A program made the position numbers and the translations under genes. DNA of 64,000 nucleotides from Acidobacteriota bacterium (lineage in GTDB: Bacteria > Acidobacteriota > UBA890 > WLXD01): contig CAXWPL010000001.1 of NCBI GenBank assembly GCA_963666215.2, forward strand, positions 640,001-704,000, in the 5' to 3' direction. Below the pieces are notes generated by a model. The model was not told the DNA's origin. It did no database searches and saw nothing but the letters and a program-made list of their open reading frames with translations. Below are positions 1-64,000 of this stretch, in pieces (within the stretch, counting starts at the first letter, position 1; the number at the start of each line of letters is the position of its first letter).

Positions 1-216
1 CACGGAGACGACGACCGCAACGTGCCGTTCGAAGCCAGCATCGACCTGGTCTCACGCTTGCGCGCCAAGGGAGACGTGCACTTCGAAGAGCTCTACTTCA
101 TCGACGACGTCCACGGCTTCTTGCGCCACGACAACTGGCTCACCGTCTTCCGCAGCGCAACCGACTTCTTCGATCGGCACCTCCGGCCGGCCAGCACAGC
201 CGCTTCCGGCGAATAG
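1..216 (+). CDS. S9/prolyl oligopeptidase-family hydrolase, C-terminal end (5'-partial)
   Basis: Frame open from base 1; HGDDDRNVP (catalytic Asp) and DDVHGF (catalytic His) motifs. Confidence 0.8.
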   Translation, partial: HGDDDRNVPFEASIDLVSRLRAKGDVHFEELYFIDDVHGFLRHDNWLTVFRSATDFFDRHLRPASTAASGE

Positions 217-284
217 AGGCTTACTCGCGGATCGTCGAGTCTGTGGAGCTGCAGGCCGGTTCGTGGCCGCGTAGGATTCCCGAC

Positions 285-1391
285 ATGACCAACGCAGACG
301 TCGACACCAACACCGTGAAAACCCTGGCCGCGCGCGAGATTCTCGATGCCCACGTGCGCGAGATTGTCGCCTGGCACTTCGACCCCGAGACGGGGTCGCC
401 CTTCTGGCTCGACTGGGCAAAGAGCCAGGATTGGAATCCGCGCACCGACATCAACGGCGTCGACGACCTGGTGATGTTCGGCCTGTTCGACGACGAGTAT
501 CTGCGCGGGGGGCCCGTGGAGCGCTGGATCCCCAAGGGACTGGCGGGCAAGCCCGTCTACACGTTCGAGACCGGCGGTACCACGGGCACGCCGAAGTCGC
601 GCATCAACATCAACGACTTCCGCGTCGACTACGAGCAGTTCTCCGACACCCTGCCCGACGAGCACTTCCCGCGCGGCTCCAACTGGCTGATGCTCGGGCC
701 GAGCGGGCCGCGGCGTTTGCGCTTGGCGGTGGAGCACTTGGCGCAGCATCGAGGCGGTATCTGCTTCTGTGTCGACCTCGACCCGCGCTGGGTCATCAAG
801 CTCATCCGCAAGGGTTGGACCGAGCACCTCAAGGCCTACCAGGAACACGTCATCGATCAGGCGTTGACCATTCTCGAATCGGGCCACGACATCCGCTGCA
901 TGTTCACCACCCCGAAGCTGCTCGAGGCGTTGGCGCTGCGACTCGAGGACAACGACAGCTCGCTCGGAGGCAAGGGCATCACCGGCGTCTTCTCCGGCGG
1001 CACCGAGTTCACCCCGCAGTGGAATCGCTTCGCCCACGAGGAACTGCTCGAGGGCGTCTACATGACACCGACCTACGGCAACACCCTCATGGGCCTTGCC
1101 GCCAGCGCCCCCAGCGGCCCGCACAACGACTACAAGATCACCTACTACGCCCCGCAACCGCGCGCCGTAGTGCAGGTGGTCGACCCCGACGACCCCGACC
1201 GTCTCGTCGACTACGGCGAGACCGGCCGCGTGATGCTGACAACGCTCACCAAGGAGTTCTTCCTGCCGCGCTTCCTCGAGCGCGACGAAGGTGAGCGCGA
1301 GCCTCCGTACGAGGCCTACCCCTGGGACGGAGTCAGCGGCCTGCGCCCGTTCAGCCGCTTCGCCGCCAAGACCACCGTCGGCGTGTACTAG
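285..1391 (+). CDS. EhpF/LuxE/PaaK-like adenylate-forming enzyme
   Basis: WHFDPETGSPFW N-terminus, P-loop ETGGTTGTPK, YGNT motif; short, lacking the C-terminal ANL lid; ATG at 285. Confidence 0.7.
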   Translation: MTNADVDTNTVKTLAAREILDAHVREIVAWHFDPETGSPFWLDWAKSQDWNPRTDINGVDDLVMFGLFDDEYLRGGPVERWIPKGLAGKPVYTFETGGTTGTPKSRININDFRVDYEQFSDTLPDEHFPRGSNWLMLGPSGPRRLRLAVEHLAQHRGGICFCVDLDPRWVIKLIRKGWTEHLKAYQEHVIDQALTILESGHDIRCMFTTPKLLEALALRLEDNDSSLGGKGITGVFSGGTEFTPQWNRFAHEELLEGVYMTPTYGNTLMGLAASAPSGPHNDYKITYYAPQPRAVVQVVDPDDPDRLVDYGETGRVMLTTLTKEFFLPRFLERDEGEREPPYEAYPWDGVSGLRPFSRFAAKTTVGVY

Positions 1392-1444
1392 TTCAGGGTA
1401 GTCCGACCAGGAGCTCAGCGACGCGCCGTGGCGACGCTAGGCAC

Positions 1445-4357
<2,913 letters not shown>

Positions 4358-4359
4358 CT

Positions 4360-4731
4360 TCAGCGGCCCGATTCGGAGGCACCGAGCAGATCGGTGAACC
4401 CGGCACCGCGCACGAGTCCGACCATGCGAGCCGCCTCGGCGCGGGCAACCCGATCGCCGAGCGGCGTGATCTCGTACGAGCGCCGGCGATCGCGAGAGCT
4501 GGTTTCGCTGTCTTCCGGATCCGCGCACTCCGAGATCAGACCTTCATCGAGCATCCAGCTCAGCCGGCGGTACAGCGCGCCTGCCTGCAGCTCGATTCGA
4601 CCTGCCGACCGTTCCGATGCCGCCTTCATCAGCGCATAGCCGTGCTGACGACCCTCGCGCAAGATGACGAGGACAAGAAAAACGTCGGGCTTCAATGGCA
4701 AATAGGGCTCAGTGTCGAGATTCGACGGCAT
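4360..4731 (-). CDS. PadR-family transcriptional regulator (alternative start 4773)
   Basis: HGYALMK...GALYRRL...RRRSYEITPLG winged-helix signature. Confidence 0.9.
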   Translation of the reverse strand: MPSNLDTEPYLPLKPDVFLVLVILREGRQHGYALMKAASERSAGRIELQAGALYRRLSWMLDEGLISECADPEDSETSSRDRRRSYEITPLGDRVARAEAARMVGLVRGAGFTDLLGASESGR

Positions 4732-4788
4732 GGGTTGTTTCCGGAGTGTTCGTGCGGTTTTCGGCTCGTCCATAGAGGGCAGCTGTCT

Positions 4789-4807
4789 TATAGACAAAAT
4801 GTCTATA
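4789..4807. promoter_or_regulatory. Palindromic operator, probably PadR autoregulatory
   Basis: Perfect 8-3-8 inverted repeat TATAGACA-AAA-TGTCTATA, AT-rich, just upstream of padR. Confidence 0.65.
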
Positions 4808-4957
4808 GCACCTAAAGACGGCCGCTCCGTGGCAATGGTTTCATCGAATCTTCGGCAACCTTCCTCAGCGGCTGGCGCCCACAGGGTCACCCGGCTTGCT
4901 CCGGCGCGCGGCAACAACGATCCTGGGGGTCGCGATCGCTAACGCTTGGAGGGAACG

Positions 4958-6376
4958 TTGATCCACTTTCCGGTGCTGCGCTGGGGCAAGGAGTACCAAA
5001 GCCTCGAGACCGAGACCGTTCTGGATTTCCAAACCGGTCAACACGTGGCCGAGGTCAGTCAGGCCAACGCGGGTATCGTGGGCCGAGACCTACGCAAAGC
5101 TCGCCGAGCCCGTCAGGCGCTCCAAGAGATCCCTGCCACGGAGCTCGTGGCGATGCTGCAGCGCGCCGGCGATCTGTTCATGTCGGCAGACCTGCCGCTC
5201 GGAGACGGCACTCAGACCCCCGACGACTTCGTGCGCCAGCAGTCAGCAACAACGGGTCTGCCCGAGCACATGTGCCGCATGAACATGGAGAAGCTGCGGT
5301 TCGTGCTCTCGCAGCTCGACGCCATCCTGGCAGCCTTGACACGCGGCCTCGATCTCGATCTCCTCACGTCGGGCTACGGCGAAGAGGACGGCCTGATGCG
5401 CAGCTACCAGCCGACCACCCCGGTGCTCGGCATGGTGTTGCCCTCGAACTCACCCGGCGTCCACAGCCTGTGGCTACCGGTACTGGCACTGCATGTCGGC
5501 CTCGTGCTCAAGCCGGGCCCGCAAGAGCCCTGGACACCGTGGCGAATGGCGCAGGCTTTCTTCGCGGCAGGCGTGCCACGCGAAGCCATCGCGCTTTATC
5601 CCGGCGGCGCCGACGTTGGCGCGGCGGTGCTGGCCCATACGCCACGGAGCCTCATCTTCGGGGGGCTCCCAACGGTCGAGATGTACAAGTCGAATCCAGC
5701 GGTCGAGGTGCACGGCCCCGGATTCAGCAAGATCCTGATGGGCGACGACATGGTAGACGACTGGGAGCAGCATCTCGACCTCATGGTCGACAGCGTGCTC
5801 GTCAACAGTGGCCGCTCATGCATCAACTGCTCTGGCATCTGGGCGTCGCGCCACACCGAGGCCATCGCCGAAGCCATCGCCGAGCGTCTTGGGGTGGTGG
5901 AGGCGCTGCCGCCCGGCGACCCGAACGCGCAGCTGGCCGCGTTCACCGTCCCCGGGCAAGCCAAGGCCATCTCGGCTGATATCGACGACGGACTCAAAGG
6001 CCCGGGGATCACCGAGGCCACTGCGAGCCTGCACCCCGACGGCCGGCTCATCGAGCGCGAGCGCTGCGACTACCTGCTGCCAACCGTCGTGCACTGCTCG
6101 TCGCCCGAGCCCCGCATCGCCACCGCGGAGTACATGTTCCCGTTCGTCACCGTGGTGGAGTGTCCGCAGGACAAGATGGTCGGCGCTATTGGCGATACGT
6201 TGGTCGCCACAGGTATCACCGGCGACAAGTCCTTCCGCGCCGACCTACTCGATGCGCAGAACATCGATCGCCTCAACATTGGCCCGATCCCGACGATCCA
6301 GCTCAACTGGCTGCAGCCGCACGAGGGCAGCATCGTCGACTTCCTGTATCGAGCCCGCGCCTTCCAGATGGCCTGA
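4958..6376 (+). CDS. Aldehyde dehydrogenase-superfamily protein, EhpG/LuxC-like
   Basis: PSNSPG, LVLKP, NSGRSCINCS (catalytic Cys), EYMFPF; HGPGFSK in place of ELGG; TTG 4958 with GGAGG RBS. Confidence 0.8.
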   Translation: MIHFPVLRWGKEYQSLETETVLDFQTGQHVAEVSQANAGIVGRDLRKARRARQALQEIPATELVAMLQRAGDLFMSADLPLGDGTQTPDDFVRQQSATTGLPEHMCRMNMEKLRFVLSQLDAILAALTRGLDLDLLTSGYGEEDGLMRSYQPTTPVLGMVLPSNSPGVHSLWLPVLALHVGLVLKPGPQEPWTPWRMAQAFFAAGVPREAIALYPGGADVGAAVLAHTPRSLIFGGLPTVEMYKSNPAVEVHGPGFSKILMGDDMVDDWEQHLDLMVDSVLVNSGRSCINCSGIWASRHTEAIAEAIAERLGVVEALPPGDPNAQLAAFTVPGQAKAISADIDDGLKGPGITEATASLHPDGRLIERERCDYLLPTVVHCSSPEPRIATAEYMFPFVTVVECPQDKMVGAIGDTLVATGITGDKSFRADLLDAQNIDRLNIGPIPTIQLNWLQPHEGSIVDFLYRARAFQMA

Positions 6377-6389
6377 GCGACGTCGAGCG

Positions 6390-6890
6390 CTAGGACGCGC
6401 GTAGCGGCCGAGTGGGATCAACACGCGTGGCGCGCATCGCAGGGATCCAGCAGGCGAGCAGCGCCACCACAACGAGGAACAATGCGGCAATGGCGAACGC
6501 CGTCGGATCGTGTCGGCCGACGCCGTAGCGCTGGCTCTCCAGATACCCCGAAAGCGTCGCGGCGGCGGCGACCCCGAGCGCCAGGCCGAGCCCGACGAGC
6601 AGCATGCCTTCACCCAGCACCATGCGACGCAGCTGTTGAGCACGGGCACCGAGCGCCATGCGGATGCCGATCTCGCGGGTTCGTCTCGTCACCAGGAAGG
6701 ACATGACGCCGTAAATGCCGATGCCGGCGAGCGTCAGTGCCAGAGCCGCGAAGGCCCCCAGCAATTGCACGATCGAGCGACGTGACGCCTCCCTCGCGCC
6801 GAGGGCCTCCTCCAGGGTCGTCACACGATCGACGGGCAGTGACGGATCGAGGCGCGCCACCTCGCCACGCAGCGTCGGTTGGTCAAGACG
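6390..6890 (-). pseudogene. C-terminal fragment of an ADOP/FtsX permease
   Basis: Only the last FtsX domain is present (GIYGVMSFLVTRRTREIGIRMALGA...PAMRATRVDP); upstream sequence is tpx; 5' boundary approximate. Confidence 0.7.
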
Positions 6891-6903
6891 TGGACTCGCC
6901 TCG

Positions 6904-7407
6904 TCAGAGCACGGCGAGCGCGGCGTCGTAGTCGGGCTCCTGGCCGAGTACGGGTACGAGCTCGGTATAGCCAACGTTACCGTTCTCATCGATGATGACA
7001 ACGGCGCGCGCCAGCAGGCCGGCGAGCGATCCGTCGACCATGGTCAACCCGTAGTCAGTGCCGAAGCTCGAAGAGCGAAACGTCGACACCGCGTCGACGT
7101 TCTCAATGCCCTCGGCACCGCAGAAACGAGCCTGCGCGAACGGCAAGTCGGCCGAGATGCACAGCACCGCGACGTCCGAGTTGGCCGCCGCCTCGTTGAA
7201 GCGCCGAATCGAAGCGGCGCAGACACCGGTGTCGACGCTCAAGAAGATGTTGAGCAGAACCCTCCGACCGGCGTAGTCGGCGAGCGACACCTCACCGAAA
7301 TCGCTGCCGACCAGCGTGAACGCCGGCGCGGCGCTGCCAACCGCAGGAAGCTCGCCATGGACGTTGACTGTGTTGTCGCCTACCGTAATTTGCGCCATCT
7401 CACTCAT
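6904..7407 (-). CDS. tpx: Thiol peroxidase (atypical 2-Cys peroxiredoxin)
   Basis: SVDTGVCAASIRRFN and ISADLPFAQARFCGAEG. Confidence 0.95.
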   Translation of the reverse strand: MSEMAQITVGDNTVNVHGELPAVGSAAPAFTLVGSDFGEVSLADYAGRRVLLNIFLSVDTGVCAASIRRFNEAAANSDVAVLCISADLPFAQARFCGAEGIENVDAVSTFRSSSFGTDYGLTMVDGSLAGLLARAVVIIDENGNVGYTELVPVLGQEPDYDAALAVL

Positions 7408-7575
7408 CTCCGGATTGGTCGTCAGATCGATTCAGTGTGCACTCTCCGTGCGGTCGAACCCTTTGTACAACGAACGGGTCAAGCCCGCTCGACAGGTGTA
7501 GAGTTGGATGGCTGTGGGTATTGTGGCCTCACAGCAGCGTTCAGCGAGTCTGCCACCGGCAACTGCGAGGCGATC

Positions 7576-8514
7576 ATGCGCAACTCAGGGCGAGTCTGGC
7601 TGGCCACGGTCGGGACTGTCGCGGTCACTACGATGTTGTCGGCGTCGGCTGCAGCGTCGGCACCGGGCGCGGCCACGCAGACTCGGATGCGGATGCCCGG
7701 GCTGGCCCCACACACCGCCTCTCTGTTCGAAAGCGGCCTCATCGAAACCGACGGCGACGAGTACGGCGTTATTCTGGCCCCCGACCACCGGAGCCTGTAC
7801 TTCGTGCGTCGCATCGAGCGGGATCGGCTCGAGCGCATCGAAATCTCACGCTTCGGTGACCTCGGTTGGGACGAGCCTGAGGTCGTGGACTTCTCGGGCA
7901 CTCACTTCGATAAGGAACCCTTCGTGGCGCCGAACGGCGTCGACCTCTACTTCGCCTCCACACGTCCTCGTAAGGGCGACGGCCCCGCCAATCCAGACAG
8001 CGACGCGTTCGATCTGTGGGTGGTGGAGATCAAGCGCGACGGCTGGGGCAAGCCACGCCATCTCGGCGACCAGATCAACAGCTCGGCGTACGAGAACTAT
8101 CCATCGGTGAGCTCCGCCGGCACGCTGTACTTCTCGTCGAAGCGGCCCGGCGGCGCCGGCGGCAACGACCTTTACCGCGCTCGCCTCGACGGCCGCGAGT
8201 ACATGGAGCCCGAAAACCTCCGCGCTCTGAACAGCGATGCGTCGGACGCCGATCCCTACATTGCACCCGACGAGAGCTTCCTCATCTTCTCGTCCACGCG
8301 AGCCGGCGGACACGGGCAGGGCGACCTGTTCGTGTCGTTCAACCGTGACGGTGCCTGGAGCGCTCCGCGCAACATGGGCGAGGCGGTGAACGGCCCGGGG
8401 TACGAGTACACACCCTATGTGTCGACCCCGTTCAACGCGCTGTTCTTCAGCCGCGACTGGGGTGAGGTGCTTTGGATCGACACCTCGCAGCTACCGTTGC
8501 GACCTGAAGAGTGA
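7576..8514 (+). CDS. Secreted PD40/TolB-like beta-propeller protein
   Basis: Signal peptide; repeated P-x-x-x-P-D/N-G-x-x-L-Y-F-x-S-x-R units. Confidence 0.8.
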   Translation: MRNSGRVWLATVGTVAVTTMLSASAAASAPGAATQTRMRMPGLAPHTASLFESGLIETDGDEYGVILAPDHRSLYFVRRIERDRLERIEISRFGDLGWDEPEVVDFSGTHFDKEPFVAPNGVDLYFASTRPRKGDGPANPDSDAFDLWVVEIKRDGWGKPRHLGDQINSSAYENYPSVSSAGTLYFSSKRPGGAGGNDLYRARLDGREYMEPENLRALNSDASDADPYIAPDESFLIFSSTRAGGHGQGDLFVSFNRDGAWSAPRNMGEAVNGPGYEYTPYVSTPFNALFFSRDWGEVLWIDTSQLPLRPEE

Positions 8515-8996
8515 GGCTGCTCGGCGCATTCGGAATCGCGGCCTACGTGCTGACGCAAGCCGCAACTCCGCCCCAGGGTTGCGTGGTCGACGAGACCACC
8601 GGCTGCGCCCTCGGTGACCGCTTTTCTGTGCAGGTGTCCTGGAAAGACGGAGACCACGAGCGACCTCTGACCCTGGTCGATAGCGGCAAGCAGCCCGACG
8701 ACGAGCTCCGATTCAAGGATCCCGACGGGCGCAACGTCCGCGTCAGCATCACCAACGGCTGTGACGAAAACGGCTACTACTGGATCCACTACAGCAACTC
8801 GGCTCGAGTGCCGCTACTGTTCGTTGCCACCGACATCACCGCAGAACAGACGCGCGGCTTTCTCGACCCCCAGGCCGATGGCAGCCAACACAGAATCACC
8901 TTCCGCGACGCCTTCAACACGTGTGACTCGACGACAGGTGATTCTGCGTCGGTACCGCAACCACAACCACGTTTGAATGAGCGCATGAGCGATTGA
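8511..8996 (+). CDS. Secreted hypothetical protein with four Cys
   Basis: GTGA overlap with the upstream gene; hydrophobic N-terminus; CALGDRFSVQVSW and NGCDENGYYW. Confidence 0.6.
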   Translation: MRLLGAFGIAAYVLTQAATPPQGCVVDETTGCALGDRFSVQVSWKDGDHERPLTLVDSGKQPDDELRFKDPDGRNVRVSITNGCDENGYYWIHYSNSARVPLLFVATDITAEQTRGFLDPQADGSQHRITFRDAFNTCDSTTGDSASVPQPQPRLNERMSD

Positions 8997-10411
8997 GCCT
9001 CTTCAACCGTATCGAGGACTTTCGCTCCGCCGACATGCCGGCGCGGCAGAGCTCTTTCTGGAAACTGGCGGGCCCGAGCGCCGTGCTCGTTGGCCTCTCG
9101 ATCGGCGCTGGCGAGATCATCATCTGGCCGCGCATCGTGGCCGAGTATGGGGCCACGATGGTCTGGGCGGCGGTGCTCGGCGTGTTCCTGCAACTGTGGG
9201 TCAACTTCGAGATCGGGCGCTACACCATCGCTACTGGCGAAACGATCTTCACCGGTTACCTGCGGCTGTGGCCGGGGTTTGCGCCCCTGATGATCGCCCT
9301 CACGGTGTTCGGCTACATCGCCCCGGGCTGGGCGCGTGCCTCGGGCCTCGCCCTCAAGGCTCTCACGGTGGGGCCCACGGGCGGAGGCAGCGACTTCTTC
9401 TGGACCAGCATCACCTTCGCCGCGGTAGCGCTGATTCTGTTCGGCCCGAAGATCGTCTATCGCTCGGTGGAGCGTAGCGTCACGGTGCTCATCGTGATCG
9501 TGACACTCGGGCTCATCGTCGTTGCGGCAGCGGTCAGCAGCGCCTCCACCTGGCGTGACCTCGGCGCCGGTCTGGTGAACGTCGGCTACATCGCCCCGGG
9601 AATGGACATCCGCGTGCTGTTCTCCGCGCTGGTGTTCGCCGGAGCCGGCGGCGTGGGCAACCTCTTCTACACCTTCTATCTGCGCGACAAGAACATCGGC
9701 ATGGGCGCCCGTATTCCCGCGCTCAGCAACCCCCTTCGTGGCGGCGGCAAGACCTTCTCGGAGGCCGGCTACAACTTCCCCGATACCCCGAGCAACCGCG
9801 CGGCCTTTGCGTCGTGGTGGCGCTATCTGCGCCAGGACCAGATGCTCTTTTTCTGGGGACTGAACACGTTCACGATGCTGCTGTTCATCGTGGGCGCGCT
9901 GGCGGTGCTCCACCCGAACGGCTTGGTGCCTGAACCGGGAACCCTCATCTGGGACGAAGCGGCGATTCTCGGGGAGATTTGGGGTGGGACAGGCCGCGCG
10001 CTGTTCCTCGTAATCGGGCTGGCGACGCTGCTGAGCACCCAGCTCGTGGTGGTCGATGGAGTCGCCCGATCGATCTCCGACATCCTGCACACGTCGTTCA
10101 CATCGATGCGGAAACGTGACCCGAGCGAGCTCTACGTGCTCATTGCCGGCGCCTGGATGGTGTCGGGCTGCGCCATCACCTGGCTCATGGAGTCGCGCGG
10201 CACCAGCGACCTCGGCTTCATCATGAACTCGGCCTACATGGGCGGCTTCGCGATGGCGGTGTACGTGCCGGCAACGCTCGTCGTGAACCGCCGGCTGCTG
10301 CCGGACTCGGCGCGCCCTGGGCGTGTGTGTACAACGATGATGATCATCGCCTCGGCGGTCTACATCGGCTTCGCGCTCAGCTCGATACTCTGGGAGATCC
10401 GCGGCGGCTAG
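8993..10411 (+). CDS. Nramp-family-like transporter
   Basis: GPSAVLVGLSIGAGEIIIWP; about 11 hydrophobic segments. Confidence 0.75.
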   Translation: MSLFNRIEDFRSADMPARQSSFWKLAGPSAVLVGLSIGAGEIIIWPRIVAEYGATMVWAAVLGVFLQLWVNFEIGRYTIATGETIFTGYLRLWPGFAPLMIALTVFGYIAPGWARASGLALKALTVGPTGGGSDFFWTSITFAAVALILFGPKIVYRSVERSVTVLIVIVTLGLIVVAAAVSSASTWRDLGAGLVNVGYIAPGMDIRVLFSALVFAGAGGVGNLFYTFYLRDKNIGMGARIPALSNPLRGGGKTFSEAGYNFPDTPSNRAAFASWWRYLRQDQMLFFWGLNTFTMLLFIVGALAVLHPNGLVPEPGTLIWDEAAILGEIWGGTGRALFLVIGLATLLSTQLVVVDGVARSISDILHTSFTSMRKRDPSELYVLIAGAWMVSGCAITWLMESRGTSDLGFIMNSAYMGGFAMAVYVPATLVVNRRLLPDSARPGRVCTTMMIIASAVYIGFALSSILWEIRGG

Positions 10412-10416
10412 AGCGC

Positions 10417-11205
10417 TCAGGTGCGCAAGTAGGAAGCTCCGTTGGCGTCGACAATGCAGCCGGTCGCGAAACCAATGCCATCGCCGGCCAGGAACTCGAC
10501 GATGCGCGCGATCTCATCGGGCTGGCCCACGCGGCCGAGCGGGCTCTGCGCGCGAATGGCGTCGCCGCTGGCTCCCTCCAGATGCGATGCCGCCATGTCG
10601 GTCTCGATGAACCCGGGAGCAACCACGCCAACGAAGATGTTGTGCGGCGCCAGGGCCTGGGCCATCGACTGGCTGAACGAGTTCAAGCCGGCCTTGCTGG
10701 CGCCGTAGGCCGGGGCCTGTGGCTCACCGCGAAACGCGCCCCGCGACGAGACATTGATGATGCGGCCGCCACCGCGCTCCGCCATGTGACGAGCCACGAC
10801 GTAGGTCAGGTTGGCGGGCCCGATCAGGTTGGTCTGCAGCGTCCGTTCCCACGCCATCTGCCAGCCCTCGAAGTCGAGCTCGGTGATCTCGTGGAGCTCG
10901 AAGATCCCGGCGTTGTTGACCAGGATATCGATCGCGCCCATGCGATCGACAACGCTCTCCGCCAGGTCGCGACACGCGTCCGGAACCGAAAGGTCGGCAG
11001 AAAAAGCTTCGTGCGCTTCGCCCTGGAGCTCTGCGACCACACTGTCGGCAGCGTCGCGTGCACTGTTGTAGTGAACCGCCACGCGCGCGCCGGCAGCGGC
11101 GAGACGCCTTGCGACCGCGGCGCCGATTCCGCGCGAGGCTCCGGTGACGAGCGCGATGTTTCCAGAAAGATCAGAAAGGGCGGAAGTATCGGTTGCCGAA
11201 ACCAT
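10417..11205 (-). CDS. SDR oxidoreductase
   Basis: TGASRGIG, NNAG, YGASK. Confidence 0.92.
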   Translation of the reverse strand: MVSATDTSALSDLSGNIALVTGASRGIGAAVARRLAAAGARVAVHYNSARDAADSVVAELQGEAHEAFSADLSVPDACRDLAESVVDRMGAIDILVNNAGIFELHEITELDFEGWQMAWERTLQTNLIGPANLTYVVARHMAERGGGRIINVSSRGAFRGEPQAPAYGASKAGLNSFSQSMAQALAPHNIFVGVVAPGFIETDMAASHLEGASGDAIRAQSPLGRVGQPDEIARIVEFLAGDGIGFATGCIVDANGASYLRT

Positions 11206-11323
11206 TTCGCCTCGTTGCCGGTAGTAGAAGCATGTCCGAGGTATCGGACTGAGTCGCGTATCTTATCGTTGTCAACCTTCCCCTCGCTCCAGCGCAATCG
11301 AGTCAACCCGTCAAGGAAGTCCC

Positions 11324-11863
11324 ATGGCAGAGAGTCGCCTACTGAGACTATGGGCTGCGCTCATCGGGGTGGTGCTGTTCATCTTCCTGAGCTGGATGCT
11401 GTTTGCGCTGTTTCTCCACGCCTTCAGCATCATAGGTGACGGTGGGGTGGCATCTCTGTTCGCCGACGCGATTTTCCAGCACAAGCTCGGCGAGTTGCTG
11501 ATTGTCGCGACGCTGATCGGCGCGGTGTACGTGGGAGTGCTGCGGCCCCCGGCGCAAGGAGCGGCGTTCTTCAACATGATCCGCTGGCCACTGCGGGTCG
11601 GCGCCCTGCTCAACCTCGTTGCCTGGTTGCCGCTGCGCCAGGGAACACGTTGGGGCACGTGGTCGATGATTCTGGCGATCGTCGGCGTTGCGGCGCCCGT
11701 CGTGCTGGCTCGCGTGGCGGCTCGCGGGATCACATCGGTGGCCACCACCACGCCGGTCCCTCACGACACGCTAGCCGCGCCAGTGCCTCCCGTCGCGCCC
11801 GCCGTAGAGGCCGAGCAGCCCCCCGAGCCCGAAGCCGACACAGGCGACGGCCAGGACGCCTGA
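11324..11863 (+). CDS. Hypothetical membrane protein (about 4 TM, Pro/acidic tail)
   Basis: Hydrophobic segments; AAGGA RBS before ATG. Confidence 0.6.
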   Translation: MAESRLLRLWAALIGVVLFIFLSWMLFALFLHAFSIIGDGGVASLFADAIFQHKLGELLIVATLIGAVYVGVLRPPAQGAAFFNMIRWPLRVGALLNLVAWLPLRQGTRWGTWSMILAIVGVAAPVVLARVAARGITSVATTTPVPHDTLAAPVPPVAPAVEAEQPPEPEADTGDGQDA

Positions 11864-11917
11864 CTTCGGCGTTCAGAACTCGGTAGAACACACATGGCGC
11901 TCGGCTACACTCGCCGC

Positions 11918-12913
11918 ATGTTGCCCACCGAATCCACGATGTACCAGGCTCTGTTCGAGCGCGACAGCTCGTTCGATGGGGTCTTCTTCGCGGCGGTCAA
12001 GACGACGGGCATCTTCTGCCGCCCCACCTGTCCGGCCCGAAAGCCGTTGCGCTCCAATATCGAGTACTACGCGGCGCAGCGAGAGGCTCTGCTGGCCGGC
12101 TTCCGACCCTGCAAACGCTGCCGCCCGCTCCGAGCCCAACGGCGAGCCGCCGAGCTGGCTTCGCGACCTGCTCGACCGACTCGAGCAGGTCCCCACGCGG
12201 CGCTGGCGCGATCGCGATCTGAGAGAAGAAGGGCTCGATCCGGTGCGTGTTCGCCGCTGGTTCAACACGCACCACGGCATGACGTTCCAGGCCTACCAGC
12301 GAGCCCGGCGGCTCGGCGACACTCCCGGCCGCAGCCGCGATCGCTCGCTTGTCGTAATGACCCGGCTGCTGACGCCGCTAGGCCCGATGGTCGCGGGCGC
12401 CAGCGACGAGGGAGTGTGTCTGCTCGAGTTTGCAGAACGCCGCATGCTCGAGACCCAACTGCGGCGACTGCAGCGTCACCTGAGCTGCGTGATGGCGCCA
12501 GGCAGTAATGAGCACATCGAGCGTTTGGATCGGCAGCTGATCGCCTATTTCGACGGATCGTTACGCGAGTTCAGCGTCCCGACCGTGACCCCGGCACGGA
12601 CTTCCAGCGACAGGTCTGGACCGAGCTGAGCGAGATTCCGTACGGCGAAACACGCTCCTACGACAGCCTCGCCCGCGCCCTTGGCCGGCCCGGCGCCCAA
12701 CGTGCCGTGGGTCGCGCCAACGGCGACAACCGCCTGGCGATCCTGCTGCCCTGTCACCGTGTGGTCGCGGCCGACGGCAAGTTGCGCGGCTACGGGGGCG
12801 GCCTGTGGCGCAAACGTTTCCTGCTCGAACACGAGCGGGGCCAGCGCCTGCCCGACGCGCGGGCAGCGCGCCCAGGCGCGGCTCCCATCCAAGAGCAGCA
12901 GCGGACGGCGTAG
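11918..12913 (+). pseudogene. ada: Ada bifunctional regulator / O6-methylguanine methyltransferase, disrupted
   Basis: CRPTC...CKRC Zn site, AraC-like segment and PCHR active site are split over three ORF pieces; +1 shift near 12131, -1 shift in the C-run 12589-12592. Confidence 0.85.
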
Positions 12914-12934
12914 AGACTACGTCTCGATAGCGCG

Positions 12935-13483
12935 CTACTGCGGCGGGCCGAGCGGGCTCGGCGCGCAGCCCTCCGGCTCGACGGTGTAGGCGATGCCGGC
13001 TACACGCCAGCGCCCGTCCGACTTCACAAGGGTGAACGCGTCTACGCCGCAGTGACTGAAGGCGCCGTTGATGTGGAAGTCGTACGGCGTCCACACCTGA
13101 GCAATCGGACCGTGAACCGACACTTCCGAGTCCCACGCGCGCTCGAGAAGCCTGGTCCCTCGATCGCCGATCTGCTTGGCGAAGCTCGCGTGCGCGGTGC
13201 TGCGAACAGTGCCATCGGGGCCTACCGAATAGAACCGTCCGTCGGCGGTGAGCACCTCCGACGCCGCGGCAGTGTCGCCGCGGCTCATAACGTCGAAGAA
13301 CGCCTGCACCGCCGCCAGAACCGCCGCTCTCTCGTCATCGCTCGCACTCGCGCGCTGCCAAGACACTTCCACAGCGGCAGCGACCGGCGCGACGACACGC
13401 AGCGAGAACGTCATCAAACCGATCACCACCGCACCCGCGACCACTACCAGAATCGACTTGGCTCGCTTCGTAGTTCTTTTCAT
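12935..13483 (-). CDS. Secreted NTF2-like (DUF4440-type) protein
   Basis: IAQVWTPYDFHINGAFSHCGVDAFTLVK; N-terminal hydrophobic helix. Confidence 0.75.
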   Translation of the reverse strand: MKRTTKRAKSILVVVAGAVVIGLMTFSLRVVAPVAAAVEVSWQRASASDDERAAVLAAVQAFFDVMSRGDTAAASEVLTADGRFYSVGPDGTVRSTAHASFAKQIGDRGTRLLERAWDSEVSVHGPIAQVWTPYDFHINGAFSHCGVDAFTLVKSDGRWRVAGIAYTVEPEGCAPSPLGPPQ

Positions 13484-13496
13484 GGATTCAGACACC

Positions 13497-14282
13497 TCAC
13501 ACGTAAAGGGCCAACCAGGCCATCAGAGCCAGGCCGGCCGTGATCAACACGATCTTCAGGCCTCGGTCGGCTCGGCTTTCGAGCTCTTCGCCCAAGATCT
13601 CGAAGATCGAGATATAGAGGAACGTACCCGCGGCGAGGCCGTCGAACACTCCTTCGAGCATGCGGGCGTGAGCGCCGATCTGTTCGGCGAGCCCCTGCGC
13701 GGCCAGCTCCCCGAGCAAGATCCCGAGCGGTGTGACCGCGGCGAACAGCCAGATCATCGAGCGCTGCCGCGGCTCGGCCAGGCGACTGCGACCCAGGTTG
13801 ACGCCCAGCGCGAAGGCGGCCGACCCCTTGTGCACGATGATCGCGATGAAGATGACCACGGCGCCAGCGAGAGTCGGATCGAGCCCCATCGCGATTCCCG
13901 CGACGAATGAGTGCACCGACAACATGAGCATCAGCAGGTAGACGATCAATCGGCGGCGCATCGCGCCCACCGGACGCTCCTGCCCCAGCGCCGGCAACGG
14001 CCCACCGATGGCCCGGCCAATCAGCAGCATCGCGACGAACCCGAGCGAGCACAGCAGGTAGGCGAGCGGATAGTCCACCACGCCGTCGAGCAGCTCGACG
14101 CTGTCGCCGAGCATGTGCAACGTGCCGGTACCCAGGAGAATCCCGCCGGCCAGCGCGTTGGCAAGCGAGAAGAACCGCCGCGTGACATCGGAAAACCCGA
14201 TCCGCAGCGGCAACAGTCCACCGAGAATCGCCACAACGAAGGTCGCGACAGCGGCAAGCAGCTTGAAGGCGAAGAGACTCAT
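13497..14282 (-). CDS. ZIP-family metal transporter
   Basis: LHML, LSVHSFVAG, IIVHKG, LAAGTFLYIS. Confidence 0.88.
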   Translation of the reverse strand: MSLFAFKLLAAVATFVVAILGGLLPLRIGFSDVTRRFFSLANALAGGILLGTGTLHMLGDSVELLDGVVDYPLAYLLCSLGFVAMLLIGRAIGGPLPALGQERPVGAMRRRLIVYLLMLMLSVHSFVAGIAMGLDPTLAGAVVIFIAIIVHKGSAAFALGVNLGRSRLAEPRQRSMIWLFAAVTPLGILLGELAAQGLAEQIGAHARMLEGVFDGLAAGTFLYISIFEILGEELESRADRGLKIVLITAGLALMAWLALYV

Positions 14283-14442
14283 CTGTACGGGTCGGGCGCG
14301 CGGCGCAGAAACAAGCGCTCGGGAGTCTGACGCGAACCAGGGTGCACCCGGCCCGAGAACGCGGGTAGTCTACGCGGTTGCCATCGACCGCTCGACGCGA
14401 TTGCCGTTTCTGCCGCGCGCACCTACCAGGAGAGAGTCACCC

Positions 14443-16005
14443 ATGTCCCTTCGTCTTCGAAACCCGCTTGCCGTTCTCGTGGTTCTGTTCCTGCTCGCCC
14501 CACTCGCACCATCGGCGTTCGTCTCGAGTCGTCCGGCCCACGCCGCGCTGCAGCAGGACGCCCAGCTCGCCATCGTCGGGGCAACGATCATCGACGGCCA
14601 CGGCGGTGAGCCGCTCCGCGACGGCACCCTCATCGTGTCGGGCGACCGGATCGCCGCGATCGGCCCGAGCTCCGAGATCGACGTTCCGGCCGGCGCACGC
14701 GTGATCGAGGCCGCCGGCAAGTTCGTGACCCCCGGCTTCATCGACACCAACGTCCATCTGTCGCTGTACGGGGGCAACACCAACGCGCGCTACGAGACGC
14801 TGGTGCGCTACGAGGATCGCCAGCACGAGGTGGTTCTCGAAGCGGCGCAGCTGCAGCTCAAGTACGGCTTCACAACTGTGCGCGACAGCTACGGCGTGCT
14901 CGAGCCCTTGATTCGTGTGCGCGACGCCATTGAGCGCGGCGAGGCGATGGGCCCGCGGATGCTCGTGGCGGGCAACATCGTCGGCTGGGGCGGTCCGTTC
15001 TCGATCACCTTCGCGCTCACCCCGGAGTCGAACCTCAGCGTCTTTCAGGAGCGCATGAACGACTGGATCGCCCAGGGCACGGGCGAAGAGCTCCTCGACA
15101 TGACACCCGCCGAGCTGCGTGTCGCCATCAACGCCTACCTCGACAAGGGTCCCGACTTCATCAAGTACGGCGGCACCAGTCACTTCGCCTGGCCGGTGCT
15201 GATTGCCTTCTCCCCAGCGCAGCAGCAGGTGATCGTTGAGGAAACCCACAAGCGCGGCCTCGTCGCCGAAACCCACTCCACCTCGCTCGAGGGGCTACGC
15301 CTTTCGGTCGAGGCCGGCATTGACCTGATACAGCACCCCGAGATCGTCAACCCTCGCGAGCTCACCGACGAGCTCGCCGAAGAGATCGCCCGCCGCGGCG
15401 TCATCTGCTCGATGCTGGTCAACACGATGACCGGCGACGTCTGGCAAGAACACCTGAAGGCTCGAGAAGCGGCAGAGAAGCACGTTGCCGACAACCCTGA
15501 GCCGCTCACCGGCCACCAGGCCAACCCGATACCGCGAGCGCGGACAACAGCCGAGATGCGCCGTGACGACGACGCGATGGGAGTCGGCCTCGAGCTGCGC
15601 CGTGCCAACGCCATCAAGCTCATCGAGAAGGACTGCATCGTCACGATCGGCACCGACAACTACCGTCGCGCCGCTCCGGAGCTCGCCCGCGGGCCGAAGC
15701 CCGAGAACCAGGACCACGGCATCGGCTCGATCATCGCCATCGAGGGTCTCGTCGAGCTCGGCATGACGCCCATGGAAGCACTCGTTGCCGCCACCAAGAA
15801 CGGCGCAATGGCGAGCCGTGGCCTCGACGACTACGGGACTCTTGAAAAGAGCAAGCTCGCCGACCTGCTCATCCTGGATGCCGACCCGCTTGCGGACATC
15901 GGCAACATCAGGAAGCTGTCGATGGTAATGAAGGGCGGCGTCGTGGTGAATACCGAGGCGTTGCCCGAGAACGCGATCTTCTACCGGCGCCCGCAGTCGC
16001 GGTAG
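14443..16005 (+). CDS. Secreted amidohydrolase-superfamily protein
   Basis: PGFIDTNVH, GFTTVRD, GTD, ADLLILDADPL; signal peptide; AGGAG RBS. Confidence 0.88.
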   Translation: MSLRLRNPLAVLVVLFLLAPLAPSAFVSSRPAHAALQQDAQLAIVGATIIDGHGGEPLRDGTLIVSGDRIAAIGPSSEIDVPAGARVIEAAGKFVTPGFIDTNVHLSLYGGNTNARYETLVRYEDRQHEVVLEAAQLQLKYGFTTVRDSYGVLEPLIRVRDAIERGEAMGPRMLVAGNIVGWGGPFSITFALTPESNLSVFQERMNDWIAQGTGEELLDMTPAELRVAINAYLDKGPDFIKYGGTSHFAWPVLIAFSPAQQQVIVEETHKRGLVAETHSTSLEGLRLSVEAGIDLIQHPEIVNPRELTDELAEEIARRGVICSMLVNTMTGDVWQEHLKAREAAEKHVADNPEPLTGHQANPIPRARTTAEMRRDDDAMGVGLELRRANAIKLIEKDCIVTIGTDNYRRAAPELARGPKPENQDHGIGSIIAIEGLVELGMTPMEALVAATKNGAMASRGLDDYGTLEKSKLADLLILDADPLADIGNIRKLSMVMKGGVVVNTEALPENAIFYRRPQSR

Positions 16006-16127
16006 CTGCAACTCTGGTGGCGCTGGGGGCGGTGCTTGGGGGCATTTCAGACGCGCGGAGACGAGCCGGGGGGCATCTAGGCCGAAACTGAACGGTGCCC
16101 GCTGCCCCTCGCCCTCCTCCATCCCGC

Positions 16128-19100
16128 CTATTCCGAGCCCTCCTCCTCATCATCCGGCTTCGGCGGCCGCGGACGATCGATCCACAGCCGTACACCGCCT
16201 CCCCAGAAGGCGGAGCCGTTACGGTCGACCACATGCTCGCCTTCGTAGAGATAGTCGAGGATGGCCTTGTCCCACTGCAGGCCGGCGGTGGCAACGAGCT
16301 CCATCCAGTCTCCGTAGGCGGTCTCGTCGGGGGCCTCGGTGCCGCCGGTCCAGATGGTGATCTTCGGGTTGAAGCCGCCGCCGAACGAGCCCGGTTCGCC
16401 AGGCCGGCTGCCCTTGAGCGGCATCTGGATGTTGACGCCGTCGGTCATGTCGAGCCTATAGACCTCGGGCTCGAAGTCGCGCCCGTAGCGCTGGTAGCGG
16501 TCGTAGGTGCGCTGGTTGAGCGCCATCACGTTGTCGGCGGCATTGATGTAGCGGGTGATGTAGTCGCGAATCTTGAAGGCGGCGTCTTTGTGGTTCGGGT
16601 AGAGGGGATCGTCGATGTAGCCGAAACCGGGAATGAACCAGCCGCGGTTGACGCTCCAGTTGCGCTCCGTAATACGTCCACGACGAACCAAGCCGGCGTA
16701 CTCCGAAAACAGCTGTACAACCTCGTGCGACGGGTAGCCGTGCGGGTTCAGGAAGATGTCGGGTAGCCACGTTCGCCACAGATTCGGCCTGACCTTGGAC
16801 TCAGGATAGATCGGCATGTCCTCTCTGCTGCCCGACGTGGCGTCCATGCCGAGAGAGCCGAGATAGCCGGCGTGGAGGATCAAGTCGGGAGTTATTTCAT
16901 AAAGATCGTACGCAAGCTGGGCTCCGTCGGGGTTCGTGAACGGATGGATGACGACGTTGACGTCGAGCAGCTTCTTCTTGAACTCGTCGTCGGTGAGCAG
17001 CATCTCGCCGAGCTTGAGCACGTGGCTGGTCGACGAGACCTCGTTGGCGTGCTGGCGCGCCGAATAGACCACCGTGGGCTTGTTGGTGGTCGCCTTGTAC
17101 TGCGACCAGTGGCTTGCCTCGATGGGTGGCATCAGGTCGAGCGCCCAGGTGTCCTTGCCGAGGTAACTACGGCCCACCTTGTAGATGGTGGCCTCGGGGA
17201 ACGTCGACATGCGCGCCAGAATCGCGTGGCCCTCGGGCGGCGGAATCGGGGTCTCCCACTGAACGAGATTTTCGCCACCGTAGGAGTAGCTGCTCTCGGG
17301 GGTCAGATCGGCAACCGACGCATAGGGCTCGGGGGTCCCGTTAGCCGGAAGCATCGCGGTGACCTGGGTCTCCGCGGTGATGTCCCAGTCCCAGCCAGCC
17401 GCCAGCGTGATCGATCCGAGGCCGTGGAATGCGAGCTCGTCGCGATAGAGGCCGCGGCCACGAAGCGCGCCGAGATTCTCGATCATCGACGTCGCCTGCG
17501 CGGCGGTGAAAATCCGTGTGTCGATCTGCAGCGCGTCGGCCTGGTTCAGCAGATCACGGCGCTCGTCGGCCTCGAAGTCGACCTTGACGCGCAGAGTCAT
17601 GCTGTCGAGGCCCTCGTGCCCTGCGCTCACCGTGGCAGCCAGCGCCGCCGGGCGCTCGACAGTTGATCGCGGCACATCGCGACGAAGCTGATGCTCCTCA
17701 TCATCGCTCACGTAGTCGATGACGACGGCCGGCCGGTTGGTGGCAAAGCCGGTGAGCCGAATCTTGGCGGTGCCGGCGGCGCCGTCGCCCTTGGGACGCA
17801 TGATCGGGATGACCCGCCCGATGAACTGCAGCTCCTCACCGCGGGCCATGCGGCCGAGCATGCGGAAGAAGAACAACGTCGGGAAGTAGACCTCCTCGTG
17901 GAGCGAGTCCATCGACGAGATGTACTCCTTGTCGATGCCGAGCAGGTAATCGGGCTCGCTGAGGTTGACCTCGACGGTCAGCTCACCGAAGTAGGGAGCG
18001 TCGGCGGCGCGTGGGTTGCCCTCGCTCTGCTCCATGACGCGGTCGTAGAGCGCCGGCAACGTCTTCGACTGGTAGTGATCCCAGAAGCGCTCGACGTCGG
18101 TGATGATGCGCTCGTCAACCAGGTTTCGGCCGTCGGCGCTGGCCGTCAGCCAGCCCGTGGTCACGCGCACCATCTCGTAGTCGACGAAGCGATCGTAGTG
18201 CGGCCGCAGCACGTACTTGGGCTCAAAGGTACGGCGCAGCGTCTCGGCGCCGTCGCCACCCGTGACGATGACCTCGTAGGTGGCCGCGTCGGGTGGCATC
18301 ATCGCGAAGTCGACGAGCTCCGGGTCGAGAGACAGGGTGCCCGTGATGACCTCGTCGATCGGCCAGGCCTCCTTCAGCCAGCGGACCGGGCTGAACATCG
18401 CCTGCTGCGGCCAGTCTTCCGGTGCAATCGTCTCGGCGAAGTTGATGCGCACGCCGCCAATCGCCTGGTCGCCTCCGGCCTCTTGCATAGCCTGCAGCTC
18501 GGGAAGGATTTTCTCGCGCAGCCACGAGAAGCCCTGCTTGAACGCCGAGAGCACGATGACCTCGGTCGTGTCGGCGTCGGCGCCCGCGTCGACGAGCATC
18601 TTCGTCGCCTCTTGGGCGATGTGCTGTCGCACCTCGGGCGGCTCGCTCAGGCGAGCCTCGAGCTTGACGGCTCGATTGCGACGGACACCGGGCAGCACGC
18701 GGCTGTTGAATAGACGCCAGAAATCATCGACCTCAGAGTCGATCTCGATCTCTTCGTCGAACACGAGCGCGGCGTTCTGCACATCGCGGTTGTCGAGCTG
18801 CACCGTGAGATCGTTGATTCCCAGCGGCGCCAGGCGTTCGCGAACCACGGCCTCGAGGCCGGGCTCGATCTTCTCCAGCGATACGGTCACGGCGGCCGAG
18901 TCGATGGACCTGCCCTGCAGCTCGTCGACCATCTGATCGAGCTTGTAGAGCGCCGCCGCCGCCTGCCCGCCGGGGCTGCGCTGCGACAGGAAGCGCCACA
19001 TCCCCATCTCCACATCGTCGACCTTGGAGCGGTCCTTGCCGTGCTCGGAGAGGTTAGGGAAGCGCTCCGAGAGCTGCTCTAGAGCGCGCGCCACGCCGGC

Positions 19101-20486
19101 CGCGTCTCCGCCGGTGACCACCAATGCACGCTTGTCACCGAAAGCATCCGGGACGACTTCGATGAGACCCTCGCCCGCGCCCAGGCCCGCGAGTTTCTCG
19201 GAGTCGATCTTGTCGTCTTCGACGAGCTCTTCGATGAGTGGATGATCGGCACCGATGATGACCAGGGTTGGCTCCGAGTCAGCCTCTTCGATCTCGTCGG
19301 GTGTGCGGGCGAGCGGCAGGGTGATGCCGGCCGACTCGAGCCCCAGACGCGCTGCCAGGTCAATGACCCCGTCGGTACCGTCGCCGGTGGCGCTGAGCAC
19401 GGCGTCGATGCGGTCGGGAATGACGTTGCTGTCGGAGTCACCCAGCAGTCCTTCGGCGTCGTACAGGACCGACAGGTCGAGGTCGTTCTTGCCGCCACTG
19501 CCCGGGCGACCCGGGGTCGGGCGCGAGGGAGCCTCCGGCTCCACTTGCGGAACCTCGACCATCGCCGACGCGCCGCCGGCGGAGAGTGACACGTTCAAGG
19601 TCTCGGCCCCGGCATAGGACAGCAGCTGGGTCGGGTCGGCCTCGTGGCCATTGTCGTCGCCCTCGTCGTGGTCGCCCTCCTCGCCTTCCTGATGATCGGC
19701 TTCGGAGTCGCCACCCATCTCCTCCATTTCGGCCTTCGCCGCCTCCCTACGCGCCGGCACGTCGGCCAGCGCGGCGCGAGCGCGCTGCACGTCGGCCGCG
19801 GACGCCAGCTCGACCGCGACCTCAACGGACGCGAAGCCGCCATCACCGTCGGCCGAGACACGAATCGCGGGCACACTGACCCTCGCGACGGTGATCTCCT
19901 CATCGCTCAGATAGGTCTCGAGAGCCTCGATCAGATCGGCGAGCGTGGCGCCCTTCGCAACGCCGACGTTCGGCAAACGTCCGGCAAAAGCGGCGGCCGC
20001 TGCCCGCGTACCGGCGTCGTCCGCCCCGGCGATCACCACCCACTGCCCAGCCGGCGCGCTGACGCGCGTAACCAGACCCTCACCCTCGGCGAGCCCCTGG
20101 AGCGCCGGCACATCAATGCCGGCACGGGCAACACCACCGCGGCCGATCGCGATACCAATGCCGTCCGTGGGGGCAGTGCGGGACACGGGGATGTCCATCG
20201 CCATGGTCTCGAACCCGAGCCGCGCGGCGACATCGATGGCGGCGGCCAGGTCGGCGTCGGAACGGTCGGCGCCGGTTCCGAGTACGAGACCGGTCTCAAC
20301 GAAGTCGACGAAGTCGTCGCCGTTGCGGTCCTGGAACACGAGACCCGTGTCGAACAGATCTTCGAGGCCACCGGGCGCGGTCGACTGCCCTCCAGCGAGC
20401 GACACCGAACCGACGATGCTGATCAGCAGCACGGCCATGACGGGCAACGATTTCCAACTGCGCGGGGCGATTCCGGTTCGTCTCAT
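16128..20486 (-). CDS. Giant (1452 aa) secreted M14-family Zn metallopeptidase
   Basis: QHANE (HxxE), NPDG and NPHG motifs in the C-terminal domain; signal peptide. Confidence 0.8.
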   Translation of the reverse strand: MRRTGIAPRSWKSLPVMAVLLISIVGSVSLAGGQSTAPGGLEDLFDTGLVFQDRNGDDFVDFVETGLVLGTGADRSDADLAAAIDVAARLGFETMAMDIPVSRTAPTDGIGIAIGRGGVARAGIDVPALQGLAEGEGLVTRVSAPAGQWVVIAGADDAGTRAAAAAFAGRLPNVGVAKGATLADLIEALETYLSDEEITVARVSVPAIRVSADGDGGFASVEVAVELASAADVQRARAALADVPARREAAKAEMEEMGGDSEADHQEGEEGDHDEGDDNGHEADPTQLLSYAGAETLNVSLSAGGASAMVEVPQVEPEAPSRPTPGRPGSGGKNDLDLSVLYDAEGLLGDSDSNVIPDRIDAVLSATGDGTDGVIDLAARLGLESAGITLPLARTPDEIEEADSEPTLVIIGADHPLIEELVEDDKIDSEKLAGLGAGEGLIEVVPDAFGDKRALVVTGGDAAGVARALEQLSERFPNLSEHGKDRSKVDDVEMGMWRFLSQRSPGGQAAAALYKLDQMVDELQGRSIDSAAVTVSLEKIEPGLEAVVRERLAPLGINDLTVQLDNRDVQNAALVFDEEIEIDSEVDDFWRLFNSRVLPGVRRNRAVKLEARLSEPPEVRQHIAQEATKMLVDAGADADTTEVIVLSAFKQGFSWLREKILPELQAMQEAGGDQAIGGVRINFAETIAPEDWPQQAMFSPVRWLKEAWPIDEVITGTLSLDPELVDFAMMPPDAATYEVIVTGGDGAETLRRTFEPKYVLRPHYDRFVDYEMVRVTTGWLTASADGRNLVDERIITDVERFWDHYQSKTLPALYDRVMEQSEGNPRAADAPYFGELTVEVNLSEPDYLLGIDKEYISSMDSLHEEVYFPTLFFFRMLGRMARGEELQFIGRVIPIMRPKGDGAAGTAKIRLTGFATNRPAVVIDYVSDDEEHQLRRDVPRSTVERPAALAATVSAGHEGLDSMTLRVKVDFEADERRDLLNQADALQIDTRIFTAAQATSMIENLGALRGRGLYRDELAFHGLGSITLAAGWDWDITAETQVTAMLPANGTPEPYASVADLTPESSYSYGGENLVQWETPIPPPEGHAILARMSTFPEATIYKVGRSYLGKDTWALDLMPPIEASHWSQYKATTNKPTVVYSARQHANEVSSTSHVLKLGEMLLTDDEFKKKLLDVNVVIHPFTNPDGAQLAYDLYEITPDLILHAGYLGSLGMDATSGSREDMPIYPESKVRPNLWRTWLPDIFLNPHGYPSHEVVQLFSEYAGLVRRGRITERNWSVNRGWFIPGFGYIDDPLYPNHKDAAFKIRDYITRYINAADNVMALNQRTYDRYQRYGRDFEPEVYRLDMTDGVNIQMPLKGSRPGEPGSFGGGFNPKITIWTGGTEAPDETAYGDWMELVATAGLQWDKAILDYLYEGEHVVDRNGSAFWGGGVRLWIDRPRPPKPDDEEEGSE

Positions 20487-20500
20487 GTTCTGTTCCTTCG

Positions 20501-22168
20501 CTACTTGGTGACGTCCGAGGACCCTGTGTCGGCCGGAGCGGCCTGGGTCGTCTGGGAAGTCTGGGGAGTCTCAGGGGATTGGGGCTGTCCGAAGCCGGCG
20601 CCGCCGGGGCTTCGCACGCTGATGATGTCGCCTGCCTTCAGCCAGGCGGTAGCTTTGCCGGGAAGATCGCGCTCGCCGTCCGCCGTGATGAGCACGTTGC
20701 GACCCGCTTTGCTCGGCTCGCCACCGGCGAGGCCGTAGGGTCGCGTGACGCGTCGGTCGCTGAGGATCGTCAGCTCCGCCGGGACCAGCAACTCGAGCTC
20801 GCGACGAATGCCGTCGCCGCCGCGATGCTTGCCCGCGCCTCCCGAACCGCGTCGGATCTCGTAGCGTCGGACGCGGAACGGGTAGGCGTGCTCGAGAGCT
20901 TCCACGGGCGTGTTGAGGCTGTTGGTCATGTGGGTATGGGTCGCGCTCAGACCGTCGAGATGTGGGCGCGCCCCCATACCGCCGGCGACAGTCTCGTAGT
21001 ACGCGAAGCGCGCACCCTCGAGGTCCGTCCCGCCGAGGGTGATGTTATTCATGGTGCCGCTGCTGGCGGCCGGGATGATGTCGGGAATCGCCTGCGCCAG
21101 CGCGCCCAGCACCGTGTCGACGATGCGCTGCGAGGTCTCTACATTGCCGGCCGCCACTGCGGCTGGCAGCAAGGCGTTGACCAGCGAGCCCTCCGGAGCA
21201 CGGACGTCCAGAGGCACGAGCGTCCCGTAGTTCGACGGAATCGGGAACGGCACGATGATCCGGAAGCAATAGAACACCGCCGACAGCGCGATCGCGTAGT
21301 TCGCGTTGATGCTGCCGGCGGCCTGAGGAGCCGTGCCCGCGAAGTCGATGAGCGCAGTGTCGTCCGTGATCTCGATCGAGACCTTGATCGGCAGCGGCCC
21401 GTTTCCCTGGCCGTCGTCGTCCATCGCGTCTTCAAACCGGTAGATGCCGTCGGGAATCGAGCGGATGGCCTCGCGCGTCATGCGCTCGGCGTAGGCCAGC
21501 AGGTGGTCGACGTACGTATTGACCTCGTCGAGCCCGTATTTCTCGACAATCGCACGCAGGCGGCGCTCTCCCGTCTTGTTCGACGCGATCTGCGCCGTCA
21601 AGTCTCCTTCGCGCTCACGCGGCGTGCGGACGTTGGCGAGGATGAGGCTCATGACCTCGCCCACCACCTCGCCCCCGCGCACCAGGTGCATCGGCGGAAT
21701 GCGGATGCCTTCCTGGTAGATCGACGTCGCCAATGGCATCGAGCCGGGAGTCATGCCGCCAACGTCGGAGTGGTGCGCGCGGTTGGCCACGAAGAACGCA
21801 GGCTCTTGACCGTCGCCAACGAACACGGGTTGCACCAGCGTGATGTCGGGCAGATGTGTGCCGCCGCAGAACGGGTCGTTGACGATAACCACGTCTCCGC
21901 GACCCATCGGCACGTTCTCGATCGCCGCCGATACCGACATCGGCATCGAGCCAAGATGCACCGGCATGTGGTCGCCCTGGGCGATCATGCGGCCAGCGCC
22001 GTCGAAGAGAGCACACGAGTAGTCGCGGCGCTCCTTGATGTTCGGCGAGAACGAGGTGCGGCAAAGAGCCACCCCCATCTCTTCCGCCGCCGAGTGGAAC
22101 AGGTTGCGGAAGATCTCCAGGCGAATCGGGTCGTACGCCGCCGCCGGCGCCGCTCGCGCCTCGCTCAT
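20501..22168 (-). CDS. Hydantoinase B / 5-oxoprolinase subunit
   Basis: [44 protein letters not shown]. Confidence 0.93.
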
Positions 22169-24147
22169 GAGCTCATCTCGAGCACCACGTTGCCGTAGCC
22201 GTCCACGCGGCACCGGCATCCAGGAGGCACGACCGTCGTGGTGCTGTACTCCACGAGCAGTGCCGGCCCGGCGAAAGTGCTCCCAGGCTCCAGCCGCTCG
22301 CGGTCGACGAGCCTGGCCGCAACCCGCTCACCGTCGAAGATCATCTCGTGGTCGCCGATCACGGCGGCGGCCCCGCCAGATTCCGAGCCGATCGGCCTGC
22401 TCGCCAACGTCGGCTTCTCGGTAACCGCGATGGCTCGAATACGGACGTTGACGATCTCGGTAACACGCCGCGAGTCGCTGTAGCCGTAGCGTTTGTCATG
22501 AAGCCTATGGAACGCGGCGTCGAGTTGCGCTTGGACGGGGATCTCGAGCTCGTAGCCCTGGCCCAAATAGCGCATGTCGAGGCTGCGCCTGAAGCCGACC
22601 TGCGACGGCTCGAAACCATCGAGCGCAAACTGCTCGAGCGCCCTGGCCTCGAGACTGGCGAAGGCCGCGTCGAGGGTTCCCCCATCAGCAACATCAGTCG
22701 CCACCATCAGTGTTTGCGAGTAGTCGCGCACGATGTCGGCGAGCAGCATGCCGAGCGCCGACAGAATTCCGGCGGCGGCGGGAATGATTACGCGCGGAAT
22801 CCCCAGGTCGCGCGCCAGCGCCGCGGCGTGCATCGACCCCGCACCGCCGAACGACACCAGGCTGAAGTCGCGCGGGTCGAAGCCACGCTCCATTGAGATC
22901 ACTCGAATCGCCCCGGCCATCGTCGTGTTGGCAACGCTAACGATCCCCTCGGCGAGCTCCACCGACGACATCCCCATCGCCGTCGCGAGCCCAAGAATCG
23001 CCCCCTCGACCGGCGCCATGTCGAGCATGCTGCCGCCGCCCAGGAAGTGGGTGGGTGACAGACGGCCGAGGAACAGGTTGGCGTCGGTGACGGTGACATC
23101 GGTGCCGCCACGTCCGTAACAGATCGGCCCCGGAACGGCGCCCGCGCTCCGCGGTCCTACACGCAACGCACCACCGGGGTCTCGATACGCAATCGAGCCA
23201 CCGCCCGCCCCCACCGTGTGGATGTCGATCACGGGCAGCCGGATGGGCAGGCCGCCAACGCTCGACTCGGAGGTGCGCGCCGGCTCCCCCTGGCACAGGC
23301 TGACGTCGGTGCTCGTGCCACCCATGTCAAAGGTGATGACATCCGGATAACCCGCCAGCCGGCCCACCTCGACGCCGCCCACAACGCCGCCGGCCGGTCC
23401 CGACAGAATCGTCTGCACCGCCGAGCGGCGCGCCGCCTGCAGCGAAATCGAGCCACCGTTCGACTGCATGATTCGAATGCGCGGCCCCGGGAGTCGGTCG
23501 GCGAGCTCGCCGAGGTACCGCTGCATGATCGGGCCCACGTAGGCGTTCGCCACCGTGGTGCTGGTACGTTCGTACTCTCGAAACTCGGGCAACACCTGGT
23601 GCGACGCTGTGAGGAAGCCGTCGAATACCTCTTCCAGAGCCGCTACAACCAGGCGCTCATGTTCGGGGTTAGCGTAGGAGTGCAGCAGGCAGATCGCCAC
23701 CGACTCGAAGCCGCCAGCAGCGATCGCGCTGGCCACCTCGGCGGCATCACCCGCCTCCAGCGGCACGACGACCTCACCCTTCGTTCCCAGCCGTTCGCGC
23801 ACCCCGAAACGCGCCTGCCGCTCGACCAGCGGCGCGGGGCGAGTTACCGACAGGTCGTAGATCGCCGGGCGCGTCTGGCGACCAATCTCAAGAACGTCTT
23901 CGAAGCCCGCCGTGGTTGCCAACGCGGTGCGCGCACCGCGGCGCTCGAGCAGCGCGTTGGTGGCAACCGTGGAGCCGTGAACAACCTCGCCGATCTCGCT
24001 TCCGAGGTGCTCGAGCCCGGCGAGGATAGCCTCAGCCGGATTGGTGGGGGTCGAGGGCTCTTTGTGCACTCGTATCTCGTCGCCAGCCAGGACCACGAAG
24101 TCGGTGAACGTGCCGCCGGTGTCGATGCCGACGATGGCCGTCTTCAT
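22165..24147 (-). CDS. Hydantoinase A / 5-oxoprolinase ATPase subunit
   Basis: DTGGTFTD, SGPAGG, DMGGTSTD, GAGGGS. Confidence 0.93.
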   Translation of the reverse strand: MKTAIVGIDTGGTFTDFVVLAGDEIRVHKEPSTPTNPAEAILAGLEHLGSEIGEVVHGSTVATNALLERRGARTALATTAGFEDVLEIGRQTRPAIYDLSVTRPAPLVERQARFGVRERLGTKGEVVVPLEAGDAAEVASAIAAGGFESVAICLLHSYANPEHERLVVAALEEVFDGFLTASHQVLPEFREYERTSTTVANAYVGPIMQRYLGELADRLPGPRIRIMQSNGGSISLQAARRSAVQTILSGPAGGVVGGVEVGRLAGYPDVITFDMGGTSTDVSLCQGEPARTSESSVGGLPIRLPVIDIHTVGAGGGSIAYRDPGGALRVGPRSAGAVPGPICYGRGGTDVTVTDANLFLGRLSPTHFLGGGSMLDMAPVEGAILGLATAMGMSSVELAEGIVSVANTTMAGAIRVISMERGFDPRDFSLVSFGGAGSMHAAALARDLGIPRVIIPAAAGILSALGMLLADIVRDYSQTLMVATDVADGGTLDAAFASLEARALEQFALDGFEPSQVGFRRSLDMRYLGQGYELEIPVQAQLDAAFHRLHDKRYGYSDSRRVTEIVNVRIRAIAVTEKPTLASRPIGSESGGAAAVIGDHEMIFDGERVAARLVDRERLEPGSTFAGPALLVEYSTTTVVPPGCRCRVDGYGNVVLEMSS

Positions 24148-25673
24148 GCCCCCGTATCGCGAATCGGGTCGATCGTGTTGATGCCATCACGCGGTCCGTA
24201 CACCAGCTCCTCGATCGTGCCGTGCACTCGGTTCACCGTCGCCGCGGACGGCTTCGGGGTAACCCGCGACACGGCCCACGCAACCAGCCAGTTGGCCGCC
24301 AGGCCCCAGACGCCGCCATGCATTGTGAGCGGGTGTGGCCAGACCACCAAGGTAAAGAAGAGCGTCACGAGACCGGCGCCGATCCCGGTGAGCACACCCG
24401 TGGCGGTCATGCAGCGGCGGGACGGGAAGAGCACGCCGGCTAGCGCCGGCAACAGCTGCAGCGCGCCGGCGCCCGACAGGGTCACGACGATCACCAGCTG
24501 GTCGAACGTATACACGCTCAGGATGTAGCCGATGATCAGCAAGCAGACGATGAAGAAGCGACTCACGGCGATGTAGTGGGCACGGCTGCCGTCGGCATTG
24601 ATATAGCGCTGGTAGATGTCGCGTGTCAGCACGGCTGTATTGGCATGCAGAATCGAATCGAGCGTCGACATCGCTGCTGCCGTAGCTCCAGCCAGAATCA
24701 AGCCCGTGAGCCAGGCCGGAGCGTAGGCGAACAGCAGCTCTGGGAAGATTCGGTCGGGGATCGCGATGTCGGGCATGACCAACGCCCCGCCGAGGCCCAC
24801 GAACACGGTCGGTATAAACAGGCTTACGAGAAAGATCGGGATCGTTGCGCCCAGCCAGCGGAGCGTGCGTGCATCGACCGCGGTGTAGTAGCGAATGAGC
24901 AGGTGCGGCTGCAGCACAACTCCAAACGACAGCGTCACCATCATGCCGAACCACATCGGATAGGTGAAGAAACCCCGTGGCCCGGGAATCGTCAGCAGGT
25001 CGGGTCGTTGCTCCTTGACCGCCGCTAGCAGCTGCAGCGGCCCACCGAAGAGCTCGTACGACAGCACCAGCGCACCGACCCAGACGGCGACGTACATCCA
25101 GACCCCCTGCAGCACGTCTGTCCAATAAACGGCACGCAAACCGCCTGCCATCAGATAGGTCGCGGCCACCACAAGCAGCACGGCTGTGGCGGCCTCGAAT
25201 GAAACGCGGTCTCCGGAGGCGGCGCTCACGATGTAACCCAGGCCTTGCGCCTGCACCTGAATGTAGAGAATCGTGAAGACGATCGACACTGCCGCAACCA
25301 CCACACGCACCGGCTCGCTCTCGTAGAAGTCGGCCATCATGTCGGCCGGAGTCATGTAGTCGAACTTCTTGCCGAGAGCCCAAATCCGCGGGCCGATGAC
25401 GTAGGTAATCGCCCCCGTTACCACCGTCCAGGTACCGGCGACCCAAAAGCCGATCCCGTGCGTGTAGAAGAAGCCGCTACTGCCAAGGAAGGCGAAGGCG
25501 CTGTGGTAGGTCGCAACGATGGTGAGGTAAAGAACGAAGAAGCGCGCCTTGCGACCGTAGAGCAGGAAGTCGTCGAGGTCGACCGAGAGGCTCCTGTTGG
25601 CCACAAGACCGAGCACCAGGGTGACGACCAGGTAGATGCCGATGAGCGACAGGGCAATGACCCAGGGCTCCAT
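24144..25673 (-). CDS. Sodium:solute symporter (SSS)
   Basis: GGLRAVYWTDVLQG and AAAMSTLDS; many TM segments. Confidence 0.92.
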   Translation of the reverse strand: MEPWVIALSLIGIYLVVTLVLGLVANRSLSVDLDDFLLYGRKARFFVLYLTIVATYHSAFAFLGSSGFFYTHGIGFWVAGTWTVVTGAITYVIGPRIWALGKKFDYMTPADMMADFYESEPVRVVVAAVSIVFTILYIQVQAQGLGYIVSAASGDRVSFEAATAVLLVVAATYLMAGGLRAVYWTDVLQGVWMYVAVWVGALVLSYELFGGPLQLLAAVKEQRPDLLTIPGPRGFFTYPMWFGMMVTLSFGVVLQPHLLIRYYTAVDARTLRWLGATIPIFLVSLFIPTVFVGLGGALVMPDIAIPDRIFPELLFAYAPAWLTGLILAGATAAAMSTLDSILHANTAVLTRDIYQRYINADGSRAHYIAVSRFFIVCLLIIGYILSVYTFDQLVIVVTLSGAGALQLLPALAGVLFPSRRCMTATGVLTGIGAGLVTLFFTLVVWPHPLTMHGGVWGLAANWLVAWAVSRVTPKPSAATVNRVHGTIEELVYGPRDGINTIDPIRDTGA

Positions 25674-25689
25674 CGTCAGCGACTCAGGC

Positions 25690-25956
25690 TCATAGCTGTC
25701 GCCTGGCCGCGTAGATCAGCACGGCGATCTTGGCGACGTAGATAACACCCAGATAGGCGAAGATGAACGGGAAACCCAGGAAGGTGGGCTCGATGCGGTT
25801 CGCCCAGGGCAGTAGCGGCCACTCGGCGAACGCCAAGAGCAGCAGGTAGGCCACCACCACGCCGCGCCCGGTGGCTGTGCGCGGCACGTAGTGCGACCCG
25901 AAAGCCACGTATCGGCTCGCCGGGTCGGTTGTCGCATTCTGGGGCTTCGAGCTCAC
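25690..25956 (-). CDS. Small membrane partner of the SSS transporter (DUF3311-like)
   Basis: PWANRIEPTFLGFPF; 2 TM; directly upstream of the SSS gene. Confidence 0.75.
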   Translation of the reverse strand: MSSKPQNATTDPASRYVAFGSHYVPRTATGRGVVVAYLLLLAFAEWPLLPWANRIEPTFLGFPFIFAYLGVIYVAKIAVLIYAARRQL

Positions 25957-26045
25957 CCGTGCGATCCGCCTTATCTTAATGAACGCTTGAACGCTGTACG
26001 CTGCGCCACACCGAGGCAGTCTAGTACCGAATCCAGGCGAAATTC

Positions 26046-27454
26046 GGGGATGTCACAGGCTCCGTTGAAAAAGGGTGACGGTGATCCGACCTCGATAGTG
26101 TGTCGGGGTCAATCCACTGGCATGGAGGATCACCGTCATGAGCAAGAGTCGCAGAACAGAGACAAGTAGGAAAGCGGAGCGCCAAGAGAACCCGCTCCTG
26201 GAGGCAGTGGTAGCGGCGCGATCGGATCTACGAGCGCTGGTCATGGACGCGGGCTTCGGGGTGTTGGGTTCGCTGCTGGAAGAAGACCGGGCGGAGCTCT
26301 GCGGAGAGCGCTACGCGCGGTCACAGCAGCGGCGGGCGTACCGACACGGCTACGACGAGGGCTCGCTGGTGATGGGCGGCCGGCGGGTCAAGGTACGCAA
26401 GCCGCGGGCTCGGAGCGTCGATGGCCAAGAGCTGCCGCTGCCGCACTGGGAGAGGTTCAAGGCAACAGATCCGCTCGAAGAGCGCGCCGTAGAGCAGATC
26501 CTGTGCGGCGTCACGACGCGCAAGTACGAGCGCTCGTTAGAGCAGCTCGACGACGGGCGAGCTTCGTCGGGAACGAGTCGCTCGAGTGTGTCGCGGCGGT
26601 TCGTAGCGCGTACAGCCAAGCAGGTGCAGCAGTACCTGGCCCAACCGCTCAATGAAGTGGACCTGCCGGTGCTGGTGATCGACGGCACGCACATGGGCAA
26701 GCACTTGTTGGTGATCGCCATGGGCATCGACGCGGACGGCGTCAAGCATGTGCTGGGTGTCGTAGAGGGCACCACGGAGAGCTCCCACGTGTGCCGGTCG
26801 CTGCTGCGGCAGTTGATCGAGCGCGGCATGCCCGTCGAACGGGCGCGGTTGGTGGTAATCGATGGCTCCAAGGGCCTCCGTAAAGCAGTGCGCGACACGT
26901 TCGGCGAGTGGGCCCTGATCCAGCGCTGCCGTGTCCACAAGATCAAGAATGTATTGGAGCATCTGCCAGGGCATATCCGGCCCTGGTTCGCAGCCAAGAT
27001 CCGCAAGGCGTGGAAGGCGGAGACGGCCACGGCAGCGACCAAGCAGCTCGACGCCGTGGTCAAGGAGCTGGAGACCGATCACCCCGGTGCAGCGGCCTCG
27101 CTCAGAGAAGGAATGCAAGAGACGCTCACCGTCACTCGGCTCCGAGTTCAGGGGCCGCTGCTTCGGACGTTACGTTCAACGAATACGATCGAGAACCTGA
27201 ACGGGACGATCAAACACGTCAGCCGCAACGTAAAGCGGTGGCGCTCCGGGAGCATGATCGTTCGATGGGCGGTTACTGCACTCATCGAGGCCGAGAGCAA
27301 GTTCCGGAGGGTTCGTGGCTACCGCGACATCGCCAAGCTCGATGCCGCACTCAACACCGCCGTCGACGTTCCCCTTGAGCAGGAGCGCCGTACTGCGTAA
27401 CAATCCCCAACCACTTCACCGTCGCCTTAGTTCAACGGACGGTGGGACATCCCC
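26046..27454 (+). mobile_element. IS256-family insertion sequence, copy 1 (1409 bp)
   Basis: 39-bp imperfect terminal IRs GGGGATGTC...GACGGTGA (31/39 match); near-identical second copy at 53177. Confidence 0.92.
26138..27400 (+). CDS. IS256 (mutator-type) DDE transposase
   Basis: LVIDG, VIDGSKGL, IQRCRVHK, STNTIENLN. Confidence 0.95.
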   Translation: MSKSRRTETSRKAERQENPLLEAVVAARSDLRALVMDAGFGVLGSLLEEDRAELCGERYARSQQRRAYRHGYDEGSLVMGGRRVKVRKPRARSVDGQELPLPHWERFKATDPLEERAVEQILCGVTTRKYERSLEQLDDGRASSGTSRSSVSRRFVARTAKQVQQYLAQPLNEVDLPVLVIDGTHMGKHLLVIAMGIDADGVKHVLGVVEGTTESSHVCRSLLRQLIERGMPVERARLVVIDGSKGLRKAVRDTFGEWALIQRCRVHKIKNVLEHLPGHIRPWFAAKIRKAWKAETATAATKQLDAVVKELETDHPGAAASLREGMQETLTVTRLRVQGPLLRTLRSTNTIENLNGTIKHVSRNVKRWRSGSMIVRWAVTALIEAESKFRRVRGYRDIAKLDAALNTAVDVPLEQERRTA

Positions 27455-27896
27455 CCGAAGTGGGCACCGCGCCGGTGAGCGGGTGTCGATAGAACAGAAT
27501 CGACGACTCTTGTGGCCAGCTCGCGACAGCCGTATCGCGATCGTCGCCCAGGCCCACGAAGAAGGTCCCGAGGACGCTCGGTGGAATCAGCGTATCGTCG
27601 AGGATTCCGCGCATCGCCGCGAGGTCCGAGAGCTGGATGGCGCGAATCGGGATCTCGTAGAGCAGGCTCACATGGTCGGTGCTGAGTTGCCGGCGAATCT
27701 CTCGGGCCAGCTCCTCGGCTACGCGCACGCCGGCCTGCTCGAACTCCTGCTCGGCGGCGAGCTCGAGGCGACCCAACGAGCCAAGCTCCGAGATCAGCAG
27801 CAGGGCGAGGGGGACGCCGATCAGCAGCGCCGGCATCACGCTCGCCAGGAGCCACTTCCGGCTCATCCGAGATTTGAGTCGAGCCCAGAACAGCAC
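27455..27896 (-). pseudogene. N-terminal fragment of a membrane-anchored protein (possibly a sensor), truncated by IS256
   Basis: TM helix plus extracytoplasmic-like segment; the frame runs into the IS right end and stops at 27432. Confidence 0.55.
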
Positions 27897-28056
27897 GGTC
27901 TTCTACCGGGGGTTTTGAATCTGCGCGGGTGCCGCTCTCTACTACTACGCTACGCTTCGACTCTACCTGGGCGATCGCCAAACGAACAGGGGACTTCACA
28001 ACGCCCGCAGCCATTGTTCCTCTGCGGCTGGCCGCTAGCCAGGTCGCCGGTTGGTC

Positions 28057-28425
28057 TCAGAACGGCAGGTCGTCCTCCTGGAGACCGAAGTGGTGACCGA
28101 GCTCGTGCAGCACGGTCTCGCGGATCTGCTGCAAGACTTCGGCTCGCGATCGACAGACGCGCAGGATGGGCCCGCGGTAGATCGCGACGCGATCGGGCAA
28201 TTCGACCATGGCAAGGCCCCTCTCGCCGGGCGGGACGCCCTGGTACAAACCGAGAAGCTCGTCGCCATGATGCGGATCGAGGCCCACCGACTCGAGCTCG
28301 TCGTCGGTGGGCTCGTCCTCGACCACCACGGCGACGTTGTCGAGCATCTCGCCCCACTCCTCAGGCAACTCGTCGAGCGCCTCGGCGACAAGCTGCTGGA
28401 AGCGACGCTCGCTGATCTGCTTCAT
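28057..28425 (-). CDS. Zincin-like (Zincin_1) metallopeptidase
   Basis: LLGLYQGVP, PDRVAIYRGPI, HELGHHFG. Confidence 0.88.
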   Translation of the reverse strand: MKQISERRFQQLVAEALDELPEEWGEMLDNVAVVVEDEPTDDELESVGLDPHHGDELLGLYQGVPPGERGLAMVELPDRVAIYRGPILRVCRSRAEVLQQIRETVLHELGHHFGLQEDDLPF

Positions 28426-28949
28426 GGACGAAGCGCCGAGGACCTGGCGACGTGCGCCACGGGCGCAGCCTGGCCCGTCGACTCGAGTCGTTCGTAGTGA
28501 CCATCGAACATGCGAGTCCAACTCGAGCCATCCTTCGACATCTCCATGCTCGAGCGCAGATGCCCTGCCTCGCTCAGGTCATACGTAAGACGCATATGCG
28601 TGCCGGGGCCGGCATGTGAAGCCGTAAGGACCTCGTCTTCGAAGACGCCCGTGAAGACCTCGGGACCTTGGCCGAAGAAATCGAACCAATGGAGAATGTA
28701 GACCTCCTTGTCGGCGTCGAAATGCCACACGCCATGCCCGGCGAATGTAATCGCGCCGTCACGTTCCTGCTCGTAGTTGGTGATCACTACGAGGCCGTTC
28801 AACGCCAGGCGACTCGACGTCCTGCCCACGGCGACGCCGCCAGCCGGATCCCACTGCGAAGGATGCATCGTCTCTTCCCCTTCCCAGCGCCCGACGAGTG
28901 CCTGCAACCGCTGATGGCCGGGACTCGGTTTCGGCATTTCCATGGTCAT
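28422..28949 (-). CDS. DUF1579-like protein
   Basis: PKPSPGHQRLQALVGRWEG; SKDGSSW...FDGHYER. Confidence 0.7.
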   Translation of the reverse strand: MTMEMPKPSPGHQRLQALVGRWEGEETMHPSQWDPAGGVAVGRTSSRLALNGLVVITNYEQERDGAITFAGHGVWHFDADKEVYILHWFDFFGQGPEVFTGVFEDEVLTASHAGPGTHMRLTYDLSEAGHLRSSMEMSKDGSSWTRMFDGHYERLESTGQAAPVAHVARSSALRP

Positions 28950-29036
28950 GTGCTCCCGTTTCGAGGTCTCAGTGTGTCCTGGTCAAGTCATCCCGCCGGC
29001 TTCCGCGCTGGAGCCTACCAATTCCGCAAGGTGAAC

Positions 29037-29069
29037 TTGCATTAGTGTTACCATTGTACCAATATAACA
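29037..29069 (+). promoter_or_regulatory. Promoter/operator of a probably leaderless RHH gene
   Basis: TTGCAT-17bp-CAATAT; TACCA/TACCA/TAACA repeats at 8-bp period; no SD before ATG 29073. Confidence 0.45.
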
Positions 29070-29072
29070 AAC

Positions 29073-29327
29073 ATGAAGAAACGTATCGAACGCACACAGA
29101 CCGGTGTCCGCATCGAGAAACGGCTGCTCAAGGTGCTCAAGGCGCTGGCCGAGGTTCTCGACCTCACGCTGGGCGATCTCCTTGAAGGGATCGTTCTGCA
29201 TGCCTTCGACAACAAGCTGCCGTTCTCTCCGGAGACTCTCGAGAAGATCGCGCAGCTCCGGCAGGTTTACGGACTCGATCTGGACGCCGGTGACAGCCAC
29301 GAGCTGACCGAGAGCGAGTCGACTTGA
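29073..29327 (+). CDS. Small ribbon-helix-helix-like protein
   Basis: QTGVRIEKRLLKVLKALAE...LGDLLEGI fits a beta-alpha-alpha pattern. Confidence 0.7.
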   Translation: MKKRIERTQTGVRIEKRLLKVLKALAEVLDLTLGDLLEGIVLHAFDNKLPFSPETLEKIAQLRQVYGLDLDAGDSHELTESEST

Positions 29328-29764
29328 GCGCGCCCCCCACAGCGCCCACCGACTTCGCCGACCGATTCGAGAACCTCGAGGTCGACGCCCGGACATTCGG
29401 CCATCGCGAACACTTGCAGGCTGCCCACGCGATGTTGTGCCGCTACCCGTTCCTGGTCGCCACTGCCAGATACGCCGAGACCGTCAGCGCGATGGCGGCC
29501 CGGGAAGGCGACACCGAGAAGTTCAACGTCACGATTACCTTGGCCTTCATGGCTCTGCTCGCCGAGTGCATGGAAGCAGAACCGCATCGAGAGTTCGACG
29601 AGCTCGTTGAAGCGCATCCCGAGCTTCTGTCTTCCAACGTGCTGGAGCGCTTCTATTCGCCCGAGCGACTCTGGTCGCCCACCGCACGGCGCGTGTTCGT
29701 GATGCCCGACGCCGTGCCGCAGCTGGCCAACCCACGCGCCCCGCTCGCGAGACCATCGCGCTGA
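29324..29764 (+). CDS. Hypothetical protein
   Basis: TTGA overlap with the RHH gene; FGHREHL, FNVTIT, FYSPERL...ARRVFVMPD. Confidence 0.7.
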   Translation: MSAPPTAPTDFADRFENLEVDARTFGHREHLQAAHAMLCRYPFLVATARYAETVSAMAAREGDTEKFNVTITLAFMALLAECMEAEPHREFDELVEAHPELLSSNVLERFYSPERLWSPTARRVFVMPDAVPQLANPRAPLARPSR

Positions 29765-29856
29765 GAGCGCTTGGCCGACAGCATGGATCGCGTGTAGGTT
29801 GGGTCGTCTGGCCGGGCACAACAATGGCGGATGTTGCAGCCGAGGAGAGGTGGCGC

Positions 29857-30090
29857 ATGGCTTTCAAGACCGTCGTCACGTACTGGGCGACGTGGGACGT
29901 GAACGACCACCAGGGACGGATCTCGATCAAGACCGACGACAACACGGTGACTTGGGACTCGTACACATGCCCCCAAGAGTTCGCCGTTGTCATCGACCTG
30001 CTACGAAACGAGAAGCCGCTGCAATGGGACAAAGATCTGCGGCAGCTGCGGACGTTCAACGAAACCATCGGCGAGGGCGAACCGAGCTGA
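29857..30090 (+). CDS. Small hypothetical protein (77 aa)
   Basis: GAGGAGAGG RBS; globular composition (VIDLLRNEKP...GEGE). Confidence 0.65.
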   Translation: MAFKTVVTYWATWDVNDHQGRISIKTDDNTVTWDSYTCPQEFAVVIDLLRNEKPLQWDKDLRQLRTFNETIGEGEPS

Positions 30091-30195
30091 GTCGGCGGCG
30101 CAAAGCGATCAGGACGCGGCGAAGAAGCGACAGAGGATCTGACATGAAAGCGTTGACTTGTTCTGCGCCAACACTCCGATGGTGTGTGTCGATCG

Positions 30196-31128
30196 TCAGC
30201 CTGGCAGCTCTGTCGCTCGCTTGCGCAACGCCTCCACCACCTTCGGATCGAAGTGGCTACCTGAGTCCTTCCGCAGAATCCCCATCGCCTCGTCGGAGCT
30301 CTTGGCTGCGCTGTACGACCGATGTGTGGTCATCGCGTCGAACGCGTCGGCAACCGCGATAATCCGAGAGCCCAGCGGGATATCTTCGCCGCGCAAGCGA
30401 TAGTAGCCCGTGCCCTCGTACTTTTCGTGGTGGTAAAGAATCAGCGGCACCGCGTTGCGCATGATGCCGCCCACCTGCTGCACCATGCGGGCACCGTCCT
30501 CCGGATGCTTCTGGATCTCGTCCCACTCTTCGGCGGTGAGGTCACCGGCCTTGCGCAGCACGTCGAGGCTGACGTCCACCTTGCCGACGTCGTGAAGCAG
30601 CGCGGCAACACGCACGTCTTCGACCTCGGAGTGACTCAGGCGCATCTCCCTGGCGATCGCCGTGGCGCCTTGCGACACACGGACGGAGTGCGCCTCGGTG
30701 TACCGATCGGCCGTGTCGATGAACTTCGACAAGATCTGCAACACGCCGTTGTACGCCTGGGTCAGTTCCGCGTGCGCATTCTGGCGATAGTCGTAGAGGT
30801 ACCCGAGCGCGGCGGCGGTGAGGATGAGGAAACACCCCCAGATGCCGATGTCGACCCACTTCTGCATCGGGGTGGCTCCTGCGGCGAACGCCGTCGGGTG
30901 CAGGATCGCGTACCAGACCACCATCGTGACGGCCGCTCCGGCGGTGGCGACGGCCTGAAGTCGTCCGAGGAAGAACCCGGCGAGCACGACGGGAAGGAAG
31001 AACGTGTTGAGGTAGCCGCGGTACTGCAGATCGAGCGTATTAACGAACCCCGACGCTACGAAGAGAAGCAGAACGACCACAAGCTCGGCCCTGATGTCGC
31101 CGAAACGCGTACGAATGCGCAAACCCAC
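30196..31128 (-). CDS. Membrane-bound HD-GYP-type phosphodiesterase (GYY variant)
   Basis: HSVRV, LHDVGK, HHEKYEGTGYY, IIAVADAFDAM; about 4 N-terminal TM; GTG with GGGAGG RBS. Confidence 0.88.
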   Translation of the reverse strand: MGLRIRTRFGDIRAELVVVLLLFVASGFVNTLDLQYRGYLNTFFLPVVLAGFFLGRLQAVATAGAAVTMVVWYAILHPTAFAAGATPMQKWVDIGIWGCFLILTAAALGYLYDYRQNAHAELTQAYNGVLQILSKFIDTADRYTEAHSVRVSQGATAIAREMRLSHSEVEDVRVAALLHDVGKVDVSLDVLRKAGDLTAEEWDEIQKHPEDGARMVQQVGGIMRNAVPLILYHHEKYEGTGYYRLRGEDIPLGSRIIAVADAFDAMTTHRSYSAAKSSDEAMGILRKDSGSHFDPKVVEALRKRATELPG

Positions 31129-31266
31129 CTGTGCCTCCCGTGCGGTGCCGAATTGAAACGCCAAGCCGATCGTAGCAGGGACGGGAGTGGCCCCCGAAGA
31201 TCACGATTAGCTTCTGATATCTTTTAGTAACTCTCGATAATCGCCAAGCAGCGCCGCCGCCTGTCG

Positions 31267-33093
31267 TCACGAGCCCTCCGGATCGAGGTCCAACAGCCGG
31301 CGGAGCGACCGTTCGTAGTGCAGAGCCAGACCTGCGTAGGCGGGGTGACCGATGAGACGCCTTTCTGTTTCCTGCATCACCTCCTCGAGACGTCGGAACC
31401 CCAAGTCATGAAAGGTCTGACGGCTCGCTGGAACTTCAACCGAGTAGGCCGCCCAGTGACGGATCCGCCGCTCGTCCATGTCGGCGGCGCGCTCGTGCAC
31501 TTCAGACAGCGCGTCGCCGGGCACGGCGATGAGGACGTCGGGCAGTGCCACGATCCACCATTCCGCCTCGCCGGCATCGGGCAGGCCCGGTTTGCCGCCG
31601 CCGCGAAATCGGAGGTAGCTCTGATCGGGCAGCCGGGTCGTCTCGAGGCCGATCCACACGTCCCGACCGTGTTCGGCCGCCGCCGCGAGCTCGCTCTCCG
31701 CCAGAGCCAGCACGCCGTTGCTGCCATCGACGGTGGTTCGATAGTCCATCACCGCGATCGAGTCGACGCGCTCCAGCACGGCGTCCACCAGCGTTGACGA
31801 TTCGATCCGGTCGCCGCGTGGTCGACGCAGCGGTACCGAATCGAACCAGAACGGCACCGCGACCTCGAGAAGGAGATCCGCTTCTTCGGTTCGCTCGCGC
31901 AAGGCGTCGAGTGTCCGCAGGAAGCTCACGACGGTCTCTTCGCGTTCGTCGCTCCACTGCGGCAAGAGGTAGGGCTCGATGTCGAGGTGTAAGCCGTCGA
32001 GGCGCTCCGCTCCAGTGACCGCGTTGTTGTACGCGGCGACCTCGCCCACCATCCGGAAAAGGTCGCCGTGGCCGCTCGGCAGGGCGTAATCGGGAGCGCC
32101 ATCGAGCGCCAGCACCTGCAGCCCCGTGGCCGAGAGAAGACCGACGGTTCGGGCCAGTGCCTGCTGCGTCTCGATCGCCTCCAGATCGCTCGGCACCTGC
32201 AGGAGAATCCGCGAGATCGCGACGGCCTTGGTCAGATCGATGAGATCGTCAACGCCCTCGGCTCCGGCGGCCAGAAGGTCGGAGGTGTGCCAGACTCAGA
32301 GGGAGTTGACCGGGGCTCGGTGTCGCCGCGCCGGGCGCACCGGCTCCGATCCGGAGCGACATAAATAGATGTCGTCGATGTCGACGTAGCCCGTCCCATG
32401 ACTGCTGAGTTGTAGACCCGCGAGTTGGCGACTGCGCACGCCATCGATTTCCATCGGCAGCGAAACAGTCTGCCAGTCCGCCGTAGCCGAGAGCATGAAC
32501 GACTCCGAGCGCCGTTGATGAGCATCAACGAAGCTGGCCTCGATGCTGCCTTCGATCTGGCCCCGAACGCGCAGCTGCAAACGTTCGAAGCGGCTGCCGT
32601 CCAGGTAGAAGACGGTTTCGTCGCTCGGCTCATCGTCGAACAGTGAGATCTCGAGCCGCGGCCGGTCGCTCGCATCGGCGTCGAAAGCGACGCGGAGCGC
32701 GCGGGCGTCGGCTGAGCCGACAAGCTCCGCACGGGCGCCGCCTGTTGCCTCGAGCCCCCCTCCGAGGCGATTGCTGGTGGCATTCTCGAACGGCGCAACC
32801 AGGAAACATCCATCGGTGGCTGGGGCCAGCGAGCCCTTCTCGTACTCACGCTCGTCCTGCTCGTTCGTTTGCAGGTCGCCGATGCCCAGAACCGCTCCCC
32901 GGTCACTCCACGTCACCCGCAGCTCACCACGATTCAGGTCATCGAGCGCTCGCCGACTATCTGCGCTGAGCTCGATCTCCAGAAGCTGGGGCTCGCCGAC
33001 TCCGTGCCCACTTCCAAGCGCCGCAAGCAGGCCGGCCACGACAAGAAGGACGACCCGTCGGCTTGCCGCTGCGTGGCTGCCGCTTCTAGACAT
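31267..33093 (-). pseudogene. Secreted CBM-like plus TIM-barrel protein with an in-frame TGA
   Basis: ORFs 32296-33093 and 31267-32196 share a frame; reads NSL*VWHT; ALDGAP, LHLDIEPY, VMDYRT, IGLET motifs. Confidence 0.65.
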
Positions 33094-33300
33094 TTGCTCC
33101 CCTGCTCTGCCGTCGCCGCACCGAGTGCCCGTTCGCAGCGTAGCCGCGCCGGACGTTGTGCACGAAGCCCAATTGTTCGGGCTTTGCCGGCAGCGTCGGC
33201 CGATGGGGGTGCCGTCAGTCGCCTTGTTCGTTCACGGTCGGGGCGTCAGCGTTGCCGTTCCGACGGTGTACGGAGCTGTGGCGATGGCTCATCTACTCGT

Positions 33301-33340
33301 CGGGTGGCCGCGGCGCTCTCGCAGAGTCGCCGGCCACCCG
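33301..33340 (-). terminator. GC-rich hairpin downstream of the NTF2 gene
   Basis: CGGGTGGCCG...CGGCCACCCG 10-bp stem; no clear U-tract. Confidence 0.35.
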
Positions 33341-33396
33341 CGCCAATCCGGTCGTCGCCCCTCAGGGCTGACTAGAAGCAGTCGCCTGCTCTGGGA

Positions 33397-34317
33397 TCAT
33401 TCGGCGCTAATGTGACCGTTGCCGACGAGGTAGTGGATCTTGTACTCGCCGTCGTCGCCCAGGGCGGCCAGCAACAGATAGCTGCCGATCTGGATGGCGC
33501 TGCCGCCGTCGATCGTCAAGTCGTTCTGGTACCAACCACCGCTGCCTACCCAGCCGTCTCCCAGATCCACCTCTTCCACAGGATGAATGGTGAGCTGCGG
33601 CGAGCCCATCGCAATGGACTCCTCCATCTCGGCGGTAATCGCCTCGCGCCCGTGAGCCAAGGGCGCATCAGCGAAGCCAGCCACAGCACCGTCGGCGAAG
33701 GTGTCGGCCACCATCGAGGCGTGCCCCATGTTGAAGTGCGTGGAGTAGTAGTCGGCCAGGCTCGACAGCATGCCGTCGGCCAGGTCAGGGGGCGGCGGGT
33801 CGTCGTTGTCCACGACCTCGCGGCTTTCGTCCGCAGCGTCGTAGTTGGTCACCAACGCGCTGATCTTCCACGCGCCGTCGGCTTTCTGATAGAAGCCCAT
33901 CCAGTGACCCGTGGTGCTCGTGGGATCGGCGCCCTCGGGGGCGGCGTCGATCTGGTAGTTGCCAACGGCGGCCGCGCCATCGCCCATGACCCGCACGTCC
34001 GTGGTCTCCACACTGACCGTTGGCGACGCCGCCGCGATGTCAGCCTCGAGCCTGGCGGCTATATCCTCCCTGCCGTTCCGGACGTCGCCGTTCGCGGCCA
34101 GAAGGACTGCCTCGTCGGTGTAGAAATCGGCCACCATCGAGCCGTGACCCATGTTGAAGTGCAAGACGTAGTCGTCGCCGAGCGCCCGGATGGCGGCCTC
34201 GTCATCCATCGACTCCGCGACGGGAGCTGCGTCGGGCGCTTCGGCCTCGGGCTCAGCGGATCCGCCGCAAGCGAACGTCAACACACCAACGAGCAACAAA
34301 CTGAGAATGCGCTTCAT
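33397..34317 (-). CDS. Lipoprotein with two tandem NTF2/DUF4440-like domains
   Basis: Lipobox-like LTFAC; repeated HFNMGHxSMVAD. Confidence 0.8.
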   Translation of the reverse strand: MKRILSLLLVGVLTFACGGSAEPEAEAPDAAPVAESMDDEAAIRALGDDYVLHFNMGHGSMVADFYTDEAVLLAANGDVRNGREDIAARLEADIAAASPTVSVETTDVRVMGDGAAAVGNYQIDAAPEGADPTSTTGHWMGFYQKADGAWKISALVTNYDAADESREVVDNDDPPPPDLADGMLSSLADYYSTHFNMGHASMVADTFADGAVAGFADAPLAHGREAITAEMEESIAMGSPQLTIHPVEEVDLGDGWVGSGGWYQNDLTIDGGSAIQIGSYLLLAALGDDGEYKIHYLVGNGHISAE

Positions 34318-34555
34318 GGTCATCTCCTGGAGTTTGAAGCGAGGAGATTGGAATCGCGGGCGCCACCGTACGTCGACCGTCCAAGGAGATCAACCCCGGC
34401 ACGCAGGGCTCGCCGATCAGAATCTCTGCGACTCAGAGCACAGATTACCTCGAATCTCGCCATAACACGATCAGCACAACGGAAGACGGACCCGCGCCGC
34501 GGAGCTCGAGGCGCTTCAACGACCGGACTTGACCGGCGTCCTGGATCCCCGCCGG

Positions 34556-36274
34556 CTAGATGCTCGTTCCCGCTTTGAGCTTGCCGCGGTCGACCTTGCC
34601 GAGATGAGTCCGTGGCAGGTCATCCAGGAAGGTGACATCGCGCGGGTACTTGTAGGGCTCCAGGCAGGTGCGGACGTGCTCCTGGAGCTCTTCAACGAGT
34701 TGTGAGCCGGGCTGATGTGGGCCCGCCTCTGCGCCGTCAGCGGCGTCCGCGTCGGAGAGGACAACGAACGCGTGCGGCTTGACGAGACCGTCGACCGAAG
34801 GATCCTCCACCCCAACAACCGCGACCTCCTTCACCGCCGGGTGCTCGAGCAAGCAGCTCTCCACCTCGCCGGGTGACAGCCACTTGCCCGACACCTTGAG
34901 CATGTCGTCGCCGCGGCCGCAGTAGGTGAACACACCGTCGGCATCGCGCTTGACCATGTCGCCGGAGACGTACCACTCGCCGCGGAACGCCTCCATCGTG
35001 CGGTCCATCCGTTGCCAGTAGCCGATGGCCCGTGAGTTACCCGCGACCCAAAGCCAGCCAATCTCGCCGTGCGGCAGCTCGGCGCCGTCGTCGTCGCAAA
35101 CCTTCACGCGAAAACCCGTAACGACCTTACCGAGCGTCCCCGGAACAACGTCGCCGGGCCGGTTGGTGATGAAGACATGCCACTGCTCGGCGGTACCGAG
35201 TCCGTCGAGAAGCTCGACACCGAAAGCCTCGTCCCAGCGACGATGCAGCTCAGCCGGAAGAGCCTCGCCGGCCGACGTGGAAAGCCGCAACGAGCTCAGG
35301 TCCTGCTCGGCAACCAGCTCGTGGGCGAGCATCTTGTTGATCATCGTCGGAACGTTGATCAGAATCGTTGGCCGGTGACGGGCAATCTTGCTGAACAGCA
35401 CTTCGGGCGTGCAGCGTTCCGGGAACAGCACGGCCGAGGCGCCTACCGCGAAGGGGAAAAGGAGATTCGACCCTGTGGCGTAGCCGAAGAACAGTTTCGG
35501 CACCGAGAGGGTGATGTCGTCCTCGCTGTAACCCAACGTTTGCTTGGCGTAGCGCTCGGTGGTGTTGACGAACGAGTTGTGGCTCTGTACCACCGCCTTG
35601 GGCTTCCCCGTGGTGCCGCCGGAGAACAGCCAGATCGCGGCGTCGTCGCGGTGAGTCGGGAAACACTCGAGCGCATCCGAGGACGTTGCCAGCTCTTCGT
35701 TGAAGTCGGGATCCCCCACAACGAGCAAGCGCCGAAGGAAGCGCGCGGACGACCGTGTTCGATCGCTGGACGCGACGAGTATGCCGTCCGAGGGCTTGCC
35801 CGCGGACGTGGCGAGCTCGCCCAACATGCCCGGGTCGCTGGCTCGCGCCACGCTGGCGATCGACGACACCTCGGCCTCGGGTGTTGCTGCGATACCCGCC
35901 GCCTGGCGGAACGTGGTCGCGGCATCAATGTGCACGACGGCGGCGCGCGCGCGCGTCAGCTCGAGAAAGTAGGCGACGTTTTCGTCATTGAGGTCAGGAT
36001 TGACCATCACCACAACGGCGCCGATCTTGAGCGTCCCGAAGAAGGCTGCGACAAACTCGGCTGAGTCGGGGAGTGCGATGACCACCCGCTGTTCCGCCTG
36101 AACACCGGCCTCGCGCAGCAGATTCCCGAATCGATTGGCTTGCGCCTGCACCTCCGCGTAGGTGGTGTTGCCCTCGTCGGTTCTGAGAGCCACACGGTCG
36201 CCGCGGCCCTCGTCCACGTGGGCATCGAGGAAGTGCGCAGCAAGGTTCAGACGCTCGGGGATCTCGACTGTCAT
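34556..36274 (-). CDS. Benzoate/2-aminobenzoate-CoA ligase family protein
   Basis: FSGGTTGKPK, KLFFGYA, SAGEALP, DGLGTAE, GRGDDMLKVSG. Confidence 0.88.
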   Translation of the reverse strand: MTVEIPERLNLAAHFLDAHVDEGRGDRVALRTDEGNTTYAEVQAQANRFGNLLREAGVQAEQRVVIALPDSAEFVAAFFGTLKIGAVVVMVNPDLNDENVAYFLELTRARAAVVHIDAATTFRQAAGIAATPEAEVSSIASVARASDPGMLGELATSAGKPSDGILVASSDRTRSSARFLRRLLVVGDPDFNEELATSSDALECFPTHRDDAAIWLFSGGTTGKPKAVVQSHNSFVNTTERYAKQTLGYSEDDITLSVPKLFFGYATGSNLLFPFAVGASAVLFPERCTPEVLFSKIARHRPTILINVPTMINKMLAHELVAEQDLSSLRLSTSAGEALPAELHRRWDEAFGVELLDGLGTAEQWHVFITNRPGDVVPGTLGKVVTGFRVKVCDDDGAELPHGEIGWLWVAGNSRAIGYWQRMDRTMEAFRGEWYVSGDMVKRDADGVFTYCGRGDDMLKVSGKWLSPGEVESCLLEHPAVKEVAVVGVEDPSVDGLVKPHAFVVLSDADAADGAEAGPHQPGSQLVEELQEHVRTCLEPYKYPRDVTFLDDLPRTHLGKVDRGKLKAGTSI

Positions 36275-36489
36275 ATGGCGGACATTACCGAACCCCTTCG
36301 CGCTGCGACAAGCCGGGTTGTGTCACGACGTCTGGACGCACTGGCGACTCGCGACCCTTTCGGCGCCGTTCCGGCGCTTGCGGCGCGCCGTCGGCACAGT
36401 GCTGTCGCCGTACCGGCGAACGCGGCATCCTTGTCGCGCTGATCGCGCCCTCCGAAACCGAACGAAGAGACACGCACGAGGACCGAGTC

Positions 36490-38676
36490 GTGAGATCGAA
36501 GATCCCGGTGGGCCTGGCGTTGCTGCTGGCGGCCGGTTGGGTGCAGTCGCCCCAACGGCCTACCTTTCGTGCCGACGCACCCCTGGTGCGCGTCGACGTC
36601 ATCGTTTCCGACAGCGGCGGCGACTTCATCGACGACTTTCGACTGTACGAAGACGGTCAGCTCCAACGCCTCCTTTCGCTACAGCTGGTCGACGTCGAGC
36701 GAGGCGAGGTGACGGTGCGATCGTCGTCCACGTTCGGAGCGACGGCGCTCGCGGCAGAGCCGGTCGAGCTGGTCGAAACCGACGTCGCCGCGCTCTCGGC
36801 AATCGTGTACCTCATCGACGGTCCGACGCTCGATCCTACGGTCAAGGGACGCTTCGCCGATATCTGGGCCCGCGTCTTGGTGGAGACCGAGGACGCCACC
36901 CTGACGTCGCCGCGCGCCGTCTACATGATCGACTCGATCGGCCAGTTGCGCGAGATCACACCGCTGACACGCAATACCGAGGCCCTCCGCGCGAGCGGCC
37001 AGACCATCGCCGATCTGCCGCTGTCGGGCACGTCGCGAATGCAGCGACTCATCGAGGTTGCCGAGACCGCGAGCCAGAACAACGCACCGGCCATCGGGGG
37101 TGGCGGCGGCGGCTTGATGGGAGACGACCCGGGTCTGCGCCTCGCACAGATGAAAGCGCGCGCCTTCGAGGCCGAGGAGAGCTCGCGCAGCTTCCATTCC
37201 TTCGAAACGCTCGAGCGCTTCGCGAACTCGCTCTCGGCGCGCGGCGGCCGTACGGCGCTGGTGTGGGTGTCGTCGGGCGTCAAGATCACCCAGGGCGGAC
37301 CCTTTTTATCGGTGGTCGCCGTGGCCGCCGATCCGGCGGGAACCGGCCGCGCGATCCAGCGGCTCGGCGGCATCGCCCCAGATCAAGGTCTGCTATCGGC
37401 TCTCGAGCGAGTCCAGAAGGCCGCCAACAGCGCCAACGTGAGCATCTACGCAATCGACCCCAGCCTCCTCAACCAACGCCGTGGCCTCGAGTCCGACGCC
37501 AGCACGCAGAACACTTTCGGCCCCGCAGGCAGCGCGCTGGCGTCGCCGCTCGTTCGTGGAGCATTCGACGGCCTGCGCGACAGCATGCGCAACGCCGCCT
37601 CTGCCACCGGCGGCAAGGCATTGATCTCCTACACCGACCTGCGCTCGGCGTTCCGTGATATCGAACGCGATACCGGGCGTTTCTACCTGCTGGCCTACAC
37701 GCCGCCAGCACCGCATGGCGACGGCGTCTATCACGAGATCGACGTCGAGGTGGAGTTCGACGGAGCCGAGGTTCGCCATCGCGCCGGGTATTCGGACCTG
37801 GCGCTCGCCGACCGCCTGCAGAACCAAATCAACGCCGCGCTCGCCCTTCCTGGCACTGCCGACGGCCTCGGCATCGAGATCGACGTCGTGCGCTCCTGGC
37901 GCCCCAACGGCGCGGCAAACGTCATGCTGGCGCTCGGCCTGCGGCCTTCGGAGGCCGATTTCGCTATTGAGGAGGGCAACAACGGCGCCACCGAGTTGCG
38001 CTCGTTCCAGGTCAATGCGCTCGTTCTCGACGAGGACGGTGAGGTGATCGAGACGACGCAGCAACGCCACGAGCTGCGACGGCCGCGAGCGCGCCAGCAA
38101 GATCGTGGCAATACCGACGAAGCGAACGCTGCCAGCTCAGATCCACAGGACTCGGCGGACGAGCCCTACCTGGTGTACCGCTACGAGTGGACACTACCGC
38201 CCGGCGACTACGACATCCGGGTTGCCGCGCTGGACGAGATCTGAGGGCGCATCGGGGCGGCGAGCATCGGGTTCGACGTACCCGTCTCCGACGACAGCTG
38301 GCGGGTAAGCGACCTGGCGTTGATCAGCGGCGCCAACGCGGCGTCGCTACAGCCGGTGGTGAACGATCGCGCACCGGCCGGCGTGCCCCTGATTGCGTAT
38401 GTCGAGTTGATCGGCGGAGTCCAGCCGATCCTCTCGGGACGTCTGATGTCGAAGGAACAGGTTGCGCTCGGCGGCGACCAAGAAGGCGCGGACCTGGGGG
38501 CGCGACTGCCCGCTACGCGGATGCGGCGCGACACCGAGGGAGTGTTCCGCGGCACGATGGCGCTGCCTCCGTACCTTCCGGCGGGCGAGTACCTGCTGCA
38601 GGTTCAAGTCACCGATCCAGTCGCCAACCGTCACCACATCTTCCGCCGCGAGCTCCAGCTCCTCGACCACCGCTAG
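36490..38676 (+). pseudogene. Acidobacterial-type VWA-domain protein with an in-frame TGA
   Basis: PTFRAD..LVRVDV, TALVWVSSG, ATGG, YLLAYTP; TGA at 38242-38244 (DEI*GRIG), then the same frame stays open to 38676. Confidence 0.7.
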
Positions 38677-38721
38677 TGAGAGCGTCGTGGCGGAGCTCGT
38701 GGCGGCCGTATAATCGCCGCC

Positions 38722-39540
38722 ATGCCGATCGAGCGACTTGCCGAGATGACGTGGGAAGAGGTGAGCGACCTCGATGGCGCGCGATCGGTGGCAATTCTGC
38801 CGTTGGGCGCCATCGAAGCTCACGGGCCGCACCTGCCGCTGAGCACCGACGTCGTGATTGGCGAGGCGATGGCTCGGAGCGGTGCCGAGAAGCTCGCCGA
38901 GGCCGGGCTGACGCCGATTCTGCTTCCCGCCCTGCCCTACACAACGGCGGGGTTCGCGGCGGCGTTCCCTGGAACGATTACGGTGGGATCGCGAGTCGTC
39001 TGCGACCTGATTGTGGAGATCGCGCGGAGCCTTGGCCGTGCCGACGTAGGCACGTTGGCACTGGCGAATGTTCATCTCGACCCGGTTCACCTGGGCGCCC
39101 TGCGCGGTGCCGTGTCGGAGATCCGCGCGGCGGAGCTGCTCAAGATCGTGTACCCCGACATCACGCGTAAGCCGTGGGCACTGCGCCTGAGCGACGAGTT
39201 CAAGAGCGGCGCCTGTCACGCGGGGTGTTACGAGGGCTCGGTGATGATGGCCGAGCGCCGCGAGCTCGTGCGCGAGGAAATCCAGGCGGTTCTGCCCGAC
39301 AATCCAGCCTCGCTCTCCGAAGCCATCGTTGCCGGCAAAACCTCGTTCAAGGCGGCGGGAGGACCGCAGGCGTATTTCGGCTATCCCGCCAACGCGACCG
39401 CCGAGGAGGGCGCCGCAACGGTGGAGATCCTCGGCGGCATCCTCAGCGAGGCGGTGCTGCAACGCCTCAGGCTATGGGAGCCCGACCTCGACTCAGGTTC
39501 CGTGCCCACGGATGTCGGCATGGCGAGGCCAGGCGCATGA
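38722..39540 (+). CDS. Creatininase-family amidohydrolase
   Basis: EMTWEE, PLGAIEAHGPHLPLSTD, HAGCYEGS, ATAEEG. Confidence 0.9.
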   Translation: MPIERLAEMTWEEVSDLDGARSVAILPLGAIEAHGPHLPLSTDVVIGEAMARSGAEKLAEAGLTPILLPALPYTTAGFAAAFPGTITVGSRVVCDLIVEIARSLGRADVGTLALANVHLDPVHLGALRGAVSEIRAAELLKIVYPDITRKPWALRLSDEFKSGACHAGCYEGSVMMAERRELVREEIQAVLPDNPASLSEAIVAGKTSFKAAGGPQAYFGYPANATAEEGAATVEILGGILSEAVLQRLRLWEPDLDSGSVPTDVGMARPGA

Positions 39541-40325
39541 ATACCCTACTGACGCTCGACGGGAAGACGGCGGTCGTCACGGGTGGCGGACGCGGCATCG
39601 GAGCCGCGATCGCCCGGGCGCTCGGAGCAGCCGGCGCGGCCGTCGTCGTAGCGGCGCGCAGCGAGAACGAGATCGACGGCGTGGCGACCGAGTTACGAGC
39701 GCTAGGAGTGCAAGCGTGGCCGGTGCCCGTAGATGTGACCGATCCCGACAGCGTCACCAAGCTGACGAGCGCCGCGATCGACCGCATGGGCCGGGTGGAC
39801 GTGCTGGTCAACAACGCCGGCGTCGTCAAGTCGGCTCCCCTCCACAGCCAGTCGCTGGAAGACTGGAACCGTGTCATCGCGGTGAACGCCACCGGAACGT
39901 TCCTGTGCACGCAGTCGATGGTCGCAGGCATGGTGGAAAGCGGCTGGGGCCGCGTCGTCAATATCGCCTCGGTCACCTCGAAAGTCGGCGCCCGATACAT
40001 CAGCGCCTATGCCGCCTCGAAGCACGCGGTGCTCGGGTTCACCCGCAGCATCGCGCTCGAGCTCGCCGACAAAGGTGTAACGGTCAACGCTATCTGTCCC
40101 GGCTATGTCGACACCGACATGACGACGGCTTCGCTGGCGCGAATCGAAAAGAAGACCGGCCAGGGCAGCGAACAAGCTCTCGCGATGATCCTCGCTGGCT
40201 CACCACAGGGCAGACTCATCGAACCCGACGAAATCGCACACTTGGTGCTCGCGCTCTGCGATCACAACGCCAGGGGCATCACCGGTCAGGCGATCGTCAT
40301 CGACGGCGGCGAGGTGCAAACATGA
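39537..40325 (+). CDS. SDR (3-hydroxyacyl-CoA dehydrogenase-like)
   Basis: TGGGRGIG, NNAG, YAASKH; ATGA overlap. Confidence 0.9.
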   Translation: MNTLLTLDGKTAVVTGGGRGIGAAIARALGAAGAAVVVAARSENEIDGVATELRALGVQAWPVPVDVTDPDSVTKLTSAAIDRMGRVDVLVNNAGVVKSAPLHSQSLEDWNRVIAVNATGTFLCTQSMVAGMVESGWGRVVNIASVTSKVGARYISAYAASKHAVLGFTRSIALELADKGVTVNAICPGYVDTDMTTASLARIEKKTGQGSEQALAMILAGSPQGRLIEPDEIAHLVLALCDHNARGITGQAIVIDGGEVQT

Positions 40326-40774
40326 GCTCGAGCTACCGCGTCATCAACCCCGAGGAGCTCGGTGCCCCGAGCGGTTGGAACAACGGCATGCTGGCGGCGC
40401 CTGGCGGCAGCGTGCTGTTCATCGCCGGGCAAACCGCACGGGGCGCCTCCGGACGCGTTGAACCGGTCGGCTTTGTCGAGCAGTTCGGCCGCGCCCTCGA
40501 CAACATCCTGGTGGTACTGCGCGATGCTGGAGGCACGCCGGTCGATGTCGGGAGGATGACGATCTACGTAACCGACCTCGACGCCTACCTCGACTCACTG
40601 CGCGAGCTCGGCGGCGTCTACCGCGAGCGCATGGGCCGACACTACCCGGCAATGGCACTCGTGGAGGTCTCGCGACTGGTCGACCCGGCGGCGCTGGTGG
40701 AGATCGAAGCCACGGCAGTGCTGCCAATGCCCGTCGACTTGACCGATCGTGGAGGTCACGCGCAGCTCGTCTGA
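40322..40774 (+). CDS. RidA/YjgF-family protein
   Basis: LFIAGQ, HYPAMALVEV, LVEIEATA. Confidence 0.9.
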   Translation: MSSSYRVINPEELGAPSGWNNGMLAAPGGSVLFIAGQTARGASGRVEPVGFVEQFGRALDNILVVLRDAGGTPVDVGRMTIYVTDLDAYLDSLRELGGVYRERMGRHYPAMALVEVSRLVDPAALVEIEATAVLPMPVDLTDRGGHAQLV

Positions 40775-40852
40775 CGAACGGCTGAACACCCCAACCCGTG
40801 CCAGGCGGTCGCACTCTCCTTCGAGAAAACCAAAGCGAGCCGAACCCACACC

Positions 40853-41653
40853 ATGCCAATCGAGCCGAAGAGCTTTCTGTGGAGCGCCGACCCCGAAACC
40901 GGCGTCGCCACACTGATTCTCAATCGACCCGAGCGGCTCAACGCGCTGACGTTCGAAGTCTACGGCGAGCTGCTCCACACATTCCTGGCGCTGCCCGAGG
41001 AAACCGACGTCCGAGCCGTGGTGATCACCGGCCAGGGCAAGGCGTTCTGCTCGGGTGGCGACGTGCGAGACATCATCGGGCCGCTCTTGGAGGCCGACTT
41101 CGACAGATTGCACGACTTCACTCGCATGACGTGCGATCTGATTGGCGCCATACGGAGATGTGGCAAGCCCGTGATCGCGGCGCTCAACGGCACGGTTGCC
41201 GGCGCGGGAGCAGTCATCGCCACCGCGTGCGACATCCGTATCGCGGCGACCTCGGCGCGTATCGCGTTCCTGTTCACCAAGGTCGGGCTATCCGGCGCAG
41301 ATATGGGCGTTGCCTGGCTGCTGCCGCGCCTCGTGGGACTGGGTCGCGCCACGGAGTTACTCATGACGGGCAGCTTCATCGACGCCGCCGAGGCTCACCG
41401 AATTGGTCTCTACAACCAGGTCGTCGACGACGGGCACGTGCTTGATGTTGCGCTGTCGCTGGCGGAGTCACTGGCCCGCGGCCCGGCGGGCGCGCTGGCT
41501 GTGACCAAGCGCCAGCTCGACGCAGAGGCCGACCAGAGCCTCGAGCAAGCTCTCGTCGACGAGGCCCGGGAGCAGGCAGTCTGCATGCTGAGCCCCGACT
41601 TTCGCGAGGCCTACCAGGCGTTTGTCGACAAGCGCGAGCCGCGCTTCGAGTGA
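40853..41653 (+). CDS. Enoyl-CoA hydratase-family protein
   Basis: [25 protein letters not shown]. Confidence 0.92.
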
Positions 41654-44109
41654 GTCGGCCACTGCGCATCGTTTGCGTGGGCGCAGGTCCCGCAGGGCTG
41701 TACTTCGCCTTGCTCATGAAAAAGGCGAACCCGGCCCATCAGGTCACCGTTCTCGAACGCAATCGACTCGAGGACACCTTCGGTTTCGGTGTGGTCTTCT
41801 CCGACGCCACGATGGGCAATCTCACCGACGCCGACCCGGAGAGCTGCGCCGCAATCCGCGAGGCCTTCTTCCATTGGGACGACATCAACATCCACTACCG
41901 CGGTCAGGTGCTTGCGTCCACGGGCCACGGGTTCGCTGGACTGTCGCGGGTGCGGCTGCTGACGATCCTCGCCGAGCGCGCTCTCGAGCTCGGGGTGGAA
42001 CTGAAGTTCGAGATTGAAATCGATCGACTCGACGGATCGCTGGACGATTCGGACGACAACGTCGGCGGCGAGCTGCTGCGAGCCGCCGACCTCATTGTTG
42101 GTGCCGACGGCGCCAACAGCACGGTGCGCGACCGACTCGCCGACACCTTCGAGCCGAGCATCGACTGGCGGCCCGACCGCTTCGTGTGGCTCGGTACGTC
42201 GTGCCCGTTCCCGGCCTTCACCTTCGACTTCCGCGACGACGAACACGGTCTCTGGCGGCTGCATGCCTACCAGTACGACGGCGAATTCTCGACCTTCATC
42301 GTCGAGACAACCGAAAAGGCCCTGCGGGCGGCGGGCCTTACCGACGACGACGAGGCGGCTACGATCGAGTACTGCGAGCGGCTGTTCGCCGAGCGTCTTG
42401 GCGGACACCGCCTGGTGGCAAATCGTTCGATCTGGCGTCGTTTCCCGACCATCAAGAACACCCGCTGGTCGTGCGGCAACGTCGTGCTGATGGGCGACGC
42501 CGCTCACACGGCACACTACTCGATCGGTTCGGGCACGAAGCTGGCGATGGAAGACGCGATCTCGCTGGCGGAGCACCTGCGCGACATCGAGCTGCCGGCG
42601 CCTCCGGCGGCCAGGGCCACGCCTCCCGAGCTCACCGCCGCTCTCGAAGCCTACACTCGCGAGCGCATACCACTCGTCGAGAGCCTTCAACGCGCGGCGC
42701 AGGCCAGCCTGCAATGGTTCGAGAGCACGCACCGCTACATGGGAACCGAACCGATCCAGTTTGGATTCAACCTGCTGACCCGCAGCTTGCGGATTACCCA
42801 CGAGGATCTGCGGCTACGCGACCCGGAGTATGTCGACAGGATCGACCACAGCTTCGCCGAGAGCGCCGCAGCCCAAAGTGGGGTCCCCGTTGGCGACATG
42901 GCGGCGTTGCCGTGGCGCCTGTCGCCGCGCATCACGCGACCCGAGCCCGAGCGTCGTGATTCGGAACCAGACTCCAGAAAGCGCTCGCAAGCGGCCAGCT
43001 CTTCTGAAGGCGGCCGTGCAGCAATCCCTCCGCCCATGTTCACACCTTTCCGACTGCGCGACATGCTGCTGGCGAATCGCGTCGTGGTGTCGGCAATGTG
43101 CCAGTACCTCGCCAACGACGGCACCCCCGATGATTGGCACTTCGTGCACCTCGGTTCGCGCGCCGTTGGCGGCGCCGGGCTGGTGATGACCGAAATGACC
43201 GACATCTCGCCGACGGCGCGCATCACACCCGGCTGCGCGGGGATGTACGCAGCCGAGCACGTCAACGCGTGGAAGCGCATCGTCGATTTCGCGCACAGCA
43301 ACAGCTACGCCAAGGTGGGCTTGCAGCTGGCGCACGCCGGTCGCAAAGGCTCGACGCGGCTCGTCTGGGAAGGCATCGATGAGCCGCTCGAACGAGGGGG
43401 CTGGCCGCTGCTGGCGGCATCAGCAATTCCGTGGTTTGAGCGTAGCCCCGTGCCCAAGGCGATGGAGCGCTCCGATATGGATGGTGTGCGAGACGACTTC
43501 GTGCGCGCTGCCGAAATGGCCGACGCGGCCGGCTTCGACCTCATCGAGTTGCACTTCGCGCACGGCTACCTGCTGTCGAGCTTCATTTCGCCACTGACGA
43601 ACCAACGCGACGACGAGTACGGCGGCTCCGTGGAGAACCGCATGCGATTCCCGCTCGAGATTCTCGACTCGGTGAGATCTTCCTGGCCAACCGGAAAGCC
43701 GATCTCGGTCCGCATCTCGGCAGTCGACTGGGCGCCCGACGGCCTGCGGCCGGAGGACGCGGTAGAAATCGGGCGGATGCTGAAGGAGCATGCGTGCGAC
43801 ATCGTCGACGTGTCCGCGGGACAGACGGTTCCGCACGCGAAACCGGTGTATGGACGCCAGTTCCAGACGCCGTTCGCCGACCGGATCCGCCACGAGGCGG
43901 GCATCGCGACCATGGCCGTGGGAAATATCTCTTCGTACATGGACGTCAACACCATTCTGGCGTCGGGACGGGCCGATCTTTGCGCCCTCGCCAGGGCTCA
44001 TCTTTGGGACCCGTACTGGATCCACAACGCAGCCCAAAAGCTAGGCTACTCGCTTCCCTGGCCCGATCCCTACTCGGTGCTCGACAACTACACGCCACGC
44101 TTCGAGTAG
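41650..44109 (+). CDS. abmA: Anthraniloyl-CoA monooxygenase/reductase (FAD monooxygenase plus OYE fusion)
   Basis: [37 protein letters not shown]; C-terminal OYE domain QLAHAGRK and HFAHGYLL. Confidence 0.9.
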
Positions 44110-44182
44110 CGTTACATTGCACGCGCGCGGACTCGCCGGCGCACTCGCCCACCCGCAGGGTCGAAACGATCAAGGAATAGAC

Positions 44183-44995
44183 ATGGGCCGGACGCGGACC
44201 TACTCCGAGTACTTGAAGCTCGACGAGTTGCTGTCTCTGCAGGTGCAGTCCGGCAAGCCTGACGAGCCGGATGACCCCGCCGCCCCCGAGCACGACGAGA
44301 TGCTGTTCATCGTCATCCACCAGGTGTACGAGCTGTGGTTCAAGGAGATCCTCCACGAGCTCGACTATCTGTCGCACTCGTTCCACGACAAGCGAACGCC
44401 CACGGCGCTGCACACGCTCAAGCGCGTCCTCACGATCCTCAAGACACTGGTGGGTCAAATCGACGTCCTCGAAACCATGACGCCGCTGCAGTTCACCAGC
44501 TTCCGAGACCGGCTCGCGTCAGCCTCGGGCTTCGAGTCGGCGCAGTTCCGCGAGCTCGAGTTCGTTCTCGGCCACAAGCGGCTGGAAGCGATCGAGCGGT
44601 TTCCTCGCGAGAGCCCGGCACGCGCGACACTCGAGCGCAGATACGGCGAGCCGAGCCTGTGGAACGCCTTCCTCAACTACCTCGCCAACCACGGCTACGA
44701 GCTTCCCGCCGAGGTCCTGGCGCGCGACGTCACCGAGCCGACGGCAGAATCGGCAGCGGTGCAAGCCGTGCTGATTGACGTATATCGCAACAACTCGACG
44801 CTGGCGCAGGTTTGCGAGCGGCTCGTCGACATGGACGAGGGTATTCAAGAGTGGCGCTACCGCCACATCAAGATGGTGCAGCGGACGATTGGCACCAAGC
44901 ACGGAACCGGCGGCAGCTCGGGGGCGGCCTACCTGCAAACCACGCTGTTCAAAGCGCTCTTCCCCGACCTGTGGGCAATTCGGGCGGAACTCTAG
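44183..44995 (+). CDS. kynA: Tryptophan 2,3-dioxygenase
   Basis: YSEYLKLDELL, HDEMLFIVIHQVYELWFK, SASGFESAQFR, GTGGSSG. Confidence 0.95.
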   Translation: MGRTRTYSEYLKLDELLSLQVQSGKPDEPDDPAAPEHDEMLFIVIHQVYELWFKEILHELDYLSHSFHDKRTPTALHTLKRVLTILKTLVGQIDVLETMTPLQFTSFRDRLASASGFESAQFRELEFVLGHKRLEAIERFPRESPARATLERRYGEPSLWNAFLNYLANHGYELPAEVLARDVTEPTAESAAVQAVLIDVYRNNSTLAQVCERLVDMDEGIQEWRYRHIKMVQRTIGTKHGTGGSSGAAYLQTTLFKALFPDLWAIRAEL

Positions 44996-45038
44996 CGTTG
45001 CCGCCCGTGCGGCGACGGCGCGGCAGCGAGCCGATCGA

Positions 45039-46286
45039 TTGAGCAGCGACCTTTGTGATTCGCGCCGCGTCAGCGCCAGCGAATTGTATCGCGCTCCCAA
45101 CCGTCTGGCGCGCTACTACCAGGGTTTTCGCGTTGCTCAACGCTTGTTGCTGACCGGCCATTCGCACCAGGCGTGGCCAGATGTCGCTCGCGACGCCCAT
45201 CTGCAAGCCTGGGACGACGCCGCCGAGTCGGTCGACAACAAATGGTCGCGCGCCTTCGAGATGGCCGATGCTGTTCGCGCTGGTTACGCCCGCCTGCTCG
45301 ACGACGATCGCGGCAAGACCAATGGCGTCGGCGACATCGCTCTCGGGGCCAACACCCATGAGCTCGTCGTGCGGCTGCTTTCGGCACTACCTCTTCTGGA
45401 TCGTCCCCGCATCGTCACGACCGACGGCGAGTTCCACACACTCCGACGACAGCTGGCCCGCCTCGAAGAAGAGGGGATCGAGGTGGTGCGAGTCGCGGCG
45501 CAGCCGGCGTCGGAAGTCGCGGCACGCTTGAGCGAAGCGGTGGACGACCGCACGTCGATCGTCATGGTCTCCTGCGTGCTGTTCGGCAACGCGCACATCG
45601 TTGAGGGCCTGGGCGAGGTGCAGCAAGCCTGCGAGCGCTCCGGCGCCGAGCTCCTCGTCGACGCCTACCACGCGCTGAACGCGATCCCGTTCTCACTGCG
45701 TGAGCACGGACTCGATCGGGCCTTCGTTGTCGGCGGTGGCTACAAGTACTGCCAGCTGGGCGAGGGCAATTGTTTCCTGCGGACGCCACCGGAGTGCCGA
45801 CTGCGCCCGATCATCACCGGCTGGTTCGCGGAATTCCCGGATCTGACGCGGAGCGCGAACGAGAACGTGGGCTACGCCGACGGTCCTGCGCGATTCGCGG
45901 GCGCCACGTACGACCCCACGAGCCACTATCGCGGCGCTGCCGTGTTCGACTTTTTCGAGCAGCTCGGGCTCGGGCCCGAGCTCCTGCGCGAGGTGAGTCA
46001 GCACCAGGTGGAGCTTCTGGCGAGCGGCTTCGACGACCTCGACCTGGACGCCGACTTGCTCACGCGCGATCGCAGTGTGGCGCTGGAAAAAGTCGGCGGA
46101 TTTCTCGCTCTCGAGTCGCCCATGGCCGGCGCTCTAGCGGCCCGGCTGCTGGAGCGCGGGGTACATTGCGACCATCGAGGCCATATCCTCCGACTCGGCC
46201 CCGCACCCTACCTGCGCGACCAGCAACTGACCCGCGCCATCGAGATCGTCGGCGAAGTGGTCAACGAAAGCAGTCCGCGGAGGTAA
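45039..46286 (+). CDS. kynU: Kynureninase (start uncertain)
   Basis: PLP fold type V motifs VDAYH, GGYKY, TGWFA; follows TDO. Confidence 0.82.
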   Translation: MSSDLCDSRRVSASELYRAPNRLARYYQGFRVAQRLLLTGHSHQAWPDVARDAHLQAWDDAAESVDNKWSRAFEMADAVRAGYARLLDDDRGKTNGVGDIALGANTHELVVRLLSALPLLDRPRIVTTDGEFHTLRRQLARLEEEGIEVVRVAAQPASEVAARLSEAVDDRTSIVMVSCVLFGNAHIVEGLGEVQQACERSGAELLVDAYHALNAIPFSLREHGLDRAFVVGGGYKYCQLGEGNCFLRTPPECRLRPIITGWFAEFPDLTRSANENVGYADGPARFAGATYDPTSHYRGAAVFDFFEQLGLGPELLREVSQHQVELLASGFDDLDLDADLLTRDRSVALEKVGGFLALESPMAGALAARLLERGVHCDHRGHILRLGPAPYLRDQQLTRAIEIVGEVVNESSPRR

Positions 46287-46334
46287 GAGTTTCAGCCGTG
46301 CGAGGTCCGGCAAACCGAGCACCAGGAGAACCGC

Positions 46335-48265
46335 GTGAACGACACCGCCCAGCCGGCTCAGCGACGCCGTCCGATTTGGCGCCGACCCTGGGTGTGGATT
46401 GTTGTGCTGGGGCTAGCGGCAGCGGCAGTGGCCGCCCCGTTCGTGGCCGAGTGGATGCTGCGACGGACGGTCGACGCGACCCTGCTACAAGACACGATCA
46501 ACGCGGCGCTGGCCGGCTCCACCGACGATCTCTACTACATCGAGGTTGGCGAGCTCGACTACACGATCGCCGACGGTGACGTACTGGCGCGCAACGTCCG
46601 CCTGCGGCCGCGAATCGACGCGATTCACGAGCGCCGAGCCGCCGGGACCCTTCCGGCGTTGCTCTTCGATGTTGTGGTCGACGAGGTCAGCTTCGTAGGC
46701 ATCGATCTGGCCATGCTGGCTCAGGAACGTGACCTCTACGCGATGCGGGTGTCGCTGCAGCGGCCGCGGGTGCGAATCATCAACGCGATCGACCTGGCAC
46801 GGCAGGCCGCCGAAGACGCCGCCGCAAGGAATTCAGACGCGGGGCAGGTGTTGCCGCAACTGGGTCTGGGCCAGCGCGAGGGGGAACACGGCAACGAGAC
46901 GTTGCTGGAACACCTCGTGGAGGGCCTCCCGGTAATCGACATCCGCGAGGTGCGAATCGACAACGCCGACATCACCAGCGAGCAGCTCACCGAGGCAGCG
47001 CTACTGGCGGCTGCAAGCAGCAGCGCCAGCGTCACCGAAGGCACCCTCGATCTCGAAACCGTCAACAGCTCCGAGAATATACCCGGCGGCGGAACGGGCG
47101 ACCTCGCAGGCGGGGCGTTGATCGACCCCATCGAGCTGCTCCTTGCGGAGGCGCCGGCGACCGAGAGCATCGAGAACATCTCGATCTCCCTCGAGGACCT
47201 GCGGATCGACACCGCCTCGGCCCGCGATCCCGACAAGATTCTGTTCAGCGACAATGTGCGCGTGGAAATCGGCCGCTACACGCGGACCAACGCCGACGGA
47301 CTCTACCGACTCGAGACGGGACCGGTGGTGCTGTCGACGGGCGACAGCTCGATTCAGATCGATTCGGTAGCCTTCGCCCCAACCGTGTCCGACGCCGAGC
47401 TGGCGCGCCGTCGAGGTCGCCGCGCCGATCGGATCCGTTTCAGCTTCAACCGCATCGTGGCCACCAACGTCGATTACCCGCGGCTTCTGGAGCGCCTCGA
47501 GACGTCGGTCGGCAAGGTGGAGCTCACGGGATGGGAAATCGACGTCTTCAGCGACAAGCGTCTAGCGGCCGCGCGACGGGTGCGTCCGCCCTGGATGCCG
47601 CAGGACATCGCGGCCGACGGCAGCCCATCGCTGAGAATCGACGAGATCGAGCTGCGCGACGGCAAGGTAACCTACTCCGAAGTGGCAACCGACGGGGCGC
47701 GGCCCGGGTCGATCACCTTTGAGGACATCCACGGCAGCATCGTCAACGTCACCAACGACCCCGAGCGCATGAGCGATTCGAGCCCGGCGGTCGTCGATAT
47801 CGAGGCCAGGTTCGGCGGCTCCGGCGACGTCAGCCTGGAGATGAGGCTGCCGCTGCTCGCCAGCCCGGCCACAATGAGCTACCGCGGCAGCGTCACCAAT
47901 CTCGACGCCAGCGCGCTCAACTCGATTCTTCCGAATCTGCTCGGCCTGCGATTCACTCGCGGTCGAGTTGATTCCATCGCCTTCAACATCGATGTTGCCC
48001 GCGGCCGCGCGACGGGGTCGTGCAAGGCATCTACCGTGACCTGAGCGTGCAAATCATCGACAAGGCTACGCACGAGCGCAGCCTCGGGGATCGCCTCAAG
48101 TCGTTTGCCGCCAACCGTCTGTTGCTGCGCACCACCAACGTCCCGCGCGACGGCAAGGCGCCGACGGTTGGCCGGGTTGACCACCGCTTCGACCGCAACG
48201 CCGCGTTCTTCTCGATTTTCTGGGGCGGGCTGCGCTCAGGCCTTCTCTCGTTGCTCAGGCGCTAG
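46335..48265 (+). CDS. AsmA/DUF748-like membrane-anchored protein, frameshifted near 48015
   Basis: N-terminal TM and beta-rich repeats; C-terminus continues in the -1 frame (VQGIYRDL...FFSIFWGGLRSGL); one extra G in the G4 run would restore the frame. Confidence 0.65.
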
Positions 48266-48299
48266 CTGTCCTGTGGGCAGATCAGCGAGTCGGCGTGGG

Positions 48300-50453
48300 C
48301 TACCGCACTCCCAGGCGGAACCCCGACATCGGATTCACCAGCGTGAAGTCGACGTAACGGTCGGCTCCAAGCTCCCGGACGCTGGCCTCGATGGGCTCGC
48401 CATCCAGCGTCACCGCGCCCGAGAGACGCCGCGGAAGCAGCACCGACAGCTCGATCGTAGGGGCACTGGTATGGATCTCCATCGCGATCGCGCGCGCGTC
48501 GGCGTCGTAGCGATAGTCGTAGGCCACGCGAGCACCGTCAGACGGCTGCACCAGCGCAACGCGCACTGAGCCCTCGCCAACCCGAGGGCTGAGGCGGAGC
48601 AGTCGCCCGTCGGAGCCAGCAACGAGCTCGACTCCGAGATAGCCCTCGATGAGCGCCGAGCCGAGCGCACCAGCGGCACCCGAGAAGCGAGCGCTGCCGT
48701 GGGGACGCAAGTCACGATCGCTCCACTCGAAGATGCCGCCGTTGCTCACGCTCAGCCGAGCGAGGGTCCGCAACGCCTCGCTGGCGGCCTCGGCACGGCC
48801 GCTGCGGAACATCGCCAGAATCAAGCGCCCGGCAAACCAGTCCCAGTGCCCGCCGTTCTGGTACTCGTACTCCTCGTCGACGGAGGGATGCAGGAAGGTG
48901 CCCGACGGATACGGGGGCAGCATCGTAAAGCCGAGGGCCGGAAGGCCCAACCGACGATGGCGATCGACGATCGCGTCGAGTGTGGTCAACGCCATCTCTG
49001 GGCTGGCGATGCCCGCGAGGACGGCCATGGCGTTGCCGCCCGTGCCGAGCATGGCGTCTTCGTCGAACTCGTGCTGCAAGCCGTCGAGGTGGCTGTGGAC
49101 CCGAAAGTAGCCGCGCTCAGGCTGCCACAACAGTCGACGTGTGATGGCGGTAACCCGATCGGCCCGTGCCCGCCAGGCCGTGGCAGCCACGGCGTCGGCC
49201 AGGTGTGTCTCTGCGATCTCGGCCCAGCAGCGCGCGGCGAGCACGAACATCGACTGGTCGTAGATATCGACATTCCAGCGCGTGCTCTCGCCGGCGTATA
49301 TCGCCTGTTGATCCGCATCGACAATGTCGACGTCCCCCCAGTCGATGGTGTGGGCGCCACGCAGCAGGCCGCTGGCCGGGTCGCGACGTGAGCTCCAGGC
49401 ATGCAAGAGCGCGCGCTGCAGGCGCTCGGCAACCGGCTCACGGCCGATGGTGGTAGCAAGCCAGTCGCGATCTCCGACGCTGCGCACGTACTCGCAAGCC
49501 CCGAGAACCAGGCTCGTCTCCTGATCGGTCTCGGTTGTGTTGGTGTCGGTGAGACCCGCCGAGTCCACCCAATCCGCTATGCGGCCGTCCTGGCCCTGGT
49601 GCTCGAGGTGCAACTCGAGCCAGCCGCGTAGTGTGGGAGCGTCGAACAACCAGCGCGCCGCTGGCAGCGTGGTGGCGTTGTCGCGAACCCAGAGCTGCGG
49701 ATAGGTACTTCCCGCGGCGAACCCGGCGAATGCGCGGCCCTCGGCGGCGAACTCCGTTCGCGAGCTCTGCAGCGTACTGCCGATCAGCGTCCAGAGCTCG
49801 GCCAACTCGGGATCCGACGCGGTGAGCCTCGATTGCGACGGCCTGGCCAGCTGAGCACTGCTGATCGGTTGCACCTCGAGGCTCAGGAGCTCGACGGGCA
49901 GCGATGTCGTTGCCGATCCCTGTTGCGCAAACCAGCTGACGTGTTCGTGCACCAGGTCGAGCTCGAGCAGATACAGGCCGGGGCCGGGTAGCTCGGCCGC
50001 TTCAATCGTGAGCGGCAGGCGCACAGTCTCGCCAGTGGCAACCGGGCGCGGCAGCGCCAGCCGACGGTTGTCGAACCGCAGCGTCTCTCCATCGGCGCCG
50101 AGCAGATGAAACGACACGAACACCGGGAACGCCGGGTCCTCGGCGTCGCTGTCCCACAACATGCTGCCGTTGTTGGTCACCTCGATCTCCACCGTCTTGC
50201 GACCGGCGAAGGGAATCTGCAACAGCTCCAATGGAGCACGCACTGTCGCCGCGTACTCGGCAAGCCCACGGGGTTCTTGCGCGAGCAACGGTACGGCGGG
50301 CGGTGCCGCGGCGTCCTCGGGTTGCGGTTCTCGGGCCTCGACCGCGATCGGCGGGGAGGGCGCTGTCGCCGGCGGCGGGTCTTCGGGGAAGGGCGGGACA
50401 CAGCCGATCTGAAGAAGAAGAAAGAGAACGCCGAGACCGATGCGGCGGAGCAT
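48300..50453 (-). CDS. Lipoprotein: Ig-like domain plus (alpha/alpha)6 glycoside hydrolase-like domain
   Basis: LLLQIGC lipobox-like; YPQLWVRD, DWGD, YQNGGHW. Confidence 0.7.
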   Translation of the reverse strand: MLRRIGLGVLFLLLQIGCVPPFPEDPPPATAPSPPIAVEAREPQPEDAAAPPAVPLLAQEPRGLAEYAATVRAPLELLQIPFAGRKTVEIEVTNNGSMLWDSDAEDPAFPVFVSFHLLGADGETLRFDNRRLALPRPVATGETVRLPLTIEAAELPGPGLYLLELDLVHEHVSWFAQQGSATTSLPVELLSLEVQPISSAQLARPSQSRLTASDPELAELWTLIGSTLQSSRTEFAAEGRAFAGFAAGSTYPQLWVRDNATTLPAARWLFDAPTLRGWLELHLEHQGQDGRIADWVDSAGLTDTNTTETDQETSLVLGACEYVRSVGDRDWLATTIGREPVAERLQRALLHAWSSRRDPASGLLRGAHTIDWGDVDIVDADQQAIYAGESTRWNVDIYDQSMFVLAARCWAEIAETHLADAVAATAWRARADRVTAITRRLLWQPERGYFRVHSHLDGLQHEFDEDAMLGTGGNAMAVLAGIASPEMALTTLDAIVDRHRRLGLPALGFTMLPPYPSGTFLHPSVDEEYEYQNGGHWDWFAGRLILAMFRSGRAEAASEALRTLARLSVSNGGIFEWSDRDLRPHGSARFSGAAGALGSALIEGYLGVELVAGSDGRLLRLSPRVGEGSVRVALVQPSDGARVAYDYRYDADARAIAMEIHTSAPTIELSVLLPRRLSGAVTLDGEPIEASVRELGADRYVDFTLVNPMSGFRLGVR

Positions 50454-50815
50454 CGCCTCGCGAGGCTTTCGACAGGATCCCATGGCGGCCAAGAATAGCG
50501 GCTCGAGGAGCGCCGGGATCACCGAATGCGTAAGAAGTCGGCCGCCACTCAGTCCCTGAATAGAGAGAGTGCCGCGGGCAACCGATGATCCGGATTGCCC
50601 GCGGCGCCTCATGCAGGGATCAGAAAACTCCCTCGTTCATACGGCCAGCAGATGGGTCTCCCTGGCTGAAGTCGGGATCGAGCTCGAACGATCGGGGTGG
50701 GGGTCCGTCATCGCAGGGTGGGGGGCTCTGCGCCGCCGAGCTCGATCCTGATTATCGTTGTTGTCCTCTTTTTCTGGATTCTGTGGCGATGTTGCCGTGA
50801 TTCGTTACCGGCGTT

Positions 50816-51562
50816 CTAGCGACCGCCTCCGCCGGCGACCGCTGTGAAGTCGTCATCTCCGGTGGCCCAACCGCCCGGCTGGTTGAAGGCCGTATCGATC
50901 TCACCGTCGGGTCCGGCCGAGTAACAAACCACCGCCGAGCCAAACCCGTCGGTGGCAAGCTTGGCAGCGATGTGCAGGCCGAAGACGTTCGCCATGTAGC
51001 GGTTGCCCCACGGATCGGCATCGATACGATCCGAAATGTAGGGTCCGCGCCACGCGAAGAGGCTGTTGAAGCCCTCGGGCATGTCCAGGGGCGTCCGATA
51101 GCCAGCGGCGGGATCATCAGCGGGCGTGTTGTGGATCAGATGATTGGCAAAGGAATCCACGACGAACCTCACTGCATGCCCACTGATGTCGTTGCGCTCG
51201 GTGATCGAGTCACCGTGAGACGCACGCCAATGGCGACCCGCCACCCGAAGGTCGGGCCGGCTCAGCAACGGTGCGTTTCCGTCGCCAATCAGCAATCCCA
51301 CCGGCGCGCTGTCGCTTGCGGGCAACTCGTCACGTTGCTGGCGTGCCCGGCGAGGGGAGAAAGCGGTCTCACCCGTGTCGACGATGAACGTCCCGAGCGC
51401 CGAACACAGCGCGCCGAGGTCTTCCGCGACCCGGGCGTAGCGGGCCAGGCGGGTGTAGCCGCCCAAGTTCACCAGCATGATGGACGACAAGGCGCTGAGA
51501 GCGAGGACGACGATGCTCACCTCGACCAGCGTAAAGCCCCTCTGCCGGTTGTGGTTGGCCAT
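50816..51562 (-). CDS. Prepilin-type GspG-like pseudopilin
   Basis: QRG|FTLVE cleavage/methylation motif; WRGPY, DPWGNRY, SAGPDG. Confidence 0.85.
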   Translation of the reverse strand: MANHNRQRGFTLVEVSIVVLALSALSSIMLVNLGGYTRLARYARVAEDLGALCSALGTFIVDTGETAFSPRRARQQRDELPASDSAPVGLLIGDGNAPLLSRPDLRVAGRHWRASHGDSITERNDISGHAVRFVVDSFANHLIHNTPADDPAAGYRTPLDMPEGFNSLFAWRGPYISDRIDADPWGNRYMANVFGLHIAAKLATDGFGSAVVCYSAGPDGEIDTAFNQPGGWATGDDDFTAVAGGGGR

Positions 51563-52083
51563 CACGATGTCCCCGCGCTTCGAGAATTCTTGTGAGCACC
51601 CAAGGTACCGGTCGGGGGCCGATCAGCTAAGCCGGCGGGGACACAGGTGGCCGCGCCTGGCGCTGGAGTCAGTTCTGCCTAACAGAGCGCAGATCGGATG
51701 ACGTCCGACGGCCGTCATGACTGCCCTAGGCGCGACAACCGCGGCGTCGAGCCGAGATCTCTACGTCCGCCTAGGCCTGAATCGACACCGGAGGACACCT
51801 GAGGCGACAGGCCAGCTCGGCTGATTCCGGCGCCATCGGACAAACGTGGCCAGCGGCAGCGTTGGCTATCGACGGTGAGATTCGCCAAGTGTGCTCATGG
51901 TGGCAACAATCGTCCGCTTGTTCGCGGCGACCACGGGTGGGCCCGGCTGCGCATGCGTGCGCAAGAAATTCTTCGACCTCCACCGCGGGCCGGCTGCCTT
52001 TCGGCCGCGGTCGACTCCCCATTCGACGCCACACTGCCGATCGGATAGGGACGCGGAAACCGGGTCGAGGGCATACCGCACAC

Positions 52084-52120
52084 AAAGAAAGGGCGCGCCG
52101 CGCAATGCGCGACGCGCCCT
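52084..52120 (-). terminator. Rho-independent terminator
   Basis: AGGGCGCG...CGCGCCCT stem followed by TTCTTT on the minus strand, 25 bp after the stop at 52145. Confidence 0.65.
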
Positions 52121-52144
52121 CCAGGAGTCAGCTGAGCGGGGAGG

Positions 52145-53094
52145 CTACTCCGCCGGCATCTCGTAGCAGGCTAGCCCGTCGAGGAAAACGTCAAGCTCGA
52201 ACAATTTCTTGACGACGAGTTTTCCTCCGACTTTCTTGGCCGTGCCGATATAGGACTCGAAGGATGGGTAGTCCGCAGTGTAGGACACATACATCTGCTT
52301 GCCGGCGGTACAAGCGCCGGCGATGCGATAGCCCTCCGATACTCCGGGGTAGTCGATCATGAGCGGCTCGACGTTCTTCCACTTCCCGTTGGGCCTGTAT
52401 TTCACCGCACGGTCTCCCAGGAACTGAAAGCCCTTGCCCCTCCCGTCCCTCTTGTTGGTCATGCCGCCGCCGCGGTTCCAGTAGGACGGGATCGGGAACT
52501 CCGGGTCAATGATGCTAGTGTCGCCCTTCTTGTTGATCTTCATGATGCCGCGGATCGCAAACTCGCTGAACAAGGAGCGCGGACCATTGAAGCTCAGGAA
52601 CGCAGGAAAACCGTTGTTGCTGCCCTGCCGCGCCACACCGCCGGTCGCGGTGGAGTTCGTGCGTAACGAGATGAAATTCTCGAACGTCAGAAAATCTCCG
52701 TTGATCTCAGCGACCTTGTCCACTTGTTGTGGGAGTTCAGCACCACGAGCTGAGGGGTCGACGAGCCCTTGTTAACCTTCGAGTTGTGGCAGACGCCGTA
52801 GAAATTGCCGTCCTTGTGGTTGTACCAGATCGCGCTGCAGCGCCACCGGCGACCGTCGCCGAGATCAGTCGCCGTCTCACCGACAAGATCGACGCTGTAC
52901 ACCCTGCCCGAGCTCGACTTGATGTGGTCGGCTACTTCTTCCAACTCCATCGTGGCGTTCACGCCATGGTAGCTCGTTCCGATCATGATGACCGTCGGCG
53001 ACACTTCTTGGGCGGCATCCGACCTCACTGCCTGCTACAGGCTGACGGCCAGACCGAGGGCCAAAAGCGCTACCAAAATACCGGACCTACGCAT
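52145..53094 (-). pseudogene. Secreted hypothetical protein with a nonsense codon and a frameshift
   Basis: GGAGGG RBS and ATG 53094; MRRSGILVALLALGLAVSL*QAVR (TAG 53037-53035); frame change near 52730. Confidence 0.6.
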
Positions 53095-53176
53095 GCTTCC
53101 CTCCAACGTGCTCTGGGGGCGAAACTGCCACTAGTTAAAATAGCAAACCGAGGCTACCAGGTCTGTAACGCGTAGG

Positions 53177-54584
53177 GGGGATGTCACAGGCTCCGTTGAA
53201 AAAGGGTGACGGTGATCCGACCTCGATAGTGTGTCGGGGTCAATCCACTGGCATGGAGGATCACCGTCATGAGCAAGAGTCGCAGAACAGAGACAAGTAG
53301 GAAAGCGGCGCGCCAAGAGAACCCGCTCCTGGAGGCAGTGGTAGCGGCGCGATCGGATCTACGAGCGCTGGTCATGGACGCGGGCTTCGGGGTGTTGGGT
53401 TCGCTGCTGGAAGAAGACAGAGCTGAGCTATGCGGAGAACGCCACGCACGGTCACAGCAGCGGCGGGCGTACCGACACGGCTACGACGAGGGCTCGCTGG
53501 TGATGGGCGGCCGGCGGGTCAAGGTACGCAAGCCGCGGGCTCGGAGCGTCGATGGCCAAGAGCTGCCGCTGCCGCACTGGGAGAGGTTCAAGGCAACAGA
53601 TCCGCTCGAAGAGCGCGCCGTGGAGCAGATCCTGTGCGGCGTCACGACGCGCAAGTATGAGCGCTCGTTGGAGCAGCTGCCCGAAGGCCGAACTTCATCC
53701 GGGACGAGTCGCTCGAGTGTGTCGCGGCGGTTCGTAGCGCGTACCGCCCGGCAGGTGCAGCAGTATCTGGCCCAACCACTCAACGAGGTGGACTTGCCGG
53801 TGCTGGTGATCGACGGTACGCACATGGGCAAGCACCTGTTGGTGATCGCCATGGGCATCGACGCGGACGGCGTCAAGCATGTGCTGGGTGTCGTAGAGGG
53901 CACCACGGAGAGCTCCCACGTGTGCCGGTCGCTGCTGCGGCAGTTGATCGAGCGCGGCATGCCCGTCGAACGGGCGCGGTTGGTGGTAATCGATGGCTCC
54001 AAGGGCCTCCGTAAAGCAGTGCGCGACACGTTCGGCGAGTGGGCCCTGATCCAGCGCTGCCGTGTCCACAAGATCAAGAACGTATTGGAGCATCTGCCAG
54101 GGCATATCCGGCCCTGGTTCGCAGCCAAGATCCGCAAGGCGTGGAAGGCGGAGACGGCCACGGCAGCGACCAAGCAGCTCGACGCCGTGGTCAAGGAGCT
54201 GGAGACCGATCACCCCGGTGCAGCGGCCTCGCTCAGAGAAGGAATGCAAGAGACGCTCACCGTCACTCGGCTCCGAGTTCAGGGGCCGCTGCTTCGGACG
54301 TTACGTTCAACGAATACGATCGAGAACCTGAACGGGACGATCAAACACGTCAGCCGCAACGTAAAGCGGTGGCGCTCCGGGAGCATGATCGTTCGATGGG
54401 TGGTTACTGCACTCATCGAGGCCGAGAGCAAGTTCCGGAGGGTTCGTGGCTACCGCGACATCGCCAAGCTCGATGCCGCACTCAACACCGCCGTCGACGT
54501 TCCCCTTGAGCAGGAGCGCCGTACTGCGTAACAATTCCAACCACTTCACCGTCGCCTTAGTTCAACGGACGGTGGGACATCCCC
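53177..54584 (+). mobile_element. IS256-family insertion sequence, copy 2 (1408 bp)
   Basis: Same terminal IRs and a near-identical transposase to copy 1. Confidence 0.92.
53269..54531 (+). CDS. IS256 DDE transposase
   Basis: 420 aa, near-identical to 26138-27400. Confidence 0.95.
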   Translation: MSKSRRTETSRKAARQENPLLEAVVAARSDLRALVMDAGFGVLGSLLEEDRAELCGERHARSQQRRAYRHGYDEGSLVMGGRRVKVRKPRARSVDGQELPLPHWERFKATDPLEERAVEQILCGVTTRKYERSLEQLPEGRTSSGTSRSSVSRRFVARTARQVQQYLAQPLNEVDLPVLVIDGTHMGKHLLVIAMGIDADGVKHVLGVVEGTTESSHVCRSLLRQLIERGMPVERARLVVIDGSKGLRKAVRDTFGEWALIQRCRVHKIKNVLEHLPGHIRPWFAAKIRKAWKAETATAATKQLDAVVKELETDHPGAAASLREGMQETLTVTRLRVQGPLLRTLRSTNTIENLNGTIKHVSRNVKRWRSGSMIVRWVVTALIEAESKFRRVRGYRDIAKLDAALNTAVDVPLEQERRTA

Positions 54585-54618
54585 GCGATCTCGTGCCGCG
54601 CGGTGAGACTTGGTCCTG

Positions 54619-55110
54619 TTAGTCGCGCCTCATCCCGTACAGTCCCGACCCCATGAGCAGCCCGCCGAACAGCAGGTAAACCGGCACCGATCCACGATAG
54701 CCCTTGAACAAGAGGGCGTCGCCAGGGTCGTCGGGATCGTAGTAAACGACCACGTCGCTGCCGGGCGCGTACTTTTCGTGAACTCGCAGCACACCCTCGA
54801 GGTAGTAGCGGCCACCCTCGAGGGTGCCGCCCCAGCCCAGGAAATGGCGATCGTAGCCGCTGGACGCGTAAGACTCGCCGTTCACCGAATACGCGTAGCG
54901 AATCGTCGCCACGTGCCGTGGTCGGCGGATCGAATTCCCGGGTCGACTGCGAGTGTTCCAGAACTGGAACCAGTACTTCTTGTTCACCTCAACCGACTCG
55001 ACGACAGCCGTCGTAGAGGGCCAATCGGTGGTCGCAGCGCCGCGCCAGTAACCGAACAACACCACGAGAATCGCGAACGCGCCGAAAACGAAGGAGGCTC
55101 GGTGTTTCAT
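54619..55110 (-). CDS. DUF3592-like membrane protein
   Basis: WPSTTAVV, YAYSVNG, VYYDPDDP flanked by TM helices. Confidence 0.75.
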   Translation of the reverse strand: MKHRASFVFGAFAILVVLFGYWRGAATTDWPSTTAVVESVEVNKKYWFQFWNTRSRPGNSIRRPRHVATIRYAYSVNGESYASSGYDRHFLGWGGTLEGGRYYLEGVLRVHEKYAPGSDVVVYYDPDDPGDALLFKGYRGSVPVYLLFGGLLMGSGLYGMRRD

Positions 55111-55205
55111 GGCCGTGCGGTCCGTTGGGGCTCCAGATGACTCCTACGGTCTGATCCCTACTTTTAGTCTGTCTTGGGCCAGTTCCATAACCCAAAAGAC
55201 GCCCG

Positions 55206-55370
55206 CTACTGGATCACGTGCGGTCCGAGGATCTCCGTGGTCCCAGGTGGCTGGTCCATGCGCTTGGCGATGTGTTCAACAGCGGCCACCAGCCGGGCGC
55301 CAAGCTGCGCCATGTAGATCACGAAGCCGATCCAGACCAAGACGAGAAAAAAGCCAGCGAGTGGCGCCAT
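55206..55370 (-). CDS. Small membrane protein (54 aa)
   Basis: AGGAGG RBS; single TM; RLVAAVEHIA. Confidence 0.55.
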   Translation of the reverse strand: MAPLAGFFLVLVWIGFVIYMAQLGARLVAAVEHIAKRMDQPPGTTEILGPHVIQ

Positions 55371-55631
55371 CGAAGAGCCTCCTGGGATCGATTGGGAAGG
55401 GGTCCTGCCATTGCGGTTCAAGGCGTCGAAGACGATGCCGCCAGCAAGGCCGAGCTCGGCCGCTCGGCTGAGCGCCGACCTTAACCCACAGTTGCTTGCG
55501 TGATGGCGCGCCACGTGTTTTGCCCTCTACTCGTCGTAGATGGCCGTGCGGGGGCGCATTCGACGTGCGACGCTCGCCGTATTCTCCCCATCGACCAACG
55601 TCCGACGAGCCGATCGCATATATAAGGACGC

Positions 55632-56579
55632 ATGCTGTCGCTCGTTCAGCTCGTGGCCGGAGTGGTTGGCCTCTATTTCGGCGCCGAATGGCTGGTCCGC
55701 GGAGCTTCGCGCATCGCCGTACACGTGCGTGTGTCGCCGCTGATGATCGGGCTCACGGTCGTGGCCTTCGGCACCTCGATGCCCGAGATGGCGGCGGGTG
55801 TGCTGGCCGCATGGCGCGGCAACACCGACATCGTTCTGGGCAACGTGTTCGGCAGCAACGTTGCCAACGTGGGGCTGATTCTCGGCCTGACGGCGCTGTT
55901 CCGCGTCATCCCCGTCTCGATCGGGCTGTTGAAGCGCGAGATGCCCATCATGCTCGCGGTTACGGCCCTGGCCTACGGCCTTGCCTGGTGGGGCAGCATC
56001 GGGCAGCTCGTCGGCGCCGCGATGTTCGCCGCCTTGATCCTGTTCACATGGCTGACCTTGCGTTGGAGCCGTGATGAGCGGAAACAAGTCCAGGCCCAGT
56101 TCGAGCCCGAGCTCGGGCTCGAAGGCAAGATCCGCACTCGTGTCGAGGGTGCCTACGTGCTCGCTGGCCTCGTGGCGATGACGGCGGGGGCGCACTTCAT
56201 GGTCGAGGCTGCCGTCGATCTGGCAACCGCGTGGGGCGTCAGCCAGTTCCTCATCTCCGCCTCGCTCGTTGCCGTGGGCACATCACTGCCCGAGCTTGCC
56301 ACCTCGATTGTTTCGGTACTGCGAGGCGAGACCGACCTGCTCGTGGGCAACATCGTCGGCAGCAACATCTTCAACATTCTGGGTGCCCTGGGCATCAGCG
56401 CCGTCGTCCGCCCATTGCCGGTGCCTGCCGAGTTCCTGGGCATCGACCTGCTGGCCGCACCCCTGTTTGCCATCGCCATGGCGCTGGTGCTGCTCGACCG
56501 CCGCGTCGGCCGTTTTCAGGGGGCGGCGCTGCTGGTTGGCTACGGCGCCTACGTCTATCTGTTGCTGCAGCGGGGCTAG
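55632..56579 (+). CDS. Ca2+/Na+ antiporter (YrbG-like)
   Basis: Two alpha repeats: GTSMPE/GTSLPE and GNVFGSN/GNIVGSN. Confidence 0.92.
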   Translation: MLSLVQLVAGVVGLYFGAEWLVRGASRIAVHVRVSPLMIGLTVVAFGTSMPEMAAGVLAAWRGNTDIVLGNVFGSNVANVGLILGLTALFRVIPVSIGLLKREMPIMLAVTALAYGLAWWGSIGQLVGAAMFAALILFTWLTLRWSRDERKQVQAQFEPELGLEGKIRTRVEGAYVLAGLVAMTAGAHFMVEAAVDLATAWGVSQFLISASLVAVGTSLPELATSIVSVLRGETDLLVGNIVGSNIFNILGALGISAVVRPLPVPAEFLGIDLLAAPLFAIAMALVLLDRRVGRFQGAALLVGYGAYVYLLLQRG

Positions 56580-56785
56580 CGACCGACGGCCAGTGCCATA
56601 TCCGTTGCTCAGCTGTACCGAGCACGGGTTGTTGATAGATTGCGCTGTCCTCCAACGCACTCTGTCCCGGTGACCCCTTGATCGGCAAGAGCCTCCCGGA
56701 ACGTTGGCACAATCGGGCGGTTGGTCTAGCCTGTGTCCCGGCCATCCGGCCGTCACGATCATCGGAGAAATCGGAGACAACATCC

Positions 56786-58390
56786 ATGCGTTTCGCCACG
56801 CTGCTGGCTACCGTTCTCGTTGCCGCGCCGTCGCTTTCCGCTCCCGTCCTGGCCCAGGAGGGCGGACTCGGGAAGGTGGAGTTCCCGAACTCCGGCGCGC
56901 CGGAGTCGCAGGCCGACTTCATTCGCGGGCTGCTGCTGCTGCACAGCTTCGAGTATGACGACGCGCGCGCGGCGTTCAAGGCGGCGAGCGATCGTGATCC
57001 CGACTTCGCCATGGCGTACTGGGGCGAGGCGATGACGCTCAACCATCCGGTGTGGCAGCAGCAAGACACCGAGGAGGCTCTCGAAGTGCTCGCCGGCCTC
57101 GGCGCGACGCCGGCCGAGCGCTACGCCAAGGCCGGCAGCGAGCGTGAAGCGGCCTATCTGCGCGCACTCGATGCTCTTTACATAGGACCCGACGAGAAGA
57201 ACGACCGCGACTTCATCTATATGGAAGCCATGCGTCAGCTCAAAGCTTCCTATCCGGACGACCTCGAGGCGGCCTCCTTCTACGCGCTGTCGATTCTGGG
57301 CAGCTGCCACGAGGGCCGGGACATTCCGCGCTACATGCGCTCGGCGGCGGTCGTTGAGGAGGTCTACGAGCGCAATCCGGACCATCCGGGCGCTCTCCAC
57401 TACCTGATTCACTCCTACGACGATCCGATTCACGCCCCTCTCGGGTTGCGTGCGGCGCGGCTGTACTCGAAGGTTGCGGCGCGCACCGGGCACGCGCTGC
57501 ACATGCCCTCGCACATCTTCGTGGCGATGGGCATGTGGGACGATGTCGAGGCGCTCAACGAAGAGTCGTGGCTCGCCGAGAACGCGCGTCAGGAACGTCG
57601 GGGTCTGGGCGCTGAAGCGAAGGGCTGGCACGCGAGGCTGTGGCAGCACTACGCCTTTCTGCAGCAGGGGCGTTACGACGAGGCGCTGCAGGTGATTCGA
57701 GAGACCGAGCCGGACGCCGAGATGCCTCTGTCGGGTCGTGCACGTGGCTCTTTGGCCCAAATGCGCTCGGCCTACGTCGTCGCGACGCACGATTGGGACG
57801 AGGCGGCCTCGCTCGAAGATGCCTCGGAGCTCGGTGGTGGCAACCTGGCCAACGCGCTGCTGGGGACGTCGATTGCGGCGCTGCACGGCGGTGATCCCGA
57901 GACGGCCGAGAAGGCGCTAGCCAAGCTCCAGGAGGACATCGGCGACAGTGAGGCAGACGAGCGCAACGCCTCTTCGCGCATCGTCGCGCTCGAGATCGAG
58001 TCGTTGCTCGCGGCCAGCCAGGGTGAGATCGAGCGGGCGTACGAGCTGGTCGGCAAAGCCATGCAGATCGAGGACAGCCGCCCGTTCGCCTTCGGCCCGC
58101 CGGTTCCCACGCTGCCGGCCCATGAGCTAATGGGCGACCTGCTCCGAGGCCATGGGAAGCCGGCCGAGGCGATCGCGCATTACCAGAAAGCGCTCGAACG
58201 GACTCCGGGTAGAGCGATCACGCTGCTGGGGCTGGCGCGCGCCGCCGACGCGGCGGGCGAGAGTGGGGCCGCACGGTTGGCATACGCCCAACTACAGGAG
58301 GCCTGGCACAACGCCGACGCCGACCTGGCGGATCTCGCTGAGGTTCGCCGCGGTAACGCGACGGGCGACCCCGATGGAGCCAGCCACTAG
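56786..58390 (+). CDS. Secreted TPR-repeat protein
   Basis: Signal peptide; DPDFAMAYWG, HYLIH, HMPSHIF. Confidence 0.8.
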   Translation: MRFATLLATVLVAAPSLSAPVLAQEGGLGKVEFPNSGAPESQADFIRGLLLLHSFEYDDARAAFKAASDRDPDFAMAYWGEAMTLNHPVWQQQDTEEALEVLAGLGATPAERYAKAGSEREAAYLRALDALYIGPDEKNDRDFIYMEAMRQLKASYPDDLEAASFYALSILGSCHEGRDIPRYMRSAAVVEEVYERNPDHPGALHYLIHSYDDPIHAPLGLRAARLYSKVAARTGHALHMPSHIFVAMGMWDDVEALNEESWLAENARQERRGLGAEAKGWHARLWQHYAFLQQGRYDEALQVIRETEPDAEMPLSGRARGSLAQMRSAYVVATHDWDEAASLEDASELGGGNLANALLGTSIAALHGGDPETAEKALAKLQEDIGDSEADERNASSRIVALEIESLLAASQGEIERAYELVGKAMQIEDSRPFAFGPPVPTLPAHELMGDLLRGHGKPAEAIAHYQKALERTPGRAITLLGLARAADAAGESGAARLAYAQLQEAWHNADADLADLAEVRRGNATGDPDGASH

Positions 58391-58432
58391 CCGCGGGAAT
58401 ACGCCACAACCAGAAAATGAGGGCTACGAGAG

Positions 58433-59395
58433 CTAGCCGCCCAGCTGATCGCGGCGGTGGGGCTCGTCGAAGTGGAGCTCGGAGCCGTGCGGCACGATCT
58501 GGCTCGGATTGATGCTGGTGTGCGTCACGTAGTAGTGGCGCTTGATCTGATCCATATGCACGGTGTTGGCAACGCCGGGCACCTGGTACAGCTCGCGTAG
58601 GTAGCCCCAGAGATTCGGGTAGTCGACGATGCGGCGGCGGTTGCACTTGAAGTGGCCAACGTACACGGAGTCGAAACGTACGAGCGTCGTGAAGAGGCGC
58701 CAGTCGGCTTCGGTGATCCGGTCGCCCACCAGATAACGCTGGCTCGATAGGCGGAGCTCGACCTCGTCGAGGCCGGCGAACAGCGCCTCGAAGGCCTCGT
58801 CGTAGGCCCGCTGCGTGGCCGCGAAGCCGCAGCGATACACACCGTCGTTGATGTGCGGGTAAACGAAGTCGTTGACCTGATCGATCTCGTCACGCAGCTC
58901 GGCCGGGTAGAGGTCGAGCGCTGGGCCAGGCTCCGCGGCCCACTCGTCGAACTCGCCGTTGAGCATGCGGATGATCTCCGACGACTCGTTGTTGACGATT
59001 TCTCCGGCCTGCTTGTCCCAGAGAACCGGCACGGTAACGCGCCCGGCGAACGCCGGGTCGGATGCCTGGTAGGCCTGCGCCAAAAAACGGAAGCCGTTGA
59101 GGCTGTCGAGATCGGTACCTTCGTCGCCGGTGAACGCCCAGCCGCGGTGGTCGCGGATGGGGTCGACCGCACTCATCGAGATCACGCCGTCGAGGCCCTT
59201 GAGATGGCGAACGATAATCGTGCGGTGCGCCCACGGACAGGCGTAGCTGACATAGAGGTGGTACCGACCTGTCGCGGCGAGAAACTCGGCGTCCGGAGCG
59301 GCTCGCACGTGGCGGTGAAATCGGCTCGGTTGCCGTTTCCAGGCGCCGTCGGTGGCGGCCTCTTCAGGGAACTGTGCGAGTGCGAGCGGTTTCAT
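58433..59395 (-). CDS. yqjG: Glutathionyl-hydroquinone reductase (YqjG-like GST)
   Basis: SYACPWAHR, TVPVLWD, NNESSEI, GVYRCGFA. Confidence 0.9.
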   Translation of the reverse strand: MKPLALAQFPEEAATDGAWKRQPSRFHRHVRAAPDAEFLAATGRYHLYVSYACPWAHRTIIVRHLKGLDGVISMSAVDPIRDHRGWAFTGDEGTDLDSLNGFRFLAQAYQASDPAFAGRVTVPVLWDKQAGEIVNNESSEIIRMLNGEFDEWAAEPGPALDLYPAELRDEIDQVNDFVYPHINDGVYRCGFAATQRAYDEAFEALFAGLDEVELRLSSQRYLVGDRITEADWRLFTTLVRFDSVYVGHFKCNRRRIVDYPNLWGYLRELYQVPGVANTVHMDQIKRHYYVTHTSINPSQIVPHGSELHFDEPHRRDQLGG

Positions 59396-59580
59396 GGTGG
59401 GCTTAGGATAGCTGCAGCTTGCGCAGCAGCTCGCTGAGCACGGTGGATGATCCGAAACGACGACGGGCTGATAACCTGCGAAAGTTCCCTCGACCGAGCC
59501 GACCGCTCAGGCGTCTAAATCAGCAATGTTCTGTGTGCCCGGCGTCCCGTGCGCCCGTGCCCCTCATCGTTGGAGTCAAC

Positions 59581-60930
59581 ATGTCCCGTTCGTATCTCTG
59601 CGCGCCGATTGCGCTCGTCTCGATGTTCTTGCTCGTCGCCCCGATGGCTTGTTCTTCCGGGGCGCCGGCTGACGGTGGCGGCGCCGGCGACTCGCAGTTC
59701 ACCTCCGAGACGGTTGATGGCGTTCCAACGGTGACGACCACGGCGGGGTCGAAGTGGGGCGGCCCGGCGATCCTCGAAGAGGAGCTTTCCATCGGCGTCC
59801 TCGAGGGCGACGAAACCGCGATGTTCGGTCAGGTTGACGGCGTGTGGATGACAGACGACGCCATTCTCGTGGTGGATGGGCACGCGCCTGCGCTACGTGT
59901 GTACGATCGCAGCGGCAACTACCTACGCGACATCGGCCAGCCAGGCCCAGGCCCAGGCGAATACGAGCACCCCTCCGGGATCGCGGTTACCGGCGACGGG
60001 CGGATTTACCTGCAATCGGGTCAGGGCGTCAACGTCTATGGCCCCGATGGCGAGTACGAGAGCTCCTGGAAGCCCGAGGGGAACATTCGCTTCGGCGGCA
60101 ACCTGGTTGCCGAGTCTGACGGTGAGGTCTACACGAGCTATGTCGACACCAGCGGCATGGAGCGTGGGGGGATGCGCAACTTCCAGAACCTGAAGCGCGG
60201 CATGGCGGCCATCAATCTCGAGGGTGGCTACGGCGAGCCCATCTATCCGCCCGACTCCGATTACGAATCGCCCACAGTCGAGGTCAATCTGGGCAACTTC
60301 TCCCTCGACCTCCCGGCCGTTGGTGCGCCGCGTCGCGCCTGGGGCATGGGGCCAGACGGTACGATGGCGGTTGGCGTGGGAACCGACTACAAATTCGAGA
60401 TCGTGCGCCCCGGCGGTTCGGTGACCGCGGTTGAGCGTTATTGGGACCCGGTACCTCTGCAGGCGGCGGAGGCCGAAGAGCAGGCCGAGCTGTTGTACTC
60501 GATGGTGCGGCAGCGCGACCCGGAGTGGGAGTACGACGGTCCGGCGTTTCCGACGCACAAGCCCGCTTTTGGCAACCTCACCATCGACCTCAACGGCCGC
60601 GTTTGGGTTGATCGCGCCGGCGTGGGAACGCTCGATCTCGACTGCGAAGAGGACGACAAAGAAGGCGGATCGAACATGGTGTCCGACGGTGGCCGCGTGA
60701 TGATTTCGATCGGCGGCGGTGGTGGCTGCTGGAGCTCACCTTCGATCCGCGACGTGTTCGACAGCGACGGCAGCTACCTCGGCGAGGTTATTCAGCCCAG
60801 GGGCGTGGAATTCTCGGGTGGCCTCTACATCAAGGACGATGTGGTGCTGGCAGCCGTCGAAGACGAGGATGGCACCGTGATGGTCAAGTTGTACCGGCTG
60901 CGCACGGGCGCCGACGCTATCGCCACGTAG
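59581..60930 (+). CDS. 6-bladed beta-propeller lipoprotein
   Basis: Lipobox-like PMAC; IGQPGPGPGEY; DVFDSDGSYLG. Confidence 0.78.
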   Translation: MSRSYLCAPIALVSMFLLVAPMACSSGAPADGGGAGDSQFTSETVDGVPTVTTTAGSKWGGPAILEEELSIGVLEGDETAMFGQVDGVWMTDDAILVVDGHAPALRVYDRSGNYLRDIGQPGPGPGEYEHPSGIAVTGDGRIYLQSGQGVNVYGPDGEYESSWKPEGNIRFGGNLVAESDGEVYTSYVDTSGMERGGMRNFQNLKRGMAAINLEGGYGEPIYPPDSDYESPTVEVNLGNFSLDLPAVGAPRRAWGMGPDGTMAVGVGTDYKFEIVRPGGSVTAVERYWDPVPLQAAEAEEQAELLYSMVRQRDPEWEYDGPAFPTHKPAFGNLTIDLNGRVWVDRAGVGTLDLDCEEDDKEGGSNMVSDGGRVMISIGGGGGCWSSPSIRDVFDSDGSYLGEVIQPRGVEFSGGLYIKDDVVLAAVEDEDGTVMVKLYRLRTGADAIAT

Positions 60931-61044
60931 CGGCACGGGGTCGACCGGCAGCAGGAAGGCAGGATGGCGCCGGCCATGGTCGAGGTGGCCGATGCCGACC
61001 GCCGCCTGCAAGCAGATCGGGTGGGCTTTGAGAACGGGAAAAGG

Positions 61045-62421
61045 CTACGGATGAAGGCTCTCGATGAGCCGGTCGATCTCTCCCGCGATCTCACGGTGGT
61101 CCCAGGCTGAGTTGCGTCGCAGCACGTTGGACGTCATCGCCACGAGGTAAACGCGCTGGGTCTGTCCGGGCGCCGGGAGGGCTGGCGTTTCGACGATGGC
61201 GACGGAGTTCATGATGTTGGCGACGGTGCCCTCGTACTTGCCGCACTTGTAGCCGGGCTCGCTGCGACAGCTGTAGATCGATCCCGACTTGAAGTACACG
61301 GCGGCGTTCTCGAGCCGCGGGGCCGAGGCATAGCGGTAGCGATCACGGGTGAAGTACAGAAGTCTCTTCATCTCCAGGCTCGACCAGGCGTCGACCAGTC
61401 GCCCCTGCTCGAGCGCGATCATCCATGCGAGGAGCCCGCGTGCCGAGCCGTATGAGTGCCCGTCGGGGGTAACCAGCTCGCGCGCTCGACTGGTGAACAT
61501 GCGCGCCACGCGGATGTCCCCGTCGCGCAGTCCGGCTCGCTGTAGCGGCTCGGCGAGCATGCGCAGCGCCAACTCACGGCGATCGGGGAGGGGAACTCTG
61601 GCGAAGAACTGATTCTCCTGTTCGCGGCTCGGTGGATACTGGCGCACGAAGTGCCGCAGCAGCATCGCCTCCTTCCATACGGTCGACGCGGCTGCGTTGG
61701 ATGACGGGCTGACCATGTGGTCGATCCATTCGTACAGCGAGAAGCGGTCGCCTTCGCGGATGCGCCGGTGTTCCAGTCTTCCCGTTGTCGGGTCGGCGAT
61801 GGGCACGTCATGAGAATCGCTGCGCACGAACTGGTCGGCCACGATCTCCACTTCGCGAAGAACGCGGACACGCGTAGCCGGGTCGGGGTAGGCGCGGGCC
61901 AGGGCGTCGAACAGCCCGGTCATGACGATCAGCTTGCCGATGCTGCCAGGGGCCGCGCGACTGTCGGCGCGAACTCCGGCGTAGCGCGGGTGCTGGCGAT
62001 TGGTGATGTCGAGCAGCGCAACCGAGTAGGTTGACGACCGGCGCCGGAAAATCTCCTCTAGCCCCGCCTGTAGCTGCGGGTCGGCCGGGAGATCGTGGGC
62101 CGTGAAACCGTCGAGCGTGAGATGGCCGGCAAGGCGCTCGCTCATGGCGGTCGACGCGGGCCGACTCTGTGGGGTCGGCAAGGTTGCACCGTCGAGCTGC
62201 AATCGAATCGCGGCCGTCGATAGCCGCGCTCCGGGCGATAAATCGGGCCCGGGCAGTTGTCCACGCTGGACCTCTGAGTACGCCCAAAGGCGACGAATCC
62301 CGGTGCGCTCGTAGCCGTCGAGGGGATACGCCGAGGCCGAGTGTGTGCTCAACGCGAGGAGAGCGGCCAGGAGCGGGAGCAGCGGCACCCAGCGTGCCAG
62401 CGGTGGCTTCGATGATCTCAT
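61045..62421 (-). CDS. Secreted serine beta-lactamase/PBP-fold protein
   Basis: Signal peptide ASA|YP; SxxK (SIGK), SxN (SSN), KSG. Confidence 0.75.
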   Translation of the reverse strand: MRSSKPPLARWVPLLPLLAALLALSTHSASAYPLDGYERTGIRRLWAYSEVQRGQLPGPDLSPGARLSTAAIRLQLDGATLPTPQSRPASTAMSERLAGHLTLDGFTAHDLPADPQLQAGLEEIFRRRSSTYSVALLDITNRQHPRYAGVRADSRAAPGSIGKLIVMTGLFDALARAYPDPATRVRVLREVEIVADQFVRSDSHDVPIADPTTGRLEHRRIREGDRFSLYEWIDHMVSPSSNAAASTVWKEAMLLRHFVRQYPPSREQENQFFARVPLPDRRELALRMLAEPLQRAGLRDGDIRVARMFTSRARELVTPDGHSYGSARGLLAWMIALEQGRLVDAWSSLEMKRLLYFTRDRYRYASAPRLENAAVYFKSGSIYSCRSEPGYKCGKYEGTVANIMNSVAIVETPALPAPGQTQRVYLVAMTSNVLRRNSAWDHREIAGEIDRLIESLHP

Positions 62422-62429
62422 CGTCGCGT

Positions 62430-64000
62430 CTATCGGCGCATCTGGGGCGGTTCGTCGAGCGAGATGACGCCCGAGCGGTCGGGATGCTCACCCGACCAGC
62501 TCACGGTGGTCACAGCGCTCGAACCGACCGTGGCCGGGTCGCCCACCAGCGGCCGGATCTGGAACAGGTAGGTCTTGTCGTCAACGAACCCGAACTCGAT
62601 GTCCCACGGCAGCGACGATCCGCTTTCGTCGAAGGCCTTCGGATATCGAGCGTCGATCTCGTCGACAAGACGCCGAAGATCGTCGATTCGCGGCTCGGTG
62701 AGCAGCCGGGCGTTCCCCTGCACCGGAACGCGGTCAATGCCGCCGGCGCCGGAGGTTACGAGGATCTTGCGCCACACAGCGCGCGCCGACGAAACCAACA
62801 CCGACTCGCCGGCGCCAGCCGTGGCGCCAGGCACGAGAATCGTCTCGGCCGGCTCTCCCTCGACCACGCCGCCGACACCTTCCGAGGCCGTGATGGTCCA
62901 CCAGCCGGCGCGCTTCTCCACCAGGTCGGTGGTGGCAAGCACTCCGGAAGCCTCGGCGGGCACACTGCGCAGCAGAAGAATCGACGGGTAGACGTGCTCG
63001 GGCGTTGTCACCAGCTGCTGCCGCCAGGTGTAGGAGCGTTCGCTGAATGGGCTGGCCCACACATCGCGAATGCCGTCGATAATTCCGTCGACGCTGATGC
63101 GGTTCATCACGGTCAGGTTGAGACCCGCGCCGGTGAAGTTCGGCAGGTCCTCGACATTGGTGTCGGAGCGAACGAAAACGCCGTACGTGCCATCTGGTCC
63201 GAAGTGCTCGTGCAACGCTGCCCGCAGTCGGCGCTCGAAGTCGGGCAGCAGCGGCATGGCCCGTATCGTTCTCTGAATCACTCGCAGGCGCTGTAGGAGT
63301 CGGGCATGGGCCTCTTCTTCGCTGTACCCACGCCGCTGTTCTCCCTCGACGGCCAGATAGGTGGCGCGCAGCTCGGTGAAGAGCGAACGGCCGGTGTTCA
63401 GCAGGTCGCGCTCGATGTGGGCACGAAAGACGCCGAACGGAATCACCAGGCCTTGCTCAACGCGGTCGGGGAAGAAGCTGCGCAGCTTGGCGAGATTGGC
63501 CGCCTTGGGGCCGATGATGCGGCCCGAGTCCTCGGGGCCAACCTCGTCGAGAGTGAAGAGCCGCTGCTCGTCGAGGTCGAGCCGGTCGGCGTCGATGGCG
63601 ATTCCGGCGGCCGGTTGCTGCGAGCGCTGACGCAGCAGCTCGGCGTCGACCGTGCGCAGATCGTCGCCGCGTCCTACGACCACCCCGCCATCCTGGCCGA
63701 CGGAGAAGAACACCTCGCGGCCGGCGTAGGCGCGCAGCTGCGGCAAGAGCTGGGCCGAGATGGCGGCGTTCGGGATGCCCAGGCTGCGCGCCAGGAGCTG
63801 GATGTGCGATAGCCGCGAACCTTCATCGAGGGTCAAGATGCCGGCCACACGACCCAGGTCGAGCACGGTCTTCGGCAGCACGTAAATGCCTCGCGGATCG
63901 AGCCGGCCAAGATCACGCTCGTCGTCAACCACGTACAGGCGTCCGCGGGCCACCCCGGTGTTGAGTGCCATCACGCGGCCTGGCGGCGGGGCGTCGAACA
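62430..64000 (-). CDS. PEP synthase/PPDK-related dikinase, His domain followed by ATP-binding domain (5'-partial)
   Basis: GSRLSHIQLLARSLGIP, then GPKAANL, VRSDTNVEDLPNFTGAGL, DIEF..FQIRP; frame open to the window edge. Confidence 0.8.
   Translation of the reverse strand, partial: FDAPPPGRVMALNTGVARGRLYVVDDERDLGRLDPRGIYVLPKTVLDLGRVAGILTLDEGSRLSHIQLLARSLGIPNAAISAQLLPQLRAYAGREVFFSVGQDGGVVVGRGDDLRTVDAELLRQRSQQPAAGIAIDADRLDLDEQRLFTLDEVGPEDSGRIIGPKAANLAKLRSFFPDRVEQGLVIPFGVFRAHIERDLLNTGRSLFTELRATYLAVEGEQRRGYSEEEAHARLLQRLRVIQRTIRAMPLLPDFERRLRAALHEHFGPDGTYGVFVRSDTNVEDLPNFTGAGLNLTVMNRISVDGIIDGIRDVWASPFSERSYTWRQQLVTTPEHVYPSILLLRSVPAEASGVLATTDLVEKRAGWWTITASEGVGGVVEGEPAETILVPGATAGAGESVLVSSARAVWRKILVTSGAGGIDRVPVQGNARLLTEPRIDDLRRLVDEIDARYPKAFDESGSSLPWDIEFGFVDDKTYLFQIRPLVGDPATVGSSAVTTVSWSGEHPDRSGVISLDEPPQMRR

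What the first reader, a model, noticed from the sequence alone, without database searches (positions are those of the whole stretch)
38722..39540. Creatininase-family enzyme as a candidate non-orthologous kynurenine formamidase
Seen: kynA and kynU are present, no cyclase-type kynB or alpha/beta-hydrolase formamidase is in the cluster, and the first gene of the operon is a creatininase-fold hydrolase with NVHLDP replacing the usual NGHGGN. Known: this family includes N-formyl deformylases such as archaeal ArfB. Inference: it fills the N-formylkynurenine to kynurenine gap as a distinct formamidase class; alternatively it acts on an abm-pathway intermediate.
Basis: partly seen in the sequence, partly recalled or inferred. 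Interest (0 to 1): 0.7.

Follow-up and report, generated by a model that had tools for sequence, protein, structure and literature searches.

The report
Creatininase-fold candidate kynurenine formamidase
A creatininase-family metal hydrolase in a tryptophan-to-anthraniloyl-CoA degradation gene cluster most likely removes the formyl group from N-formylkynurenine, and would then be a third, unrelated type of kynurenine formamidase.

Summary
Window 38722-39540 (+) encodes a 272-aa Creatininase-family protein (PF02633, 163 bits) with the motif N116-V-H-L-D-P121 and all creatininase metal ligands. It heads Creat-SDR-RidA-ECH-AbmA-KynA-KynU, beside a divergent aryl-CoA ligase. The genome has no credible kynB.

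Comparative genomics supports the formamidase reading.
- Among AbmA-bearing genomes in two phylum samples, this subfamily and high-scoring, kynA-linked KynB never co-occur. Acidobacteriota-type sample: 21 Creat+ with 0 KynB; of 3 Creat-, 2 have KynB. Gemmatimonadota: 42 Creat+ with 0 KynB; of 17 Creat-, 11 have KynB.
- One Creat-less Gemmatimonadota genome carries the same gene set with KynB beside KynA.
- Where the cluster is split, Creat follows kynA or the CoA ligase, not AbmA-SDR-ECH-ACAD-RidA.
- AbmA modules on 227 plasmid records lack it (0 hits in 72,556 records).
- A creatininase-family formamidase (BrbF) is already proven.

Against: no assay exists. Creat is more specific to AbmA than to kynA. 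SDR is its commonest downstream neighbour. One genome has both Creat and KynB. Ten to fifteen Creat+ genomes per sample carry a second-clade cyclase of unknown function.

Verdict: probable new class of arylformamidase, confidence about 0.6.

The parts
38722..39540 (+). Creatininase-family metal hydrolase ('Creat'), the candidate arylformamidase
   Evidence: PF02633, 163 bits. AlphaFold model has pLDDT 92.2. Foldseek top hits are creatininases, TM 0.72. Ligand set E32, H34, D43, H118, D120, H166, E171 comes from the alignment to 1q3k and is at least 95% conserved in 62 orthologs.
34556..36274 (-). Aryl-CoA ligase, the candidate anthranilate-CoA ligase, transcribed divergently
   Evidence: AMP-binding 266 bits. 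TIGR02262 benzoate-CoA ligase family 494.7 bits. It is adjacent to Creat in 37 of 62 loci.
39537..40325 (+). Short-chain dehydrogenase (SDR), lower pathway
   Evidence: adh_short 220 bits. ATGA overlap with Creat. In Sphingomonas and Ralstonia it sits with AbmA, not with Creat.
40322..40774 (+). RidA-family protein, the candidate enamine/imine deaminase for the AbmA product
   Evidence: Ribonuc_L-PSP 56.6 bits. ATGA overlap with SDR. Present in Creat-less AbmA clusters.
40853..41653 (+). Enoyl-CoA hydratase family protein (PRK08258 type)
   Evidence: ECH_1 181.5 bits. NF006107 365 bits, over its cut-off of 330.
41650..44109 (+). AbmA-type bifunctional aryl-CoA monooxygenase/reductase
   Evidence: FAD_binding_3 plus Oxidored_FMN. 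NF006101 1096.7 bits, over its cut-off of 1078.
44183..44995 (+). Tryptophan 2,3-dioxygenase KynA (the ORF is open from TTG 44117; ATG 44183 is the likelier start)
   Evidence: PF03301 222 bits. TIGR03036 282 bits, under its cut-off of 390.7. Start candidates.
45039..46286 (+). Divergent kynureninase-like PLP enzyme (KynU); the start is uncertain
   Evidence: KYNU_C 25.1 bits and Aminotran_5 22.6 bits. Best PDB hit is 1qz9 kynureninase, E 1e-11. Always next to kynA in the related clusters.

Best explanation
The gene encodes a binuclear-metal amidohydrolase of the creatininase fold. It serves as the arylformamidase of a tryptophan catabolic cluster.

Proposed pathway:
1. KynA opens the indole ring to give N-formylkynurenine.
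2. This enzyme hydrolyses the formanilide bond to kynurenine and formate.
3. KynU releases anthranilate.
4. The divergent ligase makes anthraniloyl-CoA.
5. AbmA, RidA, SDR, ECH and an acyl-CoA dehydrogenase encoded elsewhere dearomatise, deaminate and degrade the ring.

A variant is not excluded: KynU acts first, and this enzyme deformylates N-formylanthranilate just before CoA ligation.

Shown: family, fold, intact ligand set, gene context and phyletic pattern. Inferred: substrate and reaction. By analogy with creatininase, a metal-bridged hydroxide would attack the formyl carbonyl, with H166 (equivalent to His178) as the general acid/base.
For: 1. Missing step and orphan hydrolase. The cluster has KynA and KynU but no formamidase. 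The genome's only cyclase is a lipoprotein at 80.7 bits against the TIGR03035 cut-off of 223.

2. Complementary distribution, window's phylum (251 genomes).
- Of 24 AbmA+ genomes, 21 are Creat+ with no KynB of 175 bits or more. Three are Creat-; of these G047 and G066 have KynB (191 and 229.7 bits) and G099 has neither.
- Of 70 genomes with strong kynA, 0 of 26 Creat+ against 16 of 44 Creat- have KynB of 175 bits or more.

3. Replicate in Gemmatimonadota with the threshold unchanged (161 genomes).
- 0 of 45 Creat+ against 26 of 116 Creat- have such a KynB.
- Within 59 AbmA+ genomes, 42 are Creat+ with 0 KynB. Of the 17 Creat-, 11 have KynB of 175 bits or more.

4. Displacement in place. G541 has AbmA-SDR-ECH-ACAD-CoAlig-RidA next to KynB-KynA and no Creat. 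G047 and G066 have KynB-KynU beside ECH and SDR homologs.

5. When the cluster is split, Creat stays with upper-pathway genes.
- Six genomes of family f33 have KynU-KynA-Creat at the end opposite SDR-RidA.
- G046 has Creat-KynA-KynU.
- Sphingomonas has three loci: CoAlig-Creat, AbmA-SDR-ECH-ACAD-RidA and KynA-KynU.
- G113 and G174 keep Creat with KynA-KynU although no AbmA was found.

6. The lower pathway exists without Creat. AbmA is on 227 plasmid records, while Creat has 0 hits among 72,556. The Ralstonia megaplasmid cluster has AbmA, SDR, ECH, ACAD, ligase and RidA only. Ralstonia has kynA, kynB and kynU (PMC7608240, passages).

7. Chemistry has a precedent. The creatininase-family protein SMc02977 (BrbF) releases formate from a formylamino-pyrimidine (PMC9478397, passages).

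8. The catalytic site is intact.
Against: - No biochemical or genetic data exist for any member.
- In the window's phylum Creat tracks AbmA (21 of 24 AbmA+ genomes) much more closely than kynA (26 of 86 kynA+ genomes). The exclusivity may therefore partly reflect two cluster lineages: AbmA scores 1190-1350 bits in Creat- Gemmatimonadota against about 1050-1175 bits in Creat+ ones.
- SDR is the commonest downstream neighbour (39 of 62 loci) and is translationally coupled to Creat in the window.
- In Planctomycetota, Creat lies in CoAlig-Creat-SDR-RidA-ECH-ACAD while the divergent kynA-kynU pair is elsewhere.
- G008 has both the Creat cluster and a canonical KynU-KynB pair.
- 15 of 28 and 10 of 45 Creat+ genomes carry a lower-scoring cyclase (115-163 bits). 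Twelve of the 14 placed in the tree fall in a second clade whose function is unknown. The same clade is the only cyclase in family f29, which has kynA and no Creat, so it could itself be a formamidase.
- 11 strong-kynA genomes have neither Creat nor any cyclase hit, so other formamidases exist. An alpha/beta-hydrolase formamidase elsewhere in this genome could not be tested.
- The 175-bit threshold was set.
- Related genomes are not independent, so the Fisher p-values overstate the case.
Confidence: 0.6

Rival explanations
1. The enzyme acts in the lower, CoA-dependent part of the pathway, on the AbmA product 2-amino-5-oxocyclohex-1-ene-1-carbonyl-CoA or a derivative. Possible reactions are hydrolytic deamination of the vinylogous amide, or hydrolytic ring opening of the resulting cyclic beta-diketone.
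For: - Creat is found in 21 of 24 and 42 of 59 AbmA+ genomes.
- SDR follows it in 39 of 62 loci, and ATGA overlaps link Creat, SDR and RidA in the window.
- The Planctomycetota cluster CoAlig-Creat-SDR-RidA-ECH-ACAD lacks kynA and kynU nearby.
- A hydrolytic deamination step is implied by the cyclohexanedione-carboxyl-CoA seen in Arthrobacter (PMC3534580, passages).
- The family includes a model named 3-dehydro-scyllo-inosose hydrolase (NF041098, weak hit of 32 bits), so ring hydrolysis is within the family's range.
Against: - AbmA clusters with SDR, ECH, ACAD, ligase and RidA work without it: the Ralstonia megaplasmid and G541 have none, and G099 has the same genes but no ligase within the 20-kb locus. 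It has 0 hits in 72,556 plasmid records against 227 with AbmA.
- Those Creat-less genomes mostly carry KynB instead (13 of 20 across both samples). A lower-pathway role does not predict this.
- In Sphingomonas and in f33 it is separated from SDR-RidA-ECH-ACAD.
- RidA already offers a deaminase and ECH a ring hydrolase.
Confidence: 0.22
2. It is an amidase or lactamase that delivers anthranilate to the ligase from another precursor, for example other N-acyl-anthranilates or an isatin-type lactam. It would then not be the formamidase of the kynurenine route.
For: - It sits directly downstream of the CoA ligase as a two-gene unit in three Sphingomonas species and two Planctomycetota.
- Creatininase itself is a five-ring lactam hydrolase (PMC9478397, passages).
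- Some loci hold Creat alone (G049, G055, G094, G265).
Against: - kynA is present in 42 of 44 and 26 of 28 Creat+ genomes.
- kynA is immediately adjacent in 8 of 62 loci.
- The exclusion with kynA-linked KynB is not expected for an unrelated feeder enzyme.
Confidence: 0.1
3. It is a housekeeping creatininase-family enzyme, such as a BrbF-type riboflavin formamidase, a creatininase or an MftE-like peptidase, that merely lies next to the cluster.
For: The best NCBIfam hits are MftE (112 bits) and creatininase (71.5 bits).
Against: - All three equivalog cut-offs are missed (172, 235 and 245 bits).
- Synteny with the pathway is conserved across 62 loci from at least four phylum-level labels.
- No mycofactocin, creatine or riboflavin genes were seen among the neighbours scanned.
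- The genome has a second creatininase-family gene elsewhere (C1:450274-450870).
Confidence: 0.03

Closest known systems
KynB, cyclase-type bacterial kynurenine formamidase (PF04199 / TIGR03035)
   Same: It has the same predicted reaction and the same place in the pathway. It is a metal-dependent hydrolase. It occupies the equivalent position in homologous clusters (G541, G047, G066) and shows a mutually exclusive distribution.
   Different: The fold and family are unrelated: the window protein matches only PF02633. KynB's binuclear zinc site is taken from the title of PMC4243253, seen in a search listing only.
BrbF (S. meliloti SMc02977) and archaeal ArfB, formamidases of riboflavin biosynthesis
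   Same: BrbF was annotated as creatinine amidohydrolase and releases formate from an N-formylamino-pyrimidine (PMC9478397, passages). This is the same bond type: a formamide on an aromatic amine. That ArfB is also a creatininase-superfamily member is my recollection.
   Different: The substrate is a nucleotide and the pathway is riboflavin synthesis. Orthology to the window protein was not tested because no sequence was available. The window protein's context is tryptophan and anthranilate catabolism.
Creatinine amidohydrolase of Pseudomonas putida (PDB 1q3k, 1j2t, 3a6j)
   Same: Same fold (Foldseek TM 0.72). Equivalent metal ligands and catalytic His by alignment (E34/H36/D45/H120/E122/H178/E183 against E32/H34/D43/H118/D120/H166/E171).
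   Different: Identity is 20-23%. TIGR04448 scores 71.5 bits against a cut-off of 235. No creatine or sarcosine genes are nearby.
MftE, mycofactocin peptidase (TIGR03964)
   Same: It is the best-scoring curated subfamily model (112 bits) and is an amide-bond hydrolase of the same fold family.
   Different: The score is below the cut-off of 172. No mycofactocin genes are in the neighbourhood.
Aerobic 2-aminobenzoyl-CoA (abm) pathway of Azoarcus evansii and Arthrobacter sp. Rue61a
   Same: Ligase plus AbmA-type monooxygenase/reductase plus beta-oxidation-like genes (PMC4539516 and PMC3534580, passages). The window cluster has the same core.
   Different: Here the core is fused with kynA and kynU and carries the creatininase-family gene. 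The gene list of the A. evansii clusters could not be read: PMC95408 is not held, and the supplements of PMC3534580 are closed.

Membership tests
Creatininase superfamily (Pfam PF02633) | Profile match above the gathering score over the full domain | tested here: met
   163 bits against 31.3; profile positions 1-236 of 238.
Creatininase superfamily (Pfam PF02633) | Creatininase fold | tested here: met
   The model has pLDDT 92.2 and pTM 0.88. The 15 best-ranked entries listed by Foldseek are all creatininase-family chains, E 4e-14 to 2e-12, TM 0.64-0.72.
Creatininase superfamily (Pfam PF02633) | Binuclear-metal ligand set and catalytic His | tested here: met
   E32, H34, D43, H118, D120, H166 and E171 align with E34, H36, D45, H120, E122, H178 and E183 of 1q3k. 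E32, H34, D43, H118, H166 and E171 are at least 95% conserved in 62 orthologs; position 120 is D or E. The residue roles in creatininase are recalled from the literature.
Creatinine amidohydrolase proper (TIGR04448) | Equivalog score cut-off | tested here: not met
   71.5 bits against 235.
MftE (TIGR03964) | Equivalog score cut-off and mycofactocin gene context | tested here: not met
   112 bits against 172. The neighbours are SDR, RidA, ECH, AbmA, KynA and KynU.
IolN 3-dehydro-scyllo-inosose hydrolase (NF041098) | Equivalog score cut-off | tested here: not met
   32.3 bits against 245, covering residues 7-102 only.
KynB cyclase-type kynurenine formamidase (TIGR03035 / PF04199) | Homology to the cyclase family | tested here: not met
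   No PF04199 hit for the protein. It would be an analogue, not a member.
Arylformamidase activity class (EC 3.5.1.9) | Hydrolysis of N-formylkynurenine to kynurenine and formate | not testable with these tools
   Needs an enzyme assay or genetics.
Arylformamidase activity class (EC 3.5.1.9) | Genomic signature of the role: co-occurrence with kynA and kynU, and exclusion with the known formamidase | tested here: met
   kynA is present in 42 of 44 and 26 of 28 Creat+ genomes. KynB of 175 bits or more is present in 0 of 28 and 0 of 45 Creat+ genomes, against 34 of 223 and 26 of 116 Creat- genomes. One exception, G008, lies outside the samples.

The most novel reading that the evidence does not exclude
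The creatininase fold has been recruited as a third, independent class of kynurenine formamidase, beside the alpha/beta-hydrolase and cyclase types. It is dedicated to a tryptophan-to-anthraniloyl-CoA catabolic supercluster common in uncultured soil Acidobacteriota, Gemmatimonadota and Planctomycetota.

In the boldest form the pathway order is changed. The divergent kynureninase cleaves N-formylkynurenine first, and this enzyme deformylates N-formylanthranilate immediately before CoA ligation. That would explain why the gene so often sits beside the ligase.
Probability: 0.55. Interest if true: 0.7.

Novelty: new variant of a known kind. Interest (0 to 1): 0.62.

Why it matters
- Kynurenine formamidase is the step of bacterial tryptophan catabolism most often missing from genome reconstructions. 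In the samples here, 28 of 70 genomes with a strong kynA lack a high-scoring KynB and Creat, and 11 have no cyclase hit at all.
- A creatininase-fold formamidase would fill that gap for about a quarter of the Gemmatimonadota sampled (45 of 161) and about a tenth of the window's phylum (28 of 251).
- It would correct the automatic name 'creatinine amidohydrolase' given to these proteins in public records.
- It would add a second proven reaction type, formanilide hydrolysis, to a family whose members are mostly unassigned.
- It would define a complete gene set for aerobic tryptophan degradation through anthraniloyl-CoA.
- The prediction can be tested with one recombinant protein and a spectrophotometer.

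Tried and rejected
- **KynU type.** I asked whether the divergent kynureninase type co-varies with Creat, which would have supported a reordered pathway. It does not. A 140-165-bit 'type 2' kynureninase sits beside kynA with Creat in f33 and beside KynB in G047, G066, G168, G180, G224 and G254. The idea was dropped as evidence and kept only as a possibility.
- **Sphingomonadaceae replicate.** This was uninformative: only 1 of 121 genomes, G031 itself, has the subfamily.
- **Promoter and terminator scan of 36000-46600.** It found 0 promoter-like sites, and 6 terminator-like sites against 5.0 expected, so it adds nothing on operon limits.
- **Own-genome cyclase as a hidden kynB.** Rejected because of its lipoprotein N-terminus, its 80.7-bit score and its unrelated neighbours.
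- **Clade-II cyclases in G174 and G113.** Their neighbours are tannase, FG-GAP and PNP genes, with no kynurenine link. Their function stays open.
- **Literature.** Searches for creatininase with kynurenine formamidase or kynurenine, and for creatinine amidohydrolase with anthranilate, found only clinical or unrelated papers. A search for MJ0116 found none. A search for kynurenine formamidase, kynB and non-orthologous listed 15 of 35 papers; by title and abstract none describes a creatininase-family formamidase of this pathway. Paywalled papers are not covered.
- **Not available.** Schuhle et al. 2001 (PMC95408) is not held, so the gene content of the A. evansii abm clusters is unverified. The supplements of PMC3534580 (Table S3.6, Figure S1) and PMC7608240 could bear on cluster content but were not seen.
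- **Not attempted.** Complex prediction, sequencing-run tools, the search of protein representatives and the protein-atlas search were not used, because no claim needed them.
Full report
**What is at the coordinates.** Window 38722-39540 (+) is an ORF of 272 codons. ATG 38722 is the first start after in-frame stops at 38674 and 38677. Its product matches Pfam Creatininase over the whole domain (163 bits). It misses every curated subfamily cut-off: MftE 112 of 172, creatininase 71.5 of 235, IolN 32 of 245. An AlphaFold model built on 30 relatives is confident (pLDDT 92.2). Its best structural matches are all creatininase-family chains (TM up to 0.72). The HMMER alignment to P. putida creatininase 1q3k pairs E32, H34, D43, H118, D120, H166 and E171 with the residues I recall as its metal ligands and catalytic histidine. 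The His-x-Asp resembles creatininase's own His-Tyr-Glu rather than being a loss of function.

**The neighbourhood.**
- Downstream on the same strand lie an SDR and a RidA protein, each overlapping the previous gene by ATGA.
- Then come a PRK08258-type enoyl-CoA hydratase and an AbmA-type monooxygenase/reductase (NF006101, 1097 bits, over its cut-off).
- Then come tryptophan 2,3-dioxygenase and a very divergent kynureninase-like gene.
- A benzoate-CoA-ligase-family gene lies upstream on the other strand.
- In this genome the ligase is separated from Creat by a 2.4-kb insertion holding an acidobacterial VWA gene.
- No cyclase or alpha/beta hydrolase is in the cluster.
- The genome (4.65 Mb, 91.7% complete) has a single cyclase-family gene, a lipoprotein far below the KynB cut-off.

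**Relatives.** A scan of one genome per species found 44 loci with 46-63% identical proteins. They are labelled Acidobacteriota, Gemmatimonadota, Eisenbacteria, Vulcanimicrobiota, Planctomycetota and Sphingomonas. With 18 further loci there are 62 loci with Creat, counting the window and dropping one 34% outlier. Gene order varies:
- The common form is ligase(-) | Creat-SDR-RidA-ECH-ACAD-AbmA-KynA-KynU.
- G046 has Creat-KynA-KynU-SDR-RidA-ECH-ACAD-AbmA.
- Six genomes of family f33 have SDR-RidA-ECH-ACAD-x-KynU-KynA-Creat.
- G161, G218 and G238 end in ligase-Creat.
- Six Planctomycetota loci have Creat-SDR-RidA-x-ECH (four of them preceded by the ligase), with a divergent kynA-kynU pair elsewhere.
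- Sphingomonas has three separate loci: ligase-Creat, AbmA-SDR-ECH-ACAD-RidA and KynA-KynU.
- G113 and G174 keep Creat-SDR-RidA with KynA-KynU, although no AbmA was found in them.

Over all 62 loci the neighbours are SDR downstream in 39, the ligase upstream in 37 and KynA adjacent in 8. These counts are dominated by one arrangement and are not independent. The informative cases are the split clusters. There Creat goes with kynA or the ligase and never with the AbmA module.

**Phyletic test.** In 251 genomes of the window's phylum:
- Creat occurs in 28.
- Full-length or split AbmA occurs in 24.
- kynA occurs in 86.
- A TIGR03035 hit at E no greater than 1e-25 occurs in 93.

KynB genes that sit next to or near kynA score 176.7-216 bits, so I set 175 bits as the working line. 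A maximum-likelihood tree of 41 cyclases separates two clades. A starred clade holds all kynA-linked and high-scoring sequences. A second starred clade holds 12 of the 14 cyclases from Creat+ genomes, together with those of family f29.

Cross-tabulation:
- Among 70 genomes with strong kynA, 0 of 26 Creat+ and 16 of 44 Creat- have KynB of 175 bits or more.
- At 130 bits or more the figures are 12 of 26 and 32 of 44.
- Among 24 AbmA+ genomes, 21 are Creat+ without such a KynB, 2 are Creat- with it, and 1 has neither.

The same threshold was then applied to 161 Gemmatimonadota:
- Creat occurs in 45, AbmA in 59 and KynB of 175 bits or more in 26, with no overlap between Creat and KynB.
- Within AbmA+ genomes, 42 are Creat+ with 0 KynB. 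Of the 17 Creat-, 11 have KynB, 3 have 156-163 bits, 1 has 102 bits and 2 have none.
- Fisher p is 4e-8, uncorrected for relatedness.

In Creat-less G541 the cluster reads AbmA-SDR-ECH-ACAD-ligase-RidA next to KynB-KynA. In G047 and G066, KynB-KynU lie beside ECH and SDR homologs. This is the pattern expected if Creat and KynB do the same job.

**The lower pathway without Creat.** AbmA homologs occur on 227 plasmid or megaplasmid records, while the Creat subfamily has no hit in any of 72,556 records. The annotated Ralstonia cluster holds AbmA, SDR, MarR, ECH, ACAD, a ligase, a thioesterase and RidA. R. solanacearum has kynA, kynB and kynU (PMC7608240, passages read). RidA therefore belongs to the lower module and is a natural candidate for the hydrolytic deamination. 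That step is implied by the cyclohexanedione-carboxyl-CoA seen in Arthrobacter (PMC3534580, passages read).

**Chemical plausibility.** A creatininase-annotated protein of S. meliloti, BrbF, was shown to release formate from a formylamino-pyrimidine nucleotide (PMC9478397, passages read). Formamide hydrolysis on an aromatic amine is thus a proven activity in this family.

**What speaks against.**
- There is no assay.
- Creat is far more specific to AbmA than to kynA. The Creat+ and Creat- Gemmatimonadota also carry different AbmA lineages, so part of the exclusion could be lineage history.
- SDR is the most frequent neighbour.
- G008 has both systems.
- Second-clade cyclases of unknown function occur in 15 of 28 and 10 of 45 Creat+ genomes.
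- Alpha/beta-hydrolase formamidases could not be searched specifically. One alpha/beta hydrolase follows KynU in L005.
- Two of the 44 genomes and two of the 28 lack kynA. They are fragmented or doubtful orthologs.

**Verdict.** The lower-pathway role stands at about 0.2. The gene is best described as a new functional variant within the creatininase family and a non-orthologous replacement of KynB. The function awaits a simple enzyme test.

Noticed in passing
window 36490-38244 and 38320-38676 (+): An acidobacterial VWA-domain gene (TIGR03436, 128 bits) is inserted between the ligase and Creat, where most relatives have about 100 bp. Its frame continues after a stop at 38242-38244 into a further 118-codon coding-like ORF in the same frame. 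This may be a pseudogene, a read-through or a sequence error.
   Followed up: partly
window 38709-38714: A perfect TATAAT lies 7 nt upstream of the Creat ATG, with no room for a Shine-Dalgarno sequence. This suggests a leaderless transcript starting at the first codon. The consensus scan reported no promoter because no -35 hexamer matches.
   Followed up: no
window 45039-46286; G000:C5:77356-78765: The cluster's kynureninase-like gene is not found by TIGR01814 at all. A second gene elsewhere scores 138 bits, is 46% identical to the kynA-adjacent 'type 2' kynureninase of family f33, and sits beside 2-hydroxyacid dehydrogenase and menaquinone (PF02621) genes. At least three kynureninase-like types exist in these phyla.
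   Followed up: partly
window 41650-41653; G000:C4:480332-481267: The acyl-CoA dehydrogenase present within 44 of the 62 fetched loci, and lying between ECH and AbmA in the common arrangement, is missing from the window cluster, where ECH and AbmA overlap. The best homolog (52% identity) lies on another contig.
   Followed up: partly
G078:C61, G108:C23, G181:C33, G245:C9, G275:C19 (family f29): Stand-alone genes of about 380 aa match only the N-terminal monooxygenase half of AbmA (about 475 bits) and lie 4-6 kb from kynA and a type-2 kynureninase. This points to a different tryptophan or anthranilate route without the OYE reductase half.
   Followed up: no
L128 (G099:C7) 8728-10047 and 11412-12419: AbmA appears as two separate pieces, monooxygenase and reductase, about 1.4 kb apart, in a cluster SDR-RidA-ECH-ACAD-AbmA that has neither Creat nor any KynB in the genome.
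   Followed up: no
cyclase clade II (e.g. L109, L114, L119-L124): A well-supported second clade of TIGR03035-like cyclases (135-165 bits) is widespread and never kynA-adjacent in the cases examined. It sits beside tannase, FG-GAP and PNP genes in two genomes. Its function is unknown.
   Followed up: partly
L004 4668-6327: Two tandem PhzF-family genes lie upstream of the KynU-KynA | Creat-SDR-RidA-ECH cluster of an AbmA-less relative.
   Followed up: no
L036 7670-8155: An IS200-type transposase gene sits between a 4HBT thioesterase and the ligase-Creat pair in a Planctomycetota cluster. The Sphingomonadaceae sample (1 of 121 genomes with Creat) also suggests horizontal spread of the ligase-Creat unit.
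   Followed up: no
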